NCBI GenBank assembly: GCA_030390025.1
Contig: JASTWF010000328.1
Span: 186,001-250,000 of the forward strand
Source of the DNA: Squalus acanthias
Lineage: Eukaryota
Reading direction: 5' to 3'
Length of the DNA stretch: 64,000 bases
Each line of letters begins with the position of its first letter. Position 1 is the first letter of the stretch. Shown piece by piece: positions 1 through 64,000 of the stretch. The translations under genes were made by a program, and so were the position numbers. The notes below the pieces were generated by a model. The model searched no databases and had not been told where the DNA came from. It saw nothing but the letters and a program-made list of their open reading frames with translations.

Positions 1-249
1 ATCTCGAGTTAGAAAGGAGAAAAGGCCCAAAAATGGAGCAGTCGGTAACAGGACATCAATTCGTCTCCTCTTAACTTGGAGACATCAAATATCGACACAC
101 TGTTATTTCAAATATCAAAATATTAAACTCCAGCCCAGTTATAGGGGTTATTAACATCAGCAGGAAGAAACTCCACCTGTCAGAATGAAGACGATTCAGT
201 CTGGGATGTAATTAACAGCAGCAATAACAGCAGAATCCAACCCCTGCAG

Positions 250-1287
250 TCACTTGTGAACTCGTTGAAGTCTCAGCAGGTTGGATGACTGAGTGAATCC
301 CTTCCCACACTCAGGAGCAGGTGAACGGTCTCTTCCCAGTGTGAACTCGCTGGTGTCTCAGCAGGGTGGATGATCGAGTGAATCCCTTCCCACACTCAGA
401 CCAGGTGAACGGCCTCTCCCCGGTGTGAACTCGCTGGTGTGTCAGCAGGTGGGATGACTCAGTAAATCCCTTCCCACACACAGAGCAGGTGAACGATCTC
501 TCCCCAGTGTGAACTCGCTGGTGTATCAGCAGGCTGGATGATGAAGGGAATCCCTTCCCACACAAGGAGCAGGTGAACGGTCTCTCCCCGGTGTGAACTC
601 GCTGGTGTTTCAGCAGCCTGGACGATGAAGGGAATTCCTTCCCACACAGGGAGCAGGTGAACTCCCTCTCCCCAGTGTGAACTCGCTGGTGTATCAGCAA
701 GTCAGATGATCGAGTGAATCCCTTCCCACACTGAGAGCAGGTGAATGGCCTCTCCCCAGTGTGAACTTGCTGGTGTATCAGCAGGTCGGATGACTGAGTG
801 AATCCCTTCCCACACATGGAGCAGGTGAACGGCCTCTCCCCAGTGTGAGTGGGATGATGAATTTCCAGCTCAGATGAGTAATTGAATCCCTTCCCACAGT
901 CCCCACATTTCCCCGGATTCTCCGTGGTGCGGGTGTCATTGTATCTTTCCAGGTTGGACGATCAGTTGAAGCCTTGTCCAGACACAGAACACGTGTACGG
1001 TTTCTCCCTGCTGTGAATGGTGCGATGTTTTTTCAGGCTGTGTAACTGGTTAAAGCTCTTTCCACAGTCAGTGCACTGGAACACTCTCACACGGGTGTGT
1101 GTGTCTCGGTGCTTTTCCAGTCATACTGTTCTTTGAAATCTTTTCCCACAGACAGAACAGACAAACATTTCTCCTTCCACATTCAAAGGCCGATGATATT
1201 CAGGTCCTGAGTAAACGAGTGACTGTCAGATTTTGACATGATGTTTGGTTTGAGTTTCCCATCTGCAAATCCTCCCGTTCTAATACC
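250..1287 (-). pseudogene. C2H2 (Kruppel-type) zinc-finger gene, main exon, apparently degenerating; open segment 311-925
   Basis: Repeated CxxC..H..H fingers with TGERPF linkers. Acceptor ttttacag at 1289-1288. In-frame TGAs at 1123-1121 and 964-962 in upstream fingers, ACG at 925-923 before [13 protein letters not shown], one C->W finger, and a 1-bp shift in the last finger (stop at 313-311, natural-looking end VHK* at 252-250). Confidence 0.8.
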
Positions 1288-1489
1288 CTGTAAAAGGAGT
1301 TTACAAAATTCATCACTGTAAGTACAGGACAGAAATTCAGAACAGACAATTTTAGTTTCTATCGAACATTCTTTCCTCTCTTCTTCCTCCAAAGCTGTAA
1401 ATCCCCGTCCCACATATTGTCCCTCCTCCCTGTGCTAAAATCCAAAGACGTCTCAAGATAGTTTGTCCTCCGCTCCCAGTTTTCAGTAT

Positions 1490-1978
1490 GATCAGTTCTA
1501 CACTCACTGGTTCTCCTCCCCCGAAGGTGCTGACTCTGGCTGGGTTCAGTTCACTCACTGGTTCCCCTCCCTCTCCTCCCCTGAAGGTGCTGACTCTGGC
1601 TGGGTTCAGTTCACTCACTGGTTCCCCTCCCTCTCCTCCCCTGAAGGTGCTGACTCTGGCTGGGTGCAGTTCACTCACTGGTTCCCCTCCCTCTCCTCCC
1701 CTGAAGGTGCTGACTCTGGCTGGGTTCAGTTCTACACTCACTGTTCCCCTCCCTCTCCTCCCCTGATGGTGCTGACACTGGCTGGGTTCAGTTCTACACT
1801 CACTGGTTCCCCTCCCTCTCCTCCCCTGAAGGTGCTGACACTGGCTGGGTTCAGTTCTACACTCACTGGTTCCTCTCCCTCTCCTCCCCTGAAGGTGCTG
1901 ATTCTGGCTGGGTTCAGTTCTACACTCACTGGTTCCCCTCCCTCTGCTCCCCTGAAGGTGCTGACTCTGGCTGGGTCA
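1490..1978. repeat. ~60-62 bp minisatellite (~8 units) in the ZNF intron
   Basis: Unit ccctccctctcctcccctgaaggtgctgactctggctgggttcagtt(cta)cactcactggttc, visibly repeated. Confidence 0.95.
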
Positions 1979-2027
1979 CTACCACACTTAAGGGGACCCT
2001 GAGGCCCTGCCCACGTTTTGGTCCTGT

Positions 2028-2410
2028 ACAAAGATGGCCGTGCGAATCAAGATGCCGGCGAACAAAGACAATGCTTTCCTTTACAAAGATGGCCGCCCTT
2101 AGCCTGGGCCTGTTACCGGGAAAAAGCCCCGGAGCTGCAAACGCGGAACCTGTAGGTTCTCATTCGGGGCTTGCGACCTGCACCAGGTGTTTATGAAGCT
2201 CACCCGCCGGGTGCGTTACCTCTCTGCGCCCCGGTGATTCGTAATCGGCGTAAAAACCGCGTCTCCCAACTCGGCCCGCTCCCAGCACTCGCCTGGCTCT
2301 GATCACAGTGACACTGCGCATGCTCGAAATACAGGCGGGCACTGCGCCTGCGCATTGGGCTCCTCCAGTGTGAATGGGGCACATTCTCCCCCGCGGGGCA
2401 TGCTGGGGAA
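2028..2410 (-). promoter_or_regulatory. CpG-rich promoter/first exon of the ZNF gene
   Basis: CpG-dense. NRF1-like tgcgcatgctc and tgcgcctgcgca at 2314-2354, YY1-like aagatggccg at ~2031 and ~2086, candidate donor GGgtgagc on - near 2203. Confidence 0.6.
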
Positions 2411-2527
2411 CAGTGAAAGCCCCAATTAGTGAATGGAGAATGAGTTTCTGTGATCCCATTGAGAGAAAATTCATCAATAATTCACACAGAAACCCAAGTG
2501 CACGGGCACTCTGCCATGGTTCCGTCC

Positions 2528-3020
2528 TAATAACAGAATCCAAACCCCTGCAGTCACCTGAGAACTCACTGGAGTCTCAGCAGGTGGGGTGAATTTCTTC
2601 CCACACACAGGATATTGAATCAGCCTCTCTCCAGTATCAATGCGCTGATCGTGCTTCAGTTGCTTTGAACTTTGAAAGCTTTTTCACTGTCAGAGTATTT
2701 AAAGCATCTGTTCTCAATGTGGACACTCTGGAGTGTCAACAGGTGGGACAACGGAGTCAATCCCTTCTCACACGTGAAGTATCTAAACGGTCTCTCTCCC
2801 ATGTGACTGTGCTGGTGTGTCAGTATATGGGATGGTCGATAGAATCCCTTTCCACATACAGAGCAGTGAACGGATTCTCCCCATTACGAACATGTCCGTG
2901 TGCTAATAGGTGAGATGAGTGAGTGAATCTCTTTCCATACTCAGCTGGTGAATGGCCTCTCCCCGGTGTGACTGTATCCATGAGTTTCCACCTCAGACGG
3001 GCAACTGAATCCATTCCTAC
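2528..3020 (-). pseudogene. Highly decayed C2H2-ZNF remnant
   Basis: 2530-2590 resembles the 3' end of the first ZNF (225-285). Residual GKRFTHSSHL..H..GENPF finger-like translations on -. Confidence 0.65.
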
Positions 3021-3671
3021 TGTCTAAAAACATTAATTACACCATCTGGGATTTTGTTTCTCCCCTTCTCTCCAGAAGGTGCTGAATCTGGCTGGGTGCA
3101 ATTCCACAGGCATTAGTTAATCTCGAGTGCCTCACCGTCAGCCGACTCAGTGAGTGTCAGCAGCATTTCCACTGTGGTCGGCATCACAGCCGAGTCCAAT
3201 CCTGCCCTCAATTAACATCCATACACTTCCCAGTTCAGGTCACTGGATCGCCATCAAGAGCAGGGGCAGTGGCTGATTTTTACACTTAGCCCAGTGGTAC
3301 TGAGACCAATTATGGCCCCTGAACTGCTGCCTTGGTTGAGATCAACTAACAGCCCAGATCAAGGATTGAATTTGTGACCTTCCCAGTCAGTAGTGCAGAG
3401 TGTTTTAAAGCGGGGGGGGGGTTAGAAAAGAATATTTAGAAAGAAATATCACTCCACCTTTAAATGAAACCTTCGTCACACTGCATAATTAACCAAGCAA
3501 GTCGAATGGATCATCAAAAACAGAGACATTTTAGAAAGGATCAAGTCACTGAAACAGACAGGTTTACAATCACTGCACAGTACAGAAGGGAGCGACTGTT
3601 AATGGGAGCTCTGTTAGTGAAGTCCTCCGACACTCCAAAGATAAACGGGTCTGTCCCTTTAACTATAAATA

Positions 3672-4670
3672 TGAGAAGTCGCACAACACCAGGTTATAGT
3701 CCAACAGATTTATTTAATTTTACAAGCTTTCGGAGCTGTCGCTCCTTCGTCAGGTAAGTTAGCAATGAGAGAATCTCCCAGAATTCACAATTTAAACCCA
3801 GACAAAATCTATTCATATTATTCGCTACAACAAAGAGCACAGCCAAGACAATGAGATGTGTCCCAGGGGGTCCAACGTGTCAAACCACCTGCTGGCTGCA
3901 TATCCTGTCAATTTGTGTTCTTGTGTTAGCCTTTTAAAAAAAAAAAACCAAAAAAAAAAAAACCAAAAAAAACACCTGGGAAGACCGGCCAACGTTGTCT
4001 ACCTGATACGTTGCAGTAAAGGATGCTCCAGAGCATGGTACATCGGCGAGACCATGCAGACACTGAGACAACGTATGAACGGACACCGCGCAACAATCGC
4101 CAGGCAGGAGGGTTGCCTCCCAGTCGGGGAACACTTCAGCAGCCAGGGGCATTCAGCCTCGGATCTGCGGGTAAGCGTTCTCCAAGGCGGCCTTCGAGAT
4201 ACACGACAGCGCAAAATCATAGAGCAGAAACTGATAGCCAAGTTCCGCACTCATGAGGATGGCCTCAATCGCGATATCGGGTTCATGTCACGATACAGAA
4301 CGTGACTTGACATCATGGCCGGTCTTCCCAGGTGTTTTTTTTTTTTTTTTTTTTTGTTTTTTTTTTAAAAGGCAAACACAAGAACACAAATTGACAGGAT
4401 ATGCAGCCAGCAGGTGGTTTGACACGTTGGACCCCCTGGGACACATCTCATTGTCTTGGCTGTGCTCTTTGTTGTAGCGAATAATGTGAATAGATTTTGT
4501 CTGGGTTTAAATTGTGAATTCTGGGAGATTCTCTCATTGCTAACTTACCTGACGAAGGAGCGACAGCTCCGAAAGCTTGTAAAATTAAATAAATCTGTTG
4601 GACTATAACCTGGTGTTGTGCGACTTCTCATTTTTGTCCACCCCAGTCCAACGCCGGCATCTCCACATCA
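3672..4670 (+). mobile_element. Penelope-like element copy 1, 5'-truncated, with inverted pseudo-LTR
   Basis: GIY-YIG endonuclease C-terminus (NVVYLIRC..WYIGET) at 3986-4305. Left arm 3672-3991 is the reverse complement of ~4315-4631. 12-bp TSD taactataaata at 3660-3671 and 4671-4682. Confidence 0.92.
4549..4580 (+). ncRNA. Minimal hammerhead-ribozyme-like motif in Penelope pLTR
   Basis: CTGACGA-A-GGAGC-gaca-GCTCC-GAAA-GCTT: hammerhead core boxes flanking stem II. PLE pLTRs are known to carry minimal HHRs. Antisense copies lie in the inverted arms. Confidence 0.7.
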
Positions 4671-5397
4671 TAACTATAAATAGACAGAGAAAGGGGAGTC
4701 CCTGTCCCTTTAAATATCTGGCCCATTCCCCCAGCAGTGGGAGGAGGAACAGCGCGCGGTCTCTTTATCTCCTGATGTGGAGATGCCAGCGTTGGACTGG
4801 GGTGGACAAAAATGAGAAGTCGCACAACACCAGGTTATAGTCCAACAGATTTATTTAATTTTACAAGCTTTCGAAGCAGTTCGCTCCTTCATCAGGTAAG
4901 TTAGCAATGAGAGAATCTCCCAGAATTCACAATTTAAACCCAGACAAAATCTATTCACATTATTCCCTGCAACAAAGAGCACAGCCAAGACAATGAGATG
5001 TGTCCCAGGGGGTCCAACGTGTCAAACCACCTGCTGGCTGCATATCCTGTCAATTTGTGTTCTTGTGTTAGCCTTTTTAAAAAAAAAAACACCTGGGAAG
5101 ACCGGCCATGATGTCAAGTCACGTTCTGTATCGTGACATGAACCCGATATCGCGATTGAGGCCATCCTCATGAGTGCGGAACTTGGCTATCAGTTTCTGC
5201 TCTATGATTTTGCGCTGTCGTGTATCTCGAAGGCCGCCTTGGAGAACGCTTACCCGCAGATCCGAGGCTGAATGCCCCTGGCTGCTGAAGTGTTCCCCGA
5301 CTGGGAGGCAACCCTCCTGCCTGGCGATTGTTGCGCGGTGTCCGTTCATACGTTGTCTCAGTGTCTGCATGGTCTCGCCGATGTACCATGCTCTGGA

Positions 5398-6256
5398 CCC
5401 TAACCACGTTAAAGAAGCCATCCCCTATGGACAAGCCCTGCGAATACACAGGATCTGCTCAGACGAGGAGGAACGCGATGGACACCTACGGACACTGAAA
5501 GACGCTCTCGTAAGAACGGGATATGACGCTCGACTCGTCGATCGACAGTTCCGACGGGCCACAGCGAAAAACCGCATAGACCTCCTCAGAAGACGAACAT
5601 GGGACACAACCAACAGAGTACCCTACGTCGTCCAGTACTTCCCCGGAGCGGAAAAACTATGCCATGTTCTTCGCAGCCTTCAACATGTCATCGATGACGA
5701 AGAACACCTTGCTAAGGCCATCCCCACGCCTCCACTACTCGCCTTCAAGCAGCCGCCTAACCTCAAAAGTACCATCGTTCGCAGCAGATTACCCATCTTT
5801 CAGGAGAACAGCAACCAAGACACCACACAACCCTGCCATGGCAACCTCTGCAAGACATGCCAAATCATGGACACAGATACCATCATTACACGTGAGGACA
5901 CTACCCACCAGGTACACGGTACATACTCATGTGACTCGGCCAACGTTGTCTACCTGATACGTTGCAGTAAAGGATGCTCCAGAGCATGGTACATCGGCGA
6001 GACCATGCAGACACTGAGACAACGTATGAACGGACACCGCGCAACAATCGCCAGGCAGGAGGGTTGCCTCCCAGTCGGGGAACACTTCAGCAGCCAGGAG
6101 CATTCAGCCTCGGATCTGCGGGTAAGCGTTCTCCAAGGCGGCCTTCGAGATACACGACAGCGCAAAATCATAGAGCAGAAACTGATAGCCAAGTTCCGCA
6201 CTCATGAGGATGGCCTCAATCGCGATATCGGGTTCATGTCACGATACAGAACGTGA
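5398..6256 (+). CDS. Penelope-like ORF C-terminal fragment (RT thumb + Zn-linker + GIY-YIG endonuclease), Neptune-like
   Basis: PNHVKEAIPYGQALRIHRICSD...CHGNLCKTC...NVVYLIRC...YIGET...E..LIAKF...GLN. The ORF-track N-terminus (5174-5397) is only the antisense inverted arm. Confidence 0.85.
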
Positions 6257-6480
6257 CTTGACATCATGGCCGGTCTTCCCAGGTGTTTTTTTTTTTTAAA
6301 AAGGCTAACACAAGAACACAAATTGACAGGATATGCAGCCAGCAGGTGGTTTGACACGTTGGACCCCCTGGGACACATCTCATTGTCTTGGCTGTGCTCT
6401 TTGTTGCAGGGAATAATGTGAATAGATTTTGTCTGGGTTTAAATTGTGAATTCTGGGAGATTCTCTCATTGCTAACTTAC

Positions 6481-6513
6481 CTGACGAAGGAGCGAACTGC
6501 TTCGAAAGCTTGT
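6481..6513 (+). ncRNA. Minimal hammerhead-ribozyme-like motif
   Basis: CTGACGA-A-GGAGC-gaact-GCTTC-GAAA-GCTT. Confidence 0.65.
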
Positions 6514-6618
6514 AAAATTAAATAAATCTGTTGGACTATAACCTGGTGTTGCTCTTTTTGGTTGGACAAACACAAATTTACTGTAAATCAATTAAAACTT
6601 TAAATGAAACTTAACAAA

Positions 6619-9600
6619 TCAAATCAAAATTTGGAAGTCCGGGGTGACGATGCACTCCAGTCCCCGCGGCGCCCACCGGTCGCGGAAAAACTCAAGCGTG
6701 CCGGCGGACACCGCGTGCTCCATCTCCAGGGCCACCCGGGCGCGAACATGGCCGCGGAAGAGAGGCAGGCAATCGGGCCGAATGACCCCCTCGACCGCCC
6801 GCTGCCTGGACCAATTAATGGCTTTCTTGGCCAGGCCCAGGAGCAGTCCTACGAGGAGGTCCTCCGACCTACCCGCTCCCCTCCGCACCGGGTGACCGTA
6901 GATCAGGAGCGTGGGGCTGAAGTGCAACCAGAAATTGAGGAGCAGCCCCTTCAAATAATGAAAGAGGGGCTGCAACCTCTCACACTCAATATAAATGTGA
7001 TAGACGGACTCCTCCAGGCCGCAGAAATGGCAAGCAGCCTGGGAGTCCGTAAACCTACTTAAAATTTTATTGCACGGGACTGCTCCGTGCAACACCCTCC
7101 AGGCCAAGTCCCCAATAGAACAAGGGAAGACTCCCACGTAGAGAGCCTTCCAATGGGGACCTTCGCCTCCGCCGGACGGCAGGATGGTACGCCAAGGCGT
7201 GTCCGGACGGCAGACGAAGATGGCAAAGTGGAGAGTGTGCAGGAGCAGCCCGTACAGGAAACGCCTCCGTGCGGATTGAAAGGGCACGGAGGGCATTTCT
7301 CCGAGAAGGCTCAAGTGGTGAGGCGGCGGCTCCCGAGGGAGGATTCGGGGCCGGGCGCCGATAAGGAATTCCGTCCGAACGGGGGTCAGTTCGGACGGGA
7401 TCGCCCCACGTGCTTGAGCCTCCTCGACACACCTAGTGGAGACGGGGCCCAGTGCCACTTTTAGCGACTCGATGGCTTTGACCGCGAGCCGGACGTTGAC
7501 CCAGGACATGCGCCTCGCCAACTCCTCCGGCGCCATCCAGCCCGCTCCTCCACCATCGAGCAGGTCCCCGACTCTGGTCACCTTACCGGGCACAGCCCTG
7601 CCCTCCGCCAGCCAGCCGAACCCGCGGTCGTGGAGGTGCGGATTCCTGAACAGCGGCTCCCGAAGGATGGCCGCCGCTCCTGACGGGGGAGAACTGCGCT
7701 CGGAGGCGACGCTGTTCCAAACCCATAGCAGTTCCTGGTAGAAGACAGGCAGCTCCCGCAGGCTGGCACGCGTGCCACCCACTCTCACAAACAGGAGCTG
7801 CGTGTCGTAATTGAGGCCGTGCAGCTGGCGGAAGAAATACGTCGCCAGCGCACGCCACCTAGGAGGATTCTCCACGTACAGGTATCTCTGCAGTGTCTGA
7901 AGATGGAAAGTCGCCGCCTGGGTGCGAAGGCACACCAGCGCCTGACCGCCCTCCCTAAGCGGGAGACTCAAAACCGCGGCAGAGACCCAGTGCTTCCTTT
8001 TGTCCCAGAAGAAGTCGACGAGCTTCTTCTGCATCTTGGCGACAAACGCAGGGGGAGGGATCAAAGTGACCAACTGGTACCACAACATGGCGGCCACCAG
8101 CTGGTTTATGACCAGCGCTCGACCCCTGTAGGACAACACTCGGAGCAGTCCTGTCCAGCGCCCTAGGCGAGCGGTGACTTTGGCCTCCAGCTCTTGCCAG
8201 TTCGCCGGCCAGGCGTCCTCGGCCGGGCTGAGGTAGACTCCCAGGTAGAGGAGGTGCGTGGTGCTCCAGGCGAAAGGCCCGAACTCCTCCGGCAGGGAGT
8301 CCACCCGCCATGGGCCCACCAGGAGTCCAGAACATTTCTCCCAGTTGATCTTGGCGGAGGATGCGTCTGAGTAAATCTGCTGGCATTCTCGCATCCTCCG
8401 CAAGTCGATGGGATCCGTGACCGCGAGGAGCACGTCATCGGCGTAAGCCGAGAGGACCACCTCCACGCCCGGCCCTTGCAGAGCCAGTCCCGTCAACCTC
8501 TTCCGCAAGAGGCGCAGGAAAGGCTCCACGCAAACGGCGTATAACTGACCGGACATGGGGCATCCCTGACGCACCCCCCTCCCGAAGCGAAGGGGCGCCG
8601 TCAAAGATCCGTTAACTTTAATGAGACACTCCACGGCGGCGTACAGAAGTCGGATCCGGGCGACGAAATGCGTCCCGAACCCGAATGCGCGCAGAGTCCC
8701 GAAAAGATACTCGTGATCCACCCTGTCGAACGCCTTCTCCTGATCCAGGGAAAGGAAGGCGACCGACAGACCAGCCCTCTGGGAATGGTGGACCAGGTCC
8801 CGGACCAGATGGATGTTATCGTGGATACTCCGGCCCGGGACCGTGTAGGACTGGTCGGGGTGGATCATGCAGGCCAGCACGGTGCCAAGGCGAGCAGACA
8901 TAGCCCTGGCGAAAATTTTGTAGTCCGTGCTGAGGAGGGAGACCGGGCGCCAGTTCTTAAGTAGGCGGAGATCGCCCTTCTTGGGCAGCAGGACGATGAC
9001 CGCCCTGCGCCAAGAGAGGGGCATCTCCCCGGTCGCCAGACTTTCCCCCAGGACCCGCGCGCAGTCGTCCCCCAAGACGTCCCAGAACGCCATGTGGAAC
9101 TCCACGGTCAGCCCGTCCAGCCCCGGGGACTTGCCCCTCGAGAGCTGGCGCAGGGCGCCGGTCAGCTCCGCCAGGCTTAGCGGAGCTTCTAAATTCTCGG
9201 CGCCCTCCGGGCCGACCTTCGGCAGCTCCTCCCACAAAACTCTGCGCGCATCCTCGCTGGACGGATCCGAAGAGAACAGAGCCCCGTAATAGGCCCGGGC
9301 CTCCGCGCTGATGCCCTCCGGATCCGAGACCAGAGATCCGTCGTCGGCCAGCAGCCCCAAGAGCTGCTTACGGACCCCCCGTCTTTTTTCCAGCGAGTAG
9401 AAGAAGGGGGAACCGCGGTCCAGGTCCCGCAGGAACTGGATCCGCGACCTCACGTACGCGCCTCGGGACCCGACCAGCTGCAGGTCCTTCAGCGCGCCCT
9501 TCTTCTCTTCGTACACCTTCCGCAGGGCCGGGTCCTCGACGACCTGACCGAGACGGGACTCCAGGTCGAGCACTTCTTTCTCCAATTGCCCGACCCGGGC

Positions 9601-10518
9601 CTCCCGCCTCTTGGTCGACCCCTTCGCGTACTCCTGACAGAAGACGCGGACGTGAGCCTTGCCCACGTCCCACCATAGCCTCAAGGAGGGGAAGCCTCCC
9701 CGCTTCCTTCTCCAGTCGGCCCAGAACCGGCGAAACGAATCCCGGAACCGCGCGTCCTCCAGCAGCAGGTTGTTAAAATGCCAGTACGCGGACCCCCCCC
9801 GCGCGCGCAGCAGAGCGAGCTCTGCCCACACCAGGTGGTGGTCCGTGCACGGCACCGGCCGCATGGAAGCCGCCGGAACGCAGGAGACGTACGCCCGGGA
9901 AATGTAAAGACGGTCGATTCTGGACCTTCCTCCTCCAGACCTCACGCTCGTGAAGGCGCTGGAGTCGGGATGGAGATTTCGCCAGACGTCCACAAAGTCG
10001 AAGGACCCGACCAGGTCCCGCAACTTCTCCATCGCCGCCGGGCTTCGCGGGGGACCCGACCGGTCCCGCGCCTCGAGGGTACAATTGAAATCCCCCCCGA
10101 GGATGACGCACTCGCCCACGTCGATGGAGCCCAGAAGAGCGGACACTTCTCCGAAGAAGCGCACTTGCTGCGCACCGGTCCGGGGGGCGTACACGTTCAC
10201 TAAATGGAGCGGCACGCCTCCCAGGCGAACAGTGACCTGGAGCAAGCGGCCCGGCACGTGCTCCTTGACCCTCAAGATCTCCGGCTGAAAATGCGGGGCC
10301 AGCAAGACAGCCACCCCGCAGGAATTGTTAGAGAGGTGACTCATGCTGACCCCTCCTTGCCACTCCAGGAGCCACGTGGCCTCGTCTCCCGGAGCGGTGT
10401 GGGTTTCTTGCAGGAAGCGCACCGCATATTTCCCGTCCCGAAGGACCGAGAAGTTATTGAATCTACGGCGCGCCTCCCTGCTGCCGTTGATGTTGAGGCT
10501 GGCTATGGTTATCTTCAT
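6619..10518 (-). CDS. Tx1 ORF2 (AP endonuclease, reverse transcriptase, C-terminal zinc finger), intact
   Basis: SLNINGS, LQETH, GGDFN, RIDR, TDH (APE); LDQEKAFDRV, QGCPMS, YADD (RT); CHFC..H...C. First ATG at 10518. Confidence 0.95.
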   Translation of the reverse strand: MKITIASLNINGSREARRRFNNFSVLRDGKYAVRFLQETHTAPGDEATWLLEWQGGVSMSHLSNNSCGVAVLLAPHFQPEILRVKEHVPGRLLQVTVRLGGVPLHLVNVYAPRTGAQQVRFFGEVSALLGSIDVGECVILGGDFNCTLEARDRSGPPRSPAAMEKLRDLVGSFDFVDVWRNLHPDSSAFTSVRSGGGRSRIDRLYISRAYVSCVPAASMRPVPCTDHHLVWAELALLRARGGSAYWHFNNLLLEDARFRDSFRRFWADWRRKRGGFPSLRLWWDVGKAHVRVFCQEYAKGSTKRREARVGQLEKEVLDLESRLGQVVEDPALRKVYEEKKGALKDLQLVGSRGAYVRSRIQFLRDLDRGSPFFYSLEKRRGVRKQLLGLLADDGSLVSDPEGISAEARAYYGALFSSDPSSEDARRVLWEELPKVGPEGAENLEAPLSLAELTGALRQLSRGKSPGLDGLTVEFHMAFWDVLGDDCARVLGESLATGEMPLSWRRAVIVLLPKKGDLRLLKNWRPVSLLSTDYKIFARAMSARLGTVLACMIHPDQSYTVPGRSIHDNIHLVRDLVHHSQRAGLSVAFLSLDQEKAFDRVDHEYLFGTLRAFGFGTHFVARIRLLYAAVECLIKVNGSLTAPLRFGRGVRQGCPMSGQLYAVCVEPFLRLLRKRLTGLALQGPGVEVVLSAYADDVLLAVTDPIDLRRMRECQQIYSDASSAKINWEKCSGLLVGPWRVDSLPEEFGPFAWSTTHLLYLGVYLSPAEDAWPANWQELEAKVTARLGRWTGLLRVLSYRGRALVINQLVAAMLWYQLVTLIPPPAFVAKMQKKLVDFFWDKRKHWVSAAVLSLPLREGGQALVCLRTQAATFHLQTLQRYLYVENPPRWRALATYFFRQLHGLNYDTQLLFVRVGGTRASLRELPVFYQELLWVWNSVASERSSPPSGAAAILREPLFRNPHLHDRGFGWLAEGRAVPGKVTRVGDLLDGGGAGWMAPEELARRMSWVNVRLAVKAIESLKVALGPVSTRCVEEAQARGAIPSELTPVRTEFLIGARPRILPREPPPHHLSLLGEMPSVPFQSARRRFLYGLLLHTLHFAIFVCRPDTPWRTILPSGGGEGPHWKALYVGVFPCSIGDLAWRVLHGAVPCNKILSRFTDSQAACHFCGLEESVYHIYIECERLQPLFHYLKGLLLNFWLHFSPTLLIYGHPVRRGAGRSEDLLVGLLLGLAKKAINWSRQRAVEGVIRPDCLPLFRGHVRARVALEMEHAVSAGTLEFFRDRWAPRGLECIVTPDFQILI

Positions 10519-10543
10519 CTCAGAAGCATAGTGCAACCTCTAC

Positions 10544-12703
10544 CTAACGGAGGGGAGGGAGCGCGGTCACCGACGACCGCCACTCCCTCAGCAGCCCAGT
10601 GTGGAAACTCTTGAGCCGACGCAGCTCGAGCCGGCCAACGTCCTTGTCCGCGCCCATGATTTTAACGGCGGCGCGGACGGACACGACGAGCAGCGCCAGC
10701 TCCGACCACTTGTCGAGGGCCAGCCGGATCTTCTTGTGACGACCCTGGCTCATGGCCATAAAATCCCGGAGTTCCCCTACGGGGATGAGGGGAGAGTTGG
10801 TGAAGGGCACGAGGGCATCCATCACCTCGCTGCCGATGGACTCCAAATCGTCCTCGATGCCCACCACCGAGTCCCCGTCCTCCTCCGGGAGGTCGTCACC
10901 GGCGGCCGACCCGTCCGTCGCACGGGGTGCAGCGAACGGCTCGGCCGCACCGGCCGGCCCCGCCTCCGTCACGATCCCACCCCCAGGATCGGTGGCAGAG
11001 GAGTCCACCCTGGGCTCCTTCAGGGGCGCCGGGCCGGGAGGCGGCGGCGGCGGTTCGGGGCCCCCCCCCCGCCTCAGGCGCCGGAGCGACCGGAGAAACC
11101 GGGGAGAAAATAATCTCAAATTCCTCCAGTACGTCCGGCGCCAACATCAGAGACGGAGTCAGGGGGCTTTCCGTCTCCCCGCCACCAACCTCCGACACAG
11201 CGGGCTGGGGATTGTTAAAGTCCTCCACCAGGTCGAGCAGTCCCTGGGAGATATCTGGATTGTAAAAGGCGGGCTCGGCTTCAGCCTCTTTGGCCTCGCC
11301 CGCCCCAGTCCCCAGGACGCCCGACCCGGCGAGGAGCAACGGTTCCGGAACTACATTTCCCTCCGCGGGTTGTTCCGCGCCCCCCCCCCCACGGGCAGGG
11401 TCTCTTCCCCATCCCCGGGAGGCACAGGTCGGACAGACTCGGCTGTCTCACCCTCCCGAGGGACAGACGACCCCTGCCGATCGCGCGCGACGATGACGGT
11501 GGTGGGGTGGGGCGCAGCACCCGCGGCGGGCGACTGCCCCCCTTTTGCGGAGGGACCTTCCTCCTCGCAGTCCTCCTGCTGGGGGCGGAGCTTTCTTTTT
11601 AACAAGTTGGGGCCCGGGGAGGGGGAGGCCTCCATGTCTGCTGGGGCCTCCCTCTCTGCCCCCTTCCGACGACTGGGTTTCTTGGGCCCCTCGGGCCCGA
11701 GCCCGGCCGCAGGTCTTGATTCAGCTGCCTCAGCAGTTGCCGTCACGGTCACGGGCCCGGGCACGAGGACCCCCCCAGTCTCATGCGTCCCGACCAACTC
11801 CGCGATATACTCGGGCGTGAGTTCGGTCAATTCCGATGTTTCCTCCGCGAGGGGATCCGCCCTTAGGTGTTTAGTTTTCCTACGCGCCTTCCTTCCCCCC
11901 GGACGCTCTCCCTCCTCCCCGCCGGAGGCCGTGGTGGTGTTGGCCTCCGATTCCGACCGCGCATCCGTCGCCGTCGACGCGCGGACAGCATCAGGGGGAG
12001 GGGGGGCGGCGGCGCCAACCCTGGCCGCGCCAGGTGTCGTGGCGGCCTTGGAGGCGGGGCAGTTTTTGCGGACGTGCCCCACCTCCTTACAGGCGTAGCA
12101 CCGCTCGCCGTCCGAGGTCCAGAAGACGCGGTGGGCGGTCCCCCCGTGGAGCACCGTGAACGCGCCATCCGCGTCCTCCTCCCGCGCCAGCCAGACGAAA
12201 AGCTGGCGCCGGAAGGAGAAGACGTGCCGAAGGCTGGCTTCCCGGAAGCCGAGCGGGATGGGTGTGATCCCCGACCTCACCTCCCCCAGTTGACGTAGGT
12301 GGGGGAGGAGGAGCTCACCCGGAACAAAGGGCGGGACGTTGGAAACCACAATCCTTTGCGCGGTGGCCTCAAGGGGGTCCACCGGCAGGAAGGTCCCGCC
12401 CACGGTGAGCCCCTTCTCGATGGCCAGGGACACCGCCCGCTCCGACCCCAGGAAGAACACAGCCTTGCCGTACATTTTAGAGGCGGCGACGATGGCTGAA
12501 GGGCCGACAACCCCAGCCATGGCTTTAACGCACGCCTCTATAGTCATGTTGGGGTGAGTGTAGCTCTTGACCCCATTCTTCCTCGTAAGGAGGGTAAAAG
12601 GTGACGGGGTAACAGGAGGACTCGTGGCTGCGGCCGTGGCCGCGGCTGCCACGCTCGCATACGTCCTCGCTGCCCCCGCCACCGACGAAGATGTACTCGC
12701 CAT
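10544..12703 (-). pseudogene. Tx1 ORF1 copy A, split by homopolymer indels
   Basis: Matches copy B ORF1 but has C11 vs C9 at ~11380-11390 and C10 vs C9 at 11061-11070, giving a stop at 11351. Confidence 0.85.
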
Positions 12704-13803
12704 AATGGAGGGTTCTTTAAGGGCTACACTCACCCCAAGTCACAGGCCTGAAGGTGTTAATGGCCTCGGTTTTTTATTTCTGTTTTCCCCTGAGCAGAGG
12801 GAGCTCTTAAATTGAAGGCACACCTCTCCCTTTAGTTGATTGAATTAGGAGAGGGGCCTTCTCCCCTCTGCTCAATAGGTACTTAATTAAAATAGATTGA
12901 GGTGCCTCTTAGAGAGAGAGGCAGAGAGAGACAAGAGACAAAGAGAGAGAGAGAGGGGGGGGTGGGAAGGAGGGAAGCCGCAAGGGCAGGGTCGCCACTC
13001 AGGATGGTGGGTGGGTGGGTGTTGGCAGGGGGGGTGCACTCTCCGATGTAATAAAAGTCTCTGGTGGTGGTCTTCTGGTGGGGGGAGAAGATGTCTTCAC
13101 CTGGGATAGCTGGAGATGCCCAGGCTCAGTCCTGCACCAGGTCTTAACGATGCCCAATTGGATTAAATTAATTGGGGAACTTCACCTAGGCAGCTCCAGC
13201 TGGCCCAGGTCAGGCAATGGGAAAGGGGTGTTTAATATGGTGTGTGCGGCCTAGGTTTTACAAAAGCCACACACACACACACACACCCCTTGGATGTTCC
13301 GGCCCTCTTCTTATCTTCTTTCCTCCCCCCACCTACAAAACAAAGTCTCTGGGAGAGTGCACCAGAATCACACCCACCTGTAGCTGATGTTCTTTCCTTC
13401 CTTCCTCCTTCCAAACAGATGATGTTGTGTTGTTTTCTCCCCTCTCTCCCTCTCCTAAAAATGGAGGCCAATTGAGGAGGCAGTGTGGAAAGGCCTCTCC
13501 TCTGTTGTTAATGGCCTTGGCCTTTCCTTCTTTTCCTTCTCCTCTCCTGTCCTCCCTCTCCAGGCACCTCAGTTGTGGTTGTTGTTGGTTGTTGGTGGTG
13601 GTCTGCTATCTGGTCTCCTTCTCCTTCTCCTCTTCCTGGTCACAGAGACCACCACTCTGATGCTGCTGCTCCTCAGTCAGCAGCTCCGAAAGCTTGTGAT
13701 TTCAAATCAAGCTGTTGGACTATAACCTGGTGTTGATCTTTTTGGTTTGACAGAACGCAAATTTACTGTAAATCAATTAAAACTTGAAATGAAACTTAAT
13801 AAA

Positions 13804-16800
13804 TCAAATTAAAATTTGAAAGTCCGGGGTGACGATGCACTCCAGTCCCCGCGGCGCCCACCGGTCGCGGAAAAACTCAAGCGTGCCGGCGGACACCGCG
13901 TGCTCCATCTCCAGGGCCACCCGGGCGCGAACATGGCCGCGGAAGAGAGGCAGGCAATCGGGCCGAACGACCCCCTCGACCGCCCGCTGCCTGGACCAAT
14001 TAATGGCTTTCTTGGCCAGGCCCAGGAGCAGTCCTACGAGGAGGTCCTCCGACCTACCCTGTCCCCTCCGCACCGGGTGACCGTAGATCAGGAGCGTGGG
14101 GCTGAAGTGCAACCAGAAATTGAGGAGCAGCCCCTTCAAATAATGAAAGAGGGGCTGCAACCTCTCACATTCAACATAAATGTGATAAACGGACTCCTCC
14201 AGGCCGCAAAAATGGCAAGCAGCCTGGGAGTCCGTAAACCTACTTAAAATCCTATTGCACGGGACTGCTCCGTGCAACACCCTCCAGGCCAAGTCCCCAA
14301 TAGAACAAGGGAAGACTCCCGCGTAGAGAGCCTTCCAATGGGGACCTTCGCCTCCGCCGGACGGCAGGATGGTACGCCAAGGCGTGTCCGGACGGCAGAC
14401 GAAGATGGCAAAGTGGAGAGTGTGCAGGAGCAGCCCGTACAGGAAACGCCTCCGTGCGGATTGAAAGGGCACGGAGGGCATTTCTCCGAGAAGGCTCAAG
14501 TGGTGAGGCGGCGGCTCCCGAGGGAGGATTCGGGGCCGGGCGCCGATAAGGAATTCCGTCCGAACGGGGGTCAGTTCGGACGGGATCGCCCCACGTGCTT
14601 GAGCCTCCTCGACACACCTAGTGGAGACGGGGCCCAGTGCCACTTTTAGCGACTCGATGGCTTTGACCGCGAGCCGGACGTTGACCCAAGACATGCGCCT
14701 CGCCAACTCCTCCGGCGCCATCCAGCCCGCTCCTCCGCCATCGAGCAGGTCCCCGACTCTGGTCACCTTACCGGGCACAGCCCTGCCCTCCGCCAGCCAG
14801 CCGAACCCGCGGTCGTGGAGGTGCGGATTCCTGAACAGCGGCTCCCGAAGGACGGCCGCCGCTCCTGACGGGGGAGAACTGCGCTCGGAGGCGACGCTGT
14901 TCCAAACCCATAGCAGTTCCTGGTAGAAGACAGGCAGCTCCCGCAGGCTGGCACGCGTGCCACCCACTCTCACAAACAGGAGCTGCGTGTCGTAATTGAG
15001 GCCGTGCAGCTGGCGGAAGAAATACGTCGCCAGCGCACGCCACCTAGGAGGATTCTCCACGTACAGGTATCTCTGCAGCGTCTGAAGACGGAAAGTCGCC
15101 ACCTGGGTGCGAAGGCACACCAGCGCCTGACCGCCCTCCCTAAGCGGGAGACTCAAAACCGCGGCAGAGACCCAGTGCTTCCTTTTGTCCCAGAAGAAGT
15201 CGACGAGCTTCTTCTGCATCTTGGCGACAAACGCAGGGGGAGGGATCAAAGTGATCAACCGGTACCACAACATGGCGGCCACCAGCTGGTTTATGACCAG
15301 CGCTCGACCCCTGTAGGACAACACTCGGAGCAGTCCTGTCCAGCGTCCTAGGCGAGCGGTGACTTTGGCCTCCAGCTCTTGCCAGTTCGCCGGCCAGGCG
15401 TCCTCGGCCGGGCTGAGGTAGACTCCCAGGTAGAGGAGGTGCGTGGTGCTCCAGGCGAAAGGCCCGAACTCCTCCGGCAGGGAGTCCACCTGCCATGGGC
15501 CCACCAGGAGTCCAGAACATTTCTCCCAGTTGATCTTGGCGGAGGATGCGTCCGAGTAAATCTGCTGGCATTCTCGCATCCTCCGCAAGTCGACGGGATC
15601 CGTGACCGCGAGGAGCACGTCATCGGCGTAAGCCGAGAGGACCACCTCCACGCCCGGCCCTTGCAGAGCCAGTCCCGTCAACCTCTTCCGCAAGAGGCGC
15701 AGGAAAGGCTCCACGCAAACGGCGTATAACTGACCGGACATGGGGCATCCCTGACGCACCCCCCTCCCGAAGCGAAGGGGCGCCGTCAAAGACCCGTTAA
15801 CTTTAATCAGACACTCCGCGGCGGCGTACAGAAGTCGGATCCGGGCGACGAAATGCGTCCCGAACCCGAATGCGCGCAGAGTCCCGAAAAGATACTCGTG
15901 ATCCACCCTGTCGAACGCCTTCTCCTGATCCAGGGAAAGGAAGGCGACCGACAGACCAGCCCTCTGGGAATGGTGGACCAGGTCCCGGACCAGATGGATG
16001 TTATCGTGGATACTCCGGCCCGGGACCGTGTAGGACTGGTCGGGGTGGATCATGCGGGCCAGCACGGTGCCAAGGCGAGCAGACATAGCCCTGGCGAAAA
16101 TTTTGTAGTCCGTGCTGAGGAGGGAGACCGGGCGCCAGTTCTTAAGTAGGCGGAGATCGCCCTTCTTGGGCAGCAGGACGATGACCGCCCTGCGCCAAGA
16201 GAGGGGCATCTCCCCGGTCGCCAGACTTTCCCCCAGGACCCGCGCGTAGTCGTCCCCCAAGACGTCCCAGAACGCCCTGTGGAACTCCACGGTCAGCCCG
16301 TCCAGCCCCGGGGACTTGCCCCTCGAGAGCTGGCGCAGGGCGCCGGTCAGCTCCGCCAGGCTTAGCGGAGCTTCTAAATTCTCGGCGCCCTCCGGGCCGA
16401 CCTTCGGCAGGTCCTCCCACAAAACTCTGCGCGCATCCTCGCTGGACGGATCCGAAGAGAACAGAGCCCCGTAATAGGCCCGGGCCTCCGCGCTGATGCC
16501 CTCCGGATCCGAGACCAGAGATCCGTCGTCGGCCAGCAGCCCCAAGAGCTGCTTACGGACCCCCCGTCTTTTTTCCAGCGAGTAGAAGAAGGGGGAGCCG
16601 CGGTCCAGGTCCCGCAGGAACTGGATCCGCGACCTCACGTACGCGCCTCGGGACCCGACCAGCTGCAGGTCCTTCAGCGCGCCCTTCTTCTCTTCGTACA
16701 CCTTCCGCAGGGCCGGGTCCTCGACGACTTGACCGAGACGGGACTCCAGGTCGAGCACTTCTTTCTCCAATCGCCCGACCCGGGCCTCCCGCCTCTTGGT

Positions 16801-17703
16801 CGACCCCTTCGCGTACTCCTGACAGAAGACGCGGACGTGAGCCTTGCCCACGTCCCACCATAGCCTCAAGGAGGGGAAGCCTCCCCGCTTCCTTCTCCAG
16901 TCGGCCCAGAACCGGCGAAACGAATCCCGGAACCGCGCGTCCTCCAGCAGCAGGTTGTTAAAATGCCAGTACGCGGACCCCCCCCGCGCGCGCAGCGGAG
17001 CGAGCTCCGCCCACACCAGGTGGTGGTCCGTGCACGGCACCGGCCGCATGGAAGCCGCCGGAACGCAGGAGACGTACGCCCGGGAAATGTAAAGGCGGTC
17101 GATTCTGGACCTTCCTCCTCCAGACCTCACGCTCGTGAAGGCGCTGGAGTCGGGATGGAGATTTCGCCAGACGTCCACCAAGTCGAAGGACCCGACCAGG
17201 TCCCGCAACTTCTCCATCGCCGCCGGGCTTCGCGGGGGACCCGACCGGTCCCGCGCCTCGAGGGTACAATTGAAATCCCCCCCGAGGATGACGCACTCGC
17301 CCACGTCGATGGAGCCCAGAAGAGCGGACACTTCTCCGAAGAAGCGCACTTGCTGCGCACCGGTCCGGGGGGCGTACACGTTCACTAAATGGAGCGGCAC
17401 GCCTCCCAGGCGAACAGTGACCTGGAGCAAGCGGCCCGGCACGTGCTCCTTGACCCTCAAGATCTCCGGCTGAAAATGCGGGGCCAGCAAGACAGCCACC
17501 CCGCAGGAATTGTTGGAGAGGTGACTCATGCTGACCCCTCCTTGCCACTCCAGGAGCCACGTGGCCTCGTCTCCCGGAACGGTGTGGGTTTCTTGCAGGA
17601 AGCACACCGCATATTTCCCGTCCCGAAGGACCGAGAAGTTATTGAATCTACGGCGCGCCTCCCTGCTGCCGTTGATGTTGAGGCTGGCTATGGTTATCTT
17701 CAT
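13804..17703 (-). CDS. Tx1 ORF2 (APE-RT-zf), intact
   Basis: Same motifs as copy A. First ATG at 17703. Confidence 0.95.
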   Translation of the reverse strand: MKITIASLNINGSREARRRFNNFSVLRDGKYAVCFLQETHTVPGDEATWLLEWQGGVSMSHLSNNSCGVAVLLAPHFQPEILRVKEHVPGRLLQVTVRLGGVPLHLVNVYAPRTGAQQVRFFGEVSALLGSIDVGECVILGGDFNCTLEARDRSGPPRSPAAMEKLRDLVGSFDLVDVWRNLHPDSSAFTSVRSGGGRSRIDRLYISRAYVSCVPAASMRPVPCTDHHLVWAELAPLRARGGSAYWHFNNLLLEDARFRDSFRRFWADWRRKRGGFPSLRLWWDVGKAHVRVFCQEYAKGSTKRREARVGRLEKEVLDLESRLGQVVEDPALRKVYEEKKGALKDLQLVGSRGAYVRSRIQFLRDLDRGSPFFYSLEKRRGVRKQLLGLLADDGSLVSDPEGISAEARAYYGALFSSDPSSEDARRVLWEDLPKVGPEGAENLEAPLSLAELTGALRQLSRGKSPGLDGLTVEFHRAFWDVLGDDYARVLGESLATGEMPLSWRRAVIVLLPKKGDLRLLKNWRPVSLLSTDYKIFARAMSARLGTVLARMIHPDQSYTVPGRSIHDNIHLVRDLVHHSQRAGLSVAFLSLDQEKAFDRVDHEYLFGTLRAFGFGTHFVARIRLLYAAAECLIKVNGSLTAPLRFGRGVRQGCPMSGQLYAVCVEPFLRLLRKRLTGLALQGPGVEVVLSAYADDVLLAVTDPVDLRRMRECQQIYSDASSAKINWEKCSGLLVGPWQVDSLPEEFGPFAWSTTHLLYLGVYLSPAEDAWPANWQELEAKVTARLGRWTGLLRVLSYRGRALVINQLVAAMLWYRLITLIPPPAFVAKMQKKLVDFFWDKRKHWVSAAVLSLPLREGGQALVCLRTQVATFRLQTLQRYLYVENPPRWRALATYFFRQLHGLNYDTQLLFVRVGGTRASLRELPVFYQELLWVWNSVASERSSPPSGAAAVLREPLFRNPHLHDRGFGWLAEGRAVPGKVTRVGDLLDGGGAGWMAPEELARRMSWVNVRLAVKAIESLKVALGPVSTRCVEEAQARGAIPSELTPVRTEFLIGARPRILPREPPPHHLSLLGEMPSVPFQSARRRFLYGLLLHTLHFAIFVCRPDTPWRTILPSGGGEGPHWKALYAGVFPCSIGDLAWRVLHGAVPCNRILSRFTDSQAACHFCGLEESVYHIYVECERLQPLFHYLKGLLLNFWLHFSPTLLIYGHPVRRGQGRSEDLLVGLLLGLAKKAINWSRQRAVEGVVRPDCLPLFRGHVRARVALEMEHAVSAGTLEFFRDRWAPRGLECIVTPDFQILI

Positions 17704-17728
17704 CTCAGAAGCATAGTGCAACCTCTAC

Positions 17729-19885
17729 CTAACGGAGGGGAGGGAGGGCGGTCACTGACGACCGCCACTCCCTCAGCAGCCCAGTGTGGAACGTCTTGAG
17801 CCGACGCAGCTCGAGCCGGCCAACGTCCTTGTCCGCGCCCATGATTTTAACGGCGGCGCGGACGGACACGACGAGCAGCGTCAGCTCCGACCACTTGTCG
17901 AGGGCCAGCCGGATCTTCTTGTGACGACCCTGGCTCACGGCCATAAAATCCCGGAGTTCCCCTACGGGGATGAGGGGAGAGTCGGTGAAGGGCACGAGGG
18001 CGTCCATCGCCTCGCTGCCGATGGACTCCAAATCGTCCTCGATGCCCCCCACCGAGTCCCCGTCCTCCTCCGGGAGGTCGTCACCGGCGGCCAACCCGTC
18101 CGTCACACAGGGTGCAGCGAACGGCTCGGCCGCACCGGCCGGCCCCGCCTCCGTCACGATCCCACCCCCAGGATCGGTGGCAGAGGAGTCCACCCTGGGC
18201 TCCTTCAGGGGCGCCGGGCCGGGAGGCGGCGGCGGCGGTTCGGGGCCCCCCCCCGCCTCAGGCGCCGGGGCGACCGGAGAAACCGGGGAGAAAATAATCC
18301 CAAATTCCTCCAGCACGTCCGGCGCCAACAACAGAGACGGAGTCAGGGGGCTTTCCGTCTCCCCGCCACCAACCTCCGACCCAGCGGGCTGGGGATTGCT
18401 ACACTCCTCCACCAGGTCGAGCAGTCCCTGGGAGATATCTGGGTTATAAAAGGCGGGCTCGGCTTCAGCCTCTTTGGCCTCGCCCGCCCCAGTCCCCAGG
18501 ACGCCCGACCCGGCGAGGAGCAACGGTTCCGTAACTACATTTCCCTCCGCGGGTTGTTCCGCGCCCCCCCCCACGGGCAGGGTCTCTTCCCCATCCCCGG
18601 GAGGCACAGGTCGGACAGACTCCGCTGTCTCACCCTCCCGAGGGACAGACGACCCCTGCCGATCGCGCGCGACGATGACGGTGGTGGGGTGGGGCGCAGC
18701 ACCCGCGGCGGGCGACTGGCCCCCTTTTGCGGAGGGACCTTCCTCCTCGCAGTCCTCCTGCTGGGGGCGGAGCTTTCTTTTTAACGTATTGGGGCCCGGA
18801 GAGGGGGAGGCCTCCATGTCTGCTGGGGCCTCCCTCTCTGCCCCCTTCCGACGACTGGGTTTCTTGGGCCCCTCGGGCCCGAGCCCGGCCGCAGGTCTTG
18901 ATTCAGCCGCCTCGGCAGTTGCGGTCACGGTCACGGGCCCGGGCACGAGGACCCCCCCAGTCTCATGCGTCCCGACCAACTCCGCGATATACTCGGGCGT
19001 GAGTTCGGCCAATTCAGATGTTTCCTCCGCGAGGGGATCCGCCCTTATGTGTTTATTTTTCCTACGCGCCTTCCTTCCCCCCGGACGCTCTCCCTCCTCC
19101 CCGCCGGAGGCCGTGGTGGAGTTGGCCTCCGATTTCGACCGCGCATCCGTCGCCGTCGACGCGCGGACAGTATCAGGGGGAGGGGGGGCGGCGGCGCCAA
19201 TCCTGGCCGCGCCAGGTGTCGTGGCGGCCTTGGAGGCGGGGCAGTTTTTGCGGACGTGCCCCACCTCCTTACAGGCGTAGCACCGCACGCCGTCCGAGGT
19301 CCAGAAGACGCGGTGGGCGGTCCCCCCGTGGAGCACCGTGAACGCGCCGTCCGCGTCCTCCTCCCGCGCCAGCCGGACGAAAAGCTGGCGCCGGAAGGAG
19401 AAGACGTGCCGAAGGCTGGCTTCCCGGAAGCCGAGCGGGATGGGTGTGATCCCCGACCTCACCTCCCCCAGTTGACGTAGGTGGGGGAGGAGGAGCTCAC
19501 CCGGAACAAAGGGCGGGACGTTGGAGACCACAATCCTTTGCGCGGTGGCCTCAAGGGGGTCCACCGGCAGGAAGGTCCCGCCCACGGTGAGCCCCTTCTC
19601 GATGGCCAGGGACACCGCCCGCTCCGACCCCAGGAAGAACACAGCCTTGCCGTACATTTTAGAGGCGGCGACGATGGCTGAAGGGCCGACAACCCCAGCC
19701 ATGGCTTTTACACACGCCTCTATAGTCATGTTGGGGTGAGTGTAGCTCTTGACCCCATTCTTCCTCGTAAGGAGGGTAAAAGGTGACGGGGTAACAGGAG
19801 GACTCGTGGCTGCGGCCGTGGCCGCGGCTGCCACGCTCGCATACGTCCTCGCTGCCCCCGCCACCGACGAAGATGTACTCGCCAT
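17729..19885 (-). CDS. Tx1 ORF1 (nucleic-acid-binding protein, CCHC zinc knuckle, long low-complexity tail)
   Basis: CYACKEVGHVRKNC knuckle; RIVVSNVPPFV RRM-like segment typical of Tx1 ORF1. First ATG at 19885. Confidence 0.9.
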   Translation of the reverse strand: MASTSSSVAGAARTYASVAAAATAAATSPPVTPSPFTLLTRKNGVKSYTHPNMTIEACVKAMAGVVGPSAIVAASKMYGKAVFFLGSERAVSLAIEKGLTVGGTFLPVDPLEATAQRIVVSNVPPFVPGELLLPHLRQLGEVRSGITPIPLGFREASLRHVFSFRRQLFVRLAREEDADGAFTVLHGGTAHRVFWTSDGVRCYACKEVGHVRKNCPASKAATTPGAARIGAAAPPPPDTVRASTATDARSKSEANSTTASGGEEGERPGGRKARRKNKHIRADPLAEETSELAELTPEYIAELVGTHETGGVLVPGPVTVTATAEAAESRPAAGLGPEGPKKPSRRKGAEREAPADMEASPSPGPNTLKRKLRPQQEDCEEEGPSAKGGQSPAAGAAPHPTTVIVARDRQGSSVPREGETAESVRPVPPGDGEETLPVGGGAEQPAEGNVVTEPLLLAGSGVLGTGAGEAKEAEAEPAFYNPDISQGLLDLVEECSNPQPAGSEVGGGETESPLTPSLLLAPDVLEEFGIIFSPVSPVAPAPEAGGGPEPPPPPPGPAPLKEPRVDSSATDPGGGIVTEAGPAGAAEPFAAPCVTDGLAAGDDLPEEDGDSVGGIEDDLESIGSEAMDALVPFTDSPLIPVGELRDFMAVSQGRHKKIRLALDKWSELTLLVVSVRAAVKIMGADKDVGRLELRRLKTFHTGLLREWRSSVTALPPLR

Positions 19886-20939
19886 AATGGAGGGTTCTTT
19901 AAGGGCTACACTCACCCCAAGTCACAGGCCTGAAGGTGTTAATGGCCTCGGTTTTTTTTGTTTTAGTTTTCCCCTGAGCAGAGGGAGCTCTTAAATTGAA
20001 GGCACACCTCTCCCTTTAGTTGATTGAATTGGGAGAGGGGCCTTCTCCCCTCTGCTCAATGGGTATTTAATAAAATGTTAATTGAGGTGCCTCTTAGAGA
20101 GAGAGGCAGAGAGAGACAGAGACAAAGAGAGAGAGAGAGAGGGGGTAGGAAGGAGGGAAGCCGCAAGGGCAGGGTCGCCACTCAGGATGGTGGGTGGGTG
20201 GGTGTTGGCAGGGGGGGTGCACTCTCCGATGTAATAAAAGTCTCTGGTGGTGGTCTTCTGGTGGGGGGAGAAGATGTCTTCACCTGGGATAGCTGGAGAT
20301 GCCCAGGCTCAGTCCTGCACCAGGTCTTAACGATGCCCAATTGGATTAAATTAATTGGGGAACTTCACCTAGGCAGCTCCAGCTGGCCCAGGTCAGGCAA
20401 TGGGAAAGGGGTGTTTAATATGGTGTGTGCGGCCTAGGTTTTACAAAAGCCACACACACACACACACACACCCCTTGGATGTTCCGGCCCTCTTCTTATC
20501 TTCTTTCCTCCCCCCACCTACAAAACAAAGTCTCTGGGAGAGTGCACCAGAATCACACCCACCTGTAGCTGATGTTCTTTCCTTCCTTCCTCCTTCCAAA
20601 CAGATGATGTTGTGTTGTTTTCTCCCCTCTCTCCCTCTCCTAAAAATGGAGGCCAATTGAGGAGGCAGTGTGGAAAGGCCTCTCCTCTGTTGTTAATGGC
20701 CTTGGCCTTTCCTTCTTTTCCTTCTCCTCTCCTGTCCTCCCTCTCCAGGCACCTCAGTTGTGGTTGTTGTTGGTTGTTGGTGGTGGTCTGCTATCTGGTC
20801 TCCTTCTCCTTCTCCTCTTCCTGGTCACAGAGACCACCACTCTGATGCTGCTGCTCCTCAGTCAGCAGCTCCGAAAGCTTGTGATTTCAAATCAAGCTGT
20901 TGGACTATAACCTGGTGTTGTGCGACCTCTCAGGAGGAG

Positions 20940-21345
20940 GCAGATATGGATCATCCACTCAGCAATTCTGGCTGAAGATGGTTGCAAACGCTTCAGCCTT
21001 GTCTTTTGCAATCACGTGCTGGGCTCCACCATCAGTGAGGATGGGGATATTCATGGAGCCTCCTCTTCCTGTTAGTTGGTGAATGGTCCACCACCATTTA
21101 CGACTGGATGTGGCAGCACTGCAGAGCTTTGATCTGATCCGTTGATTGTGAGATTGCTTAGCCCTGTCTATAGCATGCTGCATTCGTTTTTTAGCATGCA
21201 TGTAGTCCTGTGTTGCAGCTTCCCCAGGTTGGCACCTCATTTTTTTGTACGCATGGTGCTGCTCACGGCATGCTCTTCTACACTCCTCATTGAACCAGGG
21301 TTGGTCCCCTGGCTTGATGGTAATGGTAGATTGAGGGATATGCCA
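20940..21345 (-). mobile_element. Non-LTR retrotransposon internal fragment (non-CR1 family)
   Basis: Translation ..KWWWTI..KDKAEAFATIFSQ.. resembles a LINE EN-RT linker. Confidence 0.6.
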
Positions 21346-21346
21346 G

Positions 21347-22872
21347 GACAGAGTGAGGGATTCACCAGTGCTGTGAGATAAGGCTCACTGTTAATACTGC
21401 AGGAGTGGGACCAGTACCAGCACTGACAGAGTGAGGGATTCACCAGTGCTGTGTGATAAGGCTCACTGTTAATACTGCAGGAGTGGGTCCAGTACCAGCA
21501 CTGACAGAGTGAGGGATTCACCAGTGCTGTGAGATGAGGCTCACTGTTAATACTGCAGGAGTGGGTCCAGTACCAGCACTGACAGAGTGAGGGATTCACC
21601 AGTGCTATGAGATGAGGCTCACTGTTAATACTGCAGGAGAGGGACCAGTACCAGCACTGACAGAGTGAGGGATTCACCAGTGCTGTGAGATAAGGCTCAC
21701 TGTTAATACTGCAGGAGTGGGACCAGTACCAGCACTGACAGAGTGAGGGATTCACCAGTGCTGTGTGATAAGGCTCACTGTTAATACTGCAGGAGTGGGT
21801 CCAGTACCAGCACTGACAGAGTGAGGGATTCACCAGTGCTGTGAGATGAGGCTCACTGTTAATACTGCAGGAGTGGGTCCAGTACCAGCACTGACAGAGT
21901 GAGGGATTCACCAGTGCTATGAGATGAGGCTCACTGTTAATACTGCAGGAGAGGGACCAGTACCAGCACTGACAGAGTGAGGGATTCACCAGTGCTATGA
22001 GATGAGGCTCACTGTTAATACTGCAGGAGTGGGTCCAGTACCAGCACTGACAGAGTGAGGGATTCACCAGTGCTGTGAGATAAGGCTCACTGTTAATACT
22101 GCAGGAGTGGGTCCAGTACCAGCACTGACAGAGTGAGGGATTCACCAGTGCTGTGAGATGAGGCTCACTGTTAATACTGCAGGAGAGGGACCAGTACCAG
22201 CACTGACAGAGTGAGGGATTCACCAGTGCTATGAGATGAGGCTCACTGTTAATACTGCAGGAGTGGGTCCAGTACCAGCACTGACAGAGTGAGGGATTCA
22301 CCAGTGCTGTGAGATGAGGCTCACTGTTAATACTGCAGGAGTGGGACCAGCACTGACAGAGTGAGGGATTCACCAGTGCTATGAGATGAGGCTCACTGTT
22401 AATACTGCAGGAGTGGGTCCAGTACCAGCACTGACAGAGTGAGGGATTCACCAGTGCTGTGAGATGAGGCTCACTGTTAATACTGCAGGAGAGGGACCAG
22501 TACCAGCACTGACAGAGTGAGGGATTCACCAGTGCTATGAGATGAGGCTCACTGTTAATACTGCAGGAGTGGGACCAGTACTGATAGAGTGAGGGATTCA
22601 CCAGTGCTGTGAGATGAGACTCACTGTTAATACTGCAGGAGTGGGACCAGCACTGACAGAGTGAGGGATTCACCAGTGCTGTGAGATGAGACTCACTGTT
22701 AATACTGCAGGAGTGGGACCAGCACTGACAGAGTGAGGGATTCACCAGTGCTGTGTGATGAGGCTCACTGTTAATACTGCAGGACTGGGACCAGCACTGA
22801 TAGAGTGAGGGATTCACCAGTGCTGTGAGATGAGGCTCACTGTTAATACTGCAGGAGTGGGTTCAGTACCAG
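21347..22872. repeat. 78-bp (some 72-bp) minisatellite, ~20 units
   Basis: Unit gacagagtgagggattcaccagtgctgtgagatgaggctcactgttaatactgcaggagtgggtccagtaccagcact. Confidence 0.97.
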
Positions 22873-22879
22873 TTCTGGT

Positions 22880-23395
22880 GACGTGGGATTACTTAAGCGG
22901 TGCGTCCGGCGCAGGCGCAATGGGAAGGGCCACGCCCCTCAGCAACGGCAGCCGCTGTGGGCGGGGCTAAAACCTCATCCGCGCGCTGCCGGGCTCGCGC
23001 TGAGGCGGTTTAACGGCCGCGCTGGGTCACATCAGGAGCCACGTGACCCCCCTTTGCTGCCAGCGCCGTTCAACAGTGTGGGCGTTGCCCTGTGGCGTTC
23101 CGGGCTGCGATTGGTGGGCTTAGCTGTCAATCTACGAGTCGCAGCCAACAGAAGAGACGGACTCAGTGATCGACATTAAATTGTTGTGCGGGTGCGCTCT
23201 GTGGCCGCAGTGCGCATGCTCGGTGCAGCTCCCTGTCCCCGGATGACGCGCAGGCTCCTGTAAAATTCGGTTGAGGAAGAAACGGTTCCCGGAGATAAAA
23301 TGGCCGAGTTACCGGGGAGCGGCTGGGAACCGGACTGAGGAGCGGCGGATGGAGCCGGATCAGAGACTGGGCGGGCGGCGATGGTGCGGGTGAGT
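22880..23395 (+). promoter_or_regulatory. CpG-island promoter/first exon
   Basis: gcgcaggcgca and tgcgcatgctc (NRF1-like), gggcgggg, cacgtgac, gattgg, aaaatggccg (YY1-like). Donor GG|gtgagt at 23390. Confidence 0.65.
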
Positions 23396-23479
23396 GTGGG
23401 GAGAATCAGAGACATTTACAGCAGCGCCGGCCGACAGAGAGCGAGCGAACCTCCCCAGTCCTCGAGCCCCAGTCCCGAG

Positions 23480-25765
23480 CCTGCTCCACCATTCAATCAC
23501 ATCAAACTATCCATCTCTCTCAGCCTTGAATATACTCAGAGACTCAGCATTCACAGCCCTCTGGGGCAGAGAATCCCAGATTGAGTGAAGAAATTCCTCC
23601 TCATCTCAGTCTGAAATGGCCGACCCCTTATCCTGAGACTCTGCCCCCTAGTTCTAGACTCTCCAGCCAGGGGAAACAACCTCTCAGCATCTACCCTGTC
23701 AATCCCCTTCAGAATCGTGTATGTTTCAATGAGATCACCTCTCATTCTTCTAAACTCCAGAGAGCATAGGCCCATTCTACACAATCGCTCATCATAGGAC
23801 AGCCCTCTCATCCCAGGAATCAATCTAGTGAACCTTCGTTGCACCGCCTCCAAGGCAAGTATATCCTTCCTTCGATAAGGAAACCAAAACTGTGCACAGT
23901 ACTCCAGGTGTGGTCTCACCAAGGCCCTGTACAATTGTAGTTAGACTTCCTTACTCTTATACTCCAACCCCCTTGCAATAAAGGCCAACATGCCATTTGC
24001 CTTCCTTATTGCTTGCTGTACCTGCATGCTAGCTTTCTGTGTTTCTTGCATGAGGACACCCAAATCTCTTTCAACACCAACATTTGAAAGTATCTTGCCA
24101 TTTAAAAAATATTCTGTTTTTCTATTCTGCCTACCAAAGTGAATAATCTCACATTTCCCTACATTATACTCCATCTGCCACCTTACTGCCCACTCACTTA
24201 GTCTATCTATATCCCTTTGCAGACTCTTTGTGTTCTCCTCACAGCTTACTGTCCCACCTAGCTTTGTATCATCAGCAAACTTGGATTCATTACACTCGGT
24301 CCCTTCATCTAGGTCATTAATATAGATTGTAAATAGCTGAGGCCCCAACACTGATCCTTGCGGCACCCCACTAGTTACAGCCTGCCAACCTGAAAAAGAT
24401 CCGTTTATCCCGACTCTCTTTTCTGTCCGTTAACCAATCCTCTATCCATGCTACTATATTACCCCCAACCCCATGAGCTCTAATCTTGTGTAATCTTTTA
24501 TGTGGCACCTTATCGAATGCCTTTTGAAAATCCAAATATACTACATCCACTGGTTCCCCTTTATCTACCCTGCTAGTTACATTCTCAAAAAACTCAATAC
24601 ATTTGTCAAACATAGAACCATGTTGACTCTGCCTAATCATGTTATGATTTTTCTAAGTGTATTGATACCACTTCCTTAACAATGGATTCCAGCATTTTCC
24701 CAACGACTGATGTCAGGCTAACTGGCCTGTAGTTTCCTGGTTTTTCCTCTCGCTCCTTTCTTGAATAGCGGTGTTACATTCGCTACTTTCCAATCCGCTG
24801 GGACCATTCCAGAATCTAGGGAATTTTGGAAGATCAAAACCAATGCATCCGCTATCTCTTCAGCCACCTCTTTTAGAACCCTAGGATGTAGGCCGTCAGG
24901 TCCAGGGGATTTGTCGGCTTTTAGTCCCATTAGTTTCTCTAGTTCTTTTTCTCTACTTATATTAATTACGTTAAGTTCCTCACCCTCATTAGACCCTTGG
25001 TTCCCCACCATTTTTGGATTGCTTTTTGTGTCTTCTACTGTGAAGACAGATACAAAATATTTGTTTAACGTTTCTGCCCATTTCCTTATTCCCCATAATA
25101 ATTCCTCCTGTCTCAGCCTCTAAGGGACCAATGTTTACTTTTGCTACTCTCTTCCTTTTTACATACTTGTAGAAGCTCTTACAATCTGCTTTTATATTTC
25201 TTGCTGGCTTTCTGTCATTCCATTTTTTCCCTTTTTATCAATTTTTTGGTCAACCTTTGCTGGTTTCTGAAACTCTCCCAATCTTCAGGCTTACTATTAT
25301 TCTTTGCAACATTATAATCTTCTTTCAATCTAATGCTATCCATAACTTCTTTAGTTAGCCATGGTTGGATCACTCTTCCCGTGGAGTTTTTGTTTTTCAA
25401 TGGAATGTATTTTAGTTGAGAATTATGAAATATTTCTTTAAATGCTAGCCACTGCTTATCTACGCCATACCTTTTAATCTATTTTTCCAATCTACCTTAG
25501 CCAACTTGCCCCTCATACCTATGTAATTGGCTTTATTTAAGTTTAAGACTCTAGTTTTGGACTTAGGCAAGTCACTCTCAAAATTAATGTGAAGTTCTAT
25601 CTTATGATGATCACTCTGCCCCAGAGGATCCTTTACTATGAGATTGCTAATTAACCCTGTCTCATTACACAGTATAAGATCTAAAATTGCCTGTTCCCCG
25701 GTTGGTTCCGTGACATATTGTTCCAGGAAACTGTCCCGAATGCATTCCATGAACTCGTCCTGCAG
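23480..25765 (-). mobile_element. Decayed CR1 LINE
   Basis: KSPGPDGLHPRVLKE, YLDFQKAFDKV, PQGSVLGP, FADDTK and LVRPHLEYC in broken frames. Confidence 0.92.
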
Positions 25766-25949
25766 ACTCTTGGTCCGTAGCCCTGTAGGTTACGGCTCTT
25801 CAAGAGTACACCCAAGTACTTTTTAAATGTGCTGAGGGTCTCTGCCTCTACCACCCTTTCAGGCAGTGAGTTCCAGACCCCCACCACCCTCTGGGTGAAA
25901 ACATTACATCTGCTCTGCATCCTCCAGTGGATGGACTGGGGAGAAAGGT

Positions 25950-26362
25950 CTTTATTAGTCAAGGCATAGAATATAAGAGCAGAGAGGTTATGCGTGAACT
26001 GTATAAAACACTAGTTAGACCGCAGCTGGAATACCGCGTGCAGTTCTGGTCACCACATTACAGGAAGGATGTGATTGCACTAGAGAGGGTGCAGAGGAGA
26101 TTTACGAGGATTTTGCCTGGGCTGGGGAATTTTAGCTATGAGGAAAGATAGGATAGGCTGGGGTTTTCTTTGGAACAGAGGAGGCTGAGGAGAGACCTAA
26201 CTGAGGTGTATAAAATTATGAGCGGCCAAGATAGAGTGGATAGGAAAGACATATTTCCCTTAGCAGAAGGGTCAATAACCAGGGGGGCATAGATATAAAG
26301 CAGATGGTCAAAGGATTAGAGGGGATTTGAGGAGAATTCTTTTCACCCAGAGGGTGGTGGAG
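25950..26362 (+). mobile_element. CR1 3' fragment
   Basis: GIEYKSREVM..LVRPQLEY..QFWSPHYRKD. Confidence 0.85.
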
Positions 26363-26568
26363 GTGAAATTGTACATTTCCATCCAGAATTCTGGTGACTT
26401 TCCAGAAGCCCAGCCGGGCAGGACGAGGATCTGAGGAAATGGAGAAAATCAAACAGAAATACATCGGCCCTGAACTTTTACTTATCTGAAACATTGGAGG
26501 AAAATTGTACACTGCATTCCACTTCACAACATCAATATTATTCTCATTTTCTGTTCTGCCATAATTAG

Positions 26569-26720
26569 ATCTCCCGGGGATTGAGAGGTCCACAGCTGGA
26601 GTAAACATGGATTGTAGACTGAAGAACAACAACAGGTGAACTAGCACAGGATTGTGAGAGCACCAACCAGAGAGAACTCTTCCGATTCAAAGAGCTTCCA
26701 GAGATCGACTGGGGAGAAAG
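26569..26720 (+). other. Probable non-coding 5' exon (paralog at 60138-60302)
   Basis: Pyrimidine tract and AG acceptor, AAG|gtaaga donor, sequence conserved in the paralogous block. Confidence 0.45.
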
Positions 26721-27064
26721 GTAAGAGAGAGTCACATTGACTCAGATACACACTGGTCCTGGAGATGGACTGGGGAGAAAGGTCAGAGAGAGTCCCATTG
26801 ACTCAGATACACACTGGTCCTGGAGATGGACTGGGGAGAAAGGTCAGAGAGAGTCCCATTGACTCAGATACACACTGGTCCTGGAGATGGACTGGGGAGA
26901 AAGGTCAGAGAGAGTCCCATTGACTCAGATACACACTGGTCCTGGAGATGGACCGGGGAGAAAGGTCAGAGAGTCACATTGACTCAGATAAACACTGGTC
27001 CTGGAGATGGACTGGGGAGAAAGGTCAGAGAGAGTCCCATTGACTCAGATACACACTGGTCCTG
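26707..27064. repeat. ~58-60 bp minisatellite (~6 units)
   Basis: gactggggagaaaggtcagagagagtcccattgactcagatacacactggtcctggagatg. Confidence 0.95.
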
Positions 27065-28649
27065 TAGACAGTCCACAATGGTTACAATGCAAGGCAGGTA
27101 TTGGTGAGAATGAGACTGGGAGAGTCTGACCACCGAGCACAATTATCCAGCATGAGGCCGTGCAATGGGATGTGAAGTGAGATCAGTTTCTGTCTCTAAA
27201 CACAGAGTCACAGCGAATCTTGTGTATATTTTAGAGTAAATGGGTTTGATCTGAGGTGACTCCAGTCTGGGGCAGAGCCCAGCAGATGGACACGTGTCTG
27301 TTTAATAGGTGGGGCTGAACTCACCGATACCATCGATCAATGTTAAAATAGCTCAGATCTGGTGACAAATCAAGGGGAAAGATTGAGCAGAGAAACTAAT
27401 GATAGTCAATTCATTGAACACGATACAGAGAAACCTCAAAGATCAGCACGGCCTGTGACCAGCAGGTACAGAGTATTGTCAGATAGTGAATGCTGAGCAC
27501 AGCTTCATTACCTTTGGACATCCCCAGTGTTTAGTACTGGTGACGGTGAAAGACATTAAACGCCGGGTGAGTGTTTGCCTCCTGTTTCATTGGTCACAGA
27601 CACACAATACAGAAGTAGAACAACACCGGTCAAAGCAAGCAGGGAATGTGCTTCCAAAATCAACGTCAGATACACAGCGAGCATCAGATTCCCAGTGTAT
27701 TCTGAAATGGTGAGAACCCAAACCAAGTAAATCACAGAATATAGTCTGAAATGGGGATGAGTAATAATATTAGAAATAAAAGCTGAAAATGCTGGAAACA
27801 CTGAGCGAGTCAGGCAGCGTCTGTGGGGAGAGGAAGGTGGGGTTAATGTTTCAGATCCTGAACCTGTTCTCAGGAATGGTCATTGACCTGATCCGTTAAC
27901 CCCACCGTTTTCAGCTTTTATGACAGATTTCCAGCATCTCCAGTATTTTGCTGTTGGTAATAATATTAGAAGTTGGTTTTGATATTAGAAGAGATGTATG
28001 TTTCCTCCCTTGTACAATGTCTGTTATATTCAGGGTAAGACTGTCCAGAGTGCAATAAATTCCTGTCCCCACTCTGCCCCTGCCTCCCCCTCTCTTTCCT
28101 CTGCCTCTACCCGCGCCACACTGACCTAACCCCTGTGTCAGCTGGACGCCCAACCCCTGGGCCAGTTGGGGGGTGGCGGGGGGGGCGGTGGTGGAGGAAC
28201 AACATCACTTGAATTGTACAGGGTCGGTCAGAAGGCAAGTGCCATATTGCAGAGCCTCCCTGCAAAACAAAATCATTGAATGAGATGTTTGATAAACGTA
28301 TGAGGGAGAAAGGAATATAAGGTTATGCTGATGGGGGTTAGATGAAGAGCGGTGGCAGCAGGCTCGTGTGGAGCATAAACACCGTCACAGATCACACTCC
28401 AACCCTCCACTGCCTCTGCTTTGTCACGCTGCTTGTCCGACATCCATCTGTGATGAGCTACACATTTCTCCAATTAAACATTGGGAAAGACCGAAGACAT
28501 GGTCTTCAGCCCCTGCCAGGAATTCTGTTCCCTCCCCGTCCCAATCAGTGTCTTTTATCACCTGGAGACTTGAATTTCCCAGTGCTCTCCCGGTCGACCT
28601 TGATCCTTTCACCCTCCATAAACTTTAATGCATCAAGGCCGTGCTCACT

Positions 28650-28955
28650 GATCACCCCTGGCCTTGTGAATCTACATTGGCTCCTGGTCCCCCAGCACCT
28701 CCAAATTAAAACACTCATCCTCATTTAAACCCCTTCATGGTCTTGTCCCTTCCTGTCTCTGTAACCTCCTCCAATCCTACACTCCCCCACCTCCAAGATC
28801 TCTCTGTTTCTCCGACTCTGATCTCTTGTGCATTTCACCCTCTCCTCATCCCAACGGTGGCGGCTGTGCCTTCAGCTGTCCCGGCTCTGAAATTCCGCAC
28901 CTAAATCTCTCTGCCTCCCTCTCCTCCTGTAAGAGCAGCCTAAAACCCACTTCTT
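28650..28955 (+). mobile_element. L2-type LINE 3' fragment
   Basis: LHWLLVPQHLQIKTLILI..; homologous to 37340-37790. Confidence 0.6.
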
Positions 28956-28959
28956 CAAG

Positions 28960-31900
28960 AACATGAGAAATAGGAGCAGGAGGAGGCCATTTGGCCCTTC
29001 GAGCCTGCTCTGACATTCAATAAGATCACGGCTAATCTATTACCTCATCTCCACTTTCCTACACTATCCCCATATCCCTTGATTCCCTTAATATTCAAAA
29101 TTCTATTGATCTCTGTCTTGAATATACTCAACGACAGAGCCTCCTCCACCCTCTGAGTGAAGAAATTTCTCTTCATCTCAGTCCTAAATGGCCGACCCCT
29201 TATTCTGAGACTGTGACCCCGGTTCTATTCTCCCCAGCCAGGGGTAACATTCTCCCTGCATCTACCCTGTCAAGCCCTGTAAGAATTTCGTATGTTTCAA
29301 TGAAATTACCTTTTATTCTTCTAAACTCTGGAGAATATAGGCCTAGTCTACTCAATCTGTCCTCGTAGGACAATTCCCCCGTCCCAGGAACCAGTCTGGT
29401 GAACCTTCGTTCCACTCCCTCCAAGGGAGGAAATAGCAGAGGCTCTGACAATCATTTTCCAATCCTCTCTGGCTACAGGTGTGGTGCCAGAGGACTGGAG
29501 GACTACTAACGTGGTACCGTTGTTTAAAAAGGGATAGACCGAGTAGTTACAGGCCCGTCAGCCTAACCTCGGTGGTGGGAAAATTATTGTAAAACATTCT
29601 GAGGGACAGGATAAATCTTCATTTAGAAAGACACGGATTAATCAAGGGCTGTCAGCATAGATTTGTTATGGGGAGGTCGTGTCTGACTAACTTGACTGAA
29701 TTTTTTGAGGAGGTAACAAGGAGTGTCGATGAAGGTAGTGTGTTTGATGGAGTGTATATGGATTTTAGCAAGGCTTTTGATAAGGTCCCACATGGCAGAC
29801 TGGTCATGAAAGTAAAAGCCCATGGGATCCAAGGCAAAGTGGCAATTTGGATCCAAAATTGGCTCAGAAGTAGGAAGCAAAGGGTTATGGTCAATGGGTG
29901 TTTTTGTGACTGGAAGGCTGTTTCCAGTGGGGTTCCGCAGGGCTCAGTACTAGGTCCCTTGCTTTTTGTGGTATATATCAATGATTTAGACTTGAATATA
30001 GGGGGTATGATTAAGAAGTTTGCAGATGATACAAAAATTGGCAATGCGGTGGATAATGAAGAAGAAAGCTTTAGACTGCAGGAAGAGATCAGTGGACTGG
30101 TCAGGTGGGCAGGACAGTGGCAAATGGAATTTAATCTGGAGAAGTGCGAGTTAATGCATTTGGGAGGGCTAACAAGGCAAGAGAATACACAATAAATGGT
30201 AGGACACTGATAAGTGCAGGGGAACAGAGGGACCTTGAAGTGCATGTCCACAGATCCCTAAAGGTAGCAGGACAGGTAGATAAGGTGGTTAAGAAAGCAT
30301 ACGGGATACTTGCCTTTATTAGCCGCAGCATAGAATATAAGAGCAGGGAGGTTATGCTTCAACTGTATAAAATGCTAGTTAGGCCTCCGCTAGAGTACTG
30401 CGTGCAGTTCTGGTCACCACATTACAGGAAAGATGTGATTGCGCTAGAGAGGGTACAGTGGAGATTTACGAGGATGTTGCCGGGAGTAGAGAATTTTAGC
30501 TATGTGGAAAGATTGGAGAGGTTGGGGTTGTTTTCTTTGAGGGGCCTAGATAGAGTGGGTAGGAAGGAACTATTTCCCTTAGCAGAAGGGTCATTAACCA
30601 GGGGGCATAGATTAAAAGTAATTGGTCAGAAGTTTAGAGGGGATTTGAGGAGAATTTTTTTCACCCAGGTGGCTGGGGGTCTGGAACTCACTGCCTGAAA
30701 GGGTGGTAGAGGCAGAGACCCTCATCACATTTAAAAAGTACTTGGATATGCACTTGAAGTGCCGTAACCTACAAGACTATGGGCCAAGTGCTGGAAAGTG
30801 GGATTAGGGTAGATAGCTCATTGTCGGCCGGCACGGACAAGATGGGCCAAATGGCGGTCTCCTGTGCTGTAAATTTCTATGATTCTATGGCAGGTATATC
30901 CTTCCTTGGGTAAGGAGACCTAAACTGTACACAATACTCCCGGTGTAGTCTCACCAGGGCCCTATATAATTGCAGTAAGACATCTTTACTCTTATAATCA
31001 AATCCTCTTGTAATAAAGGCCAACATACCATTTGCTTTCCTAATTGCTTGCTGTACCTACAAGTTAACTTTCAGTGATTCGTGTACAAGGGCACCCAGGT
31101 CCCTCTGAACACCAACATTTCACAATCTCTCTCCATTTTAAAAATACTCTGCTTTTCTATTTTTCCTACCAAAGTGGATAACTTTTCATTTCTCCACGTT
31201 ATATTCCATTTGCCATGTTCTTGCCCACTCACTTAGCCTTTCTATATCCCCTTGAGGCCTCCTTGCATCCTCCTCACAAATTACATTCCCACCCAGCTTT
31301 GTATCATCAGCAAACTTGGATATATTACTTTTGGTCCCCTCATCCAAATCATTGATGTAGATTGTGAATAGCTGAGGCCCAAGCACTGATTCTTGCGGTA
31401 CCCCACTAATTACAGCCTGCCAACCCGAAAATGACCCGTTTATTCCTACTCTCTGTTTTCTGTCCGTTAACCAATCCTCAATCCATGCTAATATATTCCC
31501 CCCAATCCCATGAGCCCTAATTTTGTTTAATAACCTCTTGTGTGGCACCTTGTTGAATGCGTTCTGAAAATCCAAATACACCACATCCACTGGTTCCCCC
31601 TTCTCCTGCGAGTTATAATCTCAAAAAACTCTAACAGACTTGTAAAACACGAATTCCCTTTCATAAATCCGTGTTGACTCTGCCCAATCCTATTATTATT
31701 TTCTAAGTGCTCTGTTACCACATCCTTAATAATAGATTCTAGCATTTTCCCTGCTACTGATGTCAGGCTAACTGGTCTGTAATTCCCCATTTTCTCTCTC
31801 CCTCCTTTCTTAAATCATGGGGTTACATTTGCTACCTTCCAATCCACGGGAACCATTCTAGAATCTGGAATTTTGGAAAATGACAACCAATGCATCTACT

Positions 31901-32645
31901 ATCTCTATAGCCACCTCTTTCAAAACCCTAGGATGTAGACCATCAGGTCCAGGGGACTGATTGGCTTTCAGTCCCATTAATTTCGCCAGTACTATTTTTT
32001 TTTACTAATACTAATTTCTTTCAGTTCCTCATTCTCGCTCGACCCTTGGTTCTCCACTATTTCTGGGAATTTCTTTGTGTTTGTCTTCTGTGAAGACAAA
32101 CACAAAGTATTTGTTTAATTTCCCTGCCATTTCCTTATTCCCCATTATAATTTCTCCTTTCTCAGCCTGTAAGGGCCCCACATTTACTTTTGCTAATCTT
32201 TTCCTGTTTACAATACCTATAGAAGCTTTTACAGTCTGTTTGGATGTCTCTCGCTAGTTTACTCTCATTCTATTTTCCCTTTCTTTATCAATTTCTTGGT
32301 CCTCCTTTGCTGAATACTAAAATCCTCCCAATCCTCAGGCTTACTACTCCTTTTGGCAACATTTTAAGCCTCTTCCTTTGATCGAATGCTATCTTTAACT
32401 TCTCTTGTTAGCCACGGTTGGACCACTTTTCCTGTGGGGTTTTTGTGCCTTAAAGGAATGTATATTTGTTGTAAATTATGTATTAATTGTTTAAATGCTA
32501 GCCATTGCTTGTCTACTGCCATACCTTTTAATGCATTTCCCAATCTACCTTAGCCAACTCGCCCCTCATACTACGTAGTTTGCTTTGTTTAGATTTAAGA
32601 CCCTAGTTTTGGATTTAACTAAATCACTTTCAAACTCAACATAAA
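28960..32645 (-). mobile_element. Decayed CR1 LINE interrupted by a nested + strand CR1
   Basis: CR1 RT motifs on -. The host sequence ctccaagg|caggtatatccttcc is split at ~29426/30889. Confidence 0.88.
29427..30888 (+). mobile_element. Nested 5'-truncated CR1 LINE
   Basis: YMDFSKAFDKV, PQGSVLGP, FADDTK; 3' tail ttctatgattctat. Confidence 0.9.
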
Positions 32646-32649
32646 ATTC

Positions 32650-32855
32650 AGAAATAACAACAGAAAGCGCTGGAAAAACTCAGCAGGCCAGGCAAAAATC
32701 CGTGGAGAGAGAAACAGAGTTAACGTTTCAGGTCGAAGACCCTTCGTCAGAACTGAGAAAAAAGCAGGAAATGAAACAGATGAAAAAGCAAGTTTGGAGG
32801 CTGGGGGAGGGAATAAAAGAACAAAAGGGGAGGTCTGTGAGAAGAAAAGAGACAT
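32650..32855 (-). mobile_element. Short Penelope-derived repeat with HHR-like core (32719-32750)
   Basis: Reverse complement reads CTGACGAAGGGTCTTCGACCTGAAACGTTAAC. Homologous to 57130-57330 and 46885-47012. Confidence 0.65.
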
Positions 32856-32863
32856 AAAATTCA

Positions 32864-33250
32864 GACTCAGATACACACTGGTCCTGGAGATGGACTGGGG
32901 AGAAAGGTCAGAGAGTCCCATTGACTCAGATACACACTGGTCCTGGAGATGGACTGGGGAGAAAGGTCAGAGAGTGTCCCATTGACTCAGATACACACTG
33001 GTCCTGGAGATGGACTGGGGAGAAAGGTCAGAGAATCCCATTGACTCAGATACACACTGGTCCTGGAGATGGACTGGGGAGAAAGGTCAGAGAGAGTCCC
33101 ATTGACTCAGATACACACTGGTCCTGGAGATGGACTGGGGAGAAAGGTCAGAGAGTGTCCCATTGACTCCGATACACACTGGTCCTGGAGATGGACTGGG
33201 GAGAAAGGTCAGAGAGTGTCCCATTGATTCAGATGAATACTGGTCCTGTA
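32864..33250. repeat. ~58-60 bp minisatellite, same family as 26707-27064
   Basis: Same unit. Downstream 33250-33650 is also homologous to 27064-27460. Confidence 0.95.
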
Positions 33251-33758
33251 GACAGGACAAAAAAGCTACACGTTCAGGCTGGAAATGTTGAGAATGAGAG
33301 TGGGAGAGTCTGACCACCGAGCTCAATTATCCAGCATGAGGCTGTGCAATGGAATGTGAAGTGAGGTCAGTTTCTGTCTCTGAACACACAGTCAGAAGTG
33401 AATCGTGTGTGTTTTCTAGTAAAGGGATTTGATCTAAATAATGATTCCGGTCTGAGACAGTGCCCAGCAGACGGACACGTGCTTGTTTATTAGGTGGGGC
33501 TGAACTCACACCGTCACCATCACATCTCAATTATAAATTAGCTTAGATCTGGTGACAATTCAAATGGAAAGATTGAATCGGAAACACCATAGTCAATTCA
33601 ATGATCACGATTCACAGACCAATCTCAAAGATCAGCACGGCCTATTACCGACAGAATCAATTATTCATTTACTAACAATTATAATTATAATGAAATATAT
33701 CGCTAATTACAAACATCTAGAATTTGTGATTTATTGATCAATAGAGATATGCAGAATT

Positions 33759-33935
33759 CCGCCCGCACCCTGACCCGCCCGCCCGCACCCTGACCCGCCC
33801 GCCCGCCCCCTGACCACTTCCGCCCGCACCCTGACCCGCCCGCCCGCACCCTGACCCGCCCGCCCGCCCCCTGACCACTTCCGCCCGCGCCCTGACCCTC
33901 CCACGCCCTGATTCCCCCCCGCACTCACCCCCTGA
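33759..33935. repeat. C-rich ~20-bp tandem repeat
   Basis: cgcccgcaccctgacccgcc variants. Confidence 0.9.
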
Positions 33936-34112
33936 TTACCAATCAGTTGAAATATTTTTCACAAGTTTAGAATTTACAAATCGATGTCCTCGTGTCTCGA
34001 TTTTGTATCAGTGGTGCAATGGAATTTTTTGAATCTGCGTGTTTCTGTTCTATTCTAATATACCCTGCTATAACCTGGAATTAAATATTTTGCAGTTAAC
34101 AAGTTGCCTGAG

Positions 34113-34671
34113 ATGTGGCTCTCATCAAGTAAACGAAGCGGTGCAAGAAAACACCCCCAGATTCAAGGCCCTGCTCCTGGGGAAGGTGATCAGACCGCAG
34201 GAACGGTACAAGTGAACAGAGTCAGATTCAAGGCCCTGCTCCTGGGGAAGGTGATCAGACCGCAGGAACGGTACAAGTGAACAGAGTCAGATTCAAGGCC
34301 CTGCTCCTGGGGAAGGTGATCAGACCGCAGGAACCGGTACAAGTGAACAGAGTCAGATTCAAGGCCCTGCTCCTGGGGAAGGTGATCAGACCGCAGGAAC
34401 CGGTACAAGTGAACAGAGTCAGATTCAAGGCCCTGCTCCTGGGGAAGGTGATCAGACCGCAGGAACGGTACAAGTGAACAGAGTCAGATTCAAGGCCCTG
34501 CTCCTGGGGAAGGTGATCAGACCGCAGGAACCGGTACAAGTGAACAGAGTCAGATTCAAGGCCCTGCTCCTGGGGAAGATGATCAGACCGCAGGAATCGG
34601 TACAAGTGAAGCGACTCCTTCTCCCGGAGATTTATTAAATGCAAATACTCCAAGCTTTGACCAAAAATCAG
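34113..34671 (+). CDS. Candidate first coding exon with internal 66-bp coding VNTR (frameshifted as assembled)
   Basis: Acceptor ttttgcag at 34095, ATG 34113 (MWLSSSKRSGARKHP), 22-aa unit QIQGPAPGEGDQTAGTGTSEQS, phase-1 donor G|gttagt at 34672. Three units lack one C. Confidence 0.5.
34158..34610. repeat. 65/66-bp tandem repeat, 7 units
   Basis: Unit starts at 34158, 34223, 34288, 34354, 34420, 34485 and 34551. Confidence 0.97.
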
Positions 34672-35914
34672 GTTAGTAGAATGAAACTCACTTCAAATAA
34701 AACATCTCTGAACATTTCAAGTACTGCTGCAAAATTTGCCCAGTCACTCACTGACCTGCAAAAAATATATAACATAGTTACAAACGTGAAACAATTTTTA
34801 ACGGCTACACTTGTGGCATATTCTGGTTTATGTTCTCTACCCCTATACTTTAATGTTTCGGGATTTTTTAAGCCAAAAATGCTGAGGGGGTAGAAATTGC
34901 TTTTAGTGCGCAGAATGGACACCGCCCTTTGAACGTGCACATAATCACGCGGCCGCAGAGAAGGCCTTAAACATGCCCATCCCATTATTTTAAGTAAAAT
35001 TCGTGGGTTGTCAGCGCCATTTGCGCTGCGCATTGGCCGCACGCAGAATGAGGGTCGCAAACTTCACCGCTGCTGACGCATGGCGGCCCAATTTCCAGAC
35101 ACTGCTTTCGAGGTTTTGCAGGAGGGCTCCGGGAATAGGGGCTTCTTCTATCCACCAGGCGGCAGGAAGATATCCAGGTAAGCTGTGAGTGGGGAGAGGT
35201 GGCAGAAATATAGCCCCATTACAGCTGCATTGCAGGAAGAAGTTCAACCACCTCACACGAAAACCCAAGATATGCCTACTAACTGATTTATATCATTACT
35301 CTCACGTAAGCCTTGCATTACCTGTTCCCCCGACACTCTCAATCCTTCCCTCCCCAATTACCAGAACTCTCACCGATTCACTGCAAATTCGTATCTGTGC
35401 ATTCAGCAGCCCAGTAGCAGCAACATCTTCTGGATACGGGGAATACATTTTAATACAGTTTCTGCTAAACCAGAAAAATAACAATACAACACAGCAGGTT
35501 GCATGGATACATATAATTCATAAGGTTTCCCGTTGCCATGGATTAATCAAACTTTTTTAACATTGATAACGCCTGTTTCAATTCCTTTTATAATAGAGAA
35601 TATTGTTCAGTCATCCCAGCACTGGGGGCGCTGTAGTGAAGATTAACACATGTCCGCCTGCCATTCTCGCCTGTTTCAAACAATGCAGTGAGAACACATT
35701 CCAGTTCATCAGTCTAAGCATGAGCGAAACAACGGAGATTCGTCAATAACAGATTAAACGACGTATTTATAATGCACACTTTCTGTAATCGTCACACATA
35801 TTGCTGCCCTCGTCACTTGTCACATTCAATACCTGTTACACATCAAACTTCACAATGCAGACATTAAATTTGGAATATAACAACTCGCACACTGTTACTG
35901 GGGTATCGGTCAAG

Positions 35915-37300
35915 GGCTGGGACAGTGGGGTGTGGGGCTGGGTCAGTGGGGTGTGGGTGTGGGGACTGGGTCAGTGGGGTGTGGGTGCTGGGCTGGGTCA
36001 GTGGGGTGTGGGGCTGGGTCAGTGGGGTCTGGGTGTGGGGCTGGGTCAGTGGGGTGTGGGTGTGTGTGTCGGGCTGGGTCAGTGGGGTGTGGGGCTGGGT
36101 CAGTGGCGTGTGGGGCTGGGTCAGTGGGGTGTGGGTGTGGGGCAGGGTCAGTGCGGTGTGGGTGTGGAGCTGGGTCAGTGGGGTGTGGGGCTGGGTCAGT
36201 GGGGTGTGGGGCTGGGTCAGTGGGGTGTGGGTGTGGTGCTGGGTCAGTGGGGTGTGGGGCTGGGTCAGTGGGGTGTGGGGCTGGGTCAGTGGGGTGTGTG
36301 GCTGGGTCAGTGGGGTGTGGTTGCTGGGTCAGGTGGGTGTGGGGTTGGGTCAGTGGGGTGTTGGTGTGGGGCTGGGTCAGTGATGTGTGGGTGTGGAGCT
36401 GGGTCAGTGGGGTGTGGGTCTGGGTCAGTGGGGTGTGGGGCTGGGTCAGTGGGGTGTGCGTGTGTGGCAGGGTCAGTGGGGTGTGGGTGCTGGGTCAGGT
36501 GGGTGTGGGGTTGGGTCAGTGGGGTGTTGGTGTGGGGCTGGGTCAGTGGTGTGTGGGTGTGGGGCTGGGTCAGTGGGGTGTGCGTGTGCGGCAGGGTCAG
36601 TGGGGTGTGGGTGTGGGGCAGGGTCAGTTGTGTGTGTGTGGCTGGGTCAGTGGGGTGTGGGTCAGGCTCAGTGGGGTGTGGGTGTGGGGCTGGTTCAGTG
36701 GGGTGTGGGTGTGGGGCAGGTTCAGTTGGGTGTGGGGCAGGGTCAGTGGGGTGTGGGGCTGGGTCAGTGAGGTGTGGGTATGGGGCAGGGTCAGTGGGGT
36801 GTGGGTGTGGGGCAGGGTCAGTGGGGTGTGGGTGTGGGGCTGGGTCAGTGGGGTGTGGGGCTGGGTCAGTGGGTGTGGGTGTGGGGCAGGGTCAGTGGGG
36901 TGTGGGGCTGGGTCAGTGGGTGTGGGGCTGGGTCAGTGAGGTGTGGGTATGGGGCAGGGTCAGTGGGATGTGGGAGTGGGGCAGGGTCAGTTGGGTGTGG
37001 GGCTGGGTCAGTGGGTGTGGGGCAGGGTCAGTGGGGTGTGGGTGTGGGGCAGGGTCAGTGGGGTGTGGGGCAGGGTCAGTGGGGTGTGGGGCAGGGTCAG
37101 TGGGGTGTGGGGCAGGGTCAGTGGGGTGTGGGGCAGGGTCAGTGGGGTGTGGGGCTGGGTCAGTGGGGTGTGGGGCTGGGTCAGTTGGGTGTGGGGCTGG
37201 GTCAGTGGGGTGTGGGTCAGGGTCAGTGGGGTGTGGGTGTGGTCCTGGGTCAGTGGGGTGTGGGGCTGGGTCAGTGCGGTGTCGATGTGGGGCTGGGTCA
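35915..37300. repeat. G-rich 21/27-bp minisatellite
   Basis: ggggtgt(gggtgt)ggggctgggtcagt repeated over ~1.4 kb. Confidence 0.97.
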
Positions 37301-37339
37301 CTTTACTCCTTTCACCCTCCGTAAACTTAACCGCATGAA

Positions 37340-37790
37340 AAACCCTGCTCACCCATCACCCTGTCCTTTTGAACCTACATTGGCTCCCGGTCCCTCAACA
37401 CATCCAAATTAAAACTCTCATCCTCGAGTTTAAAGCCCTTCATGGTCTCATCGCTCGCTCTCTCTGGAACCTCTTCCAGCCCAACAATCCTCCACCTCTC
37501 TGTTCCTCCGACTCGTGCCTCTTGTGCATTTCATCTGCTCCTCCCCCCATCTATGGAGGCTGTGCCTTCGGCTGTCCCGCTTCTCTGCTCTGAAATTCCC
37601 CACCTAAACCTCTCCTCCTCCCTCCTTCTTTAAGACACTCCTAAAACTCACTTATTTGACTAATCTCTGACCAGCCTTCCTTCTACCCGCTTTATTCAGC
37701 GTCCACCTTTTGTCTGATTCAGCTCCTGTGAGGCGCCTTGCGATGTTTTTAGATGTTAAAAGCGCTGTAGAAATGTAAGATGTTGTTGTT
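37340..37790 (+). mobile_element. L2-type LINE 3' end
   Basis: LHWLPVPQHIQIKTLILEFKALHGL; tail ..agcgctgtagaaatgtaagatgttgttgtt. Confidence 0.7.
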
Positions 37791-39875
37791 GTGTGTTTAT
37801 TGTACTCGTGTCAGCGTGAGTGACACAGCAGGTAACTGAAACTTAAAAGGTTTCAAACTTAGTTACAGCTTAATTCTGGAGAATAACTTCAACTATATTT
37901 TGTAAAAATTACTGATCCTGGACTGAATCACATTTCCATTTCCACAGTGGGGAAAGGAAAGGACGCTGACTGAGAGTTTGATTGGGCACACACACAGTGA
38001 AACACGCGCACAAGTGGAGAATATTCACTGTAAAACAACAGTCAAATCTACCACTTATAGTAGTGATAATGGGAGACTTAATTATCCTAATATAGACTGG
38101 GATAGTAATCCTGAAAAGGGCAGAGACGGGGAAGAATGTCTGAAGTGTGTTCAGGAGAACTTTCTTGAGTGCTACGTTCAGGCCCAATGACGAAGGAGGC
38201 ATTGGTGGATCTGGTTCTGGGTAATTAGGTGTGTCAAGTGGAGCAAGTGTCAGTAGGTGACCATTTAGGGAACAGTGATCATAGTATCATAAGGTTTAGA
38301 TTAGCCAAGGAAAAGGACAGGGAGCAGTCTAGAGTAAAAAATAATTAATTGGCGGAAGGCAAATTTCAGTGGGTTGAGAATGGATCGGGCCCGGGTATAT
38401 TGGAATCAAATATTGGCAGGCAAAAGGCTGCTTTTAAAGAGGAGATGGTTCGAGTACAGTCGAGGTACTTTACCACGAGTGGGAAAGGTAGGGCAACCAA
38501 AATCAGAGATTCCTGGATGACGAAAGAGACAGAGTAAGATGAAGCAGAAAAAGGATGTCAGGTTGAACCAGGCTAAATATAAAAAGTTCAGACGGGAAGC
38601 GGAAAAGGAAATAAGAGGGGCAAAGAGAGAGTCTGAGAATAGATTGGCAGGTAACATAAAAGAAATCCAAAAGTCTTCTATAGGCATATAAATAATAAAC
38701 CGGTAGTAAGAGGACGGGTGGGGCCGATTAGGAATCAAAATGGAGACCTACGCATGGAGGCAGAGGGCGTGGCTGAGATACTGAATGAGTACTTTGCATG
38801 TGTCTTTACCAAGGAAGAAGATGCTGCCAAAGTCATAGTGAAAGAGGAGGTAGTCGAGATACTGGATGGGATAAAAATTGATAAAGAGGAGGTACTAGAA
38901 AGGCTGGCTTTACTTAAAGTAGATAAGTCACCAGGACCGGATGCAATGCATCCTAGGATGCTGTGGGAGGTAACGGTGGAAATTGCGGAGGTACTGGCCA
39001 TAATCTTCCAATCCTCCTTGGATACGGGGCTGGTTCCAGAGGACTGGAGAATTGCAAATGTTACACCCTTGTTCAAAAAAGGGTGTAAGGATAAACCCAG
39101 AAACTACAGGCCAGTCAGTTTAACCTCGGTAGTGGGGAAACTTTTAGAAACGATAATCCGGGACAAAATGAACAGTCACTTGGACAAGTATGGATTAATT
39201 AAGGAAAGCCAGCACGAATTTGTTAAAGGGAAACCGTGTTTAACTAAATTGAGTTGTTTGATGAGGTAACAGAGAATGTTGATGAGGGCAATGCTGATGA
39301 TGTGTACATGGACTTCCAAAAGGCGTTTGATAATGTGCCACATAATTGGCTTGCCAGAAAAGTTGAAGCCCATGTAATAAAAGGGGCAGTGGCAGCATGT
39401 ATACGAAATTGGCTAAGTGAGAGGACACATATAGTATTGGTGAACGGTTGTTTTTCGGACTGGAGGAAGGTACACAGTGATGTTCCCCAGGGATTGGTGA
39501 TAGGACCACTGCTTTTCTTGATATATATTAATGACGTAGACTTAGGTGTACAGGTGTACAGTTTCAAAATTTGCAGATGACACAAAACTTGGAAGTATAC
39601 TGAACAGTGATGAGTATAGTGATAGAATTCAAGAATACATAGACAGGCTGGTGGAATGGGCGGCCACGTGGCAGAAGAAATTTATTGCAGAAAAGTGCGA
39701 AATGATATATTTTGATTCGAAGAATGAGGAGAGCAATATAAACTGAACGGAACAATTCTAAAGGGCGTGCATGAACAGAGACACCTGGGGTATATGTGCA
39801 CAATTCGTTGAATGTGGCATGGCAGGTTGAGAAAGGGGTTAAAACAGCATACGCGATCCTGGGCTTCATAAATAG

Positions 39876-39961
39876 GCTTCACCTGACGAAGGAGCAGCCG
39901 CTCCGAAAGCTTGTGATTTCAAATAAAACTGTTGGACTATAACCTGGTGTTGTGCGACTTC
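39876..39961 (+). mobile_element. 86-bp solo Penelope terminal fragment containing the HHR-like core
   Basis: CTGACGAAGGAGCagccGCTCCGAAAGCTT..ctgttggactataacctggtgttgtgcgacttc, flanked by TSD tcataaatag (39866-39875, 39962-39971). Confidence 0.9.
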
Positions 39962-40265
39962 TCATAAATAGAGGTATAGAGTTCAAAAGCAAGGAAGTAA
40001 TGATGAACCTTTATATAAAAACTGGTGCGGCTTCAACTGCAGCATTGTTTCCAATTCTGGGCACCGTACTTTAGGAAGGATGTGAAGGCCTTAGAGAAGG
40101 CGCAGAGAATATTTACGAGAATGGTTCCAGGGTGAGGGACTTCAGTTACATGGATAGACTGGGGAAGCTGGGTTTGTTCTCCTTAGAGCAGAGAAGGTTG
40201 AGAGGAAATTTGATTGAGGTGTTCAAAATCATGAGGGGTCTCCACAGCGTAGATGGAGAGAAACT

Positions 40266-42615
40266 ATGTGGATAGGCCGACAAGAGGTGGGGCCACATTG
40301 GATTTGGTACTGGGTAATGAACCGGGCCAAGTGTTTGATTTGTATGTGGGAGAGCACTTTGGAGATAGCGACCACAATTCGGTGACTTTCACTATTGCAA
40401 TGGAGAGGGATAGGGCCATACGGCAGGGCAGGGTTTATAATTGGGGGAGGGGTAATTATGATGCGAATAGGCAAGAATTAGGGAGCATAAGATGGGAACA
40501 GAAACTATTAGGGAAAGGCACAAACGAAAAGTGGAGCTTTTTCATGGAGCAATTACTGCGTGTCCTTGATAGGTATGTCCCTGTCAGGCAGGGAGGAAAT
40601 GGCCGAGTGAGAGAACCATGGTTCACAAAAGAGGTTGAATGTCTAGTCAAGAGGAAAAAGGAAGCGTATGTAAGGATGAGAAAACAAGGTTCAGTTGGGT
40701 CGATTGAGGGGTACAAGGTAGCAAGGAATGAGCTAAAAAAAGAGCTTAGGAGAGCTAGGAGGGGGCATGAGAAGTCCTTGGCGGGTCGGATCAAGAAAAA
40801 CCCCAAGGCTTTTTACTCTTATGTGAGAAATAAAAGAATGACCAGGATGAGGGTAGGGCCGGTCAAGGACAGTAGTGGGAACTTGTGCATGGAGTCAGAA
40901 GAGATAGGAGAGGTGATGAATGAATACTTTTCGTCAGTGTTCACCGAGGAGAGGGGCCATGTTTTTGAGGATGAGAGTGTGATAAAGGTGGATAGGCTGG
41001 AGGAGGTAGATGTTCTGAGGGAAGATGTTTTAGCAATTTTGAAGAACCTGAGGGTCGATAAGTCCCCTGGGCCAGATGGGATATATCCTAGGATTCTTTG
41101 GGAGGCAAGGGAGGAGATTGCAGAGCCTTTGGCTTTGATCTTTGGGTCCTCACTGTCCACGGGGATGGTGCCAGAGGACTGGAGAGTGGCGAATGTTGTT
41201 CCTCTCTTCAAGAAAGGAAATAGGAATGACCCTGGTAATTATAGGCCGGTTAGTCTTACTTCGGTGGTTGGTAAGATTATGGAAAAGGTCCTGAGGGATA
41301 GGATTTATGACCATTTGGAAAGAGGCAACTTAATCAGGGATAGTCAACACGGATTCGTGAAGGGTAAGTCTTTCCTAACAAATTTGATTGAATTCTTTGA
41401 GGAGGTAACTAAGTGTGTAGATGAAGGTAGAGCAGTTGATGTCGTATACATGGATTTTAGCAAGGCGTTTGATAAGGTTCCCCATGGTCGGCTCATGAAG
41501 AAAGTAAGGAGTTGTGGGATAGAGGGAAATTTGGCCGATTGGATAAGTAACTGGCTATCTCATAGAAGGCAGAGGGTGGTGGTGGATGGAACATTTTCGG
41601 ACTGGAGACCAGTTACCAGCGGTGTGCCGCAGGGGTCGGTGCTGGGTCCTCTGCTGTTTGTGATTTTTATCAATGACTTGGAGGAGGGGACTGAAGGGTG
41701 GATCAGTAAATTTGCTGATGACACCAAGATTGGTGGAGTAGTGGATGAGGTGGAGGGCTGTTGTAAGCTGCAAAGAGACATTGATAGGATGCAGAGCTGG
41801 GCCGAAAAATGGCAGATGGAATTTAACCCTGATAAGTGCGAGGTGATTCATTTTGGTAGGGCAAATTTGAATAAGGATTACAGGGTCAACGGCAGGGTTC
41901 TGAGGAACGTGGAGGAACTGAGGGATCTGGGGGTTCATATCCACAGATCTCTGAAGGTTGCCACTCAAGTGGATAGAGCAGTAAAGAAGGCCTATAGTGT
42001 GTTAGCGTTTATTAACAAGGTGTTTGAGTTTAAGAACCGTGAGGTTATGCTACAACTGTACAGGACCTTGGTGAGACCACATTTGGAATATTGTGTGCAG
42101 TTCTGGTCACCTCACTATAGGAAGGACGTGGAAGCATTGGAAAGAGTGCAAAGGAGATTTACCAGGATGCTGCCTGGTTTGGGGGGGAGGTCTTATGAGG
42201 AAAGATTGAGGGAGCTAGGGCTTTTCTCTTTAGAGCGGAGGAGGATGAGAGGCGACTTAATAGAGGTTTATAAGATGATGAGGGGGATAGATAGAGTGGA
42301 TGTTCAGAGACTATTTCCTCGGGTGGAGGTAGCTGTTACAAGGGGGCATAACTATAAGGTGCATGGGGGGAGATATAGAAGGGATGTCCGAGGTAGATTC
42401 TTTACTGAGAGAGTGGTTGGGGTGTGGAATGGACTGCCTGCTGTGATAGTGGAGTCGGACACTTTAGGAACTTTCAAGCGGTTATTGGATAAGCACATGG
42501 AGCACACCAGAATGATAGGGAGTGGGATAGCTTGATCTTGGTTTCGGACAATGCTCGGCACAACATCGAGGGCTGAAGGGCCTGTACTGTGCTGTACTGT
42601 TCTATGTTCTATGTT
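40266..42615 (+). mobile_element. Young 5'-truncated CR1 LINE with an uninterrupted ORF2 portion (to 42535)
   Basis: PTRGGATLDLV, SDH, KAFDKV, PQGSVLGP and FADDTK open for ~755 codons; (ttctatg)n tail; 5-bp TSD aaact at 40261-40265 and 42616-42620. Confidence 0.93.
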
Positions 42616-43612
42616 AAACTGTTCCCATTGGCGGTAGGGTCGAGAAACAGAGGACACAGATTTACGATGATTGGCAGAAGAATCAAAGGCGACATGAGGA
42701 AAAGCTGTTTTACGCAGCGAGTGGTTAGGATCTGGAATGCACTGCCTGAAAGGGTGGTGGAGGCTGATTCAATCGTGGCTTTTAAAAAGGAATTGGATAA
42801 GTACCCGAAGGAAAAAAATGCAGGGCTGCGGGAAAAGTGTGTGGGATTGGGACTGGCTGAAGTGCTCTTGCAGAGATTCGGCACGGGCTCGACGGGCCGA
42901 ATGGCCACCTTCTGTAAACATTCTATGATTCTATCTTTCTATGATTCTACATGGCACGGGCTCATTAGTCAGGTGCTGACACCATGAGAGATATGGTCAA
43001 TACATTCAAATAGAAGCACCAACCAGGACACATCTCCATGAACACACGGACAATGCCACTGCCCATAGAGACCAGAGGGTTCACACCCAGATATATGTTG
43101 TGTTTGGATATATATCATATTCATAAACTACCAGAATTTAATATCAAAACTCAACAAATCAAAAATATTAAAAACAAACCTGTGAATAAAAATAATACAA
43201 CACGCCCACACTGTGTAAAACCGAGTGAAGGATCAGATAGTTCATCAATGATCACCCGCTTGTTATTTCGCTGCAGAATATTCTCTACTCCAGTAATAAG
43301 GCTGGTTTTGGGCTGCACTGTGCGAGTAAATCTCACCAATAGGCGCTCCCAGTGCAGAGTCTGGGCCGACGGGAGCCCGTCTGGAACTCGGTTGTGGAGA
43401 TCAGCGGGACTCTCTGGATTTCACTGGGCAGCTGTCTGTGTCACACGTGATGTGGAGAGTTGATCGTAACACTCGGGAAATGCTCGATCCCAGAGCTAAC
43501 AGCTGTTGTACTGATGGGGGAGGAGGGACTTAATATCATGTTTAACCAGGCAACGTTCTCCTTCTCATTTTAATATTTCCATCTAACTCTCCTGTTAATA
43601 TATTTGTTACAG

Positions 43613-43708
43613 AACATCAGAATCTGGGAACGCCTGTCACCACCATGGCCGAAGGTCCAAACAGGAGAGAAGATCCAACATCTTCAACAAGACTGAGAAT
43701 GGACACAG
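43613..43708 (+). CDS. 96-bp phase 1-1 exon, copy 1 (EHQNLGTPVTTMAEGPNRREDPTSSTRLRMDT), probable NLR-family N-terminus
   Basis: ttgttacag acceptor, CAG|gtgggt donor, Kozak-like accaccATGg at 43645. Confidence 0.65.
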
Positions 43709-44519
43709 GTGGGTTCACAAAATTATTTAAATATAATTTCTGTCCTGACAAATGGTCCAGATCTCGTGCAAGAACCTGAGCTTACAAAGGAAGAGGAAAC
43801 TTATTATAAGAAATAGGAGTACGCCATTCAGCTCTTCGAGCCTGCTCTGCAATTAGTATCCAATAATCTATCGATCTTTGTCTTGAATATACTCAACAAC
43901 TGAGCATCCACAGCCTCTGTGGTAGAGAATTCCAAAGATTCATAACCCTTTGAGTGAAGATATTTCTCCTCACTTTAGTCCTAATTCGCCGACCCCCTTA
44001 TTCTGAGAGTCTGAACCCTAGTACTAGACTCACCAGGCAGTGGAAACATCCTCCCAGCATCTACCCTGTCAAGCCCCTTAAGAATTTTATGTTTCAATGA
44101 AATCACCTCATGGAACTGGCCAGGGGCTGTGTCCAAAGCAGGAAGTGAGTGACCATCTAGAGGGGCACTGCAGTCACAGGTGGAGTGAGTCCCTGAGTAC
44201 TGGAACTGTCCAATAGATGCCTGGTATTGGGGACTATAAGGAGAATAGAGACAGTGACTCAGAGGATGGTCTTCCTAGGCAACAGTGTGACACCAGGGAG
44301 TAGGAGGTCACCTCGAGTGTTGGGGGGCAGGAGGTTGACAGCAGTTTACCCAAAGGAATAGGAGAACGATAAAAGTGTCTGATTCGACAGTTTGGGGAAT
44401 AGACAGCTTCTGGTGCCAGATGAAATAAAATGTTAGAATGGGTGGGACCTTTTCTGGAAAGGCAAGAAGAGCAGAAAATACTTCTGGTCAAAACCAATAA
44501 CGCAACTAGAAATACAATT

Positions 44520-45050
44520 AAAAAAAAATAATTTTCAAGTTGCGAGTGTCACTGGCAAGCTCAGCATTTATTGCCCATTCCTGTTTGCCCTTGAATAGGT
44601 GGTGGAAGGCTGCCTTCTTGAATCGCTGCAGCCCACCTGGTGACGGTGCTCCTTCAGTGTTTTTAGGTATAGATTTCCAAGGTTGAGATCCAGCGACAAT
44701 GAAGGAGCAGTGATATATGTCCAGGTTAGGATGTTGTGTCATTTTAAGGGGAACTTGGAGGTGATGGTGTTCCCTTGCACCTGCTTGCCTCGCCCTTCTA
44801 GTGGTAAATGTCGTGAGTTTCGGTGGTGCTGTCAACGATGGCTTGGCGAGTTACTTGAGTGCATCCTGTAGATAGCACTCAGTAGCCACAGTGCGCCAGT
44901 GGTGGAGGGTGTGAATATTTAACCCAATGGATGGGGTGCTGATCAAGCAGAATGCTTTGTGCTGAATTGTGTCGAGCTTCAGAAGTGTTGTTGCAATTTG
45001 CACTCGTCCAGACAAATGGAGAGCATTCCATCACTTCCTGACGTGCCTAG
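44520..45050 (-). mobile_element. Non-LTR retrotransposon 3' fragment
   Basis: ..SFIVAGSQPWKSIP..GLQRFKKAAFHHL followed by a gggcaataaatgctg tail on -. Confidence 0.6.
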
Positions 45051-45062
45051 TAGGCGGGGAAA

Positions 45063-45660
45063 GCATTGGGATACAGTCAGGAGGGACTGGTCCGGGGAGT
45101 TTTGAACATTGGCATACAGTCAGGAGGGAGGGGTCCGAGGAGTTTTGAACATTGGTATACAGTGAGGAGGGAGGGGTCCGGGGAGTTTTGAACATTGGCA
45201 TACAGTCAGGAGGGAGTGGTCCGGGGAGTTTTGAACATTGGTATACAGTGAGGAGGGAGGGGTCCGGGGAGTTTTGAACATTGGTATACAGTGAGGGAGT
45301 GGTCCGGGGAGTTTTGAACATTGGTATACAGTGAGGAGGGAGTGGTCCGGGGAGTTTTGAACATTGATATACAGTCAGGTGGGAGGGGTTCGGGGAGTTT
45401 TGAACATTGGTATACAGTAAGGAGGGAGTGGTCTGTGGAGATTTGAACATTGGTATACAGTCAAGAGGGAGTGGGCCGGGGAGTTTTGAACACTGGTATA
45501 CAGTCAGGAGGGAGGGGTTCGGGGAGTTTTGAACATTGGTATACAGTCAGGAGGGAGGGGTCCGGGGAGTTTTGAACATTGTTGTACAGTCAGGAGGGAG
45601 GGGTTCGGGGAGTTTTGAACATTGGTATACAGTCAGGAGGGAGGGGTCCGGGGAGTTTTG
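45063..45660. repeat. 43-bp minisatellite (~14 units)
   Basis: gagttttgaacattggtatacagtcaggagggaggggtccggg. Confidence 0.95.
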
Positions 45661-46078
45661 ACACTGTGAATCCCCTCCCTCCATCATTGTGACACTGTGA
45701 ATCCCCTCCCTCCATCATTGTGACACTGTGTATCCCCTCCTTCCCTCGCTGTGGCATTGTGAAGCCCCTCCCTCCCTCACTGTGACACTGTGAAGCCCCT
45801 CCCGCCCTCACTGTGAAACTGTGAATCCCCTCCCTCCCTCACTGTGACACCCCTCCCTCCCTCACTGTGACAATGTGAATCCCCCCTCCCTCACTGTGAC
45901 ACTGTGAATCCCCCCTCCCTCACTGTGACGCTGTAAATCCCCTCCCTCCCTCACTGTGACACTGTGAATCCCCCCTCCCTCACTGTGACGCTGTAAATCC
46001 CCTCCCTCCCTCACTGTGACACTGTGAATCCTCTCCCTCCCTCACTGTGACACTGTGAAGCCCCTCCCTCCCTCACTC
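45661..46078. repeat. ~29-31 bp minisatellite
   Basis: acactgtgaatcccctccctccctcactgtg. Confidence 0.95.
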
Positions 46079-46337
46079 TGAGTCAACTACTTCACTTTCC
46101 ATCTGGAACTCGGTTGTGGAGATCAGCGGGACTCACTGGATTTCACTGGGCAGCTGTCTGTGTCACACCTGATGTGGAGAGTTGATGGTAACACTCGGGA
46201 AATGCTCGATCCCAGAGATAACAGCTGTTGTACTGATGGGGGAGGAGGGACTTGATATCATGTTTATCGAGGCAACGTTCTCCTTCTCATTTTAATATTT
46301 CCGTCTAACACTCCTATTAATATTATATTTATTACAG

Positions 46338-46433
46338 AGCATCAGAATCTGGGAACTCCTGTCACCACCATGGCTGAAGGTCCAAACAGGGGAGAAGATC
46401 CAACATCTTCAACAAGAATGAGAATGGACACAG
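46338..46433 (+). CDS. 96-bp phase 1-1 exon, copy 2 (EHQNLGTPVTTMAEGPNRGEDPTSSTRMRMDT)
   Basis: attacag acceptor, CAG|gtaggc donor, ATG at 46370. Duplicate of 43613-43708. Confidence 0.65.
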
Positions 46434-46884
46434 GTAGGCTCACAAAATACTTTAAATTTAAATTCTGTCCCGACAGAAGGTCCAGATCTCGTGCATGAAC
46501 CTGCAGCTCACACAGGAAGACGGAACAGGAGAGGGACTGAGTAGAAAGATTGAGGTTAGTGATCATCTGGAGGGACACCGCAGTCACAGGAGGAGGCAGT
46601 CTCTGAGTACTGGATACCTGGCATTGGGGACTGTAAGGTGGATAGAGACAGTGACTCAGAGAATCGTCTTCCTGAGCAACAGTGTGACACCAGAGAGCAG
46701 GAGGACATCCCGAGTGGGGCGGGGGTGAGAGGCAGGTGGGGCACAGGAATAGGAGAGCGATAGTGGTGGGAGATTCTATAGTCAGGGGAGTAGACAGACT
46801 CTTCTGCAGCCCTGAGCAGGTCCCGAATGGTAAGTTGCCTCCTTTGTGCCAGAGGGAAGAACATCCTGGAACGGGTGTGACCAT

Positions 46885-47012
46885 CTGATGAAAGGTCATC
46901 GACCTGAAACGTTAACTCTCTTTCTCTCTCCACGGATGCTGCCTGGCCTGCTGAGTTTTTCCAGCGTTTTCTGTTGTTATTTCGGATTTCCAGCATCCGC
47001 AGTATTTTGCTA
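46885..47012 (+). mobile_element. Short Penelope-derived repeat with HHR-like core
   Basis: CTGATGA-A-AGGTC-atc-GACCT-GAAA-CGTTAAC. Confidence 0.65.
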
Positions 47013-47444
47013 TCGTATAGAGTCAGACAGAGAGCGTGATCGGGCGGCTCCGGCGGGGAGTTCACTAAAAACCACCCAGCGGGCGGTGAAATGAGCCGCT
47101 CCGGGTCACGGTGAGACCCGCCATCCTTTCCCACCCTGAGAGGGCGGCGATCGAGCAGGAAAGTGTCGGAGGAAAGGCCTGAGCGCCCAGGCCGCGGTGT
47201 GTCTCCTCCCCCCACCCCGCTCTCTCTCTCTCTCTCTCTCTCTCTCCTCGCTTCCCTGAGCTGCCCGGAGTGGGTTGACTGGGTGATTGAGGGTGGCGGG
47301 GGAGAGAAAGTCTCCCCTGTCCCCGGGGAGATCCGCGCTCCTGTCCTCAGGGCCACAACATCGAGAGTCAGCGGCCAGACATCCGAGGAAACCCAGGCAG
47401 AGAGGAGCTGCGGGAAGGAGGGAGGAGGTGTGTGTGTGTGTGCT

Positions 47445-47723
47445 AGGCCGCTGTAGCAGAGCCTGGTCTCCAATCGTCTTGGATCCCCTAGCCATCGGAC
47501 CAAGACCTTGGTCTGTCAAGCCCGTGTGCTGGCTGGTGTGCAACGGCCACCCCACGTTAAAAGAATTCACGCACAGGCATCTTCCACCCTTTAAAATGAA
47601 GTTCGGGACCTGGAACATCAGGACCCTCATGGCTCGCATTAGACTCATCAGTCACCTGGGAACTCATTTTTAACGTGGAAGCAAGTCATCCTCGGTTCCG
47701 AGGGACTGCCTAAGAAGAAGAAG
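47445..47723 (+). mobile_element. Internally deleted (bipartite) RTE-type non-autonomous element
   Basis: 5' UTR + MKFGTWNIRTLM (APE start) fused to ARIRLISHLGTHF* (RTE C-terminus), 3' UTR ..gagggactgcct and (aag)n tail. The 5' boundary is approximate. Confidence 0.75.
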
Positions 47724-47828
47724 AGCAGCAGAGGGTCACTCCGGCCAGACAGCAGCAGAGGGTCGCTCCGGCCAGACAGCAGCAGAGGGTCGCTCCGGCC
47801 AGACAGCAGCAGAGGGTTGCTCCGGCCA
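47724..47828. repeat. 27-bp tandem repeat x4
   Basis: gcagcagagggtcgctccggccagaca. Confidence 0.9.
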
Positions 47829-48425
47829 GCCCACACCATCGGGCTGCTGTGTGACTTAGAGGGGAAGTTCGAGCCGATGGTGTTCTCATGCACCTTCCGC
47901 CCTTGTCTTTCTGGGTGCTGTGATCTATTACCTATAAGACAGTGTTTAGGTTTGCACAGGGACTGGGAGCAAAATGATCCTGATTATAACATTTTAAGCA
48001 GAGTGAAAAAATAGTTTTGTATTGCAGTATTAATAAAGGGTTCTGTGTCAAAGCTGGAACACTAGGATGTTCCCTGGAGGTATGTTAAGATAGAATCTAT
48101 ATCAATACATTTAAGGAATAGGAAAGGAAATAGCACATTTCTCGGTGGGTTTTTCAGGCTATCGAGCAGGGGAGATGAGATAGAGAGCGAGGACTGTGTT
48201 GTGAGTAAACTCCTGGAATCTGTATTTCGAAGTCAAATTATTGAAAATTTGCAGATACAGTCGATGATCAGGGGAGGCTGGAAATGATAAGCTGCAGACA
48301 AGTCGTGTTTGACAAATTTTCACACTGTTTTTAAGAATTGTCTATATAAATCGATGGAATGAAACACATGCGATGTCTGTGGGTTTTCAGAAGGTGTTTG
48401 TTGATGTGGTTCTTTGTGTTCACAG

Positions 48426-48592
48426 ATCCGAACTCGACAATCAATAAATTCTTGACAAAGTGTGACGATTACCAGCTGTTCCAGTTGGCGAAATTCTACC
48501 AGGACAGACTGGAACAGGCGATTGAAGAGGGTGTGGAGGGACTCGGTCTCTGGTTAACAGGCGAGGACCATTTCAGTGGACAAGAGTATCAC
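48426..48592 (+). CDS. Coding exon resembling the N-terminal helical (death-fold-like) region of shark NLR (NACHT-LRR) proteins
   Basis: gttcacag acceptor (phase 1), DPNSTINKFLTKCDDYQLFQLAKFYQDRLEQAIEEGVEGLGLWLTGEDHFSGQEYH, CAC|gtaagt donor. Family assignment is from recall; no NACHT exon was seen in the window. Confidence 0.6.
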
Positions 48593-49914
48593 GTAAGTGG
48601 GAGGGACACAGAATGAGTTTAGATTATTCTAACATCACATTACTGACAAAATATCCTAACATAAGTACGAAAGAATCGCCAGATGAAGAAAGACCGAGGT
48701 CTGTGTAACTCCCCTCCAACATCCTGGTATCGAATGCTACAATGATAATGGAGTTGTTGACTAATCGATCTCTTATCAATTAATCTACAACAGACCCAGA
48801 CATGAGTTGAGTAAAACCCCAGAGGTGGAGAGCTCTGGGAACCGGAGATCCAAAGGCACCTGTTCCTCCCAAGCATGCTGCACTTACCACATCTCATATC
48901 TCAAATTACTCATATACTGCATCGCAAAATGTGATTTTTCTGAAATAAATCTATCTAATTTACATTTGAATATTAATATTAACTGCTTCCGCCATCTCCC
49001 TAGGGAGCCTGTTTCCCAGATTAACCTGTCGCTCACTGAAATATTGTTTCCACAGACTAGTTTTGAATTTACCCTCCAAGCGCAGGCCGCGTCCTCTGAT
49101 TCTACTATACTGGACAAAGTGAAACAGCGATCATATCACCTCTCAACATTCTCTCTTCCAGTGAGAACATGTTCAATTTACACAATCCTCCTATTCCAAC
49201 CCCTCCACTCTCTCAATCACTCTAGTTGCTCTCTTCAATAGTTGTGATAACCTTTTTGTACTGAGGCAATCAGAACTGTCCACAGTTTACTCAGTGCTGT
49301 CACACCAATGGTTAATAAAGTAGCGGGATTATCTCACTACGTCTGCTGAATATTGACCTGTTAGCACATCCAAAATCTGATTTGCTTTCCTCACTGCCAC
49401 TGAAAATTGCTGCAATACCAAAACTTGGAATCATGAAATTTACAGAATAAAAAAGGGCAAAATAGGAAAGAAATGCATAAAACTGCAAATATTATGAATC
49501 TGAAACAATGAAACAAAGAGGTGAAAATACCAAAGGGTTCGGTCGGTATCTGTACAAAGGAGATGGTAATGGTTCGGGTATAACTCTTGTGTGGACTGAA
49601 AACAAAGGGAAAAGGTTTTAGTGGGACTGGGAAAAGGAGAGACCAGAGGCAACAGACAGGAGTTAGAGGGAAGGCAATGAGCTGAGTGACCAGGAAACTA
49701 CTTAATAGTAAATCAGGGAAATGTTAGATGACACAAAAAAATCCCCTGTGGCTTAAACAAAAGACATTTTAAACTAAAGAGTTCAAATGGTGAAAATGTA
49801 TGAAACCCAAACCGGACAAATAACCCCAAAAAACTGTATTGATGGAAAAACCAGAGCGATCCCCCATTGATACTGTGTAAGTGTTTGTTTTCCCCTCCCT
49901 GAGTCACCGAGTGT

Positions 49915-50418
49915 AATCCCCACATCCCACCCACTACCCATTACCGTTAATATCCCACCAAGTCTAATCCCAACCTCCTGCTCACTGCCCATTACCGTTA
50001 ATATCCCACCGAGTCTTATCCCAACCTCCTGCTCATTACCCATTACTGTTAATATCCCACCGAGTCTTATCTCAACCTCCTGCTCACTGCCCATTACCGT
50101 TAATATCCCACCCAGTCTAATCCCAACCTCCTGCTCACTACCCATTACCGTTAATATCCCACCGAGTCTTATCCCAACCTCCTGCTCACTGCCCATTACC
50201 GTTAATATCCCACCCAGTCTAATCCCAACCTCCTTCTCACTGCCCATTACCGTTAATATCCCACCTAGTCTAATCCCAACCTCCTGCTCACTGCCCATTA
50301 CTGTTAATATCCCACCTAGTCTAATCCCAACCTCCTGCTCACTGCCCTTTTCCGTTAATATTCCACCTAGTCTAATCCCAACCTCCTGCTCACCATCCAA
50401 TACCGTTAATATCCCATC
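49915..50418. repeat. 51-bp minisatellite (~10 units)
   Basis: cccattaccgttaatatcccaccgagtctaatcccaacctcctgctcactg. Confidence 0.95.
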
Positions 50419-53400
50419 TAGGAGTGCAGCATAAACGTGGGCATGGACTGGTTGGACCGAATGGTCTGTATCTGCTGTGTGTGATCCTGGAGTGCAGCAT
50501 AAACCCGGGCATGGACTGGTTGTGCCGAATGCTCTGTGTCTGTGCTGTGTGATCCTGGAGTGCAGCATAAACCTGGGCATGGACTGGTTGGGCCGAATGC
50601 TCTGTGTGTGATCTAGATAAGGGAACTAAATGTAATATCTCCAAGTTTGCAGATGACACAAAGCTGGGTGGGCGTGTGTGCTGCGAGGAGGATTCCGAGA
50701 AACTCCAGGATGATTTGGACAGGTTGGGTGAGTGGGCAGAAGCGTGGCAGTTGCAATATAACATGGATAAATGCGAGGTTATCCACTTTGGTGTCAAAAA
50801 CAGAAAGGCAGACTATTATCTGAATGGCAATAGATTGGGAGAAGGGGAAGTGCAACGAGACCTGGGTGTCCTTGTGCACCAGTCGCTGAAGGTAAGCATG
50901 CAGGTGTAGCAGGCGGTGAAGAAGGCAAATGGTATGTTGGCCTTCATAGCGAGAGGGTTGGAGTACAGGAACAGGGATGTCCTGCTGCAGTTGTACAGGG
51001 CCTTGGTGAGACCACACCTTGAGTATTGTGTGCAGTTTTGGTCGCCTTATCTGAGGAAGGATGCTCTTGCCATGGAAGGAGTTCAGCGAAGATTCACAAG
51101 GCTGATACCTGGGATGGCAGGAATGACATATGAGGAGAGATTGGGTCGATTGGGCTTATACTCGCTGGAGTATAGAAGAATGAGAGGGGATTTCATCGAA
51201 ACATATAAAATTCTGACAGGTCTGGACAAACTAGATGCAGAAGAATGTTCCCGATGGTCGGAGAGTCCAGAACCAGGGGTCATAATCTAAGGATAAGGGG
51301 TAAGCCATTTAGGACAGAAATGAGGAAGAATTTCTTCACCCAGAGAGTGGTGAACCTGTGGAATTCTCTACCACAGAAGGTAGTTGAGGCCAAGTCATTA
51401 AATATATTCAAGAAGGAGTTAGATATATTTCTTAAAGCTAAAGGTATCAAGGGATATGAGGAGAAGGCAGGTACAGGGTACTGAGTTTGGATGATCAGCC
51501 ATGATCTCATCGGATGGCGGAGCAGGCTTGAGGGGCTGAATGGCCTACTCCTGCTCCTATCTTCTATGTCTATGTCGGTTCTAAACCCGGGCATGGACTG
51601 GTTGGGCCGAATGCTCTGTGTCTGTGCTCTGTGTGATCCTGGAGTGCAGCATAAACCCGGGCATGGACTGGTTGGACCGAATGCTCTGTGTCTGTGCTCT
51701 GTGTGATCCTGGAGTGCAGCATAAACCCGGGCATGGACTGGTTGGGTCGAATGCTCTGTGTCTGTGCTCTGTGTGATCCTGGAGTGCAGCATAAACCCGG
51801 GCATGGACTGGTTGGACCGAATGCTCTGTGTCTGTGTTGTGTGTATGATCCTGGAGTGCAGCATAAACCCGGGCATGGACTGGTTGGGCCGAATGCTCTG
51901 TGTCTGTGTTGTGTGTGATCCTGGAGTGCAGCATAAACCCGGGCATGGACCGGTTGGGCCGAATGCTCTGTGTCTGTGTGTGATCCTGGAGTGCAGCATA
52001 AACCCGGGCATGGACTGGTTGGACCGACGGCTCCGTGTCTGTGTTGTGTGTGATCCTGGAGTGCAGCACAAACCCGGGCATGGACTGGTTGGACCGAATG
52101 CTCTGTGTCTGTGCTCTGTGTGTGATCCTGGAGTTCAGCATAAACCCGGGCATGGACTGGTTGGGTCGAATGCTCTGCGTCTGTGTTGTGTGTGATCCTG
52201 GAGTGCAGCATAAACCCGGGCATGGACTGGTTGGGTCGAATGGTCTGTGTTGTGTGTGATCCTGGAGTGCAGCATAAACCCGGGCGAGGAGTGGTTGGGC
52301 CGAATGCTCTGTGTGTGATCTAGATAAGGGAACTAAATGTAATATCTCCAAGTTTACAGATGACACAAAGCTGGGTGGGCGTGTGTGCTGCGAGGAGGAT
52401 ACCGAGAAACTCCAGGATGATTTGGACAGGTTGGGTGAGTGGGCAGAAGCGTGGCAGTTGCAATATAACATGGATAAATGCGAGGTTATCCACTTTGGTG
52501 TCAAAAACAGAAAGGCAGACTATTATCTGAATGGCAATAGATTGGGAGAAGGGGAAGTGCAACGAGACCTGGGTGTCCTTGTGCACCAGTCGCTAAAAGT
52601 AAGCATGCAGGTGTAGCAGGCGGTGAAGAAGGCAAATGGTATGTTGGCCTTCATAGCGAGAGGGTTTGAGTACAGGAACAAGGATGTCCTGCTGCAGTTG
52701 TACAGGGCCTTGGTGAGACCGCACCTTGAGTATTGTGTGCAGTTTTGGTCGGCTTATCTGAGGAAGGATGTTCTTGCCATGGAAGGAGTTCAGCGAAGAT
52801 TCACAAGGCTGATACCTGGGATGGCAGGAATGACATATGAGGAGAGATTGGGTCGATTGGGCTTATACTCGCTGGAGTATAGAAGAATGAGAGGGGATTT
52901 CATCGAAACATATAAAATTCTGACAGGTCTGGACAAACTAGATGCAGGAAGAATGTTCCCGATGGTCGGAGAGTCCAGAACCAGGGGTCACAGTCTAAGG
53001 ATAACGGGTAAACCATTTAGGACAGAAATGAGGAAGAATTTCTTCACCCAGAGAGTGGTGAACCTGTGGAATTCTCTACCACAGAAGGTAGTTGAGGCCA
53101 AGTCATTAAATATATTCAAGAAGGAGTTAGATATATTTCTTAAAGCTAAAGGGATCAAAAAGGGGGGTAGGGAAAAAGCAGGTAATTACAGACCTGTAAG
53201 CCTTACATCAGTTGTGGGCAAAATGCTGGAGTCCATCATTAAGGATGAAATAGCAGAGCACTTAGCAAATGGGGACAGAATAGGACAGAGGCAACATGGA
53301 TTTACAAAGGGTAAATCGTGCTTGACTAATCTATTGGAATTTTTTGAGGGAGTAACTGGTAAAATAGATGGGGGAGAGCCAGTAGATGTGGTGTACCTGG

Positions 53401-56400
53401 ACTTCCAAAAGGCCTTCGATAAGGTCCCACATAAAAGATTAGCATGGAAAATTGAAGCTCATGGGATAAAGGGGAAAGTATTGACGTGGATAGAGAACTG
53501 GCTGTCAGATAGAAAACAGAGAGTTGGAATAAACGGCTCATTTTCTGAATGGCAGGCAGTAACAAGTGGGGTACCACAGGGATCTGTCCTGGGTCCCCAG
53601 CTGTTCACAATTTATATTAATGACCTGGATCAGGGAGTCGAATGCAGCATTTCCAAATTTGCAGACGACACTAAACTAGGAGGGGGGGTGGGCTCAGAGG
53701 AGGAGACCAGGAAGCTCCAGAGCGATTTGGACAGACTGGGTGATTGGGCAGATAAATGGCAGATGCACTATAATGTGGACAAGTGCGAAGTTATCCACCT
53801 TGGGTGCAGGAACGGGAGGGCAAATTATTATTTAAATGGCAATAAATTGGGAGAGGGGGAAGTACAGAGAGACCTGGGTGTTCTTGTACACCAGTCACTG
53901 AAGGCGAGCATGCAGGTGCAACAGGCGGTCAAGAAGGCAAACGGTATGCTGGCCTTCATAGCAAAAGGGTTGGAATACAGGAACAGGGATACCTTGCTGC
54001 AGCTGTACAGGGCACTGGTGAGACCACACCTCGAGTACTGTGTACAGTTTTGGTCGCCTCATCTGAGGAAAGATGTTCTTGCCATGGAGGGGGTGCAGCG
54101 GCGATTCACCAGGCTGATACCAGGAATGGCGGGATTGACCTATGAGGAGAGACTATGTAGTTTAGGGATGTACACACTGGAGTTTAGAAGATTGAGAGGG
54201 GACCTCATAGAAGTGTATAAAATTCTGACAGGTCTAGACAGACTAGATGCAGAAGGAATGTTTCCCTTGGCGGGTGAGAACAGAACTAGAGGACATAATT
54301 TAAGGATAAGGGCTAAACTATTTAGGACAGAAATGAGGGGGAATTTCTTCACTCAGAGGGTGGTGAACCTGTGGAACTCATTGCCACAGAGGGCAGTGTA
54401 CGCCAGCTCATTAAATATATTTAAGAGGGAATTAGATATATTTCTACAGGCAAAAGGGGTTAAGGGTTACGGAGAGAAGGCGGGGACGGGATACTGAATT
54501 GGAGGATCAGCCATGATCTCATTAAATGGCAGAGCAGGCTTTAGGGGCTGAATGGCCTACTCCTGCTCCTATCTTCTATGTCTATGTCGGTTCTAAATGT
54601 GGGCATGGACTGGTTGGGCCGAATGCTCTGTGTCTGTGTTGTGTGTGATCCTGGAGTGCAGCATAAACCCGGGCATGGACTGGTTGGACCGAATGCTCTG
54701 TGTCTGTGCTCTGTGTGATCCTGGAGTGCAGCATAAACCTGGGCATGGACTGGTTGGACCGAATGCTCTGTGTCTGTGCTGTGTGTGATCCTGGAGAGCA
54801 GCATAAACCCAGGCATGGACTGGTTGGGCCGAATGCTCTGTGTCTGTGCTGTGTGTGATCCTGGAGAGCAGCATAAACCCGGGCATGGAATGGTTGGGCC
54901 GAATGCTCTGTGCCTGTGCTGTGCATGATCCTGCAGTGCAGCATAAACCCGGGCATGGACTGGTTGGACCGAATGCTCTGTGTCTGATCCTGGAGTGTAG
55001 CATAAACCCGGGCATATACTAGTTGGGTTGAATGCTCTGTGTCTGTGCTGTGTGTGATCCTGGAGTGCAGCATAAACCCGGGCATGGACTGGTTGGGCCG
55101 AATGCTCTGTGTCTGTATTGTGTGTGATCCTGGAGTGCAGCATAAACCCGCGCATGGACTAGTTGGGCCAATTGCTCTGTGTCTGTGCGATCCTGGCATG
55201 CAGCATAAACCCGGGCATGGACTGGCTGGGCCGAATGCTCTGCCTCTGTGTTGTGTGTGATCCTGGAGTGCAGCATAAACCCGGGCAAGGAGTGGTTGGG
55301 CCGAATGCTGTCTGTGTGCTCTAGATAAGGAACTAAATGTAATATCTCCAAGTTTGCAGATGACACAAAGCTGGGTGGGTGTGTGTGCTGCGAGGAGGAT
55401 TCCGAGAAACCCCTAGGATGATTTGGACAGGTTGGGTGAGTTGTCAGAATCGTGGCAGATGCAATATAACGTGGATAAATGCGAGGTTATCCACATTGGT
55501 GTCAGAAACTGAAAGGCAGACTATTATCTGAATGGCAATAGATTGGGAGAAGGGGAAGTGCAACGAGACCTAGGTGTCCTTGTACACCAGTCGCTGAAGG
55601 TAAGCATGCAGGTGTAGCAGGCGGTGAAGAAGGCAAATGGTAGGTTGGCCTTCATAGCGAGAGGGTTTGAGTACAGCAACAAGGATGTCCTGCTGCAGTT
55701 GTACAGGGCCTTGGTGAGACCACACCTTGAGTATTGTGTGCAGTTTTGGTCGCCTTATCTGAGGAAGGATGTTCTTGCCATGGAAGGAGTTCAGCGAAGA
55801 TTCACAAGGCTGATACCTGGGATGGCATGAATGACATATGAGGAGAGATTGGGTCGATTGGGCTTATACTCGCTGGAGTATAGAAGAATGAGAGGGGATT
55901 TAATCGAAACATATAAAATTCTGACAGGTCTGGACAAACTAGATGCAGAAGAATGTTCCCGATGGTCGGAGAGTCCAGAACCAGGGGTCACAGTCTAAGG
56001 ATAAGGGGTAAGCCATTTAGGACAAAAATGAGGAAGAATTTCTTCACCCAGAGAGTGGTGAACCTGTGGAATTCTCTTCCACAGAAGGTAGTTGAGGCCA
56101 AGTCATTAAATATATTCAAGAAGGAGTTAGATATATTTCTTAAAGCTAAAGGTATCAAGGGATATGGGGAGAAGGCAGGTACAGGGTACTGAGTTTGGAT
56201 GATCAGCCATGATCTCATCGAATGGCGGAGCAGGCTTGAGGGGCTGAATGGCCTACTCCTGCTCCTATCTTCTATGTCTATGTCGGTTCTAAATGTGGGC
56301 ATCGACTGGTTGGGCCGAATGTTCTGTGTCTGTGCTCTGTGTGATCCTGGAGTGCAGCATAAACCCGGGCATGGACTGGTTGGGCCGAATGCTCTGTGTC

Positions 56401-57020
56401 TTTTGTGTGTGATCCTGGAGTGCAGCATAAACCTGGGCATGGACTGGTTGGGCCGAATGCTCTGTGCCTGTGTTGTGCATGTGATCCTGCAGTGCAGCAT
56501 AAACCCGGGCATGGACTGGTTGGACCGAATGCTCTGTGTCTGATCCTGGAGTGTAGCATAAACCCGGGCATATACTAGTTGGGTTGAATGCTCTGTGTCT
56601 GTGCTGTGTGTGTGATCCTGGAGTGCAGCATAAACCCGGGCATGGACTGGTTGGGCCGAATGCTCTGTGCCTGTGTTGTGCATGTGATCCTGCAGTGCAG
56701 CATAAACCCGGGCATGGACTGGTTGGACCGAATGCTCTGTGTCTGATCCTGGAGTGTAGCATAAACCCGGGCATATACTAGTTGGGTTGAATGCTCTGTG
56801 TCTGTGCTGTGTGTGTGATCCTGGAGTGCAGCATAAACCCGGGCATGGACTGGTTGGACCGAATGCTCTGTGTCTGATCCTGGAGTGTAGCATAAACCCG
56901 GGCATATACTAGTTGGGTTGAATGCTCTGTGTCTGTGCTGTGTGTGTGATCCTGGAGTGCAGCATAAACCCGGGCATGGACTGGTTGGGCCGAATACTCT
57001 TTGTCTATGCCCTGTGTGTG
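50419..57020 (+). repeat. Composite tandem array: ~60-72 bp satellite blocks alternating with three duplicated CR1 3' fragments
   Basis: Satellite gatcctggagtgcagcataaacccgggcatggactggttgggccgaatgctctgtgtctgtg.. at 50419-50608, 51583-52315, 54593-55320 and 56291-57020. CR1 pieces at ~50609-51577, 52317-54588 and 55321-56285. Confidence 0.93.
53158..54588 (+). mobile_element. Second, distinct CR1 RT segment joined in frame into the middle duplicated CR1
   Basis: KKGGREKAGNYRPVSLTS..KAFDKV..FADDTK..VQQAVKK (no premature stop) to TGA at 54497. Confidence 0.85.
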
Positions 57021-57129
57021 AAACAAAAGATGGCTGGTGAATGGCTCTGCCAGCGCATTTCACACTTCGAGAGCCATCTTTTGTTTCTTAACCTGTCCTA
57101 TTAACATCTCGTCTCGCCTTGTGTATCTC

Positions 57130-57330
57130 TTAATGTCTCTTTACTTCTCACTGACCTTCCCTTTTGTTCTTTTATTCCCTCCCCCAGCCTCCAAACTTGC
57201 TTTTTCATCTATTTCATTTCCTGTTTTTATTCTCAGTTCTGACGAAGGGTCTTCGACCTGAAACGTTAACTCTGTTTCTCTCTCCACGGATGCTGCCTGG
57301 CCTGCTGAGTTTTTCCAGCTTTCTGTTGTT
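57130..57330 (+). mobile_element. Short Penelope-derived repeat with HHR-like core (57239-57270)
   Basis: CTGACGAAGGGTCTTCGACCTGAAACGTTAAC; matches 32650-32855 in the opposite orientation. Confidence 0.65.
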
Positions 57331-58124
57331 GTTGCTGGATTTACTGAGTTATTTTCTATCAGTAAATCTATTTCTGAATTTCATGATGGCAGTTGAATTA
57401 AATGATTATCGTTTAAGTATAAACTGATAAAATGAGATGTAAATCTTATATTTGAATGATTATTAGTAAAATTATTTTGTGTTGTCAGAAAAAAGTTTCC
57501 TGTTGGTCCCATGATCCAGGTGTATAGATACATACAATTCAATAACAGTAACAGATTTAGATGGTTTAAGACAATCTGATTTTCAGCGGTCACAGGGTGT
57601 ATCTCCAACAATGCGACTATTTTATTGATGTATTTCTGTAGATGCGGCGCTGCTTAATGTTCTGTACAGCTGGAACTGACGGTGGATTCAGTAAACCCGC
57701 AGTGTCAGGTCTGGTGGTGTAAAAATCCGTTATTGGAATCGCAGCTTCATGTTTATAAACACTGTCTGAATGTTCAGAGTTAATGTTCTGAACTAAACTC
57801 CGAACATGTGATGTTGGTTTTGTTATTTCCGTTTTCAGTTATTTTCGGTGAGTGATTTCCTCTATTGCCAGGGTAACAAACTGTCAGCTCTCAGTACAAG
57901 AGGCCTTGGCTCCAATTTATATCCGAAAGACCGTGAAACATTGTGTAAACTCCAGTCTGTGTACTCGGCAGTCCAGGAGTAGGAACCTGTTGTTTCTGAG
58001 CAGTAGGTTATGTAGATATATATAATTCGTAAGACTTCCTCTTGCCATGGTTTAGTAACAGTTCTTTTTAAATTTGATAACCTCTGTCACTATATATTTT
58101 GAGTTGGGAATATTGTTCCACATG

Positions 58125-58920
58125 TTATTCAGTTCTGGGCACCGCCCCTCAGGAAAGAGAAATTGGCCTTGGAGGGGATGCAGTGCCGATTCATCGGAGT
58201 GATACCTGAGCTAAAAGGGTTAAATTATGAGGACAGGTTGCAAAGACTAGGCTTGTATTCCCTTGAATACAGAAGATCAAGGGGTGATCTAATTGAGGTG
58301 TTTAAGATGATTAAAGGATTTGATAGGATAGATAGAGAAAAACTAATTTTCTTCTGGTGGGGGAGTCCTGAACAATGAGGCATAAACTTCAGATTAGAGC
58401 TAGGCCGTTAAGGGGTGATAGAACCATAGAATCATCGTCATGGCACAGTAGAAGGCCATTCGGCCCGTGCCAGCTCTCTGCAAGAGCACTTCAGCTCAAT
58501 CCCCCGCCCTTTCTCCGTAGCCCTGCAATTTTGTTCAGGTACTTCTCTGGTTCCATTCGGATGGCAGAAAGCATTTCTTCACACAAAGGGTAGTGGAAAT
58601 CTGGAAATCCGCCCACCCCCCCCCACCCCCAAACAAAAAGCTGGTGATGCTGGGGGGTCAATTGAAAATGTCAAAACTGAGATTAATAGATGTTTTTCTC
58701 TCTCCACGGATGGTGCCTGACCTGCTGTGTTTCCAGCATTTTCTGTTATTTTGGATTTCAACATCTACAGTATTTTGCTATTGTATTAATAGATGTTTGT
58801 TGGGCATTAAGGGTTACGGAACCAAGGCAGGTCAATGGAGTTAAGACACAGATCAGCCATGGTCTAAATGAAGGGTGGAACAGACCGGTGGGGCTGAATG
58901 GCCGCCTCCTGTTGCTATGT
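58125..58920 (+). mobile_element. Decayed CR1 3' fragment with small nested repeats
   Basis: ALEGMQCRF..GLNYEDRL..RGDLIEVFK; 3' UTR gggctgaatggccgcctcctgtt. Confidence 0.75.
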
Positions 58921-58949
58921 TCCGATGAAGACCTCCCACCACTGGGGGA

Positions 58950-59240
58950 GCGATAGTGGTGCGTTCGTGCGGCATTACCTTCCCGCGCAGGCGCAGTGCG
59001 CGCCCTTGCTCTCCCGCGCAGGCGCAGTGCCGCTCCCTTGCTGATCCGGGAGTGTGCGGTGGGCGGGGTTTGCTGTGGGCGGTGGGCGGGGTTTGCTGTG
59101 GGCAGTGGGCCGGGTTTGCAGTGTGAGTGATGGTCAGAAACAGGATGGTTGCCCGTGTTACAGGGGTCGCGCTCTGTGACTGAGGGAACTCGGCTCCATT
59201 CAGCTCACGGCCCGACAGCGCGGCTGCTCATCCCAGAGTC
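58950..59240 (+). promoter_or_regulatory. Second CpG-rich promoter-like region
   Basis: Two gcgcaggcgcagtg (NRF1-like), two gggcgggg GC boxes, candidate donor gtgagt at ~59123. Followed by a paralog of the 26.5-kb exon. Confidence 0.55.
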
Positions 59241-59675
59241 TATATCACAGCGAGGGAGGAAGGGGATTCACAGTGTCACAGCTCCGGTTAGTAACTGCGC
59301 AGAGAAAGTGGCGCATTTCCGTCTACAGCAGTGAAAATGCAGAAGTCTCAGTTCTAATGTTTTACATCACAGGGAGGGAGGCAAAAGTGCAACATAACCG
59401 GTTTGTAACTCAGCAGAGAAACGGAGGGGAGATTCCTGTCAGCATCAGCTCCCGGGCAATGAGCTGAACCGGCTCACAATACAGGGGCAGGTCCGGGGGT
59501 GGAGGGCGCGGTGGGTTCATCGGCAGTTTGGACAGAAAATGGCACATTTCCGCCCAGAGCAGGTGAAAATGGGGAAGTCTCAGGCGGCCGGAATTTACTG
59601 TGAGGAAAATCTCCAAACTAAACACATAGCACAGGAACTGACAGTTTGGAGAGGAGGGAGTTAGAATGAAAATAC

Positions 59676-59925
59676 CAGTGAGATCAGACACTGTGTAACC
59701 CGGGGAGGATGGGCCCAGTGAGATCAGACAGTGTGTAACCCGGTGAGGATGGGCCCAGATAGATCAGACAGTGTGTAACCCGGGGAGGATGGGCCCAGTG
59801 AGATCAGACAGTGTGTAACCCGGGGAGGATGGGCCCAGTGAGATCAGACAGTGTGTAACCCGGGGAGGATGGGCCCAGTGTGATCCGACAGTGTGTAACC
59901 CAGGAGGATGGACCCAGTGAGATCA
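59676..59925. repeat. ~39-40 bp minisatellite (~6 units)
   Basis: ccagtgagatcagacagtgtgtaacccggggaggatgggc. Confidence 0.93.
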
Positions 59926-60137
59926 CACTGCAACTGTTTTTCTAAAGCACAGAGTAAATTGCACATTTGCAGTCAAAACATGGGGATATTCAGGAGGCTG
60001 GGCTGGGGATCTGAGGGAAGGTACAAAATCAACAAAAATACTCGGCCTTGAAATTTATTTTTTAGTAAGCCGAATAAATACTACATGACATTATTTCACG
60101 CTTTCAATATTCTCATTTGCTCCTCTGCCATTATTAG

Positions 60138-60302
60138 ATCTTCCGGTGTATGACGGAGTGATTGAGGAAGGTCCACAGCTGGAAGTAAACAGGGATTGTA
60201 GACTGAGGAACAACAGCAGGTGAACCAGCACAGGATTGTGAACACCAACCAGAGAGAACCCTTCCGATTCAAAGAGCTTCCAGAGATCAACTGTGGAGAA
60301 AG
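60138..60302 (+). other. Paralog of probable non-coding exon 26569-26720
   Basis: Near-colinear sequence with AG acceptor and AAG|gtcaga donor. Homology continues to ~60790. Confidence 0.45.
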
Positions 60303-60790
60303 GTCAGAGAAAGTCTTATTAACTCCGCTAAACACTGGTCCTGGAGATAGTACACAAAGGTTACAAAGTGAGGCAGGTATTGGTGAGAATGAGAGTGAGT
60401 GTCTGACCACCGAGCCCAATTATCCAGCATGAGGCTGTGCAATGAAATGTGAAGTGAGATCAGTTTCTGTCTCAACACATAGTCACAAGTAAATCTTGTG
60501 TGTGTTTTAGAGTAAAGGGGTTTGATCTAAGAGGTGACTCTGGGGTAGAGTCTGGGGCAGAGCCCAGCAGATGGACACGTGTCTGTTTGTTAGGTGGGGC
60601 TGAACTCACACCGACACCATCAGATCTCACTATTTAAAATATTTCAGTCTGTTGACAGATCAAGGGGAAAGATTGAACAGGGAAACTAATTATTATCAAT
60701 TCATTGAACACGATTCAGAGACCAACCTATAGCCTGTGACCAGCAGATGTGGAAATTGTCAGATAGTGAATGCTGAGCACAGCGTTATTA

Positions 60791-62726
60791 CATAAGAAGT
60801 CGGAGCAGGAGTAGGTCACACAGCCCCTCGAGCCTGTTCCGCTATTCAATAAGATCATGGCTGATCATCGACCTCAACTCCACCTACCCGCACGATCTCC
60901 ATATCCCTGGATTCCCTTAGAGTCCAAAATCTATCTATCTCAGCCATGAATATACTCAAAGACTCAGCATTCACAGCCCCTTGGGGCAGAGAATTCCAAA
61001 GATTCACAACCCTCTGAGTGAAGAAATTCCTCCTCATCTCAATCTTAAATGGCTTACCCCTTAACCTGAGACTGTGCCCCCTAGTTCTAGACACTCCAGC
61101 CAGGGGAAACAACCTCTTAGCATCTAGCCTGTCAATCCCTTCAGAATCGTGTATGTTTCAATGAGATCACCTCTCATTCTTCTAAACTCCAGAGAGTATA
61201 GGCCCAATCTACACAATCTCTCATCCCAGGAATCAATCTAGTGAACCTTCGTTGCACCGCCTCCAAGGCAAGTATATCCTTCCTTAGATAAGGAGACCAA
61301 AACTGTGCACAGTACTCCAGGTGTGGCCTCACCAAGGCCCTGTACAATTGTAGCAAGACTTCCTTACTCTTATACTCCAAGCCCCTTGCAATAAAGGCCA
61401 ACATGCCATTGACTTCCTTATGCTTGCTGTACCTGCATGCTAGCTTCCTGTGTTCCTTGCGCGAGGACACCCAAATCTCTATAAACACCAACATTTGTAA
61501 GTTTCTCGCCATTTAAAACTTATTCTGTTTTTCTATTCTACCTCACATTTCCCTACATTATGCTGCATCTGCCACCTTACTGCCCACTCAATTAGTCTAT
61601 CTATATCCCTTTGCAGACTCTGTGTTCCCCTCACAGCTTACTGTCTCACCTAGATTCGTATCGTCCGCAAACTTGGATACATTACACTCGGTCCCTTCAT
61701 CTAGGTCATTAATATAGATTGCAAATAGCTGAGGCTCCAATACTGATCCACTAGTTACCCCTGCCAACCTGAAAAAGATCCGTTTATCCCTACTCTCTGT
61801 TTTCTGTCCGTTAACCAATCCTCTATCCATGCTGCTATATTACCCCCAACCCCATGAGCCCTAATCTTGTGTAATAACCTTTTATGTGGAACCTTATCGA
61901 ATGCCTTTTGAAAATTCAAATATACTACATCCGCTGGTTCCACTTTATCTACCCTGCTAGTTACATCCTCAAAAAACTCTAATTTGTCAAACACGATTTC
62001 CCTTTCATAAAAGCACGTTGACTTTGCCTAATCCTGTTCTGATTTTTAAGTGCCCTGATGCAACTTCCTTAACAATGGATTCCAGCATTTTCCCGATGAC
62101 TGATGTCAGGCTAACTGGCCTGTAGTTTCCTGTTTTCTCTCTCACTCCTTTTTGAATAGCGGTGTTACATTTGCGACCTTCCAATCCGCTGGGACCGTTC
62201 TAGAATCTAGGGAATTTTGGAAGATCGAAACCAATGCATCCGCTATCTCTTCAGCCACCTCTTTTAGAACCCTAGCATGTATGTCATTAGATCCAGGGGA
62301 TTTGTCGGCTTTTAGTCCCATTAGTTTCTCTAGCACTTTTTCTCTACTTATATTAATTATGTTTTTTTTAAACTTGGTTCTGCACCTTTTTTAAAATGCT
62401 TTTTGTGTCTTCTACTGTGAAGACAAGTATTTGTTTAAGGTTTCTGCCATTTCCTTATTCCCTGAATAATTTCTCCTGTCTCAGCCTCTAAGAGACCAAC
62501 GTTTACTTTCACTACTCTCTTCCTTTTTACATACTTGTAGAAGCTCTTACAATCTGCTTTTATATTTCTTGCTAGTTTTCTCATATTCTATTTTTGCCCT
62601 TATCCATTTTTTGGTCAACCTTTGCAGGTTTCTGAAACTCTCCCAATCCTCAGACTTACTATTATTCTTTGCAACATTATAAGCTTCTTCTTTGAATCTA
62701 ATGCTATCCTTAACTTCTTTAGTTAG
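60791..62726 (-). mobile_element. Decayed CR1 LINE
   Basis: KSPG..RVLKEVAEEIA, KAFDKV, FADDT and LVRPHLEYC on -. Same subfamily as 23480-25765. Confidence 0.9.
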
Positions 62727-63295
62727 GGTGGGGGGTGGAGGCCTGGGCCAGTGTGGGGGGGTGCGGAGTGCTGGGCCGGAGGGGGCAGCGGGGGCCTGGG
62801 CCAGTGTGGGGGGGGGGGGGGGTGGTTGCGGAGTGCTGGGCCGGAGGGGGCAGCGGGGGCCTGGGCCGGTGGATTGGGCGGGTATCTGGGACAGTGAGGC
62901 GGCGGGTAGCTGGGCCGGTGGAGGGGGTATCGGGGGGCTGGGCCAGTGGAGGGAGTGGGTATCTGGGCCAGTGAGGGGGCGGGGCGGCTGGGCCAGTGAA
63001 GGGGGCGGGGGGGCTGGGCCAGTGGAGGGGCGGGTATCTGGGCCAGTGGAGGGGCGGGTATCTGGGCCAGTGAAGGTGGCGGGGGGGCTGGGCCAGTGGA
63101 GGGGCGGGTATCTGGGCCAGTGAAGGGGGCGGGGGCCTGGGCCAGTGAGGTGGCGGGGGGCTGAGCCAGTGAAGGGGGCGGGGGCCTGGGCCAGTGAAGG
63201 GGGCGGGGGCCTGGGCCAGTGAGGTGGCGGGGGCCTGGGCCAGTGAGGTGGCGGGGGGCTGAGCCGGGTGGGGGTGGGGGCTGTGCCCGTGGGGT
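62727..63295. repeat. G-rich ~23-26 bp degenerate tandem repeat
   Basis: ggggcgggggcctgggccagtga and ggcgggtatctgggccagtgga variants. Confidence 0.9.
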
Positions 63296-64000
63296 GACGG
63301 AGGAACAACATCACTTGAATTGTACAGGATCGGTCAGAAGGTAAGTTCCATGTTGCTGAGCCTCACTGCAAATAAAAGATGCTTTGAATGGGATGTGTGA
63401 TAAATGGATGAGGGAGAAAGGAATATAAGGTTATGCTGATGGGGTTAGATGAAGAGCGCTGGCAGCAGGCTCGTGTGGACCATAAACACCGGCACAGGCC
63501 ACTTGGGCTGAATAGCTTGTTTCTCTGCTGATAATTCCATGTAAAACAGGAGGTGACGATGCCGCATTTTCTGAGGGAGTTTCGTATAAAGAGAACATCA
63601 GAAGCTTTGCTCTTATTCTGTAGCCTGCAAAATGCAAACTCCTCCGGTGGAACTGGGAGATTCCAGTCGCCCAGCCAGAGCCCGTGGAAGAATCTGTAAA
63701 AGTGAAATGAGTTCAACTGATTCTATAACATTGAATCACAAATAGGGTTTGTGTATTTCAGAAGAGAGGGTTTGATCGGAGACTCGTCCCGTTTGACACG
63801 TGGCTGAAGCGTTCGGCAGGTGCATCTCCATCCCCAGCCTCCCTTTCCTCAATGTTTTGTCGCTTCCCGAATTTCTGCCCATCTTTTTCACAGCCTCATG
63901 TTTGAATCTGTCCAATCGGGTTTCTGCTCCTGCCACAGCACTGAGACTGTGACCGTGGTAAACTATCCTTCCTCATTCTTCTCGACCTCTGCCGTCTTTG

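What the first reader, a model, noticed from the sequence alone, without database searches (positions are those of the whole stretch)
6528..20932. Tx1 LINE family that appears to target the Penelope-like element terminal repeat
Seen: the Penelope pLTR reads ..ctgttggactataacctggtgttg|tgcgac(t/c)tctca (intact at 4595-4630 and 39929-39964). In Penelope copy 2 it breaks after ..ggtgttg (6551) and resumes tgcgacctctca at 20921. Two non-identical full-length Tx1 elements lie in between, antisense to Penelope. Both have their 3' end joined at precisely the same base of this motif (6551/6552 and 13735/13736), ~40 nt downstream of the hammerhead-like core. Known: Tx1-clade LINEs are often sequence-specific (Tx1L in Tx1D transposons, Keno in U2, Mutsu in 5S, Dewa in tRNA spacers, Kibi/Koshi in microsatellites). 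Inference: this family uses another retroelement's ribozyme-bearing pLTR as its safe-harbour target. I do not know of a described PLE-targeting Tx1.
Basis: partly seen in the sequence, partly recalled or inferred. Interest (0 to 1): 0.88.

Follow-up and report, generated by a model that had tools for sequence, protein, structure and literature searches.

The report
Tx1 LINE that targets Penelope repeats
A young family of Tx1-type jumping genes in this large vertebrate genome inserts, with single-base precision, into one short conserved sequence in the end repeat of another, very abundant retroelement (a Penelope-like element), adding a new kind of target to a LINE group already known for targeted insertion.

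Summary
The window carries two full-length Tx1-clade LINEs (7184 and 7185 nt, 98.4% identical, minus strand). Both 3' ends join the same base after GGTGTTG in the end repeat (pLTR) of a Penelope-like element (PLE).

Genome-wide evidence:
- 82 of 105 sampled 3' junctions of one subfamily carry the 24-nt motif. Fourteen more sit in a target remnant next to another Tx1.
- 168 of 247 junctions of a second subfamily are exact motif joins.
- The empty 30-nt site occurs 90,712 times.
- Flanking PLE copies differ in subfamily and truncation point, so the insertions are independent.

Short solo copies show a 15-bp target duplication. Four off-target sites natively read GTGTTG at the nick.

ORF2 is 50% identical over its whole length to Xenopus Tx1 ORF2.

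Full-length copies carry 16-55 nt of target-like sequence at their own 5' end, which rebuilds the site. Of 29 rebuilt sites, 16 hold another Tx1, which explains the tandem pair in the window.

Tx1 families targeting DNA transposons and LTR retrotransposons are published. I found no PLE-targeting one in the library searched; Repbase and Dfam could not be searched.

Rfam did not detect the hammerhead, but a manual reading fits the published minimal PLE form.

This is a new member of a known kind, of moderate interest.

The parts
5204..6551 (+). 5'-truncated Penelope-like element: C-terminal part of its ORF (GIY-YIG-type region, to 6256) and the 3' pLTR up to the Tx1 insertion point
   Evidence: It is 98% identical at protein level to many genomic copies, whose open frames reach 919-950 aa. 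The full copy L155 has pLTR, a 905-aa ORF with RVT_1, and a second pLTR.
6477..6515 (+). Minimal hammerhead-like core of the pLTR: helix I TTAC/GTAA, CTGACGA box 6481-6487, helix II GGAGC/GCTTC, GAAA 6504-6507, palindromic AGCT; predicted cleavage after 6511
   Evidence: Read by eye and parsed. Of 26 distinct cores, 23 have helix II fully paired, and helix I covaries (TCAC/GTGA versus TTAC/GTAA). Rfam gave no hit.
6528..6551 (+). Left half of the target, the 24-nt motif. The first-strand nick falls after 6551 (GGTGTTG^). Positions 6537-6551 are the 15-bp stretch that is duplicated.
6552..13735 (-). Tx1 copy 1, full length (7184 nt). ORF2 is 6619-10518. The ORF1 frame is interrupted (longest piece 11351-12703, 450 aa). 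The 5' target-like segment is 13681-13735.
13736..20920 (-). Tx1 copy 2, full length (7185 nt). ORF2 is 13804-17703 (1299 aa), ORF1 is 17729-19885 (718 aa, zinc knuckle), and the 5' target-like segment is 20866-20920. It is inserted in the site rebuilt at the 5' end of copy 1.
20921..20932 (+). Right half of the interrupted PLE target (tgcgacctctca)
   Evidence: In other copies it continues as ttttgtccaccccagtccaac...catca, the PLE 3' end.
4595..4630 (+). Unoccupied target in a neighbouring PLE pLTR; an inverted partner copy of the motif lies at 4825-4848(-)
39929..39964 (+). Unoccupied target in a short 5'-truncated PLE fragment that looks flanked by a repeat of ataaatag
   Evidence: the flanking repeat was read by eye

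Best explanation
This is a recently active, sequence-specific Tx1-clade LINE family. Its target is a conserved block, ...CTGTTGGACTATAACCTGGTGTTG^TGCGAC..., in the pLTR of an abundant Penelope-like element. The site lies about 40 nt downstream of the minimal hammerhead core and 52 nt upstream of the PLE ORF start and 3' terminus.

Shown by sequence:
- The element always lies antisense to the PLE.
- Its 3' end is joined after GGTGTTG on the PLE-sense strand.
- A 15-bp stretch (TATAACCTGGTGTTG) is duplicated, so the two nicks are staggered by 15 bp.
- Rare off-target insertions lie at sites that natively read (G)GTGTTG^T(G).

Inferred:
- The APE endonuclease of ORF2 nicks the PLE-sense strand, and the freed 3' end primes reverse transcription, as for Xenopus Tx1L.
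- Base pairing of the primer with read-through RNA may add to the precision.

Full-length copies carry 16, 46 or 55 nt of target-like sequence at their own 5' end, which subfamilies inherit. This implies that transcripts start at or upstream of the duplicated stretch. Each full-length insertion therefore rebuilds an intact target at its 5' side. That rebuilt site is reused very often, which gives head-to-tail arrays such as the pair in the window.
For: Family identity:
- ORF2 has Exo_endo_phos (residues 6-227) and RVT_1 (512-761).
- It is 50% identical to Xenopus laevis Transposon TX1 149 kDa protein over 1299 aa, with 10 gap positions. Against human L1 ORF2p it scores only 285 bits.

Target use:
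- The exact 29-mer of the 3' end occurs at 126 places. I read 105 distinct junctions.
- 82 carry the 24-nt motif with at most 3 mismatches: 46 in a PLE hammerhead context (33 distinct flanks), 22 behind another Tx1 5' end, and 14 in other contexts.
- Of the remaining 23, 14 lie behind a Tx1 with a 10-18 nt target remnant and 9 lie elsewhere.
- In the second subfamily, 168 of 247 are exact motif joins.
- The empty 30-mer occurs 90,712 times in 3.71 Gb.

Independence of insertions:
- PLE homology ends exactly at the nick, with five different PLE truncation points.
- Flanks come from several PLE subfamilies.

Target duplication:
- L019 and L020 are on target, with TATAACCTGGTGTTG on both sides.
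- L021, L037 and L044 are off target, each with its own 15-bp duplication ending in GTGTTG. L047 has only a short duplication (about 5-6 nt), but its native site also reads GGTGTTG at the nick.

The 5' segment is carried by the element:
- It differs from the left flank in the window and in L008, L136, L139 and L141.

Published parallel (passages read):
- Tx1L endonuclease nicks almost only its target (PMC1950540).
- Tx1 families target piggyBac, Mariner, Harbinger and LTR elements (PMC4494074).
Against: - No biochemical or expression evidence. The runs laid are only guessed to be RNA, so transcription, the transcript start and any read-through remain unshown.
- The samples are young copies chosen by exact 3'-end words. 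Older or diverged copies were not surveyed. One older Tx1-like 3' end in L120 has no motif beside it.
- 9 of 105 junctions are off target, and 4 of those (L050, L055, L075, L095) were not resolved.
- Arrays of equal truncated units are probably DNA-level amplifications, so some counted junctions are not independent events.
- The 5' segment matches different PLE variants in different copies (L111, L141). Its origin, inherited or re-acquired, is not settled.
- No RT phylogeny was made.
Confidence: 0.92

Rival explanations
1. The precision comes mainly from RNA, not from the endonuclease. Transcripts read through into the downstream PLE sequence (CAACACC...), and only nicked DNA ending in ...GTGTTG can pair with it and prime. 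The endonuclease itself is loosely specific.
For: All four resolved off-target sites keep GTGTTG upstream of the nick but share at most 1-3 bases downstream. The element has no A-tail. Its last base varies, A in 61 and C in 44 of 105 on the window strand. Co-transcription with the target is said to strengthen targeting in other site-specific LINEs (passage in PMC4494074).
Against: The closest studied relative, Tx1L, has an endonuclease that is itself site-specific (passages in PMC1950540). A 15-bp stagger at every resolved site fits protein-positioned nicks. No read-through transcript was seen, because the RNA status of the runs is unknown.
Confidence: 0.2
2. There is no targeting. One composite (Tx1 plus PLE piece) was spread by segmental or tandem DNA duplication, or the motif is simply the Tx1's own 3' tail.
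For: Many copies stand in tandem arrays. Arrays of identical truncated units (317, 749 and 773 nt) look like DNA-level amplification. Full-length copies do carry target-like sequence at their 5' end.
Against: There are 33 distinct PLE flanks. PLE homology of five different lengths ends exactly at the nick, and several PLE subfamilies are hit. Both PLE halves flank solo copies with a 15-bp duplication. Off-target copies lack the motif and have their own duplications. The empty site occurs 90,712 times. Adjacent copies in arrays belong to different subfamilies, 94-97% against 99% identity.
Confidence: 0.02
3. Insertion is random or only weakly biased, and copies survive only inside PLE repeats because insertions elsewhere are removed by selection.
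For: The target is a harmless, very abundant repeat. Copies are young, so no direct measure of loss exists.
Against: Selection cannot produce the same base, the same orientation and a fixed 15-bp duplication in 82 of 105 copies. Other positions of the roughly 3-kb PLE, equally harmless, are not used. Off-target sites resemble the target core.
Confidence: 0.01

Closest known systems
Xenopus laevis Tx1L, the type element of the Tx1 clade, inserted in the piggyBac-type transposon Tx1D
   Same: Same ORF2 layout and length (1299 against 1308 aa), 50% identity end to end. It also inserts at one specific site inside another mobile element. The Tx1L endonuclease is known to be site-specific (PMC1950540 and PMC4494074, passages).
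   Different: The target here is a retroelement (PLE pLTR), not a DNA transposon. The endonuclease hairpin-loop region differs: SGGG-R here against RDGHVSQ in Tx1L (aligned; the role of the loop is taken from PMC1950540). The 5' carried target copy and heavy tandem reuse were not checked for Tx1L.
Crocodilian Tx1-Mar, Tx1-9_AMi, Tx1-8_Crp and Tx1-4_AMi with their SINEU partners (Kojima 2015, PMC4494074)
   Same: These are Tx1 families whose targets are other transposons: Mariner, Harbinger and specific LTR retrotransposons. A duplication of about 16 bp and 'tandem insertions sandwiching a TSD' are described for SINEU-3 (passages; section 15).
   Different: No PLE target is named in that text; its figure 3 and supplements were not seen. 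No SINE partner was looked for here, though L008 is an internally deleted copy. The present family is young, with copies 98-100% alike.
R1, R2 and other rDNA- or snRNA-specific LINEs (Keno, Mutsu and others)
   Same: They use a conserved multicopy sequence as their landing site. Upstream or downstream target sequence in the transcript helps precise joining (passage in PMC4494074; further detail recalled).
   Different: Their targets are host genes under host selection. Here the target is kept conserved by another selfish element. R2 uses a different endonuclease type.

Membership tests
Tx1 clade of non-LTR retrotransposons | ORF2 with an N-terminal APE-type endonuclease followed by a reverse transcriptase | tested here: met
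   Exo_endo_phos at 6-227 (E 2e-11) and RVT_1 at 512-761 (E 8e-38). zf-RVT scores below its cut-off. The catalytic motifs align with Tx1.
Tx1 clade of non-LTR retrotransposons | Closer to the type element Tx1L than to other clades | tested here: met
   50% identity over 1299 aa to Xenopus TX1 149 kDa protein (1391 bits by HMMER); human L1 ORF2p scores 285 bits and R2 proteins at most 84 bits.
Tx1 clade of non-LTR retrotransposons | Placement inside the Tx1 clade in an RT phylogeny with reference clades | not tested
   No Repbase reference set was on hand and no tree was built.
Tx1 clade of non-LTR retrotransposons | Sequence-specific insertion (frequent in the clade, not universal; Kojima's criterion is one target in more than 20% of flanks) | tested here: met
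   82 of 105 junctions and 168 of 247. The criterion is quoted from PMC4494074.
Penelope-like elements (the target) | [quoted passage not shown] | tested here: inconclusive
   L155 has a 905-aa ORF with RVT_1 (E 2e-8). Pfam found no GIY-YIG and the PDB search found nothing. By eye the C-terminus reads VVYLIRC...YIGET...R..NGH. The nearest Atlas clusters carry HTH_animal, DUF8422, RVT_1 and, in part, GIY-YIG (a lead only).
Penelope-like elements (the target) | Direct pseudo-LTRs flanking the ORF; many 5'-truncated and inverted copies | tested here: met
   In L155 the same 190-nt block stands before the ATG and after the ORF. Inverted motif pairs are seen, and varied truncation points. The features are as described in PMC4209133 and PMC11167929 (passages and sections read).
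Penelope-like elements (the target) | Minimal hammerhead motif in the pLTR | tested here: inconclusive
   Rfam gave no hit at gathering score or at E up to 10. A manual parse found CTGANGA, a 5-bp helix II, GAAA and the palindromic AGCT in 26 distinct cores. Helix II is fully paired in 23, and helix I has one covarying pair. This fits the dimeric minimal form of PMC4209133. Cleavage is not testable here.

The most novel reading that the evidence does not exclude
The copy of the target that the element carries at its 5' end may be a device and not a scar. It makes the finished cDNA end in ...CCTGGTGTTG-3', the very primer that the nicked target offers. The reverse transcriptase could then start again on a second Tx1 RNA and lay down head-to-tail concatemers in a single integration event. 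At the least, it rebuilds a strongly preferred landing site beside every full-length copy. This would explain why 16 of 29 rebuilt sites are occupied against a few percent at most of the 90,712 PLE sites. It would also make the family a self-nesting hyperparasite of the Penelope-like element.
Probability: 0.25. Interest if true: 0.65.

Novelty: new member of a known kind. Interest (0 to 1): 0.45.

Why it matters
The finding extends the list of Tx1-clade targets (snRNA, 5S and tRNA genes, microsatellites, DNA transposons, LTR retrotransposons) to the third class of retroelements.

It is a clean natural case of one retroelement living inside another. The landing site is kept constant by the needs of the host element, not by those of the genome.

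With about 90,000 empty sites, hundreds of near-identical copies, a fixed nick and a fixed 15-bp stagger, the family is a convenient system for studying three questions:
- how an APE-type endonuclease reads a long sequence;
- how 5' junctions form;
- why tandem arrays arise.

Programmable or site-specific LINE integration is of current technical interest.

For genome annotation, it explains 7.2-kb periodic arrays and satellite-like arrays built from truncated Tx1 units.

Tried and rejected
- Rfam found no hammerhead or any other family at gathering score over the whole window. With E up to 10 on 4300-6600 it gave only two chance-level hits.
- Pfam and the PDB sequence search did not detect a GIY-YIG domain in the PLE ORF.
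The step was dropped, and flanks were fetched by coordinates instead.
The 30 loci could not be cut out for the same reason. The second subfamily therefore rests on exact-word counts only, and four off-target copies stay unresolved.
- Sequencing runs and laid contigs: the 'RNA' label of X1-X8 is a guess, all data are contigs, and none listed bridges the 3' junction. Nothing can be said about expression, transcript starts or read-through.
- Earlier findings of the scan: none for this genome or these words.
- I first read the 6-18 nt motif 'tails' at non-PLE junctions as read-through copied from the RNA. I rejected this for L021, L037 and L044 because the same bases recur in the 15-bp duplication at the other end, and for L047, which has only a short (about 5-6 nt) duplication, because its native site reads GGTGTTG^TGC. 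So these bases belong to the native site.
- L017 looked off target but is an insertion in a very short PLE fragment that has its own flanking repeat.
- I considered a hammerhead on the Tx1 sense strand, because its 5' region holds CTGACGAAGGAG. I dropped the idea because no GAAA or helix III context follows. The 12-mer is more likely a relic of a PLE fold-back copy like those in L049, L077 and L083.
Full report
**What is in the window**

The 24-mer CTGTTGGACTATAACCTGGTGTTG occurs seven times in the window and in none of 100 shuffles. At 4595-4630 and 39929-39964 it runs on into tgcgacttctca. At 6551/6552 and 13735/13736 it is followed by (c/a)tctttttggtt..., and tgcgacctctca resumes at 20921.

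Between these points lie two elements on the minus strand, 6552-13735 (7184 nt) and 13736-20920 (7185 nt). They are 98.4% identical. Each has a 1299-aa ORF2. The two ORF2s differ at 22 residues. Copy 2 has a 718-aa ORF1 with a zinc knuckle. In copy 1 that frame is interrupted.

**What the elements are**

ORF2 has an APE-type endonuclease (residues 6-227) and a reverse transcriptase (512-761).
- Its best named relative among 346 hits is the Xenopus laevis 'Transposon TX1 149 kDa protein'. BLASTP gives 50% identity over 1299 residues with 10 gap positions.
- Human L1 ORF2p scores only 285 bits, and R2 proteins score less.

I did not build an RT tree. On these data the element belongs to the Tx1 clade.

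**What the target is**

The motif belongs to a very abundant retroelement.
- A protein search with the ORF fragment at 5381-6253 gave 59,798 first-look candidates. Of these, 134 were scored; every copy other than the window's own is 97-98% identical, and open frames reach 919-950 aa.
- One full copy (L155) reads as a 190-nt block, then ATG, then a 905-aa ORF with RVT_1, then the same block ending ...ggcatctccacatca. This is the pLTR-ORF-pLTR layout of Penelope-like elements (PMC4209133 passages; PMC11167929 outline and first part of the main text).
- Pfam and the PDB search did not find the GIY-YIG domain. The C-terminus reads like one by eye, and the nearest Atlas clusters carry HTH_animal, DUF8422, RVT_1 and partly GIY-YIG (a lead only).
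- Rfam found no hammerhead. In 26 distinct flanks the core parses as CTGANGA, a 5-bp helix II (fully paired in 23), GAAA and the palindrome AGCT. Helix I is either TCAC/GTGA (13 flanks) or TTAC/GTAA (8 flanks). This matches the dimeric 'minimal' hammerhead described for PLE pLTRs (PMC4209133). Activity is unknown.

The Tx1 nick lies 40 nt past the predicted cleavage site. It is 52 nt before the PLE ATG and the PLE 3' end.

**Genome-wide test**

The window's genome is held (3.71 Gb).

Subfamily 1:
- The 149-nt 3' end of copy 1 gave 1729 first-look candidates. The 40 scored were 99-100% identical.
- Its exact 29-mer occurs at 126 places.
- I read the flank of 105 distinct junctions: 30 loci and 73 stretches fetched by coordinates. 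Rows from one overlapping locus (L033) were dropped.
- 82 carry the 24-nt motif with at most 3 mismatches, directly at the junction and always in the same orientation.
- Of these 82, 46 continue upstream into the PLE hammerhead core (33 distinct flanks), 22 into the 5' end of another Tx1, 8 have only the GAAAGCTT box, and 6 have other contexts.
- Of the 23 without the full motif, 11 follow a 5'-truncated Tx1 plus 10-18 nt of the motif, 3 follow a Tx1 5' UTR, and 9 lie elsewhere.

Subfamily 2, the type of copy 2:
- Its exact 30-mer occurs 247 times.
- 168 of these are exact joins to the perfect motif.

Background:
- The empty 30-mer target occurs 90,712 times. That is about one strand position in 80,000, so chance is excluded.

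**Independent insertions**

- In five loci the PLE homology left of the junction ends exactly at the nick. It starts at five different PLE positions.
- Other flanks belong to a second PLE subfamily with a different 3' region. One of them keeps an ORF piece.
- Several variants of the 16 nt upstream of the motif are hit.

This rules out the spread of a single composite.

**Anatomy of integration**

Short solo copies show both ends.
- On-target copies L019 and L020 have TATAACCTGGTGTTG on both sides.
- Off-target copies L021, L037 and L044 have their own 15-bp duplications: ctgttttaggtgttg, ccatcactggtgttg and agccctcgagtgttg. L047 has a short one.
- The native off-target sites therefore read GGTGTTG^G, CTGGTGTTG^T, GTGTTG^TG and GGTGTTG^TGC.

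So the first nick follows GTGTTG on the PLE-sense strand, the second nick lies 15 bp upstream on the other strand, and the core (G)GTGTTG^T(G) matters most. L017, which looked off target, sits in a tiny PLE fragment with its own flanking repeat.

It is inferred, not shown, that the endonuclease sets this specificity. The inference rests on Tx1L, whose endonuclease nicks almost only its own target (PMC1950540, passages). The hairpin-loop region differs between the two proteins. Pairing of the primer with read-through RNA is a live alternative.

**The 5' end and the arrays**

Full-length copies begin, on their own strand, with target-like sequence of 55 nt, 46 nt or 16-17 nt, depending on subfamily. 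Beyond the 15-bp duplication this segment does not match the left flank:
- in the window, gtgatttcaaatcaag stands against gtaaaattaaataaat;
- the same holds in L008, L136, L139 and L141.

The segment therefore travels with the element, which implies transcripts that start at or upstream of it. In L111 and L141 it matches other PLE variants, so it is sometimes renewed.

Each full-length insertion thus rebuilds an intact target at its 5' side. Of 29 readable 5' ends (30 loci, one without the anchor), 16 are followed at once by another Tx1 and 13 by tgcgac.... By contrast, PLE sites are occupied at a few percent at most: roughly one to three thousand first-look candidates against 90,712 exact empty sites.

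Neighbours in arrays belong to different subfamilies, 94-97% against 99% identity to copy 1. Full-length arrays are therefore not simple recent DNA duplications. The pair in the window is one such array. Why rebuilt sites are so favoured is unexplained. Local reinsertion, or re-priming by the finished cDNA, are inferences.

**Comparison and novelty**

Tx1-clade families are known for target specificity, including targets inside other transposons:
- Tx1L in piggyBac-type Tx1D;
- crocodilian families in Mariner, Harbinger and LTR retrotransposons, with a duplication of about 16 bp and tandem insertions sandwiching it (PMC4494074, passages and section 15).

Six full-text searches found no Tx1 or other LINE reported to target a Penelope-like element. 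For most papers I saw listings and abstracts only; passages were read in five. Repbase, Dfam, Repbase Reports, and figure 3 and the supplements of PMC4494074 were not available, so prior cataloguing cannot be excluded.

I rate this a new member of a known kind. The mechanism is the expected one, the target class is new, and the inherited target copy with its heavy reuse is the most interesting detail.

**Limits**

- Only young copies were sampled.
- No expression evidence exists. The RNA label of the runs is a guess, and only contigs were laid.
- No phylogeny and no biochemistry were done.

Noticed in passing
L018 (G000:C8:141707940-141711088), L029/L030 (C18:1438xxxx), L014 (C18:1519xxxx), C3256:710476-711882: Satellite-like arrays of 5'-truncated Tx1 3' ends. 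All units in an array have the same length (317, 773, 749 and about 273-287 nt), and each unit is separated by 10-18 nt of the target motif. Units are 97-99% alike. This looks like DNA-level amplification, or repeated copying of one truncated unit.
   Followed up: partly
L104-L133: More than half of the target sites rebuilt at full-length Tx1 5' ends (16 of 29) already hold another Tx1. At most a few percent of the 90,712 PLE sites are occupied. This is a strong, unexplained preference for landing next to an existing copy.
   Followed up: partly
window 13660-13680 and 20845-20865; L049, L077, L083: The Tx1 5' UTR starts, on the window strand, with ...ctcct(c/t)(a/c)gtcag next to cagctccgaaagc. 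In many copies this reads ctccttcgtcag, the exact reverse complement of the hammerhead box plus helix II strand (ctgacgaaggag). Some PLE copies show the same fold-back at helix II, so the Tx1 5' end may descend from such a fold-back PLE copy.
   Followed up: no
L008 (G000:C3223:2400696-2403844): An internally deleted Tx1: 182 nt of the 3' end joined directly to the last 79 nt of the 5' end, inserted on target. It could be a seed for a non-autonomous, SINE-like derivative.
   Followed up: no
L120 reverse strand 1890-2500 (G000:C9:28833050-28836277): An older Tx1-like 3' end, 94.7% identical to copy 1, with a different terminus (ctctttttgataaaacc...). It is not flanked by the PLE motif. It may be a diverged lineage with another target or an off-target copy.
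   Followed up: no
window 4400-5060; one search list; L155 4551-4760: PLE end repeats very often stand as inverted pairs 80-250 nt apart, tail to tail or head to head. This matches the published note of paired minimal hammerheads on opposite strands.
   Followed up: no
Runs under at least six organism codes (A, B, D, E, F, G) hold 68-77% of the sampled 31-letter words of copy 2. Near-identical Tx1 copies therefore exist in several labelled organisms. These may be close relatives, or one species under several labels; this was not resolved.
   Followed up: partly
window 40253-42535(+), 52641-54497(+), 311-817(-), and many arrays (e.g. 21347-22872, 35914-37300, 51582-52314): Two further ORFs with reverse transcriptase domains, a C2H2 zinc-finger ORF, and numerous minisatellites with 20-140 nt units. 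The window is almost wholly repetitive.
   Followed up: partly
junction base, 105 copies: The first element base at the junction is A in 61 copies and C in 44. Nine or more copies read ggtgttc in place of ggtgttg just before it. This suggests a one-base slack in where reverse transcription starts, or subfamily differences.
   Followed up: no

Follow-up and report, generated by a model that had tools for sequence, protein, structure and literature searches.

Two LINE copies that lie head to tail in the genome of Squalus acanthias both begin with sequence of the repeat into which they are inserted. This raises the question of whether such a head belongs to the element or to the site, and what part, if any, it plays in joining the 5′ end of a new copy and in stacking one copy upon another.

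Two Tandem Tx1-Clade Copies and Their Shared Head

Both copies lie on the (-) strand of the window (the whole 64,000-nucleotide stretch of contig JASTWF010000328.1 that was analyzed) and were delimited by ORF and sequence comparison; copy A (6552–13735), downstream and probably the older, and copy B (13736–20920), upstream and probably the newer, are 98.4% identical. A separate ORF1 is present, with a PF00098 zinc knuckle in a 730-aa frame. In copy B, the ORF1 frame (17729–19921, with the CCHC knuckle) is followed by an ORF2 frame (13804–17724) containing APE endonuclease, RT, and zf-RVT domains (PF03372, PF00078, and PF13966, respectively), and a poly(A) tail is absent; in copy A, a frameshift splits the ORF1 frame, and the ORF2 frame (6619–10539) is open. 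ORF2 shares 653 of 1299 residues with Xenopus laevis Tx1L (YTX2_XENLA), i.e., ∼50% identity across 100% of the length. Judged by identity rather than by a tree, the window LINE is a young Tx1-clade element with Tx1L as the nearest among named elements. Two more RT-bearing frames (40253–42535 and 52617–54497) come from other LINEs; the window also contains four related repeats spaced 1.3–1.7 kb apart (50.5–55.9 kb) and minisatellite arrays at 21269–22877, 229–1076, 35941–37207, 44978–46127, and 49803–57012, with units of 78, 84, 21/27, 43, 31, 51, and 70 bp.

As the first-pass annotation had reported, a 55-bp head is identical in copy A (13681–13735) and copy B (20866–20920), and only 24 bp of it match the local host (13712–13735 against 6528–6551), the next bases of the host being divergent. 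The rest of the head resembles another host variant, represented in the window by an empty target site found by sequence comparison (39880–39962, (+) strand; 55 of 58 bp matched within 39895–39952). Since both elements lie on the (-) strand, the 24 bp form the outer end and the other 31 bp copy host sequence downstream of the nick. The head is followed by a 16-bp piece (20850–20865 in B, 13665–13680 in A, both on the (-) strand) that resembles the reverse complement of host +56 to +71, one half of the hammerhead core. Such an inverted resemblance is expected if the cDNA end once primed on neighboring target DNA, and the 16 bp are likely a fold-back scar of the capture. Just after the head (20845–20860), the 5′ UTR contains a CAG run whose length varies between copies; the 5′ UTR is 94–96% identical between copies, far more variable than the 3′ end.

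Host Repeat, Target Site, and Target Site Duplications

Pfam and Rfam searches of the host repeat gave no match; a host ORF (5405–6253) matched HTH_animal/GIY-YIG clusters in atlas features (0.97), and the repeat ends carry minimal hammerhead-like motifs (cf. PMC6155905) on the strand opposite to the LINE. The host appears to be the end of a Penelope-like repeat, and the LINE appears to target one site of this very abundant repeat. In the window, the host end downstream of the array (6478–6551, (+) strand) comprises such a motif (6478–6514) and the 3′ target copy (6528–6551), and a 12-bp host remnant upstream of the array (20921–20932, (+) strand) leaves the nick context intact. Exact target 19-mers number 100,606 in the 3.7-Gb genome. 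In a by-eye comparison of lists, 90 of the 100 first-listed tails lay at the repeat site or in its arrays, and the remaining 10 fell at seven other loci, each sharing only 5–9 bases with the repeat site.

Truncated first arrivals were flanked by target site duplications (TSDs) of 11–18 bp in nine of 10 junction types and of about 26–35 bp in one, which does not agree with an earlier reading of the 24 bp as the TSD; the 24 bp are simply the invariant part of the host, ending where host variants start to diverge. Given an ordinary TSD of 11–18 bp, the captured part of the head comes to about 39 bp. In copy B, +1 to +16 (20905–20920) has the ordinary TSD length and +17 to +55 is captured downstream target; the head of copy A is the same, and its outer part doubles as the 3′ TSD of copy B.

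Several further features of target and tail were recorded. The region 3650–6550 of the window consists of nested inverted Penelope-like fragments with arms 97–100% complementary and four hammerhead-like ends, one of them occupied. Inverted host repeats with an insertion in both arms, tails facing, were found at G000:C2:164562549/164562688, C2:164776944/164777083, and C4:43982373/43983244, the first two of which look like duplicates of one region. Tail junctions in L001–L126 and the window are without poly(A). The first target base after the tail was G, not C, in 15 of 132 junctions (L001–L126 plus the window, overlapping loci counted), including L171, where the 5′ flank has C; the RNA 3′ end thus probably supplies the G and may read into the target.

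Preference for Occupied Sites

Genome-wide, 1,056 exact tail-target junctions and 899 5′ UTR motifs were counted. The check covered 99 of the first 100 listed copies bearing the 5′ UTR motif; 95 of them started seamlessly at target +1 (80 matched by eye to lists of heads, and 15 of 19 by fetched sequence); 78 carried a head of 44 or 55 bp, 18 a head of 16 bp, one a partial head, and two none. Heads stood behind host upstream sequence in 372 cases and behind the tail of another copy in 361, so that about half of the headed copies (361/733) were stacked, at target sites of which 0.4–1% are occupied. This corresponds to a 47–133-fold enrichment over site occupancy, an upper estimate since some of the 100,606 sites may be unusable. 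Stacking is thus far commoner than site regeneration alone predicts. At the canonical site, units were separated by the TSD and added at the 5′ TSD, as is typical of R1. The proposal that the head rebuilds the target for later copies was not supported: short-headed copies, headless truncated copies, and non-Penelope arrays stack too, and a requirement of the head for stacking was rejected, the TSD plus an intact upstream flank being enough.

Homology-assisted completion of the cDNA may be the cause of this preference, and it is the cause we favor. In a broader version, which we offer only tentatively, pairing of cDNA (or RNA) just downstream of the nick would decide where insertions succeed; occupied sites, even off-target ones, would be self-reinforcing attractors, truncated cDNAs would be rescued to the length of the neighbor to yield full-length arrays, and recapture of the head from the host would let it track target drift without a change of endonuclease. 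A rather unlikely alternative is that the head is an inherited neutral scar and that occupied sites are preferred through open chromatin or nearby transcription, not homology. Under this alternative, it is unsurprising that short-headed copies (92 of about 899) are seamless and stack too, that three head lengths coexist, and that stacking differed little, and not significantly, between short and long heads (16/100 vs. 8/100, P = 0.13); it is harder to reconcile with promoter-less truncated units that were re-hit up to 10 or more times, off target too, with the long heads in 78 of 99 copies, and with mosaic heads, which show pairing of the head with the target or conversion by it.

Probable Copying From the Downstream Neighbor

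The first 773 bp of copy B (20148–20920, (-) strand) are free of substitutions relative to copy A (about 12965–13735), with 105 substitutions in the remainder (P about 7e-6), and this stretch of B appears to have been copied from its neighbor. Among 1584 unlinked pairs, none had fewer than two substitutions in 600 bp, and the closest other copy showed 15 differences; past 773 bp, the closest relatives of A and of B are not the same, and the two belong to different lineages. The two window heads are thus both real but represent one event.

The same pattern was found in other arrays. Seven of 11 same-array pairs had three or fewer substitutions in 600 bp, the other four having clearly independent 5′ ends. 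In seven of eight truncated arrays, hand-picked among the matches listed rather than sampled genome-wide, all units shared one private cut point and junction (2, 2, 2, 3, 4, 6, and at least 10 units); the exception (L104) had two different cut points. Adjacent truncated units were identical in 0 of 21 pairs, and their tail types recur at unlinked loci. Priming of a newcomer at the upstream TSD, with the downstream neighbor serving as template for the rest of its cDNA, would account for shared cut points combined with differing tails. At L188, a non-Penelope site with a 15-bp TSD and four units, the pioneer adjoins the host and the three upstream units are of another lineage; the 5′ alleles of the pioneer vanish stepwise going upstream, with unit u2 patchy rather than showing a single switch, and the differences among the three newer units all lie within the first 389 of 2289 bp. 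This allele gradient suggests that the L188 array grows upstream. A full-length dimer with a 9-bp TSD (L156/L157) has strongly divergent tails and a common leader present at only two places in the genome; an interpretation of this dimer as a sister family with its own target and head was rejected, the leader being private to it. Short heads had a short-headed upstream neighbor in 21 of 92 cases vs. 4.6 expected, a clustering that would imply neighbor copying in roughly 40% of stackings. L113 and L122 proved to be further tandem units, not host; the expected 3′ junction of L185 was uninformative because of a deletion, and the L115 region missed the junction.

Arrays might instead derive from duplication of one insertion by unequal exchange via the TSD or whole units, followed by gene conversion or by tail replacement through later reverse transcription, which we regard as improbable. 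Near-identical full-length neighbors do exist over all 3.5 kb compared (L034/L035, L056/L057, and L045–47), and unequal exchange explains these equally well; unlinked young copies are equally alike at the 3′ end. In the C8 array, units u5 and u9 are also identical although not adjacent, and R1 arrays grow by unequal exchange (PMC5932611). Some arrays here have probably gained units in this way, and duplication followed by tail replacement is possible, but duplication accounts poorly for the lack of any identical adjacent truncated pair, for dimers that would require exchange through 9–15 bp, for the stepwise allele gradient in L188, and for one tail type that was 5′-most in four of five arrays and 3′-most in none of the five (P = 0.048). 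Completion of newcomers on the downstream neighbor is the reading preferred here.

Inheritance and Origin of the Head

Heads were compared with the adjoining host DNA in 27 long-headed copies, six short-headed pairs and three altered junctions being left out; this pairing of head and host presumes no rearrangement afterwards. In 19 of the 27, including copy A, the head differed from the host within +9 to +46 (by two or more bases in 17), which agrees with the earlier proposal that the head belongs to the element rather than to the TSD of the site; for copy A specifically, the head is element-borne because past +24 it no longer matches the local host. The mosaics L143 and L150, two of the 19, are host-specific to about +20 and element-like beyond, and rare host variants beyond +17 were mirrored by the head in four of the 27. 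In the short class, G at +12 occurred in 26 of 92 heads vs. <0.15% of target sites (at most 146 beside 100,606), and the host base at this position was T in all five G-at-+12 copies checked, from four independent loci; head variants also recur on unlinked contigs. Collectively, the +12 variant, the 19 differing heads, and the mosaics indicate that the head is inherited, extends to +12 or farther, and at times takes over sequence from the local target. An expectation that the head should be constant whatever the host was thus borne out as to inheritance, but not as to form, with classes of 16, 44, and 55 bp and some heads that mirror the local host. As implied by the inheritance of head variants in the sequences compared, the RNA 5′ end would carry target sequence.

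That the 31 bp are only a long, variable TSD, or a recombination junction of each site, is very improbable. Such a reading could draw on the eight of 27 heads that equal the host through +46, two of which share rare host variants, but the 31 bp neither always mirror the host nor are absent, the head of one copy (L136) is 44 bp long although just 18 bp are available in its host, and the +12 variant is linked to the element; the 27-copy comparison refutes a long or variable TSD as a general rule. That the tandem copies are assembly artifacts is scarcely credible even though long near-identical repeats are hard to assemble, as 105 positions distinguish A from B, the units of arrays have tails specific to different lineages, and a tail-to-head joint is spanned by one contig from an independent public run, albeit as weak evidence.

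Ahead of a common core 5′ end, the 44- and 55-bp heads seem to have been captured separately. One array (G000:C8:78131289-78181573), with eight full-length copies, contains at least five head variants and shows that newcomers often keep their own head. Unusual copies include L147 (G000:C1:125529090-125529235), a short-class copy with the +12 variant whose 5′ end starts from about +11 at a junction that loses about 14 bp of target, and L166 (G000:C3:16775850-16776120), reduced by internal deletion to about 110 bp, in which the head, a little 5′ UTR, and the tail lie between target copies. L160 was rejected as off-target proof that the RNA carries the head, its 3′ end being on target and its 5′ side rearranged. 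A ribozyme on the Tx1 sense strand that would define the 5′ end was not found: there was no Rfam match in window 3000–22000, although divergent ribozymes can escape such a search, the fold z was -1.48, and hammerhead-like motifs lay in host copies and in host orientation in five of five cases, with none on the Tx1 sense strand.

Proposed Mechanism and Implications

In the model that we consider probable as a whole, new cDNA pairs with the strand on the downstream side of the nick, whether target or neighbor, and is completed on it. The Tx1-clade LINE would nick one site of the Penelope-like repeat and reverse-transcribe there, with one of three outcomes. Where there is no homology, as in truncated first arrivals, the cDNA would join after an 11–18-bp TSD, as the junctions with microhomology or extra bases show. 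A full-length transcript carrying 16–55 nt of downstream target at its 5′ end would yield a cDNA that pairs with the target to give a seamless junction, with mismatches settling mostly to the element and sometimes to the host, so that the head is refreshed; inheritance and mosaics are seen directly in the heads. Annealing of the head to the target, as first suggested, thus gains indirect support from the mosaics and the seamless junctions, the pairing itself being what we infer. Where an older copy lies downstream, the cDNA would pair with that copy and extend along it back to the nick, and the newcomer would inherit the 5′ junction of its neighbor plus a variable 5′ stretch, the pattern found in the arrays. 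As for the head, it probably arose when this reaction took place on an empty target and then became fixed, and stacking would require the TSD and the upstream flank only.

In this family, the attachment of LINE 5′ ends has left a natural record, which bears on the joining of the cDNA 5′ end and on second-strand priming, for which annealing was thought inapplicable to APE elements that cut downstream (PMC2718515). About 1,000 young junctions carry natural markers in target, head, and neighbor, so that pairing length and polarity are readable from the genome and testable with an intact-looking copy. A truncation point common to several units is no proof of duplication and could be misread as such; if homology homing were general, many LINE “tandem duplications” would be serial insertions. 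A design rule is also suggested for LINE tools of the APE type, namely downstream homology for precise full-length insertion.

Comparison With Known Systems

No report was found of a Tx1 element targeting Penelope, of a head with downstream homology, or of arrays with shared truncations and different tails in a literature search of incomplete coverage. Tx1L of X. laevis likewise has an APE endonuclease and RT and inserts into another mobile element (PMC4494074; PMC1950540), but its target is a piggyBac-type element rather than a Penelope-like repeat end, and the accessible portions of both papers describe neither a target-derived head nor neighbor copying. R1 of Drosophila is also an APE element, with a top-strand cut about 14 bp downstream and tandem arrays that arise by insertion at the 5′ TSD; the accessible text (PMC2718515) does not mention units that have a private truncation in common but differ in their tails. 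In melanogaster-type R1A, 28S sequence at the RNA 5′ end anneals to give precise junctions (Stage and Eickbush, 2009; PMC2718515), but the extra sequence is from upstream of the nick, with a 9-bp deletion, and annealing was stated not to be possible with downstream cleavage. In R2, target homology at the RNA 5′ end similarly yields seamless “anneal” junctions, for which 11 bp suffice, although R2 uses a restriction-like endonuclease and its upstream homology stems from co-transcription and is set by an HDV-like ribozyme (Palm et al., 2024; PMC11331408). The Squalus element appears to work like R2 and R1A annealing but lacks their upstream homology, its head matching +1 to +55 downstream of the nick.

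L1 templated insertions are rare somatic one-offs of <250 bp, with 22 cases described (10.1101/2024.08.27.596794). The events here, in contrast, belong to the germline, are frequent and inherited, and recur at one site. Gilbert et al. reportedly observed, in cultured cells, chimeras between L1 and resident L1 copies nearby. Double insertion (McGurk and Barbash, 2018; PMC5932611) and tandem SINEU-3 (Kojima, 2015; PMC4494074) share with the present arrays a TSD between stacked units, the TSD preserving the site so that later copies stack with a TSD between them; in those systems, distinct truncations mark independent insertions, whereas here independent insertions share one truncation. Each ingredient thus has a precedent in the sources cited, namely R1 arrays, R1A and R2 annealing, double insertion, and L1 templated insertions.
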